From assembly GCA_051362555.1 (NCBI GenBank), contig CM120646.1, positions 14,508,001 through 14,572,000 on the forward strand: a stretch of 64,000 nt of DNA, read 5' to 3'. This document shows positions 1-64,000 of this stretch, piece by piece; within the stretch, counting starts at the first letter, position 1, and each line of letters begins with the position of its first letter. A program made the translations under genes and the position numbers. This DNA comes from Lingula anatina. Lineage: Eukaryota > Animalia > Brachiopoda. A model generated the notes under the pieces. The model was not told the DNA's origin, did not search any database, and saw only the letters and a program-made list of their open reading frames with translations.

Positions 1-816
1 CAGCTTACTCAACTCGCCCCGTTTTTTACATTAAACAGTAACAAACTCTCTCTCTCTCTCCCTCTCTCTCTCGTAAATTTTTAATTTTTAGTATCTAATT
101 TTTGGTAGATCCAGATATAACAAAGGTGCTATTCTCTCACTTAAGCTTACTGATAAAGCAGTTATTTTGGAAAAAAAGCATACACGGCGTTTCTATCCAC
201 CATCTACGGACTACAACTAACAATATAACTAGAGTAAATTGATGTAGATGGGATGCTGAATAATTACTCCACTGAAGAGCTAAAAGCCACTGCTTAATAT
301 TTGTGCAAGGAATTATATACATATACATATGCATACACATATAAATATGTTATAATAAACATTGTGGACAAGTCCGACTCTTCATTGATCAATCTCTCGC
401 ACCTGTTGCATTTAAGTTAAGTCAGGTTAAACTGAATTATTTATCTACGGAAATGTCACGTCACCAATGCTGCTGTTTTTGTTGCGTTTTTGAATGACAG
501 TCTTAAATATTAATGTGCGTTGCAAAATGCCATCAGGGCAAAACGCAAACAACATCTGCGCTCTTGTTAAAAGGCCAGTAGCTTGCTGTGAGTCGAAACA
601 GAGGGATGGTACAATGCAGCCTTAAACAATTCAATTACAGTCGATATTAATCGTCGTAGCAAGAAGCCTCATGGTATCCCTTTAAAGAAGGATGGTTCAA
701 ACATCCATTTTTGTGTTCTAATTGGGTAAATTGGCATCGATTAATCAGTACCAGTGCCACTTTTGTTCTGTGCCAAAAAAAGATGAAAACAAAAATCTCA
801 GCCACGTTATACAAGG

Positions 817-2001
817 ATGGTTGCTCCGATGCAGCTGTTTGACCAACAGAAGACCAGGATTCCGCGGGGTGTCCGTATTATTTATCATCATATCATGGGT
901 CTCCGCATTCATAGGTTTTTCTTCGTTTGCCTGGTAGCAGGAACTCTCTGGTGTTTACGCTCTCTGTACCTGGGCATCAGCGGTAAGTTAGTGGTGAGTG
1001 ACTTCTCTGAAAAAGCCGAGGTTTTGCCAAAGAGGGGGTGGAGGTATGGCGATAAATTAAATTAGAGAAAGATCAAGGGCAATTACACAGCAATAGAAAG
1101 AGCACAGGGATGGAAAGGGATGTCATTTGTCTTGTTTCTTGTATTGAAGAGCACGGGGAAAGAAGAGGGTACCTCGGAAACCAAGGCTGGGGAGGAGGCA
1201 CACTTGCCGGCTAGAGACAACATACATGCCACCATTTGTTTTATTTTTATTGATGCAGTCCTCGATCATCCATAGGGATGCGTAGAATGATATCTTTGGT
1301 CTGTTTCATTTTCTTATGCCTCATGATAATTAAGCATTGCTTTTTCAGCTGCTCCCATCACTCTTAGTTATATTTAACTTGTCATCGTCACTTAAAATCT
1401 GTGTGCGTCTTCATTTATAATTTATCATGTACCTATATTTTTAAATATTAAAATCTTTTTTTATTTATTACGACCACCAACTATGTGTAAAAGAAGCTGT
1501 ATGAGCAAAGACCGTTTTACATTCGTAATATGTCAGTTACCAAGATACGACCTTTTTTTTCTTTATTATTCCAGACAGCAATCATATAACTCAGGGAACG
1601 TAAATGACATACAGGCTCATGGCATTTACGTTCATCTATAAGAAAATGTAAATTATGTCTCACGTACTCATTGACAGGACAAGAATGTCTTAAAACATTA
1701 ATCAATGCAGAAAAAGGGTGTTACATGTAATTCTGAGTCACAGATCGACACGAGCTTTGTCATACGCAAACGAAGATACATGTAACGTATTCTTCGCGTT
1801 TGATATTGAAGGACTGAATTATTGATAGCCTTGCTGGTATATGAATGCAGCTACGTTTTGGTTCATGTTTATTTCAGACTGCACACTCCATAAACTGAAC
1901 GAAAATATCCAAGTTCAGAAGGTAAGGATTCATGTTAACTTTGATCTTATGATACTAGGCTCGTTTGTATGGCACAATACAAGTCCCCTTCTCTCTCTCT
2001 C

Positions 2002-2052
<51 letters not shown>

Positions 2053-3410
2053 ATACATACAATGTACATGCATATATACGTACATAAATATGTGTATATC
2101 GTTCTACCTACAGTTCATATTGAATATAATGGTGAGATGAAATTTTAGCACGTTAGCTGGAGCTATTATATTATGGGTGAGAACAAGAGTCTGATTTACA
2201 AGTAGCGCAGATAAGTGAACGATTATATCTTATCGCTACACGCATTTTTAAGTTAATTACAATTCATTCTTGTCAAGTTGTTTTGGAAATGAAAAATATA
2301 TGAAAAATATCCACCCAATTGCAACCAGCCTGCACATTTAAACAATCAAGTCATTTTCCACAACTTTTTTGACTGAGCATTCTGTGTAATTTAAGAAGGC
2401 GAACTTAAATTCATTACCCTTGTAAGTTATCAGGCCTACCCAACTACCAGACTCGGCACATAAGGATCCTGAATTAACCGGAATATCGGACCACACTACC
2501 CGTTTTCAAGGTGTGTGTCAGATCGCATTTCGGAGTATCAGTCAGAACACCGACAGGATGAGCCCACGCTCGGCTGTCACCTTGATTGGATAGTAAACGA
2601 TTGTCGTAAAATCGCTATATGATTTTAAAACCGGGTGCATAAATTTGAAAGCCACCTAGATGAACCTTAGACTGCCACATTAATCTAATACAATGCAAAA
2701 AAGCCCTATCAAAAGTGGTTAAAGCATTCAAACCGAATGTCGTAAAGTCCCCATATACCCCCATAGAGACAATAAAATAGAGTACTCTAAAGAAAGAGTA
2801 CAGTTTAAGGTTGTTCAGCCGAGCGTGGATGAGCCCGCGGTCGTCCTACAAAATTTGTTCTGGGGTATGATACTCCGAAATGCGATCTGACACACACCTT
2901 AAAAACGGGTAGTGTGGTCCGATATACCGGTTAATTCAGGATCCTTATGTGCCGAGTCTGGTAGTTGGGTAGGCCTGGTTATGATCATCCGTGTACTTGG
3001 GTTGATGCAGGAAATCCATGGTCTCATTTAAAAAATAATTTCATCGGCTATATTATGCTTTTAGAAAAAAAGCATTAGTTTTTATTCAATCAACAGTTAG
3101 TATTGGCATTGTGCTTCATAAGGGATGAGCAACAGTGTCAATATTAGCTGCTAATTGAAGAGAAGCATTCCTTTCTTCTTACTCACTGCATTGTTTTCAA
3201 ACAGTGTCAGTACTGCGATACTTTGGACCAAAAATTCTTGTAGCTGTGAATGTCAATATCAAAAGGCAATCCATCGTAGTCAAAACAATAAATCATAAGT
3301 GCTATATTTCTGCCACAAAAGCGCGAATGGCATTTTATATTAAACAGCACCGATATACATGTGCATTGGTGCACATTGTTATAGATCATGAAAGGGAGCT
3401 AATAAAAGTT

Positions 3411-3471
<61 letters not shown>

Positions 3472-4568
3472 TACACACACATTGTCGGATGGGTCGGTAA
3501 TGTGATAAATGTTTTCACTCTTTTTTGCACGCCTTGTAACAGAAAATTTTGTTAAAAGATAGAAACACATAAACAATGAATTGAGCAAATACCTGTTATC
3601 ATATAAAAATGTTAAATAGTAACAAAATATTTTTATTTGCTGGGAGAACAAGTCCATAATATATACAAATGGAAGTATTCAGTGTCTTAAAGCATATTGC
3701 TAAGCTATGGCGTTCATTTCAGCTGCCACTTCTGAGAAGTATTCCATTAGATTGGTATGCGGAGAACGAGAGAAGGCAACAGAACATCGCGCGTGTTTGC
3801 AAAACGCATAAACGTGGTCCATGGGCAAAAAAGAGAGTGCAAATGAACAAAAGCGAATTTAATAATTTCTTTGTGGATGACATCCATAAGATCGTATACT
3901 GTGAGGTTCCAAAAGTCGGCTGCTCAAATTGGAAGCGCGTGTATCTGGTGCTTACTCACAACATGAAGCAAGACGAGGCGGAACGTACCAATCAAATGTT
4001 CATACACTACAAATATGCCAACAACCTGGTTCGCCTGGTAAAATACACGTCAAAGGGCATCGAATATCGACTACAAAACTATCTTAAATTCATGTTTGTA
4101 CGACACCCGCTAGAACGGATAGTATCCGGGTACAGAGACAAATTGGAGGACCCGGATGACATATATCAGAAAACGTTGGGGAAGTATCTGTTGAGGAAAT
4201 ATAGAAATATAACTACTGAAGACAACAATGCTGGAACAACTCCAACATTTTCTGAGCTCGTTCGGTACATTATATCCGCTAAAAAACTCGATGTGCATTT
4301 TAGAGAGTATGACCAGCTATGTCACCCGTGCGATATACCTTATGACGTCATAGGAAAATACGAAACGATAGACACCGATGCAGCAAATATCATTAAACTC
4401 ATAGGAGCTTCGCAGGAAGTTTCTTTTCCGAAAAGCAATGGAGCTGGGCAAACACAAAAATTTGTAAATAAATATCTAATGCAACTGAACAATACCGAAA
4501 GATCACAGCTTTGGAATAGGTACCGATTTGACGGACGTCTTTTTAACTATGGATATGATTTTCATTGA
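817..4568 (+). CDS. Golgi carbohydrate sulfotransferase, Sulfotransfer_2 (CHST8-14/HNK-1ST) family, CHST11-like; 3 coding exons
   Basis: Exons 817(or ATG 895)-982 (hydrophobic type II anchor RFFFVCLVAGTLWCL, donor GTAAGT, phase 1), 1878-1921 (DCTLHKLNENIQVQK, phase 0) and 3723-4568, which join in frame. The last exon has the 5'-PSB motif YCEVPKVGCSNWKR, the 3'-PB motif FVRHPLERIVSGYRDK, LCHPCDIPYDVIGKYET and the terminal DGRLFNY. The start codon is uncertain. Confidence 0.9.
2431..2977. mobile_element. Non-autonomous DNA transposon (MITE) with ~110-bp terminal inverted repeats and 5-bp TSD, in sulfotransferase intron 2
   Basis: 2431-2540 (CAGGCCTACCCAACTACCAGACTCGGCAC...GGAGTATCA) is a near-perfect reverse complement of 2868-2977. 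GTTAT flanks both ends. No ORF. Confidence 0.9.
3412..3481. repeat. (CT)n(CA)n compound microsatellite; similar tracts at ~46-72, 1989-2046, 7571-7678, 21844-21883, 28804-28851, 30157-30203, 51102-51182
   Basis: Dinucleotide runs are directly visible; they produce the spurious SLSLSL/ERERER/CVCVCV ORFs. Confidence 0.95.
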
Positions 4569-5289
4569 TCAATACAGAAAAAGAGATCATGAAAATTTAA
4601 AGACAATCACAATCAAAAGGCGTTCGATCTTTTCATAACACGAAATGAATTTTCTTGGGAACTTCATCAATTTTCCCATATTTGCCAAGGTATACGTTAT
4701 CCACAGCCGGTGCAAAAATAAAGAACCAGAAAGGCGTTTTGAAGTTTTTTCTTTAATTTTGGAGTCCTGAAACTTTATACATTTCCCTCCGAATAGCAAT
4801 CTAATTTCCGTTATATGTGAATATTTGATTAATATACATGTATAAATGACTGAATAAACTTTTACCTTATTATCTTATCTTATGTACGGGATTGATACAA
4901 TGTAACAGTCAAGACTCCCTAAACTCAAATTTTATGTAACTTTTAAGCATTCATAACATCTTTGATATAGGCAATGGTATAAACCTGTATATCCTGCCAA
5001 TATCAAGAGTCATAATGTGTAACTCAAATTATCTTCGCCAGGTTCTCTTTTTTTCAGTCCATTTATATGCATAGCACTTACATTGTAGTCCTCTCAGTTC
5101 ACGAAAATAAAACATGACTTGGAATGATTAACAGAATCCTATTGAAAATTGAAATTAATTGGCGCCACTGTCTCTTTCATTAGAAATTCAAAGATGATTT
5201 GCAAAATTCTAACTGATATGAAATAGTCTCTTAAAATTGTGACGTGAGACATCACGTGGTATAGTCTCTCTGGCGTCATTTATTCGTTA

Positions 5290-7590
5290 TTACACTGTAC
5301 ATACTTCGATGTGCTCTAATAGTTCAGCGCTGCGCGTTTGGCTGTATTGCTTCCAACACTTTGGACATCGAAGTAATCCACCGTTCTGTCTGGGTTCATT
5401 GTCCACAAACGATTCCGGAACGCCATTATGATGGGAGAGGTTCATTTGGGGGTTATTTCCTTCCATAACAACGGTGACGTCACCACCACTGTTGAAAGAG
5501 TTTCCGTTGGTATTGTTTTGCAAGTTCAATTCGTCAATGTTCACCCCAGTGAGGCTATCAGTTTCAACGTTTTCAGTCAATGGACTGGCAGCAGGACCTC
5601 TGGCGGTGAGACCCACTCGCTGGGAAAGATACGGAAATGTTGACCCAAATAAACAATTCAGAAAATGAAAATATACTAGTTTTAGTTAAAGGAAGCCATT
5701 CGATTACCTTAATGAATGGGAAAAATGAAATGAAAATGGCTCTGTAATTTATCTCCCGTTTTTTTTCTCCATACCCTGGACGCAAGAAGCCTGAAGTGTT
5801 TGAAATCTTAATGAGAAAACCAGGTAATATGTCTGACTGTCTTGATACAAATACTGTTTTATGATATTTTCAGTGATTAAATTTTACACTCATCAATATA
5901 CATGTAACATCGCTTTTTCCCAAGCATGTTTTACTGACAGTAAATTAAATAAAGGACCGTAGCTTATATCAGTTTGTGATTATTGTAAGGAGAGTTGGAT
6001 TTCCAACTTTTTACTAGAAGTTCAGTGCACGTACAGTGCATGTAACTTTATCTTACCCTTGATCGACAATATTGCAATTGTTTCTGCAATTCGACAACTT
6101 TTGCCTGGGCAGCCTCTCTGTCGGCTCTCTCTGCCTCGAAGTCCTCTGTGCAGGCCCGGACTTGCATTTTCAATACCGCTAATTGGTCACTCTCCTCGGA
6201 GTGACCGGGATGACCAGGATGAGGTGGCAGTCTATGGGTCAGCGAAACCCTTTCACGGAGTTGTTCGGAGAGACGCTGGACTTCTTCGTTCTTTTGTTGA
6301 AGTCTTTTTCTCATGATTAACATTTCGTCTTCCAGCTGTGTGTGCGAAATAGAAAGAGAGAGAGAGAGTGTGAGAGTGAGAGCTCTGTGGCCGCCATTTA
6401 GAGCAGTGTTTAGAGATATCTTTTACAAAGGAAGGAGCATCAAACAATTTTGTTATGTACTCTAGCATGAACCTACATATAACTGTACGGGGTGATGAGG
6501 GAAAGGGTAACAGGCCCAAAGAAACAAGATTTTTTTCGAGAAATGCTTATCAAGTGTTTTATTATAATGTGCGCTGACCTTTTCCTTTGATGCCTGCGCC
6601 TCTTCCGCCTTGCGCTTGGAGTTCAGTAAAACCTGATCAAACTCTCGCTGCTGCTCTTCGCTCAAAGCGGGGCGGGTGCGAAGTCGCTGTAATTCAGACT
6701 CTAGGATTGACACGTTCTGAATAGTCTGGTTTACAAACTGTTCCCGCTGGGAATTATAAATTTGCCATCTCTTGTTAGCTTCCACTGCCTGTAAACGATA
6801 TATGCACGTATTATTATATATTATAAATTAGTTCAATGATTCTAAAAAAATGTTCATGTGATCATTCCATCTTTCGCTCGCTTATGCTGCTATATTTCAT
6901 GACTTACTCCTTTATCTCTTACTTGTGCTCTTTCTTGCAAATTTTATACTTGGAATAAATACGTTCGTTATGTAGATAAATCGAAAACTGACAGCTGGCA
7001 TGATTTTATAAAACTAAATACAGTATATTGTCGCACATGTAGGACATCAAATATTTGGAATGTAAAAAAAACTATACACACGTCATTCAACTTCTGTCGT
7101 AGTCGAATAACTTCAGCGGTGGCTTCGGGACAGATCTAAAAAAGTATGGAATCTAATAAGTGACGGTTTCGCTACTAATACTGATAATGACACTGATAAA
7201 ATAGTTTCTCGCAGGATAAAAAAAAATTAGAAAACAAACCTAGTTTGTAAAGCACTCAGAACATTTTTAGAAAGAACTGAACAATAGCTTACTTCTGAAC
7301 TGTTGATTTTACATTGCAATGACTGGCACTGCTGAATTGTCTCCGACAGACTAGTCCTCAAGCGTTCGACTTCTTCAGATGATATGTGCACCGATTTACT
7401 TTTTTCTTTTAATAGTTTCTGGAGTCGGGATATTTCTTGCAGCTTTTCGTCTTCTGTTGTAGAATACAGGCGCCGATAGGAAGACACAAGGTGTTCTAAC
7501 TTTTGGGTCCGTTGCTGAGACAGGGAAAGAATAAGACGAATTAAGTATGGCATACTGGTAGGTATTTGCTTCTCTCTCTCTCTCTCTCTT

Positions 7591-7631
<41 letters not shown>

Positions 7632-9792
7632 CACACACACACACACGCACACGCACACGCGCGCGCGCGTGCGCGCGCCATCTGGGAATATGAATAATAA
7701 TAAATAATAATAAAAAAAAGCATGAACAAGGCCATAAGTAGTGAAAGTGCTTTTTTTAGGGGGAGCTGTTGATGGCCTACAATATACATGTACACTCAAA
7801 GAGGGTTTCTTTACTGCTTGTGGTGCTCATCCATATGCTGACTGAAGGAGAAAAGATCCCTTGACGGACTGGGGGGGGGGGGGGGGGAGAAGAGGACATT
7901 TCGTACAGACCACTACAAATAATCTTTTTTATTACTCTCCCGTGGTCTACTACCGGATAAGTCACGTTCTAAATATGAAGAAAGGCCGTGAATAGATGCC
8001 ATGTCCACATATGATCAAGTTTTATCCCACTGCCTATTTACCTGGTATATCCTCAAAGTCATGTGAGTAATGTGTTTGTGAGTCATACAGTGTACAACTT
8101 CCCATGTGATTGAAAGGGCATAGACATAACGTTGAAAGAGGAAGTAAATATTGCTGCCTGGCCCAATTGAGCTGAGTACGACAATTCACTGCAGTATCTG
8201 TGCCTGATTAATCCATCGCCGAATTTGATTGCTATTTGGAGGGCCACCCCTATTGACATTGCGGTTTTCAAGTAGTTATAGTAATTTTAGAGCTAGCATG
8301 GTTTTTCAATCAGCTGCGTGGCGACCGATTTAAATTTTTGCAAGAGCAAGCATTTTACGCGTTTGCAAATGTAAAATTACTTTAGTATAATGGCTTTTTA
8401 TAATCAATAAAACACATTGACTACATCCTAGTTACTGTTACCGAAAAATCAAAATGGCCACCAAAACAAGTGTAGAGGAGTATAGCAAAATCACTTTATA
8501 CTACAGTAGTATCTGGTATAATAAGTCTAATTAACACCATTTTCTTCTTTAGTTTTTATGTTCATTGTGATTCTTTCGTTAGCCATTATCCTAAAATACC
8601 ACTATCTCCTTATTTGACATTCAACTAATGCTTGGTGAGGGCGAAAGCCCTACCAGAAGTCAAGTTGCCACTCCCATGGGTCCTATAGTTGAGCCATACT
8701 TACTGTATTACTTTCTGTAATTATTTGAAAAAGAATTGCATTCCTTTGGGTTAGAAAAGTCAACTTAGCTTGGTTTTACTAACACTGGGGACATTCAGCA
8801 CTTTTTATAACCTAAAATGGTCGCCGTATTGTAACGTAAAATAGCATAAACATTCATAGCGATTAAAATCAAACTATATATATATTTTTTTTCATTTTGG
8901 TGTCTATTTGCATTTTATGAATACAGAGGGTATATTGAGATTTTGTTTTACATCTCTGTCAATCATACTAATAAAAATAACAAAATGGCTGCCAAAAATG
9001 GTATGGAAAAGGCAGGATAAGAGATGGTAAAATATCTTTTTTTAATTGAAAAGACCTTGAATGAAGTGTGCAATTATTTCAATAAAACAATACGCATGTG
9101 GTCAAAGCAGGCAACAAAATAACAAGATTGGTTAGCTAGATGACACAAAATGGAAAAGAAATATGTGCATCAAAGATCTTCTACGGTTAACCAGTCAGTC
9201 ATATCTGACACTTCAGATGTTAGCCCTTTATTTTGAGTGCAAGTTAATTGTCTAAATGAATATGAGTTGGATAAAAATTAATGCCTACCTTAAGCTCTTT
9301 CAGTTTTCTGGAACAGTTAAGGTCGCAACAGTCCACAGAATTTTCTGTGGAGGCTAGTGACAGTTCAGAAAGCCCTGCACTATTTTCAGAGTTCTCAAAT
9401 CCGTTGGGCAGATGTGGGGACAGCAGACTGTCGTCCAGAGTTTCCCCTCCTGCAAGCTGGGATGTCATCAAGGCGCTTTCTACTGGTACCGTAAGGCCGG
9501 GGTATAAGCAGTTTCCCGGGGCGGTAGCGTAGACGCCCTCTTGAAACCCACTTTGACCTTGGGAAGATGTGGCGTAGTTTCTACTGCCTAGCCCTGCTGT
9601 AACAAGATTTATATCCTTCTCAAGATTTCTTCGTCTTCGCGATGCTCCTGTCTGAACGGAGAATTCTGGTGTGGCCGCCTTGTTGACTGCGGAGGACAAA
9701 GGTATTTCAACGTAAACGGAATTATTCTCTTTCTCGGTGTTTAGGTAGTGTTGTGTTCCATTACTGAGGCAAATCTGGTGCTCATCGGACAT
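5290..9792 (-). CDS. CEP55/TNIP2(ABIN-2)-like coiled-coil protein with EABR, UBAN/NOA and C-terminal CCHC zinc finger; 6 coding exons
   Basis: Minus-strand exons 9792-9289, 7514-7293, 7135-7082 (ICPEATAEVIRLRQKLND), 6788-6579, 6335-6057 and 5619-5290, all joined by phase-0 GT-AG introns. Motifs: EABR-like VEANKRWQIYNSQREQFV; UBAN-like LKMQVRACTEDFEAERADREAAQ; zinc finger CPKCWKQY...LLEHIEVC before the stop. Confidence 0.85.
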
Positions 9793-11005
9793 CTTCAAAC
9801 TCGACCAAAAAGCACAACAGAAAATGAAACCCTGTAATGTCTGGCTTGAATAAGTAAAGTGCAGTGTCCGAGACGCAAATATCATTCCTTGGACCAACTG
9901 CGTGTTTTCCTGTTAAGTGATCAGAAAATCTGAAAAAATGAGGAAAATACGAAAATCTAGATGCTGAAGCACTCTGGCCTTCGTGTGATATAAAATACAC
10001 ATTGAATCTTACGTGTGTCATTTATACTACTTTAATAAACTAATGTTGTGGGTTGCGAAAGTAGAAGTTGCTCTATATGCTTGTATCATTGTCATAAACT
10101 CAATGAATTTCCTTAGGCAACATACTGGTACATTTGACTAAATATCCGGTTGACGTAAACTTATCAAACTCAATCCTGACCATCAGAGATAACAAGCACC
10201 GGAACGCAGCAGGTGGCAATGACTGACACCACACGAGACTAGGGCGAGAATCCGCGAGAAGTGCGGCTAACTAAAAAAACGATAAGGGTGTATTTTCATA
10301 GGCCAAGAAATTGACTTCGGAAAGTACATGTTATAAAGGCGACAAGCAAAACAAAGGAAATTGGAACTGTTGCGTAATATATTGCTTTGGTAAAACTTTA
10401 GAGAAAAAAGGCCAAAATATCCGTGGCTCACTACTTTCAGCTTTCCTGAACCCCAGATGCATTGCCTGCTTGCCTCACCAAATGAAAAGAAAAAAGTCAC
10501 AGTCAGTTAGACTACTACTTTTTTTTAAAAGAATTATAGAGATTGTCAGAAGACTTTTTGGTAAAGGTCATTATAAGTCTGATGATGATGATAAGTGTCT
10601 TATATAAAATGCATTCGATATACAATATGTGGTAAATGTCACGTTTAGATAGAATTGAAAAAAAAAAAGAACGGAGAAAGTCTTTAGATACAAGAAATGG
10701 ATTTGCGCTTGTTTCAATTTGATCGTTTGATTTTTTCAGTCGGTTAATGGTTCTAAAAGACAAAATCGCGTAGAGCAAGACGGGGGCTTCTCCCAGAAAG
10801 AAGAATGGTGATCAAGAATTTTACTTACACGATGTCGGGGAGTTTTACAGTGTCTAACCAGTGATTTGTATCCGAATGTATTCAAACCTTTCTTGAATTA
10901 AAGATATAATACGGTCAAAAACTATTCTTTTTTGTCAATGGCGCATAGCTTGTTTCTAGCTCAATTCGTTTACATGTGCTTATTAATGTCAACACAGAAC
11001 CTTAA

Positions 11006-12444
11006 AGGGTTTGCTTCATGCCGTCAGAATGGCCTGAACGGAACATATTCTTCAGAAAACATGCCCAACTAACGATATCTTTATCCAAATACACAAATTA
11101 AAAGCTCATTTTGTAAATTTTTGGCTTTAAAAAACGTCCTATTTGCTCGGCCTGGGAGTTAATGAGCTACGTGGTCACGTGGTTCAATGACGACAATCGA
11201 GCCACTGGAGAACAGAGCGTGCTTAGCTGTCAAACTGAGCTGCATTGTCTACCTGTAAGATGACTTCTCTGGCTTCTGATAAAAGTTTATACTCATTCAA
11301 ATCTCTTACCCGAGGGGTTTAAATCCTCGTGAAGCTGTGTAAAACCATTTCCCGTCTAGTCATTTCTTTAACAAGCATTTCATTATGGTTATCCCAAGTT
11401 GTATAAAACACTGCATTTGAATGAGTTAAGGGAAATGTTGATTATTGCATATGAGGTCCATGTTATTTGTGAAATTCAATTTATTTTATTAAACCGCTGA
11501 CACTCCGTCTTGCATACTTTTATTAAACTGAGGTAAACAATGCCCGTTACCTTTACAAGTCCTATCTTAATCATCCATCTAACTGGAACTTCCTTTACCT
11601 CTTAATTAGAGGGTTAAATGGCATTCAATTTGTCTTGCTTGTATCGAACGCACTCTCTATCTAAGCTTTACTCCAGTTATCTCAGGTAAAAATCTACCTG
11701 TGCGTTAGTTACAAAGCGCAGCTCCCGTAGACCTGGGGGTACTAGATAAAATCTGAACACCAGGTTTATCGAGGAGCTAGAGAAAGAAAGGAAGAATTTT
11801 TCCTGCACAACTTCATAGGAATTTTAACACGGACTTGATCCAGCTTAGACCTCCAAACTAACAGGGTGACATGGGCAATTTTCACAAACAAATCATAAAA
11901 CTATTTTTCAGTTAACCGCCTTTAAAATAAATATACCGTTCTGGGTAAATTAATATAGTTATTAAATCGCAAGAATATTTTTGACTTAAATGATGATTTT
12001 ATTATTAATGGAAATTAAGCTACTATATGAGGTACATTTGCTGTGATTACGCTGTCCTTCATGTTTTGCGTAAGTCTACATTTTGCTGTATGTGCTTGTA
12101 ATCTTTTTAAATATGTGCGTACAATTTTTGGAGGTCTGGTTACCCCCCTGTTATGTGATGAGAGTATTAATTTGGCAATTAGTTCCTTAGCTTATTTGAA
12201 TAGAATTGCAGTGTAAAATTTTCAACAAGATGTTGGCGAAATAGCCCATTACTCTTTGTAAGTTTGTCTAAAATTATCTTTCAATCTTTACTCTTTCAAA
12301 GACAGTATAAAGTTACCTGACATATTTTCGTGTAAACTTAATGACAAGCCAAGTGTCTCCAGTTCATTCCGTACTCAATTTTACCCAAGCAAATTTTTTT
12401 CTTGAGTAGATCTTTATAGCACGGTGTTATAAGCTTACAAATTT

Positions 12445-12479
<35 letters not shown>

Positions 12480-13469
12480 CGTACTGACGCAGAATTTGCG
12501 TTTCAAGTTATAAGATAATCAATCTTTTAAATTATTTAATATTTCAGATGAAATAATCTTCAGAAACAAATCTTCAAAGCATAAACGAATTAGGATAACG
12601 AACCATTTTATTATAGCAGTTCCCATTTTTCCTTTAATATAACGCTCTTTTTCCTGTTTTTCCTCAACACGTTTTCTTCCACGGAAGCTTCAAGATACCC
12701 TGAGAGCAATTTCTTTTATTAATGTTCGCGACCGTGTTTGAACTTAATTGTTTAAGTATTGATATTTAACGTCATTTACAAATACCAATAAAATAACCCC
12801 GTGAAATAAATGAGATATATTGAAAAATATGAAAGCCCACCAAGACGAGTTTCATACCTGTTATTACCTGGCTTGGGAATAGCAGCGGTGCATAATTAAC
12901 AGGTTTGTTGTAAACGAGCTTTTGGTCAACTACAATGCATTTAAAATGCATCAGCAATCAGTAAGTTTGCCAACTGATGACAGTTAATCTGAAAGACTAC
13001 CAGCTCTTGATATGATCTAAACCACCTGAGTTGACCATGATCTAGAGCATCGCAACTATTGTCACCGAATTTAGTAAGTAAGTCACGGAAGACCGTCACA
13101 GACAAAGAAAGATTGTCAACGAGAGCTGCAATTTTGGTGAATCCCACGGCAACACACCGAGGAATAACGAAAATTCCTCAACTCCGTTCAACACAACTTT
13201 CCTTAACTTCTCCGTCTGTATGCACCATGCAGCTCAGTTGAGTCTCATAGACCTTTATCGTGATTGTCGTCACAGTACCACGTGACCCAGATCTGTTGCT
13301 TCATTTTTGCATATTGAGGTGAGGTTTACTAAAACGCTTTTTTTTCTACTAATAGATTGTTTTTATAATTTTTAAATGGCGGGGATCGATTAAAACAAAC
13401 CTCTAGTGTATAGATTGAGTGCTGTATCTTCAAAATTCGAGAAATGGATTTTTACATGAACATTGTCCT
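11006..13469. mobile_element. Candidate Kolobok-like (TTAA-target) non-autonomous DNA element, ~2.5 kb
   Basis: TTAA at 11002-11005 and 13470-13473. Weak TIRs (AGGGTTTGCTTCATG versus reverse complement AGGACAATGTTCATG). Three collinear subterminal inverted blocks: GGTCACGTGGT (11173/13277), TGACGACAATC (11188/13262) and AACTGAGCTGCAT (11233/13227). No recognisable transposase. Confidence 0.5.
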
Positions 13470-15325
13470 TTAATAAAATCGTTGATCTTGTTATTGTCTT
13501 TATCACAACGCGCAATGTAAAATCGGAAATAACGTACACGAAGTGAGCGCTTCATCCTCTAATGTATGTGTACCGTGTCTGAGTTTATATTAAAATATTT
13601 TATGTTTGTTTGAGTGTACCGAATTAGAACATAAGTAAATGCGTGATAAGTACGGAGAAAAAGAATGTAAATACTTCTGAATTGGTATGAAAAGCCAGAC
13701 GTTGAATTAACGCTAGAAAGCTCCTACTCGTCATCGCTATCACTGAAAATGTGAGTTGCTTTGTCTGTTACTTTTTTTTTCTAGTTAGAATAATAAATAA
13801 CAGCCAGTTTTCTGACAGTTCCACCATCCAAAACAAATGTCAAAATAACATCAGTTAATTTATGTCTTTCGCTGGAAACTCCCATTGGCACCTGTGACAT
13901 TTCTTTTACAGGGTTAGATAGAGAAGGGCCAACGCTCTTCAAAGACCCGTCTTTGCACCGGGAAAGTGGCAGTATTACTTCATGGTGTTTTTTTTTTTTT
14001 TTTTTTTTAATATAATCGCTTGTCGCTAGCAACATAAGAAGGGCAAAAGACAACACGGTTAGGAACCATCACAATTTTGGTGGCAACTAATTTTAAAGTC
14101 CTGTCCTACCTCTCTAGCGTTGACAGAGTCCCTGTCCACTGTCCGGGTCCTTAAATGACCAGCGGTGCCATGAATCGATATACCTCTATCTCGACTGTAT
14201 TACAGCGCATTCATTTACATCGGTGTTACTTAACATTTTCGATATGTTGCGCTCATCATATCAAAAATGACACCCAACTAATCCCCGACCTATGTATCAT
14301 GTTCAAAGGACGCTCGAATCTCTATAAACTGATACTATATTAGTGATAGTTGTGTCGTCCCTTGTTAACTTACCCCTCTGTATCCCAGCCTGTAAATTAT
14401 GTGGCCTCTTGCTCAACCAGGAAGTAGAATTAGCAGAAATTGATAAGCTGGGGTTTTCACATACCGTACGTGTGAGGTTGTGATAATAAATACTAGTAAC
14501 ATTGGGGTTTTTCTTGAATTGAACGATTTTAAAATATGGTTAAATAGTCAAACCACAAAAATGTTTTGATGTTTTGTTTTAAAATGTTAAAACAGATTAA
14601 CAGTGCAGGTCGCGTCAAAAATTTTAATTTACCTTAAGTGGACCCCATCGGTGTATAGGCCTTTTGTTGAATATTGCAGACTAGAAGTAAGCTGCAATCA
14701 TAACTGCGTGGTTATAGTGGAACAAACTTCCTTTGTTACCTTAACATGGAAGGCTAAATGCAAGACAGCTTTGGTCTAATCTAAAGTGAAGCCATTTATG
14801 TTGGATTGATTCGAACATGTGCTGCAAGTAGACTCAAAATCATTTTAAAGTGAGCACATCTCACGCACAATATTATAATTTTATGATCAAATTCATCGTT
14901 AGTGAAATAATTGAAGAAAATAAATTTCTTAGCAACGATACGCTTACTACTAGACGTCGATCCAAGGCAAGCTTATCCGACACTTTTCCTTTCACTTTGA
15001 TGAAAAGACAAATGTAATCCTTCTAAAAATAATCTAGAAAGAATCAGCAATATGTATTTTTTGTCCATTAATTTTTTTTTTTTTTTTTTTTTTGTACTCA
15101 TGAAGCATAACATTCGCTGTCCGCAGGGACACGTGGTGCTTCCTAAGCTATTGAGGTACCACATTTAAAAAGTACACTGAGCGATCTTTTCATGAATGTG
15201 ATCTATGCATTCAACTACCCTCTGGTGTCAGGGCTCCACTTAAATACTATACAAACTGTGGGGTTTTCAACATTTTTGTAACAGACTACTAGCGCACCCT
15301 GGCGCACCACAGTTATCCTCGCGTA

Positions 15326-15576
15326 GTAAGGGGAGACCGGGGCTAGTTGGACCCCGGGGTAAGTTGGCCCCCCATCAAGTCTCTTTAATAAAGTTACTTT
15401 AGATGCTAAATTATTTCATTTGGACTCACTGCCGACGCTTTCTTAGCACTATTGGATACGGTCACTTTACAAAATGATGTGATCAATTCGAATTCTTTTA
15501 CCCCATAGTTACTTTGTCATAAATTGATGGGGGGTCCAACTTACCCCGGGGTCCAACTAGCCCCGGTCTTCCCTAC
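15326..15576. mobile_element. MITE with ~52-bp terminal inverted repeats
   Basis: GTAAGGGGAGACCGGGGCTAGTTGGACCCCGGGGTAAGTTGGCCCCCCATCAA (from 15326) matches the reverse complement of 15524-15576 with few mismatches. AT-rich non-coding core. Confidence 0.85.
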
Positions 15577-17482
15577 TTACATTAACGTAATTAATCATGC
15601 AAGCGTTTATCCTATCCACCCTCCTAAGGAAAATCCTGTATCCGCATACCGGTATGCGTTCAGCGAAGAAAAAATCCAGTTTCCTCCAATCCTACAGGAA
15701 CCTACTTCAACAGTTGAAGAACTGCAATGTGTGTCCGCTTAAAACTCAAGTCCTGAAAAAGATCGTGGTACATGTATTTGCCTAAAACTTTATCCTACCT
15801 GTTAAAAAAACTAGCATATGAGCATTAACCGGATCCTAACCTTTGAACTCTTCCTGTCCAGGGAAAAAAGTGCTTCTCTGGCCTCTGAATTTTTCGATGT
15901 CTTGTAGTTCGGTTTCCCAGACGAATGAATCAGCATGCTTCATGATACAAGAAAATTTAAGATATAAAGAAAAAAGTGGACACTGAATTAAACCTCATAT
16001 AAAATTAATAATTTCAAAATAATGCATGGTGTCTGTTCATTTTAAAGTAGGTACATGCACTGCACCTGAATGTGCAATGGTCGCCTTGGTTAAGACTTAC
16101 ACAACCGTTTGGATTCGTGTCGAGAAATTCACCGGTTTCACAGAAAAGTAAACTAAAAAAACATATCAGCAACTTTTTATGCTTTACTGCTAATGCAGAT
16201 ATTTTACCCATAAATATCACACGCCTTATACAATGTAGTGCTACATGTACCAGGTTGATATGCGAGTTTACCTTTAGAGACCTATATATACAGGTATGTA
16301 TTTACCTTTAACAATACACGCAGCTCAAAGCGTGCGAGTGTCCCAATATGCTGTCGCTATGTTCATCTACATGTACGGTACTTTTGCCACTGTGTGTGAT
16401 ACATGTAACTACCAACAATACAGATTTAAATCCTTTTGACGCTTACAATTATAACAATACTTGTAAAGTAGGCCTACAAAGGGCTCCAGTTCAGCAGAGG
16501 CCACGTCAGGAAATTTTTACAGCGTGATATCTGTATATTTTGATCACTACTATATGAATCGGTATTTCCAATCTAAAAATAGAACAAAGCAGGTGACTGC
16601 TGTCACACGAGAAGTGTGCTTTATCACGTCAGCCATTGAGCCTTGCCCTGCGTAAGAGGTCTCTTTGGCATAGTTATATTTGGCAATGGTGATCATGAAA
16701 CGAACTTGAATACCTCGATTCTCGGGGTGTTGAATCCATCTAAGTGCGCGTTATATGTATACAGGTATATTAGGTAGGTTGTCTTTCCGACAAGCGGTTC
16801 TTGAATACATAAATTTAAAATTATCCTTTAAGTTTTTATGTTATAACTTTAAGCTAGCATTTATACTTTTGGAGATATATACTGAGAGTAGTACATGTAG
16901 GTGAGGTATTTGAAAAAGAAATATAGGATTTAAATTTAAGACAAGAATAGGGGTTTCAGTAAAAAAAAGTTCTAGTAGAAAAATTGGTTCAAGCTAGACA
17001 AATTCTTGGAAGTAGCTCAGTTACTTAACCCGTTACTTACAGAAAGATAAAGATAACCATTACAATCTATTACAGTCAAAATCTCTATTATCTGTAAAAC
17101 CACCAGGAGCTACGAAAGATTATTACCCCCGTAGCTTCTGGAGGGGGCGGGACAGATTATATTGAGAGCACTTTTAAGCGAGAATCCATCCGGATAACTT
17201 TTAATCTGAACACAGCCTCAGTATTCCTTTTATTTTTATGCCTGTTTATTATCAATGACTCACTTAGCTATTTGATATCAGTATTGCACTTATGTCATAT
17301 TCAATTAACATTACTTTCAACTATCTAATAACAACCTTATTTTCACTTTCTATGAATGGTTTTGTCAATTACGTGTTTCCGCTTTAAAAAACTTCCTTTC
17401 GTATGTATATTTTATTAACATGATGTAACGTAAATTCGCTTGCAAACGTCCATTTTTCATAAACTTTTACAACAACAACAAC

Positions 17483-17527
<45 letters not shown>
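17483..17527. repeat. (AAT)n microsatellite; similar tracts at ~23049-23098, 29866-29912, 46187-46241, 58218-58248 and (CTA)n ~60765-60842
   Basis: Trinucleotide runs are directly visible. Confidence 0.95.
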
Positions 17528-17530
<3 letters not shown>

Positions 17531-18042
17531 TACAATGCATAGGATGTGTCTTTGATATGCTTTTGAATGATAATTTTAAAGAATCACCGAAAAAAGTCAT
17601 TCAAGTCTTACTTTCTTCATATTTCGTCTTTATACCCGTGTGTGCCTATGTCTGTTTAATTATCTCACTTTTCACTTTATTTTTTTTATATTTTCGCGTT
17701 TTGCTGTAAAGTTAATCAAGAAGAACGCTATCTGTATCAAAGTAGAGCACCTTGTACTGTAATGTGTGCGCGCCTTTAAAGAAAATCAAGCCTTTCTGTT
17801 CAAAAATCAACTGACTGACTCTAGAGTTTTCCTCTTCTAAAAACAAAAAAAAAATCATGTCTTTGGTTTTCTTCAGAGTATGCGCAAAAAGCACCATAAT
17901 AGGAATGCACAAACTACGGACCGAAAACGAGGGTATTTTGAAAAGAAAAACGTCAAAGACCATCACGTCGGATCATGACTTCGATCAAAATGAAAATTTT
18001 CATCCCAATCACGAATTTTGGCACTACCGGCGAAGAGAGCGT

Positions 18043-21000
18043 TTACAGCTTGGCCTTTAATTCATCCATGGCATGGTGTTTTAGCTCCCTGCGGAGAATT
18101 TTGCCGCTCTGTGACTTTGGAATACGATCTATGAACACGACACCTCCACGAAGCTTTTTATATGGTGCTACCCTTTCTGTAATATGAAAAATCAAACTAT
18201 TATTTAGATTTATACACATTACATGTAAAGGCTGTAAAGATGATTTTTTATGGTGACTATCCCTTGATTAATACAATTCCAGTACCGGTATATGTTCTTA
18301 TTCAAATCAACCTGTAATTTCATAAATCAGCAAAATCATAAATTTATATATTAACTTATTCAGATCTTCACAAATAACCGCACTGAACAATAAAATATCC
18401 CTCTTCACTTTGTTACAAAAAAAGACTCTCACTATGTCCACGAGCGAGAGATAAGCGAAAAAGACTCACCGCTAACAAATTTCTCTATGTCGTCTACGGT
18501 GACGCTCGACCCAGGCACGGGCACTACGTAGGCCCTAGGGATCTCCCCTGCTGCCTGATCTGGCAACCCAATGACCGCGGTATCGGTCACAGCTGGGTGA
18601 GAGAGCAACACGTTCTCCAGTTCGGCTGGAGGAACCTGAAAGAAAGAAAGAAAAAAAGAAAGAAAGATAAAAAAGCAATACAAGCACACAGGAAATTTTG
18701 AACTTGTCAAATGTCCTTGCTGCGTTAGTTATACTAGAATACACAAAGACTACGACTGATAGATTACGTTGGGTGTCCTATATTCACTCGCCCAGAAAGC
18801 TCGGAAACATCGTTATTTTTAATAATTATAAAATAAATGTATAAGCTAAGGTAAATATTTTTAACTTTTTGGTCCAGTTTAGATTACCGGGACCATTGGC
18901 TCGACTACGAATAAAACAAACACGATATTCTCTTTTACAATAGGAGGCTGTTTGTCCATGTCAAAACAACACCCTTCACTACCACCCTTTTCGTGCAGCG
19001 TCAAGGCAGCCTCAGCATGCTTTGTGTACTCTGTACTTATGGCTGCGGCATCGGTCACTTTATCACTTAAACCAACGCAGGTAGACTTAGCTTGGAAACG
19101 TTACTACACAACAGAAAGGTAAGTACGTTTGTTACAATACCTGAAAACCCTTATACTTGATGAGTTCTTTCACCCTATCCACGAGCCAGAAATGTTGATC
19201 CTCGTCGTATCTGCCGACGTCACCTACAGAATAATTGGTACTGTGTGGTTAGTGAGAGGACAGAACGTATGTGGGACAAATGTAAAAGTCAATAAGAATG
19301 TTTTTTTAAATTTTACATGTGTTACACAAATGGAAATTCCAAATACTATGATAGATTCTTCGATCGGCATGCAGCTACATGTAAAACTTTTATAAAATCT
19401 CGTGTTCAGACTAAAGAGGGGGGAGCTACCGGTACATCAACTCCTTGCATCAAATGAATACGGTGTTTTGACAGACAGCGAGGTAGAATTAACTCTGATC
19501 GTAGTTTCCGAATGTGAATTGCAAAAACTCTATCATAGAGACTGGCGTAAATTAGTATCCGAAAATAATCGAATTTAATCATCACTGTTAATGAGTAAAA
19601 ATTAATTTCATTTTCATTTTATTATAATATAATGCATGTATATATGCATGTATATAATGTATCAGAATACGGCAGGATACGACACAAAATTAGATAACCA
19701 AAGGAAACTCTGAAATTAATTGTAATTTCAATTCTGAATTTACATGTACCTGAATTATTTAATCGTGTAACAATGTTGAAAGATGACAATTAGATCTGCT
19801 GTAGCATGTTTGAATTTTTAAAATAATTTTTTTCGTACATTTTTTCATATGTCTTCGTTATGTGAGTCTGCTGTAGCATGTTTGAATTTCATAGTAATTT
19901 TTTTAATATATTTCATTTTCATTTACGCACAGAGGGGCTGCTTACCGGTATGTAACCAGCCTTCATTGTCGATTGTGTTCTTGGTAGCTTCCGGGTTGTT
20001 CAGGTAACCCTTCATAATCTGTGGTCCACGAATACAGAGTTCACCTTCCTGGTTCACGCCCAGGGGCTGCCCCGTTTTCAGGTCGATTATCTGAAAATTG
20101 GTATGGCCGAAGTTGATATTCATTGAAATGTTGATATAGGATGTAATTTGTACCTGTAGAATTCGTCATTTATTTACATTTCTTCGTCATATCAGTCTTT
20201 ATTTCTCATTTTCAATTGTAGTCTTTGTATTGTAGTAATTGTATTGTTGGAGTAAAGTCATTGTAAAGAATGCATTTGTACCGACATAAATAAATGATTA
20301 ATAAAATAGAACATAGTTTCTACAGGGGGCTTTATGACTAAAGTACGATCTTCAAAAACCTACTTGAGCATGTTTCGTCCTATAGGGTTGTGATAAATAA
20401 GATGAAAGGTGATGCGGTTAATGTGTGCGTAAAAACATACTCTCTATGTCAGAACATGTAAAATGAGTGATTATTTGGCTGCTTGAGAGAGAGAGAGACC
20501 TATGCCATTTAAGGCATTAGGGTGAGAAAATGATCTGGGATAGGGGGTGGGGGTGAAGTGGGTGGGGTGGGCAAAGGGGGGGGTATGATGGTGGCTGTGT
20601 TGAAGGCCTACAGCATACATACAGATATATTAATTATACCGCCTCTGGCCCTAACCTAATTTAAGAGAATTCGAGCGGACTGGGAGGAGGGAAAAGGCTA
20701 ACAGTTTAAAAGGATGCGTGTAATTTTTTTTCAAAAATCCAGGAGAGGGGGGGGCAATGTCCCTCCCCATCCTTGACACCCTACGACCCTGTGGCTTACT
20801 TTTGCCTCTGTGTTAGGTAGGAGTGTGCCGACAGAACCCACTTTCCACTCCAAGCCTGCCACAAGTGCTGCAACACTGCACTCCGTCAAGCCATAACCTT
20901 TAGTATACACGAAACAATCCACATTAGTTATGCGTGATTACAGACTTTTGCTAAAAATATGAAATATTTCAATAACTAAAGATATAATAATTTTTCTCAA

Positions 21001-21842
21001 TTTTTCTCTGAGCAAATTTTTGAATTAAAAAAAACACTGATGTTCTTGGCTTTTGAAAAAAGGTTAAGTTTCGAAAGTGGAATAAAATATTTTCTCAACT
21101 TTGTCCTTAATGAAAAAAACATCATTGATTTTTTATTGAGATGCTCCATTCTTTTTAGCAAGAAGGTATTAAAATCTAATTGTTACCAGTGGTATAATAG
21201 CATAAGTAGTATAGAAACATCACATGACCTAAGATGCAGCTGAAATAGCTCTAATGTGTATATTTCTATGATCACCTTGTCTTAGTAGTAAATTTGGAAT
21301 CTTTTCTTGGACTTTCTCCGCCAAATTCGCGCTGAGGGCGGCTGCACCACTGCTTCCGGCCATGACGCTGGAGAGGTCGTATTTATCCGTCAGGGGATGG
21401 TTCGCCAGGAACAACACCAAGGGCGGCACGAGGGGTAGGAATGTGACCTAACAAAAAAGTTAATCCTTTGATCCCATGCAGTGACTTAGTTTTTTTGTTT
21501 GTATTATAAAATCTTCTGAAACAGGTCAAAGACATTATATGTTCAATTATAATTTCAAGCACAATTCACACGCAACTCTTAATCTATGGATTCTTATTTT
21601 GAATTTAAAATATTGATATTTGTTAACAATAAAGTAAACGAGACTGAGTCATTCAAGTTTATATATTGTCATCCAAAGGCCGTCGCTACTTTACAAACAG
21701 AAATCTACATAAAATGCAATTCATCGGCGGGGAGGAGTTGGGGGAAGGGGGGGGGCTGAGGATTCGAAAGATCCTCCCTTTTGGATGGAAAAGGTCTGCC
21801 CTAAATCAAATTATAAATGCAATGGGTTCTATACGAGTACAA

Positions 21843-21885
<43 letters not shown>

Positions 21886-23048
21886 GTGCATATATTTCTA
21901 TTGTACGCTTTGAGTTTTGAAAAAATAAAAAAAATTGACCTAAGTTCCAGGTTCTGCTCCATTTTTCGGGTTTGATCAACTAAGGAGGTAAAAAATAGTA
22001 CACCTTTACAAAAAAGGAACCGTCCCTAAGATGACTAACTACAGGTCTGCGCTGCATATCTACAGTGTACCTGGTATTCCTGAATGCAACTGAGGTATAA
22101 TTCGGGCTCGAAGCGAGGCAAGATGACCATGCACTGCCCAGTGTATAACCACATACACACGGAGTGGAGACCATATGTGTGGAATTGAGGCAATACGGAC
22201 ATCGATCTGTCTGATCCCGGGGGGCGGACTATGGCATTGCCTTGCATTCTGAAACGGGAATGTTTTTTTCTCTTTCAGTTAAAAAAATAAGCTGATGAAC
22301 TGTCTTATAAGACAGACTATATATGTAGTAATAAATCAATTGAATGTATTAATAAAACATGTGTTCATATATTAGCAAATAGTGTGCAAGTGTTTTAAAG
22401 TTTAATATAATCAAAGGTTTATTTCGACAGATTATCATTAGAAGATGAACCATAAAAGATGCCATGCAAAGCCGTTCATGACTACTCCACATTTCCTCAA
22501 AAGTGCACGTAGCAGGCTTGTTCCAAGAGCGCCATTGATCAATTCAAATTGAAGTCTGGCATTCAGAAGGAAGAAATTAACACTAAAACAGTACTGCTGT
22601 ACGCAATATTAAGATTTCAGCCACGACCTCCGTTAAAAACGATGAGCTCTAGTAGTACTTACTGTAAAATATTAGCCACGACGCTGTAATGTGTCAACAT
22701 CACTCCTTTGGGTAGCCCTGTAGTGCCGCTAGAGTACAGTATGGCACACACGTCTTCCATGGGATTGAAGGTTAGGTTGGTGGGGTACGCGTCCCCAGGG
22801 TCGTTCATCAACTCTGAGAACGAGCGACAGTTTGGCGCCTCCCCGAGAACAAAGATTTCCTGAAAAAAAAGATAAAGAGACAGGTGATAAAAATACAAGT
22901 TTCTCCTTGATAAAAACACGCTGTACCCAGGTTTTATTAGTGACTAGAATTCCTTTAAACTATCCCAGTTCTTGTAAGATAATAGTAACTCGATTCCATG
23001 TGGCTAATATCCTCCCTCCATTCATCCATTCGTCTTTCTCTCTCTCTC

Positions 23049-23099
<51 letters not shown>

Positions 23100-24899
23100 T
23101 TATGTTCTTACTTTAACGTTCCCGCTGTGTCCGGCGGCGACCTGTGCATTCTTCACCAGGCTGGGTATGGTGAGAATGTACTTTGCTTGGGAATTCTTTA
23201 ACTGTGTATCCAGTTCATCTGAAAAATAGAAAAAGAAACAGACTTGGCGAATTTGTAGAGTCAATACAATTAACGGGTCCTGTAAATAATAGTTTTATTA
23301 CTTCCTTAAGCCTGTATCAGATTATATTTGTCATTTGTAAGGAAATGAGTCAAATTAAAATTCGGATAGGGGGCGGTGATCGAAATAGAAAGACAAAAAA
23401 GAAGCAAAGTGGAGAATAATAGTCCATAGATGCGTGGGCTGGACTGAGGCTAGGAAACTTCCTTCTTCTCAAGTTGTCTTCAATCAACAGTTAGTATTTA
23501 AAATTGTTCCTTCCCTCCAATATTTCGATTTCATAAAGGAATGAGGCTGTCCTGGTGAATCATCTTTTTAAAATAAAGTCTATTCAAGAGAAACGGAGGA
23601 AAAGCGCTGGAAGCATTACATACTCTCCTTGAAGACCAAGAAAATATTGGCATTGGTGAATCACTGCATTATTCTTATAGCATAACACAACTGAACATTT
23701 TATGTAAAAATCTAATTAAATAATCAATACTATCACCATAAATCTTTTCTGAGCAACAATGTCAACAATTTATGTTAAAAGGCTAATTAAATTATCAATA
23801 TTATCATCATAAATGCTTACACGATGTGTACACGGGGTTGACTGTGGTAAAGCTTCCCCCTGCACTGATCACGGCCAGGTAGGTTATAATGTACTCTGGG
23901 CAGTTAGGTGTATAAATACAGAACACGTCACCCTTCCTCAGCCCTGCCCTCGCCAGACCACTGGTCACTCGCCGGACATAGTCCTTGAGCTGTCTGTGCG
24001 TGATTGTCTTTTTGGCCGCTCCGTCAATCTGAAGATGTGTATGTGAGTATGAAATAAATAAATAAATAAATAATGATGCTTAAGCGGCTCTGGTGTCAGG
24101 CACGCTTACTTAATCTGCTAGGGGTTAACTATCGTTTAGCAGTAAGCGTGCCAGGCATTTAAGCCGCTTAAGCTGAAAGCAATTGAGCGAGAAACCCCTC
24201 CGAGATGGGTCGATCCTGCTAGATCGATCTAGGTATGGGAATGGGGTCTAATAAACGTGGGCCGAGAGCGACACGTGACTGCTGCTGTGTCAACCCCCCC
24301 CCCCCCCCCCAACACACACACACACACACAGGGGCGGATCCAGAGCTATTTACTGACAGTCTTCCGAATTATCTTTATTGATTCATCCTCCAATTTTGAC
24401 CGTCTTCCAACAGAAAAAATTAGATACCCGTCAATGTTAACTTGAAAATCTGACCGTCTTCCGGAAGACCCAGAAGACGGCCTAAATCCGCCCCTGACAC
24501 ACGCGTGTATAAATTAATTTTTGCTACAATGTGTACTGTTTTCATTTGAGATGGAAACGTTAGAATCTCTGAACCTCATTAACGTGGGCCGGGAGAGGCA
24601 TATATATGTGACTGCTGCTGTGTCGACCCCCTCCCCTCCGACCCTCCCCCCCCCCTTTACCCCGCGGACCCACCACTGTACTACTGTGCATGTATGGGCT
24701 CCATCTCTGTGGTAATTAGTAGGAGAGTAAATGTCACCAACTGGTACCTGTACACCCACACATTCACCGTAATCCTATCAGTACCTGTACTTACGATTGC
24801 AGGAAGGTCTCCGTAGCTCTCTGTATGTCTGAGCACGAGTTGATGCAGAGTTACATTATCTGGGATATGAACATCGGGGAACAGACTTCGAATACTCAT
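18043..24899 (-). CDS. Peroxisomal acyl-CoA synthetase of the 4-coumarate-CoA ligase / firefly luciferase-like family (ANL superfamily); 11 coding exons
   Basis: Minus-strand exons 24899-24795, 24028-23821, 23218-23112, 22859-22663, 22248-22071, 21447-21276, 20897-20800, 20090-19946, 19223-19141, 18635-18470 and 18176-18043, phase-compatible GT-AG. Motifs: [16 protein letters not shown] (P-loop), [59 protein letters not shown]. The C-terminus AKL-stop is a PTS1. Confidence 0.93.
24078..24250. mobile_element. Truncated copy of a fold-back (palindromic) Harbinger/Tourist-like MITE family
   Basis: Internal inverted repeat GCTTAAGCGGCT..GGCACGCTTACT / AGTAAGCGTGCC..AGCCGCTTAAGC. The right end TAGATCGATCTA...GGGAATGGGGTC-TAA is shared with the copy at 25999-26189. 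Confidence 0.65.
24329..24496. mobile_element. hAT-like MITE (CAGGGGCGGAT...ATCCGCCCCTG), copy 1, inserted in a (CA)n tract of the ligase intron 1
   Basis: 11-bp TIRs. The internal sequence (TTGATTCATCCTCCA...GGAAGACCCAGAAGA) is shared with the copy at 31389-31551. Confidence 0.8.
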
Positions 24900-25732
24900 G
24901 GTCAAGAATCAACGCAGCTTTGAGAGTTAAGTGCAAGAATCAATTTTGTTGCTAAGCCTCTTGGTATTTTCACTTGCACCGTGATGCACCGAACCTTTTT
25001 GTATTCAAGACAAAAATACGACCAAGAGGCGAGTGTTTGGGTGATTAACTCACATTCGGCGCAGGTCAAAATGTAGGGCCATCAACATGTGTACCTGTAC
25101 TGTGATTGCTCTAAAAATTGGGTCAAGTAACTGCTTGGATAAAACCTGCAATGAAGTCTTTGTACCTGAGGTCCTCTTTGACGTTACGTTATCTGGCAGT
25201 GTGAGACTTTTAAGGTAGCTGCTTAGAAACCATAGCTTTATTTGACAAAAGTTGCCCTTCCCTAAGGCAACCTAGGAATCGCTGAAAAGGGGACGACTTT
25301 GAAAAGGTCCGCATACATGTGTGAGTGTGCGTGTGTGCGTGTGTGTGTGAATGTGTGTGTTTTTGTTGGGGGGGGGAGAAGTATCGTTAAGTATTTATAA
25401 GGCGTTCTGGCACACATGTACGGACTTTTCAAATGAGTTCTATAAAGGTATATTGTGACCTCAAGATGTTCTAAAATCAGTGGCGGGTTTAGGGGGAGTT
25501 CAGGGGGGTCCTGACCCTCCCTTCGATTTCTGAAAATATCACACCAATGGTCCCCTCTTGAAATTAGAATTTTGATTGGCTGAATCATAGTTCTAAACCG
25601 TTCCAAATGGCACTGTTCTCTCTCTAAAATACCCATCCCCCCCCCAAAAAAAAAAAAAAAAAAAATCGGGGCCCTTCAACGGTCCGGTAGGTTTTGCATC
25701 CGCGGACCCCATTTCCCTTCAAGTAATCCTGC

Positions 25733-26189
25733 ACCCCATTTCCATAGATTAGATCGACCTACTTTAGATCGACCTAACTCCCTGGGGGTTCACGCTAAAT
25801 AGCTGTCAGCCGGGCGGACACGAAAGTTAATTACCCCGTTACAGCTTGTAGCAGGCGGGACGGACATTTAAGTCGGATTATCTGAAAGTAATCTAGTGAG
25901 ACTCCCCGCGGGGATAGATCGATCTAAAATCTATGGGAATAGAGCCCTGGATTCGCCGCAGTACTATACAGGTAGGTAGGGGCCTACTATGCTTCTAAGG
26001 GCGTATTCCCATAGATTTTAGATTATCCTATCCCGTGGGCAGTCTCACTAGATTACTGTCAGATAATCCGGCTTAAGCGTCTGTCCCGCCTACTAGTAAG
26101 CTGTAATCTAGTGAGACAAAAAAAAAGGCTGTAATCTAGTGAGACTCCCCACAGGGATAGATCGATCTAAAATCTGTGGGAATGGGGTC
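25733..26189. mobile_element. Two adjacent fold-back Harbinger/Tourist-like MITE copies (~25733-25941 and 25999-26189)
   Basis: The second copy is bounded by TAA/TAA (25996-25998, 26190-26192) with ends GGGCGTATTCCCATAG / CTGTGGGAATGGGGTC. Its left arm (26004-26105) is a close reverse complement of the first copy's right arm (~25840-25941). Confidence 0.7.
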
Positions 26190-26775
26190 TAAGCCTAACG
26201 AGTTCTAGATTTTGACCTTTCTGTTCTAAAAACGTAACCCAAAACAAATTTTATATTTTGACCTCAAATATCAGTACCCTAGATGTGGTGGATTAGCCAG
26301 GCGTTCACCCCATAGAGATATGTTACATGCCCCCTTTTTTGCGTTACACCGTGAAATGCCCATCCCTAAATTACTATATTTATAAAATGTTTGATTAATC
26401 ATTTATTTATTTATCAATTCACTCGTTTGCTTCTTTACCCTATTCCCACCAAACTAAGAGACCTATCGGAAGATTGATCAGAAAAATGTAGACAATTTTC
26501 TGACTGGGAGTAATTTCCTAAACATAAAAAACTACGCCCATTGCCGTCATTGCCTATTAGTACGTGTCGGGTTAGTAGCTATATAGGGCCCCTACAGGTG
26601 TGACGGGTATACAGCATGGAATGGTATTACAGGCGATATTCGTCCCTTGCACTAACCCCAATACTCCTCCTAACCCTAACCTGCACTAACTTACTTATCA
26701 TATGGGAGCCCCGACTTCCATTAATCCTACAGGACTACACACCGTGCAATTCACGTACGGCGTACAAATGACCAG

Positions 26776-27017
26776 GTCACATGATTTTGCTCGCTCATTA
26801 TCCCACTTAGAAAATTTTCACGAGTCGAGCTATATAAACTTGTACCACAGCATTTTTAAAAATTGGAAATACACTTTTTAACAGTATTCGCGAAAACTAC
26901 ACCTAGGATCCAAGATATCTAGTATCCTAGCCTAAAACTCAACTAAGCCAGTCGCTGGCCCACACTTAAGCTCTTTTTTGTTTGGAACACTGAAAAAATA
27001 CAGCGATTTCACGTGAC
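26776..27017 (+). promoter_or_regulatory. CLEAR/M-box-like E-boxes upstream of MANBA
   Basis: GTCACATGA at 26776-26784 and TCACGTGAC at 27009-27017, 20 bp before the ATG. These match MiT/TFE (TFEB) sites typical of lysosomal hydrolase promoters. Confidence 0.5.
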
Positions 27018-27036
27018 AAGACGAAAGCAGGGTGAA

Positions 27037-28803
27037 ATGGCTCTCGGGGGCCTCCGAGTTTTATTACTTCTAATTTCCTGCTTTGTGTGCACACTGTCTC
27101 ATACACAAATCAGTCTAAACGGGGAATGGATTGCCAAGAGTAGCAATGGAAGTAGGTCGACATGTTTAGCACATGAGATTAATTTATAGCTTATCGATTC
27201 AATGTTGCTCTGAATGTGACAAATAACTAAGTTGAAGTTCATTTGATGTCCCGATGTACTACCGGTAGTATACCTGCATGTCGCACATTTTGTTTGCCTC
27301 AGTTTCACTGCATGTCTCACGTAAAACCAGTATAGTAGCAGAATAAATTTTGGTGTTGAAACGTGCGTATTTGAGCTATTTAAATCCAATCAGCACTTAT
27401 TATAAACTCATTATGTAACATTCACAAATTAAAGCAGTTGATTAGTCACGCTTGTAGGAGATCATGTTGGTTTCAGGTATTGTAGTGTCCTCCACCGTGC
27501 CAGGCAGTATATACACAGATCTGATCAAAAACGGCACCCTGAAGGACCCATACTACAGGTTCAATGATGAGGAATACAGATGGGTGTCCAAGGACGACTG
27601 GACATTCACAAGAACATTTACAGGTACCTGGAACATGTACTGCTAGTATATGAATGTCTTCAAGGCAAAGGTGTAAATGGGCGTGGTTGTGTTGGGGGGG
27701 GGGGGGGGGGTTAACCTCCATCCCTACATTCACATACATGCAGCTTGCATTATTCCAGTTGTGTCAGTCATAAGCACAGGAAGAGCATTGGTTGAGGGGG
27801 GTCTTATAGACCACGTTTGCCCATGATTTAGAACTTTATGAAAAAAATGATAATAATCATTTACAGTACTAGCACTGATACATTCTGTGAGATTTTCATT
27901 TATTTTGATAGCACAGGTCTCAACTTAGTAGATGTACACCTTGGTGTAAAAGGTGTAATCTGCAAACTTGTCTTTAAAAGCTTATTGAAAGTTGTAAAAA
28001 CAAAAACGGCTATGATTTTGAGTTTGTCAGTTCAAGCTTGGAAATTGTTACTGCAAACAAGGACGTATAAGACATCATTGCTGCAATAAGCTCATACAGA
28101 AGTATATAAATCACACACAAAAAAAGATCATTACCATTTGAAATAAATCTGGCATTCTGATAAATTAGCTCTCTAAGTGAATATATTTCAGAAATTTGTT
28201 AGTTCATATTGGTATTTTGTTAATATCCTGTTGTGATATTTTTTCCTGTTTATTTCCAGTTACCTCACCAATGCTGAAAGCTTCTTCAATCAAACTTGTT
28301 TGTGATGGTTTGGATACTGTGGCTTCTGTCTATGTTAATAACCAGAAAGTTGGAGAATCAATCAACATGTTTGTCAAATACAAGTTTGACATCAAGCACA
28401 CCTTAAAGGTATATATATGTTTGAAAAATAATGGTATTTTGACATTTTTGAAAAAAAGTTATTTTATTTATATAGAAGACTTTTTTTCTGCAGGTATAAT
28501 TATTATGTAAATAATATGGATATTAGTTTATATAATGATTACTTTACATTACTGAGAATATGCTAGTAAAAGATGAATCAGCACCAGTTCTAATAAAGGT
28601 AACTTTTTATAAACCTTATGTGTTCAGTTATGAATTGCGTCAAGCATAAAATGTTTTTAAATTATCAAGTGTTGTACAGACTAATTAGCTTTCATTTTCA
28701 TGGGTAGATTTATAGATAAGAAGGCCTATTATATCATCACTTGTTATGTATCCTTTATCTAGATTATTTCAAGTTTAACCTTGTTACACATACTCATATA
28801 GTT

Positions 28804-28834
<31 letters not shown>

Positions 28835-29876
28835 ACACACACACACACACATATGAGGTATATGTTTCATTTTTTTAAAACCTTGAAATTTATATATAAG
28901 TTCATAATCATACATGTTTATAAAATATGTTCGATAAGTACCATTATTCATGTATATTGTATTATACATTACATGTTCATGTATGGGTATGGTTATACTT
29001 TCATTCATGTATGCACTATACATATATGTAGTCAAGTAAAACTCAATATTATTGTGCTATAAAAGGCAGGCCCAAATGAGGTGAAGCTAGTGTACCAGTC
29101 TCCAGTGAAGTATGCCTCAGACATGGCAAGTAAACACTGGGAATACAAGGTGCCCCCTGAGTGTCCCCCAGAGGTCCAGCATGGGGAGTGCCATGTGAAC
29201 TTCATCAGGAAAGAACAGTGTTCTTTCAGCTGGGACTGGGGGCCAGCTTTCCCTACTATAGGAATATGGTGAGTTTGAGTATTAGGTGTGCTTTTTTTTT
29301 TTTTTTTTCTAATGTCCTGCAAACTTAGTTATTTTTCCCAATTCAGACAATTTGGCTTGTGTTTGATTTTCATCTATGAAATAGACCAGTGCAGTTAAGT
29401 CAATCACTTGATAAATTAAAAACTTACCAGAATTTATAGTTTAACATCAGTTTGGTTTTTTTACCTTAGGAAAAATATCAGTGTTGAAATATCAAACTCA
29501 GTTGTCATAGATGCTGTTATGGTGGAAACAAAACCTGGTATGGAAATGGTCTTCTATTTTTTCTCATTTGATAAAAAATTACATTGTTTGTGCATAAGTA
29601 GAGACAATAGCTAGTATGAATGTATATATTTATAAATTAGTACAAGTTTGTCTAATGTTTGATTAGACAAATATCACGCATTCATATAATATGTATTTTA
29701 ATACATTAAAATCCTAATTTCGAGTTTTCACTGTGTTTTCTTTTTTTGCAAAAAATATAAATTAATAATGTTTACTGACAAAAATTATCTTAATTGGTAA
29801 ATAAATTTTAAAAAAAGAGTTAAAAACAATTCTCAATGAAAAATTGCTTTTTATCAGCATTGTATTAATAATAATA

Positions 29877-29913
<37 letters not shown>

Positions 29914-30154
29914 ATATTATTATTATTGTATTCCAGTGGGTGACTACAGTTCTTGGGTGCTCAGTGTGAACACTTTCTTTGACCTGTATGGCAGTGGCAA
30001 GTACCCTGGTGTTCTAGAGGTCAGGGTACCTGACGTGGGGCTAGTACAGAAAGTGTCCACCACTGTGGGAGGCGGGGTGAAGAATATCACTGTAACTTTG
30101 AAAATTGATAAGGTAGTTTTTTTTTTAAATTCTTTTTTTTTTTAATTTTGTGAT

Positions 30155-30204
<50 letters not shown>

Positions 30205-33200
30205 GAGAGCTGGACTTACATTATATACACCTGCTGAAAGAGATTTTGTTTTAATTGTTTCAGTTCCTTTAAAGATAACAACTTTTTGTGTGAGATCTAT
30301 ATTTCACAATAAATACATTGCAAACAACTCATGACAAACAAATAAATTCTATTTTACCACAAAAATAGCGGTTAGTACAATTATTCTGGAATCTTTGCTT
30401 GCCATCAGACCACGTGACCTCCATAGATGACCCTCTGTAATATGTAATCTCTTAAAAGATTATTTTTAAAAAACAAACATTTTAGGAAAAAAGAGACTAA
30501 CTTTGGTAAGTATGGGTAAAATTGTTGTTTACCCCAGGAAAATCCATTTTTGGTACAAAAAGAACAGTAACTCTTGTTATTGTTTTAATTGTCACCCAAT
30601 TTATGTTTGTCCAGATTTTTGAAAAGGTGTCTTTTAATGGCCAAACATTCCCATTTCTAGTATTTAAAATCATTTTAATGTTTCCATTTAAAACTGTGTA
30701 CTTGAAATGCACTGCATTCTGGCTGGTTCAGAAATGATGAGTTTTATTATTATTTCAGGGTAAAGTGAAGACTTGGTGGCCGAATGGACATGGTGAACAG
30801 CCGTTGTATTATGTAGAAGTGCTGTTCACTAGCCAGACTACCAGTGAACTCACTGCCAAGAGGGTGAGAGTTGGCTTCAGGACAGTAGAATTGATACAGG
30901 ATAAAATACCAAATGCAAGTGGTATGTGATAAAATTAACCAATTTTCATTTTCTAGAAGTAATATATACTACCCCCCCACCCCACCTGTCATTTTGAGAT
31001 CAACCAAAGAAGTTGTTACAGAAATAATTTTCACACATACACTTGTGCATAGACATAACAGCCTTGACCTTTTCCATGTCCTCGGCCTTAATTACATGTC
31101 CATGGTTTTCATGGTCTGCACATAAGTGCAAATTTCACACAGTTTTAATCATAATTAAAATTGACCTTTTTTTTTACAGAAATCCATTGCAAGTTGAATC
31201 TTTTTCAGGGCTCTCATTTTACTTTAAAATCAACGGCAAACCAATCTTTATGAAGGGTTCTAACTGGATCCCTGCAGACAGTTTCCAGGAGAGGCTCACC
31301 CCAAAATACTTACGCAGTCTGTTAACCTCAGCACAGGCAGTGCACATGAACATGCTGAGAGTGTGGGGTGGTGGGGTAGGTACAAAGACGGGGGCGGATC
31401 CAGATAAATTTTCTGACAGTCTTCTATATTATTTTGTTTGTTGATTCATCCTCCATCTTCTGACAGAAAAAAATAGGTGCCCATCAATGTAAACTTGAAA
31501 AATTCTGATCGTATTCCGGAAGACCCAGAAGATGGCCTCCATCTGCCCCTGAAATATACAAGGGAATGATGTTTTTATATTAAAATAATATACTTCAGAG
31601 GCTATGGTTCATATATATTACTAGAGGTTTAGCATAATTTCCAGCAGTCTGGCCAGCATATGTGACTACTGCATAAGTCTGAGCAGTGTAGTACTAGTGT
31701 AGCTATTTTAGGTTAGTTCCCAACTCTCTTTAAAACTGGGGGCACTGCTTTTAATTAATTTAGCTGGAGATCAACACTGTCGGTTTTGTCATCCTTCAGA
31801 TATATGAGAGTGAAACATTCTACAGCCTGGCTGATGAACTGGGTATTCTTATCTGGCAGGACTTTATGTTTGCTTGTGCTCTGTATCCTGTAGATGAGTA
31901 CTTCCTGGACAGTATACAGACAGAAGTTACTCATCAAGTAAGTTGTTTATTGTGAGAAGGAAATAGAACAAGTGAATGAGCTTCTTTGTTTTTGTTTTTG
32001 CTATTATTATAAAATAATAATTATTATTTTAGTTATTTTTTTCCTTTCAATCTTTTGTCACTATTTTTGTTTTTATTTTTATTATTTGAGCAGGGAGTGC
32101 TACATTAAGCCTGCATGTTTATATAAATATTATAGTTTGTTTTAAAAGTAATAAAATGAAAAAATTACCTGCATGCAGTTATATTTACTTGCCTATTACA
32201 GCTGAAGTAATTTGGCTGGGTCATCATCAGTTGTAACTTGGTCTATTTCTATCTACAAAGTGATAAATACTGCAAATTATGTTTTGAAAATACAAGTTGC
32301 ATTTGTTGATGTTTTTCTTACAATATATTAGATTCTGCGCCTCCAGGCGCATCCCAGCATAGCAGTGTGGAGCGGCAACAATGAGAACGAGGGCGCTATT
32401 GCCAACAACTGGTGAGATGTGTATCATTGCTTGACAGGCTGCTTGCTTGCTAACATAAATTTATGGCATCAATCTTGAAAACAATGTGGCAATAAACAGC
32501 GCAAGTGATTTTGGCATTTGAGCATGCAGTTGTGGGTAACCAAGGGTCTCTCCTCTCCTCCACTCCCCTGCCCTTCCCTTCCCCCACCCCCAATAGATTT
32601 TAGTGCCTGGAACCCTATTGCAGCCTGAATGTGAAGCACCTGTTCAGAGTACTGGCAGACATCATGTCAAGCGCAGGATTTCCATCAGTTTCAGTTGTAT
32701 ATTCTATTGCAACAGTATCTTTCACCTTATTGCAACCTGAAGGTGAAACACCTGTTTGGAATTCCAAAGGACATCAAGGCTATGCGCATTTGTCAAGCTT
32801 AAGACTTGTTTTACTTTCAGTTATAGGTGCTTTTCTAGCAAGCCAATTGAAAGCTGGTTTGGACCAGCTGCTGTAGTCGCTGTGTTTTTAATTTATAATT
32901 TTTGCTATAAATTTCCTATGTGTGCCCTACACACCAACATATCTAGCTTATCTGATCAATTGCTCTTGATAATTCACCATGTCCCTTACAGGTGCTCCGA
33001 TTACAGCACCATCCCTCTGTAGCTCTGTGGAGTGGGAATAATGAAAATGAATGGGGATTAATGACTGACTGGTAAATGCTTCAGTGATCCTCTGAAGAAA
33101 ATATTGATTGGCTTTGCCCTATTTTCAATTCCTCATTTTATTCACCTTTGAATTTTTTTTTCTTTTTGCTTTTGAAATTATATCTTCCACTTACCCTTTG

Positions 33201-36200
33201 GCTCATTTGAGTATCATTATTTTTAGCAACAAAAACAAAAAAAAACTGATGTGTTTGTAACAGTGAAATGGTGACTTTTTCTGTAAATTTTTTATTCTAG
33301 CCTGACTGCAGTGAACACATACTTCAAGCTAGTTATCTTTTAAAATCATTTCCATGTTAATTAATGGCATTTTTGTTATGAACCACAATTATTGCCATTT
33401 CTGTTGTGCATTTTTGTTGTTAAATGAGAAAACATAGTTGTTTTTGATACCAAGAACCATGCAAAATGTGTTTAATTGAATAATTTAACCAAAAAGAATG
33501 CTTTTATGTTTGAATAAGTAAAGCAATTTTAAATAATTATACACAATGACTGAATTAAATTAAGGACACTTGATTTCTTTATTTATTACCTGTATATCTA
33601 TAGCTCATATTTCTACTGGTAGGCCTATATTGATGTAGTTAATGTGAGAACTTTTGTCAGAAAGAACAGCTGAATATATATTTTTTAAATTTTAGGTATA
33701 ATATAACAGATTTCAAGAGGTATAAGGCAGACTATGTCACTTTGTATATTGACAATATTATGAATATAACACAAAAGCTGGATAGAACGAGACCGTTTAT
33801 TCCCTCCTCTCCATCCAATGGGATTGAGACTCAGCAGGAGGGATGGGTTGCTAAGCAACCACAAGACATCCATTTTGGTGACAGTGAGTTTTTTATATTT
33901 ATTAATTTTTTTTAATTTTTGCACCTGATTTAAATTTTTATTTTTATTAATAATTTGCTGCTTTATATATGCCAGAGTTAACCTTCAATATGTACTCCAC
34001 TATTTCAGCAATATTTTTAAACAAGAATTATATACCCATAAATTCTTTTCCTTTCCCCATCAGTACATCATTATGATTATGGTTCTAAAAGTTGGGAGTG
34101 GAATCACTATCAGATCCCTCGTTTCTGTTCGGAGTATGGCTTTGAGGCTTGGCCATCTTTTGAAAATTTGGAGAAAGTCAGCGTCACAGAGGACTGGAAT
34201 TACAACAGCGAGTTTTGTGACCACAGGCAACATCATGGTGATGGTAGGTTTAATGTTTTTTGTTGTTGTTGTGATTGTAACTGTTAAAACGTACCCCTCA
34301 ATGAAATAAATGTAGTGTTCTGTTTTAAAAAATCAGCTTGTCCATCTGTCGTAGCATTCTACCACCTCATCGCAGACAGCAGTGGTATTCAGTTATCAGT
34401 ATTCAGATCTCATGAAATTTTACAGCCATGAAAATTTCAACATGTACTACTGTACCTTGGTATTATTTTCATATTCATCAGATCAAAACTTAAAATATGA
34501 TATTGTTTTGCTATATGCTGTAATTTCCATTCAAAAAACTATGAATTTGTGCTAGTATACACTTTTGATCTTAGTTATGTTATGAATAGAAATACATTCT
34601 TGGCTCCGTGAATAGGTACATCAAAAGGGGTGAACTACAAGAAGGACTATAACTTCAAAGGTATTTGGATCATAGGACTCTCATGGGACTCTTGGATAAA
34701 TCTGTGAATAATTCACCTGGTAAAAGTTAAGTTCACACAGGTCATCTCACCAAAATCTTCCAAACTTTTATTCAAGAACTTTATTTTATATTTTAGGAAA
34801 CAAGCAGATGGTGACTCAGCTGGGATATTATCTAAATCTACCATCTAACCCTGATCCAGTCCAGCAGTTTAAAGACTACATATATCTTACACAGGTAAGA
34901 CAGTTGTCCAGTAGTTTAAATTATTATAATTAAATAATATACATATTTACCTTCAGTCTTATATCCAAAATACTGGACACCTATCTGTAAATATGGTAAG
35001 ATTTTATCCCAACACTGAATTAAGTTTTTTTAATGATGCAGACTTAGGGTCTGAAGTAAAAGAATAACATGGCAGATATTTACTGTTGGATAAACCACAG
35101 ATTCTCAATATATTATAATAATGGCATTATGCCGTGTTATTCAGATAAACCAGGCCATGAGCATAAAGACAGAAACTGAGCTGTTTCGTAGAAGTCAGAG
35201 CACAGTGGTAAATGGTGTTGGTATGACCATGGGAGCCCTCTATTGGCAGTTACAAGATATATGGCAAGCACCCTCATGGGCATCCATAGGTACAGTAAGC
35301 TTATAGGGCTGTTTCAAAGAAAAGTTTAATCTGATATTGGTCTGAAATTTGGTCTACCAGTACTTCAGTCAATTCCAGATTAATTCATAGTTATCAAGCC
35401 TGTGGAAAACCGTTTGGGGTGTGTGTGATCTGTCCATTTTGAATCAAAATTTAGCCAAGGTTCTCTGACATAATAGCACAAAAACTGCTTTTCTCATAAA
35501 AAGCCCGCCCCCCCTACTTCTCCCTCTGGCTTTGAGACTTAAAAAAGTTAACACAGTTTTAAAAAAATCACAAAGTTACACGATAAGTCAATTTACATCA
35601 ATTAATGATTGTAAATGTGTGGCATAATATTGTTGGTTTTATTTACTGGCAACAGAATATGGTGGAAAATGGAAAATGCTTCACTACTATGCCAGGCATT
35701 TCTTCAGTCCTGTTCTGGTTTCACCATACATAGATGGCGCTGTGCTCAAGGTTGTCTTAGTTGTGGACACACTGTCATCAGGCAGGGCATTACAGAAGTC
35801 TGGTAACACTCTGTACATTCAGTGTTATAGCTGGGACAACTTAAAACCTCTCTATACATGGACACAAAAAGTAGATGCTGTAAGTATTTTTTTTTCTCCT
35901 TTTAGCTGTTTTAATTATAGAATTCTTGAGTAATTTGATTGTATTATTCAATGAGATATTATGGTAAAATATAGTACATTACCCCCTGCAATTATGTATG
36001 TATGTACGTACCTACATACCTACCTACCTACCTACCTACCTACCCACCCACCCACCCACCCACCCTTACTGAATTTTCCTATTAGGGTCCTTTTGGATGT
36101 CCTATAGAAAATGGCCCCAAACCCTGTAGGGTCCTATAGGACATATGCCCTAGGTAGGACTCCTATAGGGCAGGCAATTGAATTCTTACAGAGCCCCATA

Positions 36201-37179
36201 GAATCCTATATGATTCCTATAGACCCCTGTTGAATGTTCTAAAGAGTATTTTGGAAAGGGTATACCAGTTAATGATATAAAAATATTTTAATTTTCACAG
36301 CCCAAAGTAGCAGCTAGCCAGATATTTCAAGCCAATGTCACAGCTATGCTGAAGACTGCCAAATGCAGCAGCCTGCAGCACTGTGTTTTCTTTTTCTTTT
36401 TGAATGATGTCCACACTGAGGTGAGAAACTGGGTTTTACCTGTCCCCTTGAAGACAGCAGTTGGGATGAAGAAGCCAAATGTAACGGTAAGTTTAGCAAC
36501 AGGCTTTCTATTGCATTTCAAAGTATTAAAAATGGTGTTCATGACTTTTTTTTATGTAAGTTTTCAGTCACTTTCTTTTGCCTTATTTGCTTGCAGTTAC
36601 TTTGGCAAATAATATAGCTTTTCACTGGTGTATGTTTTCCTCTGTATAACAAAATGAGTAGATAAGCACTGATAGTGATGGTTATTTTGAAATTCACCTG
36701 TACTGAGGCACATGTACGTGTACGCAAAAATTTTGAAAATTAGGTTACGAGCATATTTATATCATGTTTGTATTATAAATTATGTCACCAGTGATTTGTC
36801 ATTCATCAATAAACTTTTTATTTCACATAAAGAAGTGCATTATATTCTACACCTTAATTTATATTAGAAGCTACACCTTGGTTTTAGAATTCTTTACCTC
36901 TGAGTCAGAAGTATTTAGCTCTTAGACTTTTTTTTCATATTTCAGATTTCAACAGTGACACAAAAAGACTCCCAAACATATCAGATAAAATTAACCACAG
37001 CAGCAGTTGCTCCCTTTGTTTGGCTGGAAGCCAACGGGATTTTGGGAAGATTTTCTGACAATGGTTTCCTCATGGTTCAGTCTACAACTAACATAGTGTT
37101 TTATGCTTGGGAGACAACTGATCTCAATTCTTTGAAAAAAGCACTCAGCGTGCAGTCTCTTATGGATGTTTATAAGTAG
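27037..37179 (+). CDS. MANBA: Lysosomal beta-mannosidase (glycoside hydrolase family 2) with a tandem-duplicated catalytic exon
   Basis: Exons 27037-27151 (signal peptide), 27477-27623, 28260-28408, 29066-29268, 29470-29537, 29937-30112, 30759-30921, 31209-31375, 31800-31937, [32332-32411 OR 32992-33071], 33696-33883, 34064-34243, 34797-34894, 35145-35289, 35656-35879, 36301-36486 and 36946-37179. Motifs: [53 protein letters not shown] (acid/base), PRFCSEYG (nucleophile), [23 protein letters not shown]. Confidence 0.96.
31389..31551. mobile_element. hAT-like MITE, copy 2, in a MANBA intron
   Basis: CGGGGGCGGATCCAG...ATCTGCCCCTG, collinear with and similar to 24329-24496. It starts 13 bp after the donor at 31376. 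Confidence 0.75.
32332..32411 (+). CDS. MANBA: MANBA alternative catalytic exon A ([27 protein letters not shown])
   Basis: 80 nt; acceptor ...TATTAG, donor GTGAGA; phase 0 in, phase 2 out; joins 31937 to 33696 in frame. Confidence 0.9.
32992..33071 (+). CDS. MANBA: MANBA alternative catalytic exon B ([27 protein letters not shown])
   Basis: 80 nt; acceptor ...CCCTTACAG, donor GTAAAT; phase 0 in, phase 2 out; joins 31937 to 33696 in frame. Confidence 0.9.
36063..36260. mobile_element. Degenerate MITE with repeated CCTATAG subterminal motifs in a MANBA intron
   Basis: Ends CCCTT.../...AAGGG; multiple CCTATAG/CTATAGG units inside; next to a (TACC)n/(CACC)n tract. Confidence 0.4.
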
Positions 37180-39267
37180 CAGGAATGTAGATGTTTAAAT
37201 ATGGTGTGAGAGAGAGTTTTACTTTTTTGACATAACTATTGTTGAGATTCCTAGAAGTGGAGTTATTTCAAATTTTATCCTGTTATTTTCAAAGACCATC
37301 CTATCATGTAGAATATTATGGTCTATACATCTGTGATTTTTTGTCCATTATTTCTAAATATGACTGTCTCTAATAGTAGTGTTTTTTTTTTTTTTTTTAA
37401 AGCAGGGTAAGAAAGTTATGATTGGTTTTATTAAAACTGACATTATGCACTACTGAGTAAAGTCTTTGATACATGTAATTAATACAAGGAAAACGTGCTG
37501 TATGAACATCCTTTGTCATTCTGACATTGCAGAGTGCATAAGTGACACTGAAAACAGTTACATTTGTATTTAATACAAGTCTGTTTAACAGGCCTGTTCA
37601 TGTTTACCAGAACATGTGAAATATGTATTTTTTGTTGTTAAATTCTTTACATAATTAATTCTTAGCCTATCCAAACAGTTACTTGTATTTGATTGTGCCA
37701 TACATGGAGTGATGTGGAAGGATCTAGTGCTAATCAGTTTAAATTGAATTCCGGGTTATACCTTTTCAATCCCAGTCATTGGTTTAAGTAGATTTGGGAA
37801 GAAATAATAATGATAATATTAATGAATTAATATTTGTTGCATTTCACTAAAATCATAGCACGCCTTCAATATAAGAGTGAAATAACAAATTACTGTTTTA
37901 AAATTTACAATTATTTTTCTGTGAGTTACTAATTATAACTTGGATAACTTTAAAGGATACGATATTTAAAAAAAGCTGCAATAACGTGAACATTGAATTG
38001 CAGACGGAATTCTTTTTTCTATGGCATATTGCACTCAGAATATTTTTTAAAGCAATTTTTCAACATGAAGTATTACATGTTAAAAAGTAAAAACGTGAAA
38101 TATCAAAAAAATACTTGGTTAACCGTTAATCAAAACTCATATTTTCCGACCATAAAGATTTGGTGCCTATATTTTAAGTTTTTTTAAACTACATAACCTA
38201 AAATATTTTTCTGTCATTTTGTCCTCTTACTCATCTCATAAAAACTAACAACCAAAGGAAATATCTCTTAAACATATTTTATGCTGGATAAATTTTTTAT
38301 TAAAAAATAATTACGGATGGAAAATTAGCATTATATACCGACAAAAAGGAACAGTTACTAGTAACAGTTGTACAGAGAGAACTAGAATACTGAAACAATC
38401 AATTTTGTATTAAAAAAATCACTAACAGGTAAAGAGACAGGTTTTAATAAACCTGGAGGGAAATCCACGGCTCTTGTTGTTTGTTTTTACTCGATCGGTG
38501 AACAGAGCTTTATAAAGTGTTCAAGAAATCGGATGTCGCACATTTTCTTCCATATTATATCATGAGCCACAACACCAAACGCGTATACAATATGTACCCT
38601 ATCAATAATAGCTGTACCACGTTGGTGGTAACATTGATGTCATGCCAAAAAATCGGTGAATGTGGTAAATGTACATATAGGTTCAGTGTACAACGTACAA
38701 AAATGGCGTACAAAAATGTAAAGAAGCAAATTTTGAGTTTGTACAACAAGCTTAGCTTGATTCGCATTCCCCCAGATAGCCACGTTTCCACACCGAAAAG
38801 ACTGTCATCAAAGTTAAACCTTCCAATTCGTCATACACACATTCCCCAAGTTTGTGTTCTGAACGTCAAATAATTCATGACTTCGACACGTTGGAAAATG
38901 GGTTTGGACGTTCCATATTATTCGGCGGTTAATGAGTTATTATGCAGTAAAATGCACACATGAAATGCACCAACCCGGGTATTTTGACACCATACTTATA
39001 GGTATCTTTCTACAGTGTAGGACGCATGTCGATGTGTTTGCTTAGACCATAGATGATGGACAAAATTTGTGTAAATAGTGAGCAGGAAATATAAAATAAC
39101 ATTGCGCGAAAAGGAAATAAAACCTGCAACTTCTAAGTTTTCTGCTGGATTCTCATGTTTAATCAGACAAAATCTATCGCGATTGGACAAATTACGCGAG
39201 GAGGAAATGACTCGTGTAGTATTGTAAAAAGATATGTCATCCTCCACCTGATCTGCCTCAAATCTTA

Positions 39268-39450
39268 GGGAGCGTTCAAAGCCAGTTGATCCGCGGACTT
39301 ACTAGTCTGCGGATCAAATATGGCGCCGCCCACTTCAAAGCGTGCCGAGTTTTAATTGCTCTGCCCCTGCTGGGGTAGCGGGCGTGGTAGACGGAAATCC
39401 AATGAGCGCCAAATTGGATCCGCAGACTAGATAGTGCTCTGAATGCGCCC
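39268..39450. mobile_element. PIF/Harbinger (Tourist-like) MITE in the promoter of PLA2 copy 1
   Basis: TTA on both sides; imperfect TIRs GGGAGCGTTCAAAGC / GCTCTGAATGCGCCC; internal inverted repeat CTAGTCTGCGGATC / GATCCGCAGACTAG (39302-39430). Confidence 0.7.
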
Positions 39451-39516
39451 TTAGACCATTGTTTAGAAAACCCGAGCACGTTGTTAGCAGAAAATGCATG
39501 TGCTTCCTTGTAACAT

Positions 39517-39590
39517 CCAATCACAAGAGAGAAGACTGTTTGTAAACCGATGGCTCTGGTGGGCGTCATGTCAATACTAGGCCTATATAA
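39517..39590 (+). promoter_or_regulatory. Core promoter of PLA2 copy 1 (CCAAT, TGTTTGTAAA, GTGGGCGTCATGTC, TATATAA)
   Basis: The same motifs occur in the same order upstream of copy 2 (44063-44134). The TATA box lies ~80 bp before the ATG. Confidence 0.7.
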
Positions 39591-39665
39591 GTCTGATTAG
39601 AGTGCAGATCTGCTAAAGTTTTTCATTACAGGGCGACGTTGTTGGTCCAGACAGTAAAAAAAAGC

Positions 39666-41525
39666 ATGAAGTTCTACGTGTGCTTGTACATGGTGATCAT
39701 TCTCTTAATGCAAGGAGTCGAAATGCGTACCGGTAAGTCCTGATTGGAACTTCTTTTAATATGAATTTAAATCAATTAACGATTTATCTAAAATTATATA
39801 TAAAATACAATGGTTACCCCTTCGAAAAAATGAATCTTTTTACTTTTCATATGAAAAAAAATATTAAAAGAGGGCGGGATTGTTTTATGAAGAGAAATAT
39901 TAGTTGTTTATTAATTTTTATTATTTTTGTAACAGAAACTTGTATATTAATCGATTCTTCTTATCTAATCTTCTGCTTACACATCTGCTAAGTTTACGAT
40001 TTTATTGACGCTGCCAAACTGCTAATTTAATGTCAAAGATATATGAAGTGCATGGCCACTTTTTTAACTACCTTCCAGTTCCAAAAAAGTCGTCCAAAGA
40101 AGTAGCAAAGGCCAATTCAGTTTTTCAGTTTAGCTGGTTGGTGATCTGTCACATTGGCTTGAAGACCGCTTCCTCTCTGGCGGACTATGGATGTTACTGT
40201 GGCTTCGGTGGCTCTGGGCGACCAGTGGACGCAATGGACGAGTAAGAGCTATGTCTCTTAAGACTGCTATCCCATAAACCCATCGCACTAGCTGAATAGA
40301 TCTAACTCTGCGAGGCTTCCCGCTAAAGTGCTTTCAGTGTAATCAGCTTAATTGTCTGGCACGCCCTGAGTAACAAGCGGGTAATTGACTGTCGTTAATT
40401 GCCCCCACTGTAGCTTGAGCAGGCGTACCAGACATTTAAGCTGCTTAAATTGAATTTAGTGTGATCCCCGTGGAGTTAGATCCACCCAGCCTGTACTATG
40501 GGTTTATGGAAACGCTCCCTTAGATCCAAACACGTGACAGAAATTATATGAGCAATTAAATCCTATTGTACCTTTGACACTCTGATAACATATGCATAAA
40601 TTCCGTTTTAATAGAAAAAAGGGTTTGCACTGAAAGGAAATAATATCAATGATCTTTAGAATCATACCTTCTTTCAATAACTGCGGGGCACATTCCTTCT
40701 TTTTGTCTCTACTTAAGATGCTGCAGGACTCACGACTTGTGTTATGGTAGAATAGGAAGGTGTAACGCTTATTTGTCTTCATACTCACACCAAGGCTGCG
40801 ACTTTACAGGAAGAGAAGTCATTTGCAGTAAGTCAGAGTTTCTCGTTTTATGCAACTGACACAGACAAAAGTCTGTTTTGTTATGGTTCACCAAGTGATC
40901 GATTTAACTGGGTAAAACAAGTAGGTTTGTCATAATCGCCGTGATGATTTTTAAGTCAAATGAATTGAGTCTTATTGGCGTTTATATAGAGATTAACAAA
41001 TAAAAAGATATTAAAAACTGCAAGCTATCTGCTTATGCGTCTTCTCCAGGACTGTATAAATGCCTATTAAACAATGTGGTAACGAGTAGATACGCTGGAG
41101 GGATACAACTGTTGAAGGGGGGGGGGGGGGGGGGGGGCTCCACAGCGATTTGCTGCTCAGGTGTCTGCCAAAATATTGTTTTAACTTAAAAGTTATTATA
41201 TGTTGGTAATGATTCACGTTCTGGACAATGCAAATCGCAGAAAACGTGCTTAAAGAACCAACAACAGAATTATTGAATAACAAAAGACATGTCTTTTCCA
41301 TTGATTGGATAAGGAAAGCTGTTTATTCCTTTTTGGAAAATACTTAATATCAATGTTTCTTTTACAGGGAATATTAGTAACTTTTTCCACAACAGGTGCA
41401 CATATAACCTTTGCAAATGCGATCTACAGGCAGCAGAATGCTTCAAGAGAGCCTTGCCGTCATTCAACCCTCGTGCATATTATAATTATAATAACCGATA
41501 TAGGAATGCCTGCAGCAGTTGGTAA
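39666..41525 (+). CDS. Secreted phospholipase A2 (group I-like), paralogue 1; 4 exons
   Basis: Exons 39666-39732 (signal peptide [17 protein letters not shown]), 40079-40241 (SVFQF...[16 protein letters not shown], Ca2+ loop), 40718-40827 (CCRTHDLCY, His-Asp) and 41368-41525 ([12 protein letters not shown]...NACSSW*). 14 Cys in the mature part; AATAAA at 41595. Confidence 0.92.
40261..40519. mobile_element. Fold-back Harbinger/Tourist-like MITE in PLA2 copy 1 intron 2
   Basis: TTA flanks; arms CCCATAAACCCAT...TAGATCTAACTC / GAGTTAGATC...ATGGGTTTATGG. The core AGCAGGCG..CAGACATTTAAG resembles the copies at 24.1 and 25.8 kb. Confidence 0.65.
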
Positions 41526-44062
41526 TAAATAGAGCATTTGCTCCTTCAAGCTGTGAAGTTCTTTATCAAATTATGGAATCAGTCGTTTCCTCTCAATAAA
41601 ACACCAAATACCACTGTTGCACTTCGAGAGTTTATTATCAGGCACACAATCAGATGCAATTAACAATGAGTAACAAACTGTGACAATGAGTTACACAATC
41701 GAAGTTTTACAGGCCAGAAGGGCCTGGAAGAATTCTCCACTCGCTTTCACCTAAGCACAAACTCCGTCCCTGATATAAACTCTCTAATCTACGGTTCTAA
41801 CGAAAAGTAAAAAAAAAAAAAAAAAAACCGGGCGGGAGGGAGGGATCACAAAAGTCTAATACTGCTTCGCTATACTCATGCTTAACCTCCCGCCGCTGCT
41901 TCGCAAATGCCGTTTAAACCTGGTGCTGTGATCACTAACCACCACTGCGCATGTCGGCCCGCGTATCGGTACAGAGATTGTGGCGCCACCTGCCCCATGC
42001 CCGGATGTATTAAACTAAGCTTAACTCCCGAACTGCACACGCGCCGTAGTATTTGTGTTTTACGCCATTTCAATTGAAATTAACAATGCCGAGGTAACTG
42101 TTCACGACTCCATAAGCAATAAAACAAGGTTCTGCCGCAACCCATGTGTATTATCTCCTTGAACTACAATATCACTGCTATAAAACCTGTCATTTACCTC
42201 TTTTTTCAAATAATTTGTCCAAGATATAATATAAAGTGTACAATCATGTTGACAATCAATCAAAAACAGTCCGACAAAATTTACTGTCGACGTCAATATA
42301 ACTTATGATAAAGAGATAATAAAAATATGAATAATGATAATATGAAGCTCGCACAACAAAAAAGTAAACAAAATTTCAGAAAACTTTTCTGGTGCATTTT
42401 ATCTATTCATACAAGTACCTTCACAGGTGTCGTTCAATAATTTGTTGGAACTACTATGCAGCAGTTATTGTCGCATTTAATTTCTATGTTAACTTTTTGA
42501 AAACTTTTTATATACTTTTTGAAGCTTTCATAAACTTTCAGAAGTCTTATATGACAGTTGCACACCTTGCACATCGTTATAGATATTTGGTGCTGTCCGC
42601 ACTTGAAGTGCTTTACTTATCAGCATAAAATAAGGAGTAGGGGCAGGGAGTAAAGTGACCTGCATCTGAGAAATAAAAGATATGAAAAAGAATTAAAATT
42701 AATGCCTTCAAAATTTCACTTGACCCATGCTTATAAATGCCTCCTTCTGAAGGTTCGATTCAAGATGAAATGCCTGTCTCGGTCAGTGCGTGCGTACAAG
42801 TGGCAGAACTAACAATTTTCCCCACACACACTGGGATGCTTACTGACATGATATGATTATTGGAGGGGGGGGGGGGGGGGGGGGGGGGGAGGGCGAACAC
42901 TTAATGAATTCAAACGTGTTTCGTGCTTTCGACAAATACTGTTGTGCTAACGTGGCTCTTTGGCAGTTCAGGTTATCGTTTTCATACATAGTGAAGCGGA
43001 TGGTTCATAATTAGTCACTTTGGAAATCACAGACTGATTAAATAGAAAATGCCAAATTTTGTAAACCCTCTAAATTTGAGGGATGCTATAATGGAACAGC
43101 TCTAAAAACTGTAAAGAGCAGTACATGTTAGTTCACTACCGATTACCGGCAGGGACCACATTACCGTCTCTTAAAATTAATACAAACAAAAACTGAATGT
43201 CCGATGTATGCGGCCTGAGTTTGATCGTCATCATCATCCCAGTCTGTCACGCCACTGCGGCTGGCTGGCCTCCAAAGACTTCTTCACGCTTGGCGGTTTT
43301 ATTTGCATTTCGTGCTGTCATGCTGTACATAGTTCAACCGTGATAACTCACCACGCTGGTTTAGTGTGGGTTGGTAAATGCAAATGCCCGCTTGCTCAAG
43401 CATCAAATGTTCATGCAAATAACCGCGTTTCCACACTGAAAAGATTGTAATCAAAACTGTGAAAATAGTTTCATTTGATCTCAGTTTTGATAGTCAAAAA
43501 TTTTTCATTTTTGATATACTAGTTACAACACGAGTCGTCCACTGTATCTGTATGTGACATACAAGAGCGTAATTGCTGTGGTCGACGAGTAGTTGTAACA
43601 GGCTAATGCCACGGCTGGCATTACGCACAATAGGATGAACGCATCGAAGCGCATGAAAATACAGGCAAGCCTGAATGCGAAATACAAGTGCAATTATCAA
43701 ATATAATATAAAAGGTAAATCAAATATCTGGATCTATCATAAACGAAAACTTTTTGACTATGTAATCAAAATTGTAGCTTCCTAGTCATATCTTTCAGAT
43801 TTGTGTTTTAAACGTCATATAATTATGTAGGCGTCCCGTTGCCAAATTAGGTACTTTGTAAGGACACACGCAAAAGGTTTTTCTTGAACCATTTAAATTA
43901 TGATAAATTAAATGCCCGTAAGTAGTAAACAGACACTATACGATTGCATCTTTGTGGTTTTGATGGTGTATAAACATAAGTCACGCTCCACTACCGCATG
44001 ACGAGTTGATATATGGTTAAGATGTTTTGTGAAAAGAAAAATACATTGCTTGTTCACCGCAT

Positions 44063-44134
44063 CCAATCAAAAGAGAACTGACACCATGTTTGTAAAACTA
44101 CGTCTTTTGTGGGCGTCATGTCTCGACTATATAA
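44063..44134 (+). promoter_or_regulatory. Core promoter of PLA2 copy 2 (CCAAT, TGTTTGTAAA, GTGGGCGTCATGTC, TATATAA)
   Basis: Motif order and sequence are conserved with 39517-39590. Confidence 0.7.
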
Positions 44135-44217
44135 GTCAAATACTAATGTGCAACGCGCAGACCTAACCGATTTTTCATAACAGCGCGACACTGGGAGCTC
44201 AGAAAGTTTCTGACATC

Positions 44218-45782
44218 ATGAAGCTCTACATGTTGGTGGCAGTCATCCTCTTAATGCAAGGAGTCGAAATGTGTACGTCTAGAACCGTTTTAAAGGTTTA
44301 AATTTATACTGTCACCAATAACGGATAAATGTAATTTTTTAAAGTTAACTCTCTTGTTGGGCTAGATAGGTTTATTTGTTTTTCACTCATCCAGAGAAAC
44401 CTTTTTACCTATATAAATAAATAACAGATTTGCGTAAGAAAACTTTCTGATAATTAATCTCAACTACTGCAAACCTTAGCTTAAATTTTCTTCTTATTCA
44501 CTATGCTCAAATGTTAATCAAAATAGTGAATAGAAAAAATATATATACAGCTAATGGCCATTTTATATTTTTATATTGAAGCACCAAAGAAAAAGCCCAA
44601 GGAATGGGGGCAGGCCAACTCTGTTGTAGAATTCGGCTCATTGGTGCTGTGCTATACCGATTCCGTGACTGCATTCCAGCTAGCGGACTATGGATGTTAC
44701 TGTGGCTACGGCGGCTCTGGGCAAACGGTGGACGCGATGGACGAGTAAGATTCCACATTTTACAAAATCTTGTAAACACTTCCCAGAAACTAACTTTATG
44801 CTCAATGTAAATTTGGTGTACATTTGGCATTTTGACAGATGTATATTTGGCGCCCTGTCAACATTACATTCCAGTAGAATAAAAAACCGGTTTGCATGGA
44901 AAGGGCATGAGCCATGAATTTTACACACCCACCTTCTTTTTCTAACTACATACCCATTTTTTCCTTTTGTCATTTTGCTAGGTGCTGCAAGATTCATGAC
45001 AAGTGCCTTAATACAGTAGGAAGCTGTTATACTTATTACGCCTTTTATTCATACACTGGGTGCGACGGATCTGGAACAGACGCAACTTGCAGTAAGTTGT
45101 CCAGAGCTTTTCATTTTATGCAATATACACTGACACAAAACATCCTATCATTTCTTGCCGGTTTATCAATTGATCAGCTGAAAGTCCAATCTTAAGTCTG
45201 CTTCGGTATGCAATAATTTGGCAACAATACAGATTTATTTTATTTCCTTTTTTGGATCGGTGTTCCTCTACGATTTACTGCCCCGTTTCGGTCAACAAAT
45301 GTTCACGTGTTGGTGATTATTCACATTACTGGAGCGTAAACCAGACGGACTGTTAGAGTGCCCCGTTGTGGCTTGTGGGTGTATATTATAATGATAGTTT
45401 TTACCCTAGTTTAAGAAAGAACCTAACTAAATATTCATGTTTAAAGAATCAACAATATTGTGAACTATAACAAACCAATATCGGTTCAGCACATTGGGTG
45501 AAGTAAACAATTACAGCTGTCAAATCTAATTGGAAATTACAAACGTTTTAAATAATGAACAGATTTAATATAACAATTAGACATGTTAATTCTTATTGGG
45601 AAATAGCAGATATCATTGTTTCTCTTGCAGGGCCACCGAGTTATTATTGGTTCTATGGCCAGTGCAGATATAAGCTTTGCCAATGCGATCTGGAGGCCGC
45701 AAAATGCTTCAAAAATGCCTTGCCGTCATTTAATCCTGGGTTATATTACAATTATAACGCCCAGCCCAACAATGTCTGTTAA
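44218..45782 (+). CDS. Secreted phospholipase A2 (group I-like), paralogue 2; 4 exons
   Basis: Exons 44218-44272 (signal peptide, donor GTACGT, phase 1), 44582-44744 (DYGCYCGYGGSGQTVD), 44982-45091 (CCKIHDKCL) and 45631-45782 (LCQCDLEAAKCF...NNVC*). 14 Cys; AATAAA at 45871. Confidence 0.92.
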
Positions 45783-46184
45783 GTTGGTTTGAAAGAGAAC
45801 AGTTGCTGGTAAAGAGTTGCATATTATGAACATTTTTAATGGACTTTGGCACTCAACTAACGTCAGAATTAATAAAACAAATTTACTCCTCAAAACAAGT
45901 GTACATGTAATTTCTTCTTGAATCTACCTCTGTACAAGCAGTAATATAGTGGAAAAATATTCCACATTTGTGGTATTCGTTTAATTCTTTCAAAATATGT
46001 ACGATTGTTGGAATTATTTGATGGTCATCCATGGCTGCTGGAAATACAAATTTAAGTGCACGAACATCATAGTCCTTTATTTTAGTTTTGTGTTTTACCA
46101 TGAAGAACAGAAACCAAATAATCGTTTCACCTGGTTCACAGAATTATATTTGTATTTAAAATCAAAGTAATGTAAGACAAGACA

Positions 46185-46242
<58 letters not shown>

Positions 46243-48164
46243 TTTGAGTTCAATATCCAAATTTGTCCGGTAGACTTTACAATAAAACGTAGAAAAAAAT
46301 AATTGAAAGGCTTTTAAAAGAAAAGAAAAAATTCAAATGAAAATTTGATTACAACCAAAAATTTCTCTTTTCAAACCTGTGTCTGATTGTACTTTCATTG
46401 CCCTACATGCAATAGAAGCCACTTGGTTAGACTTTCCCTTTCCAACATAAAAGTAAGATAACAGTACCGTTAAGCTGAACTTTCTTTGTTTTTAATTGTG
46501 AAAAATTGAACCGCATCGCTGTGTGCGAAAATCGAGAATGAAGAAAAACTTTTTAAAAACGCGTCTTTACCCATCACTGCGCATTGTAAGACCATGGTTG
46601 GACATATTTAATAATTCACAAGTACTTTAAGTGACTTTACGTTAGTCTTTGTTTGTAGTTTGTTTGCCACGTAATCCTCTATAATCCATTTAAATGCATA
46701 TTGTGAAGTCTGAAAAGGTTTTGTCGTCATGTTGCTACTCTGTTTAAGGACTAAGTTTAATAATCCTTTGTAATCAGTTAAGATATAAAAAGTTGATTTC
46801 CCCACGACTAGTAACAATGAGCCCGAGCAGGCAAAGAGTTGACATTTAAAAAAATATTAAAACTGGCGTTGGGTTTCCCCAGAGCGATCTCTACGTAAGA
46901 TACAATATATCCTGAAAGTTTCAATATATCCAAAGTTATAACGGTGTCCGCATTTTTGCATTTGTAAATTTTATCCTTGACCAAATTTACCCTATTGTGG
47001 ACAAAATAATCTTATAATGAACTCTGCTCAGAAAAAAAAAACACACGGAAAATCTGTTTACTTATACACATACTCTATACGCACGGCCTTTGGAATCTTC
47101 AAAATAAAACGATGAAGACTGGCTGTCAATCTGGACATTTTCAGTATTGTCTACCTTATTCTGCCCTGGATTTCCAGCCAGCAGACAGTACCAATTGTTT
47201 ATAACTATTTGTCATTACTGTGACCCTACCCAGCTGGGAACGTGGGACATAGGGGCATCTCCATAGATATTATCTCTTTTCAACAATGCGTCATTAGCAT
47301 CGTTCAAAACACTGCAGCTGGGGTACCTGGCAACTTCATGCGGGGCACTACAGGATTTAAGGTCAAGATTATTTTCCGAACACCGCCTGCTACTATTACT
47401 TCCTTTCTAAAATGTATCTATTATTATTCATCATTATTGTTATCCCCAGCAATGGAAATGAGGGTATTTGCTAGTATTTATCGAGAAAATGTGTCACCTG
47501 TCAACAAAGTATCGCTGCACCCTTTCCCTGGTTGAAATACAATTTCATAAAGGTCCTAGGGGAGATTAGACCATAATCGATTTAAAACACGGTAATTCTG
47601 ACGCAGGTGTGCATAATGCGTTAATTTGAACGTCGGAAAGGTGCCACTTAAATGGACATGTTTTGCCACTGTTGCACATAGTAAATAACGGTATCAAAAC
47701 AGGTCAAACGTAGTGAATCGGGGGTAAAGATGTTGCGAGACTCTTGTCACATCGTGCATTAAATCTCAACGATACAGTTATCCATTAAAATGCGTCCCTA
47801 TATCTACATATCTGTACGGTGTTGGAAAAGATTAATATTCACAGTCTAAACCTACGTATTTTCAATGTGAAACCGGACGCAAGGAAAAACAAGATGTTTA
47901 TCTGATAGATGACACTGTTTGACTGCACAGCTGGTTTTTTTTAGATAAGGACGTGCTTGCGTGTACTACAATGTACTGCTTAATTATAGAACACAAATAT
48001 GTCATACTACTTAAGGACAGTGTATTTGCTCGACGATTGTGTGTAAATGACTTTGTGACCAAACTTTCAAATGTATTTTACCTTTCAAATCCCGGTGTAA
48101 CGAAACTGAGGATCCGTGTAACAGAAAGACCGAACTCCATATAGTTTTAAAAAATGGGCATATA

Positions 48165-49803
48165 CAGACTTGACATTTAATATGGAATATTTTAGTTTTA
48201 AAGGTATACCTAGGTATATTATTGAAAAAAACTCAGATCCCATTTAAGATATCTGACTAGAGAAGTGTGAAGACAGGTGTGTTTCTACCAATTAACTGAT
48301 TACCAAGTCTGATGCATTGCTGCATTGTGTAATATGCAGTGATTTAATTGGGTAGTGCTCCTTTGGGCTGGTCAAAGCTTGGCTTTGGCGAGGCATGGTT
48401 CTGTCAAATATGTATCCATATGTCGGCAACCATTGCATAGAAGAATTTGAAATTTTGCATGCAAGCGGTCGGTTTTGCAGTGCGTAAAATGAGTTAAGCA
48501 TTGTTTATCAAAATCGTTAAGCTGTGCCAGAATGGCGGGAAAAAGACAGACATTGCCAGACAGATTATTGCCCCAAACGGAACTGTCCGCACAGTTTCAT
48601 AGAATAATGCCCAGGGTTATGTACCCACACAGACAACACGTCCAATGTATCGATATCTTACCACCAGGATACAGGAGTCAATGTCCTTCAGGAAATGCTG
48701 CTACAATGAAACCAAAACCACCTAGTCCGTTTTTAATGAGGGGCAAATTGTCACCAAAACGCATTTTTCAAGGCGCTAAGCGAAGACCAAAATGGTTTCA
48801 GCAGGTTAGGATATTAGGCGACCTCTGAGGAAGCCACTGTAAACAGAAAAACAGCGTAGTCTGTTTCTCTAATGAATTGGGGACCATGACCGTTTCTGGG
48901 TAGAACACTGAAATCGCGTTGTTTTCTTTATTGAGGTCAGATTTCACCTGTACCGCTAAATTGGTCAAAAAGAGTTTGCAGACACCCTGAAGAGGCCTAC
49001 GTCAAGGTGTGCACCGCTTCTGAAGTGACTAGGGCCACTGACAGCGTCAATATTTGGAGTTGATACCACATTGGTGCCAAAACACCAATGGAAGTCATCG
49101 ACGAAAACCTGAACCAGATCAAATAAAGGAATAATCTGGGAACCACTTGACTATCATTTGATATGAACAGTTTTAGGTTGCACGATCAGATTGCTGGTTC
49201 ACACAGATAACTTTTTATAGTAGATAACTTACATAACCAAATGAATAAGCAGCTACCTTGGTCATCAAAATCGCCATATTTGAACCACTTTGACAATATG
49301 TGGTTCGGTCAATAGTCGCCGAATCAACGGCCTGCATGTCCTACAACAAAACTGAACCAAATTGGACAAGTTTTAATCGTTGACTGGAATTTTATTCCAT
49401 ATTAAATTCTAAAAAACTATCGCAAGAAATGCCTTGCCTCTTGAAAGCTCTGGTAGCAGGAAGATAAGGTCAGGCATAGCAGCTACTGTTACTTTGACTG
49501 GACACTGACATGAGGGTCCTTTGTGGGTCGTGTAACTCTTTTAAAGACGATAATTTGGAAGATATGGAGATCCAAAATATCGCTTTCAATGGTTGTCGCA
49601 TGACTTAAAATTGGCAATGCGTTTTTGTTTGCTTCACTGGCGAAGTCAATTAAAGAACTGATGTCGCAATGACATGGAACATTTTATCAAAAGTTATTAA
49701 AACACGATTTTAATCCTTATTTTTATTTATCAGTCTGCAAAATAGGAAAAAAACTAATGAATAATGATTTAGAAAAAATATTCCATATTAAATGTCAAGT
49801 CTG
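48165..49803 (+). mobile_element. Tc1/mariner DNA transposon, 1639 bp, with decayed transposase
   Basis: TA duplication on both sides; perfect 29-bp TIR CAGACTTGACATTTAATATGGAATATTTT. Plus-strand transposase relics with stops: VCFSNE (cf. VLFSDE), SVNIWS*...VIDENLNQ (cf. SVMVWG...VIDGNLN) and QLPWSSKSPYLNHFDNMW at 49250-49303 (cf. WPSQSPDLNPIENLW). Confidence 0.9.
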
Positions 49804-50516
49804 TATAATAACGAATTTTGTCCAAGGCTTAAACAAGCTCCTAACTATTGTGTTAGGTGCCCAGCACCACTGAGCACATCGTCACTGCAATGCTGCGCAT
49901 CTTGATGTTGGTGGTAGTGGTGGTGGTTGGGGCGCTTGGGGGGGGGGTCAAAAACCGGAGATGAATGCCATATATTTTATTGTGTTACTTATTCAACACG
50001 AAAAACATTGCATTTGTCTTAACTCATCTATTAATAAACAATCTATTTAGAAGCAGTTGTGCTAGTTGTCGATCTCGATTGTGTATAGATATTCAAACCT
50101 ATTTCTGTGGCTTATATTCTATAAACTTTTCCATATTTTGACAGCGGTACTGTTGGCATACTGGTATTGTCGCCATAAATTCACATAAACCGGTATGATC
50201 AACAGAAAATCTTTAGGAAAGTCACTTTAGTACATCGGTACTTAGGCTATGGTCTGTGACATGGTCCCTTCATTGGTGCCAAAATCGGTCAATTATTTAT
50301 ATTCGATTGTCATGTTATTGACCTTTAATCAATGAAGTAACCTTTGCACTTCTTATTGACGCTGGCTTTCATGGCGACATTTTTATTATGTAACATTGGA
50401 ATTGTAATAATGGAACTCACACTAATTGCGACTTTAGAGCTTGCTGCATGATAATCATCTATAAAAAATAATAGGGCCTTTGACAGCATTTGCCTCGCAG
50501 CAGCAGTCAGGAGCAT

Positions 50517-51099
50517 ATGAGCAACACTGCTTCGATGGCCAAAGGGCGTCAAAAAATGGGGAATGCTACAAAGGCAATGGTGAGTTGATGCATGCTGGAC
50601 CTTGAAGTAACAGTTTAGATTACAGTCAGCATTACATACTCTTTTTAAAGACTCTACAACTGATTTTTTAATAATTGGTTTCAGTCATAAGTTTTTCCCT
50701 TTGCGTGTATCTTCGAAATGAGGGTTCTTATTTCCAACCAAAATCGAATTTTCTTTTTTCAAAAAAGTAACATTTGCCTTCTCACGAATTATTGTTCGAC
50801 TCACCCCTGCAATCGGATTGGCTTTTTGTGCCAATTTTAATCAAATGATTTACCTCTTATTAACTTGCCAGTCACTTGAACCACCCTGTATATTCCTGCA
50901 CAAAATCAGATAAAATATTGACATAGGGTTACATGATTTTATTTGAGAATTTATTTTCATTGTTTTATGGTCTGAAAATGGAAAGAAATATAACTTTGCA
51001 GGATATGAGAGACATAGAAAATATGGCTTTTAAAATTCCTATGTTCTGTTTTTACAGGTGCTTGCAGTGGCACTTATTACGTTCACACCAGGTAAGCAT

Positions 51100-51141
<42 letters not shown>

Positions 51142-54100
51142 AGCGGGAGAGAGAAAGAGAGACAGAAAGAGTGAGAGAGAGAGTGAAGTGCGCTCTTGTC
51201 ATCGATTTTAATTTAAAAAAATACAGCAGTGCTCTTCTACATGTATCACCGACGTAAAGCAAGTTTAAGAACAATGTCTTAATTTGTCGCTTAAACTAGG
51301 AATACGTCTAACTGGTCGTATTCTTATCTAAGCTAACAAATGTCCCTCACTTCAGAGCTCGAGGCTGTATGAGCTTTCGTTGCCAGACAAAACGATTGAT
51401 TTTTGTCTGTCCCACTTCGAGGCTTTGTGGCGGATATTAAGCTTGTTTAGCTGTGCCATTTCACTGACACTTGTCCGCTTTAAATTCTTGAGTGAGCTGG
51501 CGTAATTTGAATAGAGTTACCTCATTTTACCAATCTATCAATTATATTTGATAATAAGACTATCGATCTTCCGATTGAGTAAGGAAATCGATGTACTTTG
51601 TGGATAAAATTGTTTTTGCAGACTCGTAGACCAATCCATAAAACACGGCTCAACAAGCAGGCCTCTTGGTGCATGTAAATACAATAGCGCCATTCCGTTC
51701 TCTGGTCAATTGGCTGCTCATTTGAACTGTTGGTCTAAATCAAATTTCTAAAACAAAAATTAACCTGTTCAATATAAATTTCTTTAAATTCAAATTTAAA
51801 GCCATTTTGTATAATAGTATTTCCACTTTTGTACATTGCAATAACCCACTGTGGGGTAATATTTTTATAAGTTAAGAAATATTTTACCCACAAAGATGTA
51901 AGAGAGAAAGACAGCCATTAAGGGCTTTAAATTTTTTCGAACCCCATCATCCCTGTTTTTATTTACACACTCGTTCAACACTAACACGTGCAAATGTGTA
52001 TATAATAGTAAATGTGTCGCATCTCTGACTCCAGCTTGAACTTGGCGCTTCGCGAAAATTTGAAAAAAAAAAACTTAGGCATAACTTTCGTGTCTGGTAT
52101 GCTTCAGAGGTAATCGAATTCGCAGCATGTTGTTTAAAGGGTTACAGTGTAAATGTGATGTCAATCACTCTTCAGTCAATCTATGTCTTTCCCATAGTCC
52201 AGTAAAGTGGTCCATCAAATAAATATCAACATGGCTGTTATGGATTATAAGAAACTGATTAAAATAAAACCAGTGACATGAATGTGCCCTTTTGTCACTG
52301 ATGAAAATATACAACTGCCCAAAAACGCCATTAATGTTAAATAAACGTTTTATTGGTTAAACTTAATACACGGTTGACTGGTTATTTCAGCCCAGACATG
52401 CACATCTCCCTCGACGCCCGCCAGTGCTAGCGAAGTGCTTGGGGGACTTAACAGCGGGGATAACGTTACATACGTCTGCGATTCTGGCTTTCATCTGGTT
52501 AGTGGGGACCTTGTTCGCTTTTGCTTTGACAACGGGACGTGGAGTGGTTCAGCACCAGTATGTGAAAGTAAGAAACGACCTTTAAAGAGATGGAATATGT
52601 TAAAAAAACAGACTGAGAAATAGTTCATAGCAGATCGATTAATCAACGTTTTTGATTAAACCTTTACAGTGGCACTGAGTGATGATGCATTTCGACATTG
52701 CGTTAATTGGTAATGGATAAGCAGTATAGGAATGCCATAATAAGAGAAATTATATGTAAAAAAATATATATGATCCATGACAAATCATTTCGTAAAATAT
52801 ATTTGAATTATGTCAGCCGATTGTTGAGTTATTTAGGTTTACATTTCATTTTTATTTACCCGACGTACCAGTAGACAGGGACACGTATACGTATGTCGAT
52901 CCTTTTTCCGCCTCTTTCTTGTAGGAGGAATTCGACCGATAGCTTTCTGGCCGCTTGATGCCAACAGTCTTGGGAATGACCTCAGTGGAAACGGTCACCA
53001 TGGAGTTCTCCACAGCATCAGCCCAGACGTTGGTCCCTATGGAGCCAAACATGCCCTGCGCTTTTCCAGACTCACTCTGTCGCACATCGTGATACCCGCG
53101 CATGCTGAATTAGCTTTAAGAAGTTTTACTCTCATTTTCCTTGTGTATCCTGAAACATTAGCTGCCGCTACTCTGTTTGAGTATGTCCCGCCTAGCTATT
53201 ATGGACCGCATGTATGGCAATTTCCACACGGAACGTCCTTGTACACTAACCTTGTTGATTCATCGTGGGGGAGTCACGCAATGTGGTACCTAAATGCGTT
53301 CACTGTCAACACTTGGCACAAAGTCATCGTGCAGTACGATCGTAGCACTGGTCAAGCCACACTTGGGTTTGGTTCGTTAGATTCCCAAGAATTCACTAAT
53401 GAAACATCTACACTGGGACAGTTTGATATGTATACAGACGGCGCTGACCTTTACTTTGGCAGAAGGGGAAACCTTGGCAGCCATACCTTCGATGGGCGAA
53501 TGGCCTGTGCTCAGCTGTTTGACGCGGTCATAAGTCTGGAGGACGTCAACGAAGCTTGGGAGAGATGCAAAGAAAGGGCGAATCTTAGTGAGTACAGAGC
53601 TGGCTGGCTCCCGGTATATAGTGTAATTAAAGTGTGGGCAAGATGGAGTGAAGATATTTAGTTAGTTTGACAAATGTTGATTTCCTTCTGTGTTTCAGGA
53701 GAAAATTCATTCATCTCTCAAATAATCTCTTCATATATTAGGTTCACATAATCAGTGCTCGCTAATAAATCACCACGATTACTCAATCTCCATCTCTGAT
53801 ACACGACACTGGTTCATCTTTTAATAGGCTGCCCTCTCCCAGACCCTGGAGTGCACGCAAGTTTCACTGGGAACCTCACCATGGGCTCAGTGGTGTCATA
53901 TAGCTGTCACCCTGGCAATGGCCACATCAACGGGGACACTGACAGAACATGTCTAGGGAATCTGACTTGGTCAGGAAGTCGCATGGAATGTGGAAGTGAG
54001 TTTTCTTTTTTTTATTTTCTTACATGCAGTCACCCTAGATATAGGATTCTTCGCTACATTTATACGTACTTTCGTTCTACATATTTACTGGTATGTGATT

Positions 54101-57100
54101 AATAAATGGAAAACTTGCAGTGCAGCGTTTTACCATTGTAAATATACCAGTAAGATGACATACAGCTTAGATAGACAGGAAGAGAATTTCCCAACAATAC
54201 AATATATATTACCTCCGGATCCTTTCATTTGATAAAATTTTAATAATACTTATAAAACTTTTAATTCTTATTATCATTATTGTATTTCTCTACTCAATTC
54301 TACGAATAAACGGTTAACTGATATGAAAATACAATGGGTCTAAACAAATGACGCCAAATCTTGCACGGTACATTTATATGTCATATGGTTAAGCTGGGGA
54401 TCAAACAAATTTTAACCTTTAACTTTTATCTTCATAGTGAGGCCGTCTAAAACTCACGACAAACGCGCAGTCCCTAGCAACCATACGCAAGACCATCACG
54501 CCATCTATCTTTTTATTGCATTAAATTTTTGCAGCTCTGTCCTGCAGCGACCCAGGGTTTGTTGCCAACAGCACCAAGGAACCTTCTGCGAGCCAAGATT
54601 TCGGTATCGGAGACAACGTCACCTACACCTGTGACAGCTGGTACTTGCTGACTTCGGGCACAGCAACTCGCGTTTGTCAGACTGACCTCACGTGGAGCGA
54701 TTCAGCACCTGTCTGTGACGGTTAGAACTCAATCTTACTTGTTGTGTAGGAAATTAATTGTCTTTTGTCGCAAAATACTATTTATATGATACTCACGAAT
54801 AGGTATCAATGGCAATCTGACGTATAATTCATGCAGTTTGTACCTGGTGTTAATAGGTATCGTTCGTGTCGCCAGATACAGTCTTTAGAACTACTGTAAA
54901 TTCCTACCCATAGAGTCGCTACGGCAGATGTAAAAAAAGTAACATAAACATATTACACTGCTACAGAAAAGCATTTAATGCCTGTTAAGATTACCAATCT
55001 AATGTGCTTATTTCAACACCGCATTCTTGTGTTAAGTTAGGCAGCTCATGCAGGATAATTATTGTAAAATAAACTGTTTCAGAGTCTCCCGATTGGTACA
55101 CACCGTGTGACGGGAACTGGGAACACGGTTACTATGGCAGCTGCTACATATTTAACACTACAAGGGTGAACTGGGCTGAAGCCAGTGCCGTTTGCCATGA
55201 GAAAGGCGGCCATTTGTGGGTACCGGAGACCATCAGTGAAAGAGATTACATCCGGGGCATTATAACTTCGACCACAGAATACCAATCAGAAGACGAATGG
55301 TGGGCGGGTATGTGCACTAATGTTGTAGAATTGAGCCTATATCATTGAGACCAGTTTAACAAATGAACAACTAGCACAGGGCATATAAAATGAAGGTATT
55401 AATAACGATTAGAGGCACAAAAGTCCGGAATGTGGCTCATTTCTAATAACCGTTTTTTGATTAATCCTTATACCACGGTGAGATATGATATTCATATTTT
55501 CACCCCCAGTCGAGCTCTTCAGATTCACTTTATTTGACTGTACCTTACTATGAATAACGTTTGATGTTGGCCGGTACTTTTATCACTGATTGTTTTGAGA
55601 GTTCTTTACACTGCCATGATGATTGACCACATTCACTGGTAACGCACGAGTATGTGGATTGCCAGTAATTCAAGTTCTTCATTATTTCTATAAATGTAAC
55701 GAATTCAAAAGAATCCAATTCTTTTATGTTTATTAATGCCCCTAAGTGCCCCCAATATATGGCAGTGACATCATCATCTATTCTTGTTAAATCCAGGTAT
55801 ATCCGACCCATGGTATACTGAGGCGAGCATTCCACAATCCGGTTCGATGTTACAAGAGAATGTGTTCCACGGTAACGAGCCAAATAATCTGCACAAAGTT
55901 CATGCTCGCTTGAAGACTGCTGCCCTCAGAGATAGCAATGCAGACAGAAACATTCCGTACATATGTGAACAGAGCACAGGTAAAAGAGTCGTTTCCGCTT
56001 TCAGTCCGTACCTATTTAATTTGATTAATATTCGGACTGATAAAGGAAGTGCGCATCTTTGTAAAATGACAAAATACGTGTGGACAATGCACCTATTTAC
56101 ATGCCGGAACATTTAAATAAGAAGTTCCTGTAAGGCTTCATAACTATTTCTTAGCGATGTTGTTGATACACATTATCGCACGACAGTTTGCATCAAAAAC
56201 CTGTAAATACCTTGCAAATACGCGCAGGTGTGTAAAAGTCACGTATTTATATGGTGCAGTAGAGTTTGTATATACCTATATTGTATATGCCTTATTGTAA
56301 ATCGGAATGTTGTTTTAAAACAACTCCTTTGAGTCCAATTTATTCCTTAATTTTTCTTTTGTCAAAATAAACGGGATGTCAACTGTATTTTCTTAATTAA
56401 GTGATGACGTACCTTGATATTGTAGCGTACCTTGGTTGTTATCGCTCTGAGCCTGGCACATCTGCCACCTTCACCAGTTCATACAACATGAACCTTCAAC
56501 AATGTATAGAATACTGTCGAGGTTTGTACCATGCCTACGCCGGCGTCTGCTCTGGCGAGTGTTTTTGTTCTGCGACAGTGAACCACGGCAACAAGGAGAA
56601 CGACTTCAGCCACTGTAACGCGATGTGCCCCGGGAATAAGTATCAGTATTGCGGTGGAGACGGTCATGTGTCTTTGTATCTTGTTAGTAAGTATTCCTTA
56701 AGGGGTTAAGAAAGGGGGGATCCATAGTCTTGTACTTAAAGATCTCGAAGGGATAATGATAAATGGTATTCTGCTCTGCTACTTCGATAATTTTTTTATT
56801 TGTTTGTTCTTTAAAATGGCGAATTCGCTGCCTATCCCCTGCCTTTTGATAACAGAGATTTCTGAAATTTAAACAAGAATTTGTTTTGGTTAATTAGTCA
56901 AAATAGCCACTTTTAAAATTTATGATGAATTGTATTTAAGCGTGGATTCCAATTGCCGCCTATTCCTGCCAAGAGTTGTTCACCCATGGTGTTCGAGAAC
57001 ATGGTTGGTACTGGGTGTCTGCGGTAGGAATGGATTCAAATACACGCTTAGAGTGCTTCACTCCCAGTGAGTATATTAAGTGCACCATCTTCAAATCACG

Positions 57101-58216
57101 TTTTCTAGAACAACAAGAAAGGAAATGGCTGTTTCTGTGAGGTGACAATTTATTGTTGTCGACTTAAAAAGTCGTTTTGTATTCTTTTAATTGTGAAGCC
57201 ATTTGTATGCATTCTCCGTTTCTTGTTCCATTTGCGCCTTGTAGATTGTCAATACTCAACATCGTCTTCATCATCATGTTCAGAATTATGATTTTTACAG
57301 TTTTACAGTAGCAAAATCGAAACGAAACTATTTATAGACAAATACGATTCACAACGATGGTTTTAAACAATCACAGAAGACAAGAAGCTTACATCTTCCT
57401 TGTAATAACAAATGCGTTTTTATGTACAAAGCCAGGTCTTTGTCATCTTCTCAAATTGATTTTGTTTGTTGTCGTTGTTTTTGTTGCAGATCCGTGTAAT
57501 GACTGGTTGGTTTACCAACTAAATGATGCTTCAATATCAGCCTCATCTAGCCGCGCGAATTTATCTCATACACAAATAAGGTAATTACCACAATATGCAA
57601 ACAGTTTGAGTTAGAATAGTTTAGTGTTTTTTGGTGGCATGTGTGCCGCACAATAAATTAACGATTAAAAACAAATTAAAGTTGTCAAATTACAAATGAT
57701 CATTGATTATATAGGGATAATCAAATGGTAGTATTTCTTAAAAATACATTATTACATTCAGCTATCATAATAACCATCAAGACAGTAAAAAAAAGAAGGG
57801 ATTTATACATACCGTGTATTAATCTTTAGTTGATAAGAACTTACTATACCACAACTACGGCATCAACCAACCCAACATTCTAGCAATTTGACTGGATTGT
57901 CAATTTTCCATCACCTAATACGTCTTTTTAGACTGTTCGGTGAGAGTGGATGGGGACCGGATGTCACAGCGGATACAAACGGATCTTGGATCCAGTTTAC
58001 CCTGCCACAGCAATATATCATCACCGCGTTTCGCTCTCAAGGTAGTCCTATAACACATTTTACTTATTGTGCATATAACCTTGTGTTGTTTCTCCGTTAT
58101 GATAGAGTCTTTATAAATTATATATGGTTTTAATCTTTGCTTATTACGTTCTATGCCTAATAATGGAAGTAGACGGGTTATTTCCCATGTAAATATCCCG
58201 CTTGCACCAAGTAAAG

Positions 58217-58248
<32 letters not shown>

Positions 58249-61200
58249 GTTTTTAAATATAATTGGTGTTGGATATATTTAGTATTTCGACCTTATGACT
58301 ATAGGTCACAGAAATTGGTCTTATTTCTTCCATTCTTTTATTTGATTTCGTTTTATCTTCTATTTATACACTTTTTGTGAGAACTAGATTTTATTTTTAA
58401 TGCAAGCCACATAAATTTTTAATGAAAACTTACAACATTCCTTATTCAATGTATTTACAGGGAGAAATTCATTTGATCAGTTTGAGAGAGTCAGGCATTT
58501 CACAGTTCAGTTCCGAGACTCGCACAATAATTGTGGATGGACTGATTATAGAAACAGCTCTGATATTCATGCGGTAATTAAGTACTGTGTGCGTGTGCCT
58601 ATGTGCATGTGTGCGCGCGCGTGTGTGTGTGTTCGTGTTGATTCAAAGTATTAGATTGTGTTATCCGTACACGTGCAATCTTAGCACAGTGCCGTGGTCA
58701 GAAGTTTCCAATATAAAGCGATTTTGTGCAAAGTTATTAGCATCATTAAAAGGTTGCACAGGAAAGAAAAAAAAAATGTGAAAATAACAAAACTGCCTCC
58801 ATTCTCTACATTTGATAACAATTCGTATTTAAGTTTAATGCAGAAGGCCCAACGAACAGTGATTTCAACACTCCCACCGACAGTGTTGTAGACCAACCCT
58901 TCGTGGCCACAGACCTGCGCTTCATTCCCGATACACTCAGTTGTCTGGGCTCCGGGTGTGTTATGAGACTGGGCTTTAGTGGATGTCCTTACGATACTTT
59001 CTCGGGTAAGTTATACAGGTTAATACAACAGGAGCAAGTACACCACGTCTGGCTCTTTCGCTCTAAACACTGGCCTAGGTATGAATAACTCGTGACGCTG
59101 TTTATTATTTTTTTTAATGCCAATGCATGATGTCTCGGGTGGTAAAATCGGTAGCGATATTTTGTGAGGAGTGTGTGCATTTTAGCACTTAAATTAAAGT
59201 TGAAATGTTTGTTTTCACATTGCTTTGAAGAAGTATTATATCACAGCAGATTTAGCAGAAAGTAAAACAAACTTTAAATCCTATAAAACGGCATTTAACC
59301 TATCGTCATGGCAACTATACTGACGAGAAATAAATTTCAGTTTTTATTATTCTGGCCTCTTAGAAACAGAAACATATGTAGGATGCTTCTTGGACAACCC
59401 AAATGATCCGGAATATCCTGGAGTCGTATCTGAGAACATTACGTCATCCACTGATTGTATTACCCTCTGTGAACAGAGCAACTTCCTGTATGCGGCAGTG
59501 TCTAACTGTAAGTATTCTGTCATTGGCATACAAACCCCCTTTCATAAAACATTGGATTCTGCTGTTTGGATTACCCTTAAAACATTTAGGTGTAGATGTA
59601 CTTAGAGACCAGTGGACACATGCAGTACGTGAGCCAAAAATATTATCGTAGATTTATTGGGACCATATATTGTGGTGTGGGGGAGGGGTTGGCAAGCTTT
59701 ATTCTGGATCTTCAGTTAGAACATATGCTTTGTTTCCTAACGATAATGTTATGGGAGTCTTAAATATGACGGTCACGTCAGATTTGCCACGGATATTTCA
59801 TATTTTACCGGAGCCATCATATCACCCTTAAATAACTTTACCATTATGGTAATATATCTGAAAAGTAACTGAGTTTATTCAAAGCAAACATCGTGACTTC
59901 TATTTCAGCTACAGTATGCTCTTGCGGGAACCAGTATGGCAAATACGGAAAGAGTCTTGAGGGGATGTGTAATACGCAGTGTTCTGGCAGTCCTGGGGAC
60001 AGATGCGGGGGAGAGTTTTTCAACTCTGTATTCAGGGTTTGGAGTGAGTACTGTGTGCAATTGCTGTTTGTGTTTAGCGTTCAACTGATTCTTAAAGGAG
60101 TAACAACTTTTCATTTTGGCCAAAAAGAGGATTCTACCTGGGGTAAACGACAATTTTCCCATACCTGCCAATGGTTTATGAATCCGTTCCGACATTCATT
60201 TGGTTTTTGTAATAATCTCTTAAAAGATTATTACGAGGGTACGTAGCCATCTACGAATATCCACATGGTCCAAAAGCAAGCACAGCTTTCAGAATGATTT
60301 TGATAACAGCCGTTTTGGTAGCAAAATATAATTTATTATATTTCTACACCAGAAAAGATATATTTGGCTTTGTGTCGTATTTCTATGTTAAATAATCTGT
60401 GGTAAGTTAGAGATGGCCGATTACTTCGTTTAATGCATTATTCTTAACGACTGGTGGCTGTAACAATGTAAGTGATTGTAGAAACTTACCTCACTTTAAT
60501 TTCAATTCTTGTCGTCTCTTTAAGGTTTAAAATGCCCGGAATTGCCAGCAGTATCGCAAATGGCTCTAAATACGACGGAACGAAGTCATAACACAGTGAC
60601 TAGGTATGAGTGTCTTCCTGGTTACAAACTGCCAGCGGGAGTCAATGAATCGGTCAGTCTGACCTGTGTACAGAGACAGTGGAGAGGTGTCATACCTGCC
60701 AATGGATGTGAACGTAAGCAGCGCTTTGGTTTTCTAAAAAATGCGACTAGTAGTTCTTCTTACAGTACTACTACTACTTCTTCTTCTTCTACTACTACTA
60801 CTACTACTACTACTATTAATTTTAATACTACTACTACTATTTATAATAATAAAAATAACTAGAAAAGCACTCAGGGAGAGCAACCTCCTCCAAGACAAAT
60901 AATAAACTAATAGTTAATCGTTACTTGTTAATTAGTCATCCTAAATAACTTGTCATTTCTTTCTTGGTCCATTGGGAGTTATCTTGAAAATTTAATTAAT
61001 ATTAATTCCAAAACTAACAAAATTTTATCATTTCTTTATAATTGGTGAAAATACATTTCCAAAATATTCCTCAAATACGTTTTGATTTTTCGAACGTACG
61101 TGATATTGTTTCAATTTAATTATTTCAATCTGATCACTTAAAGCCATATTTTTGTACATGGTGACAGTACCAACCACCTGTTGCTATGTAAAGCAGTAGT

Positions 61201-62144
61201 ATTTCAGCAAGGGGAGCACGTTTGGCAAATTTTCTTTTAAATACAAATAACTAACTGCATGTGCTCCATTGTTGACAGGTATAGTTTGTAGCGGTCCTTT
61301 ACCATTCGTTGCAAATGCTACAAGAACAGTGACAGGGTATGTCTCTGACAGTATTGCCGTCTATCGATGCCTGTATGGGCATAAGTACCCGGATAATACA
61401 GACACCCAGGAGATTCATTGCCAGGCGACGGGGATGTGGTCTGCGGTGACACACACAGCGTGTGAAGGTATTTGTATTGTGCCAGTAGCATCGCTGCTAA
61501 TTTTCTTCCATTTCATTATATTGCATACTGCCTCTTTTTGTCTTTTTTCCTTCCTCATTCGTAAAACCTTTGTGTTAAGCATTGAGGCACCCCAGATAGC
61601 GACAAAACATCCAAACGTTGGTATGGTTGGCATTTGGTTGGCGTTGGCTTTCCAACGTTGTGCCAACGTTGGGCCAATATTGGTTGTACAACCAACCATG
61701 CGTTGGGCCAATGCTATCTGGGACGTACCTTCTATATGCCAATTCTTATAGATAAAACATCTTCTGTTCAGGGAGCGGTGTTCATGTAACTGCCATTGGT
61801 ACTAAAGGCTACCTTTTTGAAAACTGAAAAGTTTAAAATATATTTACAATTAAATGATTATATAATTATTGCTAGTAAAATTCAACAACACAAAATCATT
61901 AGAAAAAAATTCTCGCGTGTAAACAGAAACAACATCAAAAATAATAATAATAATTATGCTTTTCATGGTAATTCAGAGAGTGTGTGTAGTGCACCGCCAA
62001 CTGTTTCCAATGCCAACGCAACCTATGACAACCGCACGTGGACATATACCTGCCTCACAGGACACTTCCTACCATCAGGAGGCACGGAGCAAACTCTGTT
62101 CTGTAACTTACTGGCACAGTGGGAAGGGAGCGTCGAAAATTGCG
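50517..62144 (+). CDS. Large secreted/extracellular mosaic protein: signal-CCP-LamG-CCP-CCP-C-type lectin-WSC-FA58C(discoidin)-WSC-CCP-CCP-CCP; 3' end unresolved
   Basis: Exons 50517-50579 and 51058-51091 (putative signal peptide, less certain), 52391-52567 (CCP), 52925-53587 (LamG-like, FWPLD..GNDLSGNG), 53828-53995 and 54535-54720 (CCPs), 55083-55307 + 55797-55979 (CTLD, EPN), 56426-56686 (WSC), 57490-57580 + 57932-58041 + 58461-58573 + 58834-59005 (FA58C, WIQF..SQGR..MRLGFSGC), 59364-59507 + 59909-60043 (WSC), 60525-60713, 61279-61467 and 61977-62144 (CCPs). All junctions are phase-compatible. A possible terminal exon starts at 62434. Confidence 0.82.
61591..61722. mobile_element. Small EnSpm/CMC-like MITE
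   Basis: TIR CCCAGATAGC / GCTATCTGGG, 2-bp TSD AC, internal repeated CCAACGTTGG-type palindromes. Confidence 0.7.
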
Positions 62145-64000
62145 GTATGAAATTCAAGAGCCCAATCATTGTCGACCACTAACCTTCACTGGCTTACTCT
62201 GCATTTTAAAACGAAAGATAATTTGGTCATTTTTATGATATCGACAAAAACTTCAGAAGATTAACTGTGATGCTGGCTGTGAATATTTTGTTTAATTAGA
62301 TTCAGTTGCTCTACATCTACAAGTCATAGGACCTATTCTGCAGTTTCGTCATTTTTGTTTGATATAATGAGTCGTATATACGAAACAGTACTACAAACAT
62401 TGCCAATGTTAACGATTTTTATCTTGATTTCAGAATATTTAAAACAATTATTGACTATTAAAATCCCTGTGTTTGGAAGATAAACCATAGATAAAATTAA
62501 TAAACAGGTTTAAAGAAACGTTTAACACAACGCCGTATGTATAAGGTAGGTATACACTTAATAACCATCGGATTCTTTGCCTCTCGTATTAAAATCTGGA
62601 ATCTGTCAAATACCCTGAAACGCTTGCGTCTATGCTGCAATGTACAAAGGTAAGTAAGAAAATGCAACATTTTTTTTTGCTTCTTTAATCGTTTGAATAC
62701 TGTGGTACGACTTAGCTGTTGAATGGTGTCTCTTGAGGTACCAAATAAGCGTGAGATAATTAATTGGTTATGATGTGTGTATGCATGATATATGTTTGTA
62801 ACAGGTTACTACAGCACGTACTGGCATATCTCAGTGTTCTATTTGCCATGCTACATGTACTACATGTATTTCCTTATTTATGATATGGTCATCAATTGAT
62901 TTGAGAGAGTGCAGGGTGTGTTGTATGAAAGCTTTGGCATTATTCCGAAGTTACAATTCATGGCCCACCGTTGTTGACGTGTCTGGGAGTTTTGAGGGGT
63001 CGGTCTTCAAGGGGTTGACGTAAAGTGTAATAGCGAAGCTTCAGTTGCTGTACATTAACGAGTGTAAGCATGATCCATAGTGTGTTTGTAATGGATTGCT
63101 GCCACACATAAAACATATTTCACAATATTTCTTTCTTCATTCATTTGTTTTGAGGCGTATTATGTAAAAAGAAAATATTTGGTAATCAAAATTTTTGCGC
63201 CTGTATACTAGTGATTCAGCACTGTTTCTGTTGTTACGTGTATGTCACGGTTGAGCTGCAAAGGTTCTGTTGTATGAGTTCTGTAAAAGCAAGGAGTTGT
63301 AAAGAGACCTCTTTACAACTTCTTGGTAAAAGTCATCCCAGTTGTGTCGGATACCATGCTTGCGTTGAGGTTAGCTAAATGAATGCGTTTTGATACTGTG
63401 AACGTGACCTCTGTGCAAGAGACATTTGAAATTACGGGGTTTCTAATTGGAGCCAAACAGGTATTAAAACCCTGCAACTGGTCAATCATGAACAATGACA
63501 CGTGGTTACATTGTATAAGACAAGGTGGTATAATTTTCGTTTTTAAAGACATTAATTGCTACTCATCTTAAAAGAATCCACTGGCAGGTTTGAAGGAAAA
63601 AGATGTTACTGCTGACTGCAACAACTGCATTGTATATACATGGTCTTTTTATGTGTCGAGGACACTTCATGTTTCATGCAACGATCTAACCATTTGACCT
63701 GTAGGACATTTTCAACAGCAGTGAGTGGCCTTTCCCATGGTATTTCACAAAACGAAATATTTGCATATATCAATTTATCAGTGTGACACACCATCTGTTT
63801 CGACTGTGAGGAATGGTCACTACAGGAGAACATGAAGAAATGTGAGATGGGGAAAACTTTGCTGACCGTGACGATGTACATGTATTCCATTCTCTGCATT
63901 TGTATGGCCCGTGCTTAATGAATTTAAGTATGTGGAGTCTCTATATTTTGCGAAATTTAAGACATCGTCATTTCTCAGCCTCAGTAAATCAATCACCTTT

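Follow-up and report, generated by a model that had tools for sequence, protein, structure and literature searches.

Two mutually exclusive exons around the catalytic acid/base of a Lingula anatina beta-mannosidase may tune the aglycone side of its active site

In the brachiopod Lingula anatina, one gene for a beta-mannosidase carries two versions of the short exon that specifies the catalytic acid/base glutamate, and spliced RNA reads join one or the other version to the same flanking exons. An old tandem duplication of an 80-nt exon that encodes strand beta4, Glu460 as the acid/base and the next short helix would have generated the pair, and either copy would be spliced into the same 886-aa enzyme. 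Both forms would be active retaining exo-beta-mannosidases. The form with exon 10A would keep the small-residue helix of animal enzymes, while exon 10B would set a tryptophan at a distance of one helical turn from Glu460, an arrangement also found in many prokaryotic mannosidases. We put a probability of roughly 0.55 on the reading that this Trp reshapes the pocket on its aglycone (+1) side and thereby shifts substrate preference. The expected outcome would be a change in kcat/Km among aglycones, i.e., Man-beta1,4-GlcNAc versus manno-oligosaccharides or other beta-mannosides.

The window, the whole stretch of 64,000 nt that was analysed and from whose first letter all positions are counted, contains the gene on its plus strand at 27037..37179, from ATG to stop, with 17 coding exons per isoform. 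Exons 1 to 5 lie at 27037-27151, 27477-27623, 28260-28408, 29066-29268 and 29470-29537; exons 6 to 9 at 29937-30112, 30759-30921, 31209-31375 and 31800-31937; and the exons that follow the pair at 33696-33883, 34064-34243, 34797-34894, 35145-35289, 35656-35879, 36301-36486 and 36946-37179. Exon 10A (32332..32411, residues 443-469) is the consensus-like copy and exon 10B (32992..33071) the derived one; an intron of 580 nt (32412..32991) separates them. Constitutive exons flank the pair upstream (exon 9, 31800..31937, with a phase-0 donor) and downstream (exon 11, 33696..33883). All introns are GT-AG, and RNA-supported junctions were seen across 30700-35000. Dispersed repeat copies occur in intron 8 (about 31390-31570) and at 24330-24500, and many RNA reads only partly fit the intron-8 repeat.

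The two exons are each 80 nt long, have phase 0-2, and match at 47 of 80 nucleotides, with splice-site contexts tag|...TG|gtgaga (10A) and cag|...TG|gtaaat (10B). The terminal TG of either copy and the first G of exon 11 complete a shared Trp469 codon. Exon lengths, AG/GT borders, phases, intron length and both peptides given in the preliminary description were all reproduced from the sequence, and so was its statement that one exon keeps the frame while both or neither lose it: an 886-aa reading frame results with 10A or with 10B, inclusion of both exons leads to a stop at 33020, and skipping of both leads to a stop at 33699. A recount also agreed with its figures of 17 identical residues out of 27 (split Trp included) and, among the 16 complete codons whose residue is unchanged, synonymous differences in 11. 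The peptides match each other at E=4e-10 (blastp within the window), and a self-comparison of the window revealed no other duplicated exons in the gene.

Several other genes surround this locus. Two mutually similar, multi-exon secreted phospholipase A2-like genes lie in tandem just downstream on the plus strand (39597-41529 and 44167-45789), with PF00068 detected on 40009-40242 of the first. Upstream and divergently oriented is an AMP-binding (acyl-CoA ligase/luciferase-like) gene with PF00501 and PF13193 (about 18400-25050, minus strand). Farther out are a single-exon carbohydrate sulfotransferase ORF (3660-4568, plus strand; PF03567, E=2.6e-52), a coiled-coil gene (about 5300-9900, minus strand) with a NEMO CC2-LZ-like stretch below the Pfam cut-off and a C-terminal zinc-finger-like CPKC...H...C motif, and a large mosaic extracellular gene (about 52300-62200, plus strand). 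The latter has sushi-like repeats, a LamG/concanavalin-like PF13385 match just under the cut-off, and segments that resemble C-type lectin and WSC domains as judged by eye.

By sequence, the gene encodes a MANBA-type GH2 beta-mannosidase, presumably exo-acting. The product shows the GH2 multidomain arrangement (PF22666, PF02837, PF02836 and PF17753), and mouse MANBA (PDB 6DDT) was identified both by phmmer (E=6.5e-262) and as the best Foldseek match (E=8.6e-81). Both isoforms carry WDW at 193-195, RVWGGG at 391, GNNE at 457-460, SEYG at 554 and YWQL at 657. These motifs agree with the human active-site residues W190-D191-W192, W390, E457, E554 and W657, of which E457 and E554 are catalytic (PMC3333182, in excerpt), with W393 and W658 as Lingula equivalents. 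Fold and motifs are likewise common to the Lingula enzyme, mouse MANBA, BtMan2A (2JE8), DtMan (5N6U) and XacMan2A (6BYC). The GH2_13-type subfamily label used here follows PMC12243196 and is not a tool assignment. The hydrophobic N-terminus and the nine N-glycan sequons are the same in both isoforms; thus, separate targeting is not encoded in exon 10.

The event is partly known, since automated RefSeq annotation already holds both isoforms. Exon 11 matched a single protein, RefSeq beta-mannosidase isoform X2 of L. anatina. Isoform X1 (XP_013386684.1) contains 10A and isoform X2 (XP_013386685.1) contains 10B; both have 886 aa and differ from each other at exactly ten exon-10 positions. The two models are the same two proteins described here under automated names, and the record fields displayed say nothing about mutual exclusivity, the place of the swap in the active site or a function. 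Their cluster of four entries is completed by a partial allele-like model, which starts at exon 9 and uses 10A, and by an unrelated 41-aa entry.

Eight of the nine RNA runs listed under the species label (coded X1 to X8, distinct from the RefSeq isoform names) were aligned, using approximately 6% of the reads of runs X1-X6 and 25% of those of X7-X8, at 95% likeness for runs X1, X4, X7 and X2 and 90% for X5, X6, X3 and X8. A junction was listed if it had at least 3 reads in one run, so that joints with 1-2 reads per run fall below this listing. Exon 9 was joined to 10B (31937>32992) by 3 (X1), 7 (X4), 5 (X7), 3 (X2), 10 (X5) and 7 (X8) reads, and 10B to exon 11 (33071>33696) by 2, 6, 3, 6, 3 and 8 reads in the same runs. 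Joints of exon 9 to 10A (31937>32332) had 3 (X4), 4 (X5), 2 (X3) and 6 (X8) reads, and those of 10A to exon 11 (32411>33696) had 4 (X5) and 5 (X8). Run X6 had no joints at the locus. Over the eight runs, 24 junction reads thus support 10A and 63 support 10B, giving 87 in-frame reads. Runs X4, X5 and X8 each contain junctions for both forms, and all four in-frame joints are present within X5 and X8 individually. No joint of 10A to 10B and none skipping both exons reached 3 reads in any run. Mutual exclusion, the first claim of the preliminary description, is therefore observed at this read depth, with low counts, and a count of the junctions that it named bears it out.

The 10A-to-exon-11 joint was absent from the listing at 95% likeness, though 10A had depth in the corresponding runs (X1, X4, X7 and X2); 10A junctions were probably undercounted at this stricter setting. 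Exon depth was higher for 10B than for 10A in seven of the eight runs, the exception being X3, which had very few reads. The same data leave next to no credence for an assembly artefact, an allelic mosaic or a pseudo-exon as the source of the pair. Spliced reads link each exon to the same flanks within single runs, and the synonymous divergence between the exons is far above allelic divergence. Furthermore, the window models and the RefSeq isoforms are identical at 874 of 886 residues; their 12 differences all lie outside 10A and 10B. Both exons are thus present in two distinct sequences.

As to how the exons exclude each other, the 10A-10B intron was inspected for known mechanisms. It contains a branch-point-like TGCTAAC (32448-32454, plus strand) 42 nt past the 10A donor, a motif that would be found at such a place by chance in approximately 9% of cases, and a C/U-rich tract at about 32548-32590. 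Exclusion by a distant branch point, as in OGDH 4a/4b, was not supported, as the intron has 33 AGs and its AG-free zone measures 43 nt. Folding of the intron was no better than that of shuffled sequences (z-score -0.92). Inverted repeats, the candidates for Dscam-type docking and selector sites, are short and mostly A/T-rich, and no convincing pairing was found among the 25 of 55 displayed. Since neither mechanism is supported, we infer that competition between splice sites selects 10A or 10B and that nonsense-mediated decay would remove rare transcripts with both exons or neither. A 53-nt direct repeat in two copies (32612-32664 and 32724-32776, 75% identical) adjoins the C/U-rich tract.

The swapped segment carries the acid/base Glu and leaves the catalytic set untouched. 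N459, E460, N461, E462, W455 and W469 are identical in both isoforms, and the nucleophile E555 (SEYG; codon at 34132..34134 by motif position) is encoded in a shared exon. Glu460 (codons 32383..32385 in 10A and 33043..33045 in 10B) is matched in the alignment by the Glu of GNNE in mouse MANBA, and its human counterpart E457 is catalytic (PMC3333182, in excerpt), which upholds the assignment of the N-E pair as the acid/base made in the preliminary description. Six of the ten differences follow this residue (463-468) and four precede it (443, 448, 452 and 454), three of the latter being conservative. The idea that the differences cluster right after the acid/base Glu thus stands for six positions and misses the other four. 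The 10B signature is Trp463-Gly464 (33052..33057), which reads Gly-Ala in 10A. AlphaFold2 models of both isoforms, built from 27 sequences with a mean pLDDT of 73 and about 66-69 around exon 10, predicted helices at 429-446 and 459-466 and a strand at 452-455; their secondary structure is the same, and the models do not separate the isoforms. Residues 463 and 464 occupy positions i+3 and i+4 from E460 and would therefore share its face of the helix. As judged from this helix geometry, W463 may touch the pocket.

The +1 subsite of GH2 mannosidases takes its shape from the catalytic loop, and a Trp of this loop (W470 in BtMan2A, W485 in XacMan2A, each at Glu+8) serves as the +1 platform (PMC12770490, section 8 and related excerpts). 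By spacing, this platform most likely corresponds to W469 of both Lingula isoforms. The DtMan residue numbers W465 and H490 in the available part of the same source are not consistently mappable onto the 5N6U sequence and were left aside. With the platform shared, the swap would alter the stretch that leads from the acid/base Glu to the platform, and not the catalytic set. What the preliminary description called an active-site switch is correct in that the differences are concentrated in the catalytic loop and overstated in the word switch, since catalytic residues and W469 are identical. Tuning of the rim, rather than a catalytic switch, is what this arrangement suggests.

Divergence between the copies points to an old event. 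Synonymous sites are saturated (pS 0.94), pN is 0.28, and the flanking introns of 10A and 10B do not align beyond shuffles (scores of 23 versus shuffled means of 21-23). Together, saturation and unrelated introns argue for an old duplication, as first proposed. The accompanying proposal that both copies are constrained is likewise supported, both by the ratio of pN to pS and by exon peptides that are identical between the window and RefSeq. Among the RNA alleles displayed, which are indicative as some rows are not shown, six of seven in 10A are synonymous, with A448S as the one replacement, and the one replacement in 10B is T467N. The latter stems from 33065 C>A, a common RNA allele (runs X1, X4 and X2) that introduces the 10A residue at this position. 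A high GC3 of 10A (0.73 versus 0.47, p=0.006) was not significant when allowing for 17 exons.

Such constraint bears on the quite unlikely alternative that 10A and 10B are functionally equivalent, each spliced often enough for damage to cut enzyme output, with W463-G464 merely tolerated. Catalytic residues common to both copies, identical predicted folds and the presence of both forms in the same libraries are compatible with equivalence, as is the absence of the pair beyond Lingula in a small sample. As a general expectation, though, exon copies that are redundant have usually decayed by the time synonymous sites are saturated. Nonsynonymous change is also focused: pN rises from 0.19 in codons 1-20, which end with E462, to 0.58 in codons 21-26, the last six.

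Comparison with homologues suggests that 10A resembles the animal consensus and that 10B is the derived copy. The close-homologue set comprised 118 sequences with W.GNNE, mostly from vertebrates and taken from the best-listed of 7566 matches, plus Owenia and P0124, with two SANNE sequences excluded. In this best-listed set, 116 of 118 members score nearer 10A than 10B, residue 463 is A, V, G, I or E in all 118 (A in 110) and never aromatic, residue 464 is A or L, and W469 is invariant. Ordinary homologues often have D or N at 468, and their residue at 448 varies. A second, diverse set held 148 representatives from the best of 5249 matches to a query that carried W463. Among the eukaryote-like members of this set, residue 463 is A, V, L, E, G, Q, M or others, a variability that suits functional equivalence. 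Nonetheless, W463 occurs in 1 of the 148, a protein of 34% identity whose WCGD motif is prokaryote-like, and this near-absence despite a W-bearing query speaks against equivalence.

The 10B signature has parallels in prokaryotes. Mouse MANBA and the bacterial GH2_13 enzymes each have a single catalytic-loop sequence where Lingula has two, and the W-G of 10B fits the register of DtMan rather than that of mouse. Its N-E-N-x-W-G is the DtMan (5N6U) sequence at the same register and recurs in four intronless metagenome loci (L024 and L036-L038). The W-G register was also retrieved in at least 120 prokaryotic loci, the 120 listed all matching P0002, out of an estimated 660 stretches, by a scan whose pattern demanded W-G and which thus conveys existence and not frequency or function. 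We read the likeness as convergence. The LRLQ start of 10B is shared with 10A and Owenia, suggesting that 10B derives from the animal exon and was not acquired by transfer. A word search with residues 436-480 for a B-like relative, a weak probe with two candidates, yielded P0001 and the A-like P0124. That Trp463 is almost unprecedented among eukaryote-like sequences could also mean that it blocks the pocket, leaving isoform B weak or inactive and splicing as an activity dial. This is highly improbable given that 10B is the commoner exon by depth in seven of eight runs, keeps all catalytic residues and shares its W-G register with the characterised 5N6U.

A more serious competitor, if still an unlikely one, accepts the pair as real and lets the isoforms differ in pH optimum, turnover, stability, oligomer contacts or transglycosylation. 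The pKa of the acid/base Glu could be shifted by the neighbouring Trp, the changes are predicted to fall within two helical turns of E460, and H448 versus A448 and D468 versus N468 alter charge. The same loop governs the activity of CapGH2b through an order-disorder transition (PMC12770490, in excerpt). Yet neither D or N at 468 nor variation at 448 is out of the ordinary among homologues, and the sole unusual change is a bulky aromatic, which is more simply read as a change in pocket shape.

Outside Lingula, the exon was seen as a single copy in the small sample covered. Four intron-rich, animal-like metagenome loci (L001, L013, L025 and L034) have the same 80-nt AG...TG|GT exon, which indicates that the exon unit predates the duplication. 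None of the four shows a second copy (best second score at most 20, against approximately 100), and L025 and L034 span both flanking exons with one copy between them. In human MANBA, the intron 10 donor is at c.1317 (PMC8706588). This donor follows Q439, a position that coincides with the Lingula intron upstream of exon 10. No exon swap was seen among the isoforms of Patella (5 proteins), Lytechinus (5), Dreissena (4, one lacking the motif), Tribolium (3) and Trichinella (3), nor was the pair seen in single proteins of Owenia, Helobdella and Tubulanus. The human exon probably reaches past the 80-nt boundary. Overall, the event looks lineage-restricted, and the duplication may be confined to Lingula or to brachiopods; the sample behind this statement, the loci and genera just named, is small, and clustering may hide isoforms. 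Contigs with multiple matches (L018-L020, L026 and L030-L031) proved to hold tandem whole genes and not exon pairs. These contigs are compact and eukaryote-like, with at least three MANBA-like genes spaced approximately 3 kb apart that differ in their catalytic helices. Dreissena, too, has several near-identical gene models on a contig.

The Lingula exons are adjacent, homologous, equal in length and phase and joined to the same flanking exons, as in the class of tandem duplicated mutually exclusive exons. Human KHK, ACOX1 and PKM belong to this class, and in KHK the exchanged region includes the catalytic Arg108, which both forms retain (PMC9741552, in excerpt). As in KHK (Arg108) and ACOX1 (FAD residues) in the parts of that source available, the Lingula swap exchanges homologous segments beside a ligand site and retains key residues. 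These are different enzyme classes, and the Lingula pair is known from sequence and RNA. MANBA is unmentioned in the available portions of the main text and one supplement file of PMC9741552. In nematodes, flatworms, annelids and molluscs, coq-2 exons 6a and 6e switch substrate (PMC7434440, in excerpt). Going by the same excerpts, coq-2 resembles Lingula MANBA as an invertebrate enzyme with one pan-eukaryotic-like and one derived exon. Its derived exon remodels the substrate path, with the substrate switch shown genetically, and its pair spans several phyla, whereas the MANBA pair is so far known from one genus. Genes with mutually exclusive exons include enzymes, hydrolases among them (bioRxiv 10.1101/292813, in part). 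A search mainly of titles and abstract beginnings, covering few subscription papers, found no published description of the Lingula pair, although MetazExp may list the event; the available part of PMC7560691 makes no mention of splicing. The mechanism class is thus established, and no description was found for a GH2 enzyme.

A bolder extension of the pocket-shape reading is that splicing toggles a lysosomal, normally single-sequence glycosidase of Lingula between an animal-type and a convergent prokaryote-type (Trp-Gly) pocket, serving both N-glycan turnover and the digestion of dietary mannan; we regard it as doubtful. A dietary role is plausible in principle by analogy, as an Aplysia GH2 mannosidase releases mannose from linear mannan (cited in the available part of PMC8233224). 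In place of the tandem copies of the whole gene that some other animals seem to retain, one Lingula gene would serve both roles if the toggle were true. It would then be the first glycosidase found with an acid/base exon under mutually exclusive splicing.

The pair constitutes a natural two-state experiment, in which the catalytic loop comes in two versions, each expressed as RNA, while the same 876 residues surround it. Comparison of isoforms X1 and X2 bears on aglycone preference, and how it is set by residues that follow the acid/base Glu, in a GH2 family that includes the human beta-mannosidosis enzyme, and would test whether an animal enzyme has converged on a prokaryotic pocket motif. 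The pair would also bring a glycosidase into the small group of enzymes that are tuned by splicing of duplicated exons.
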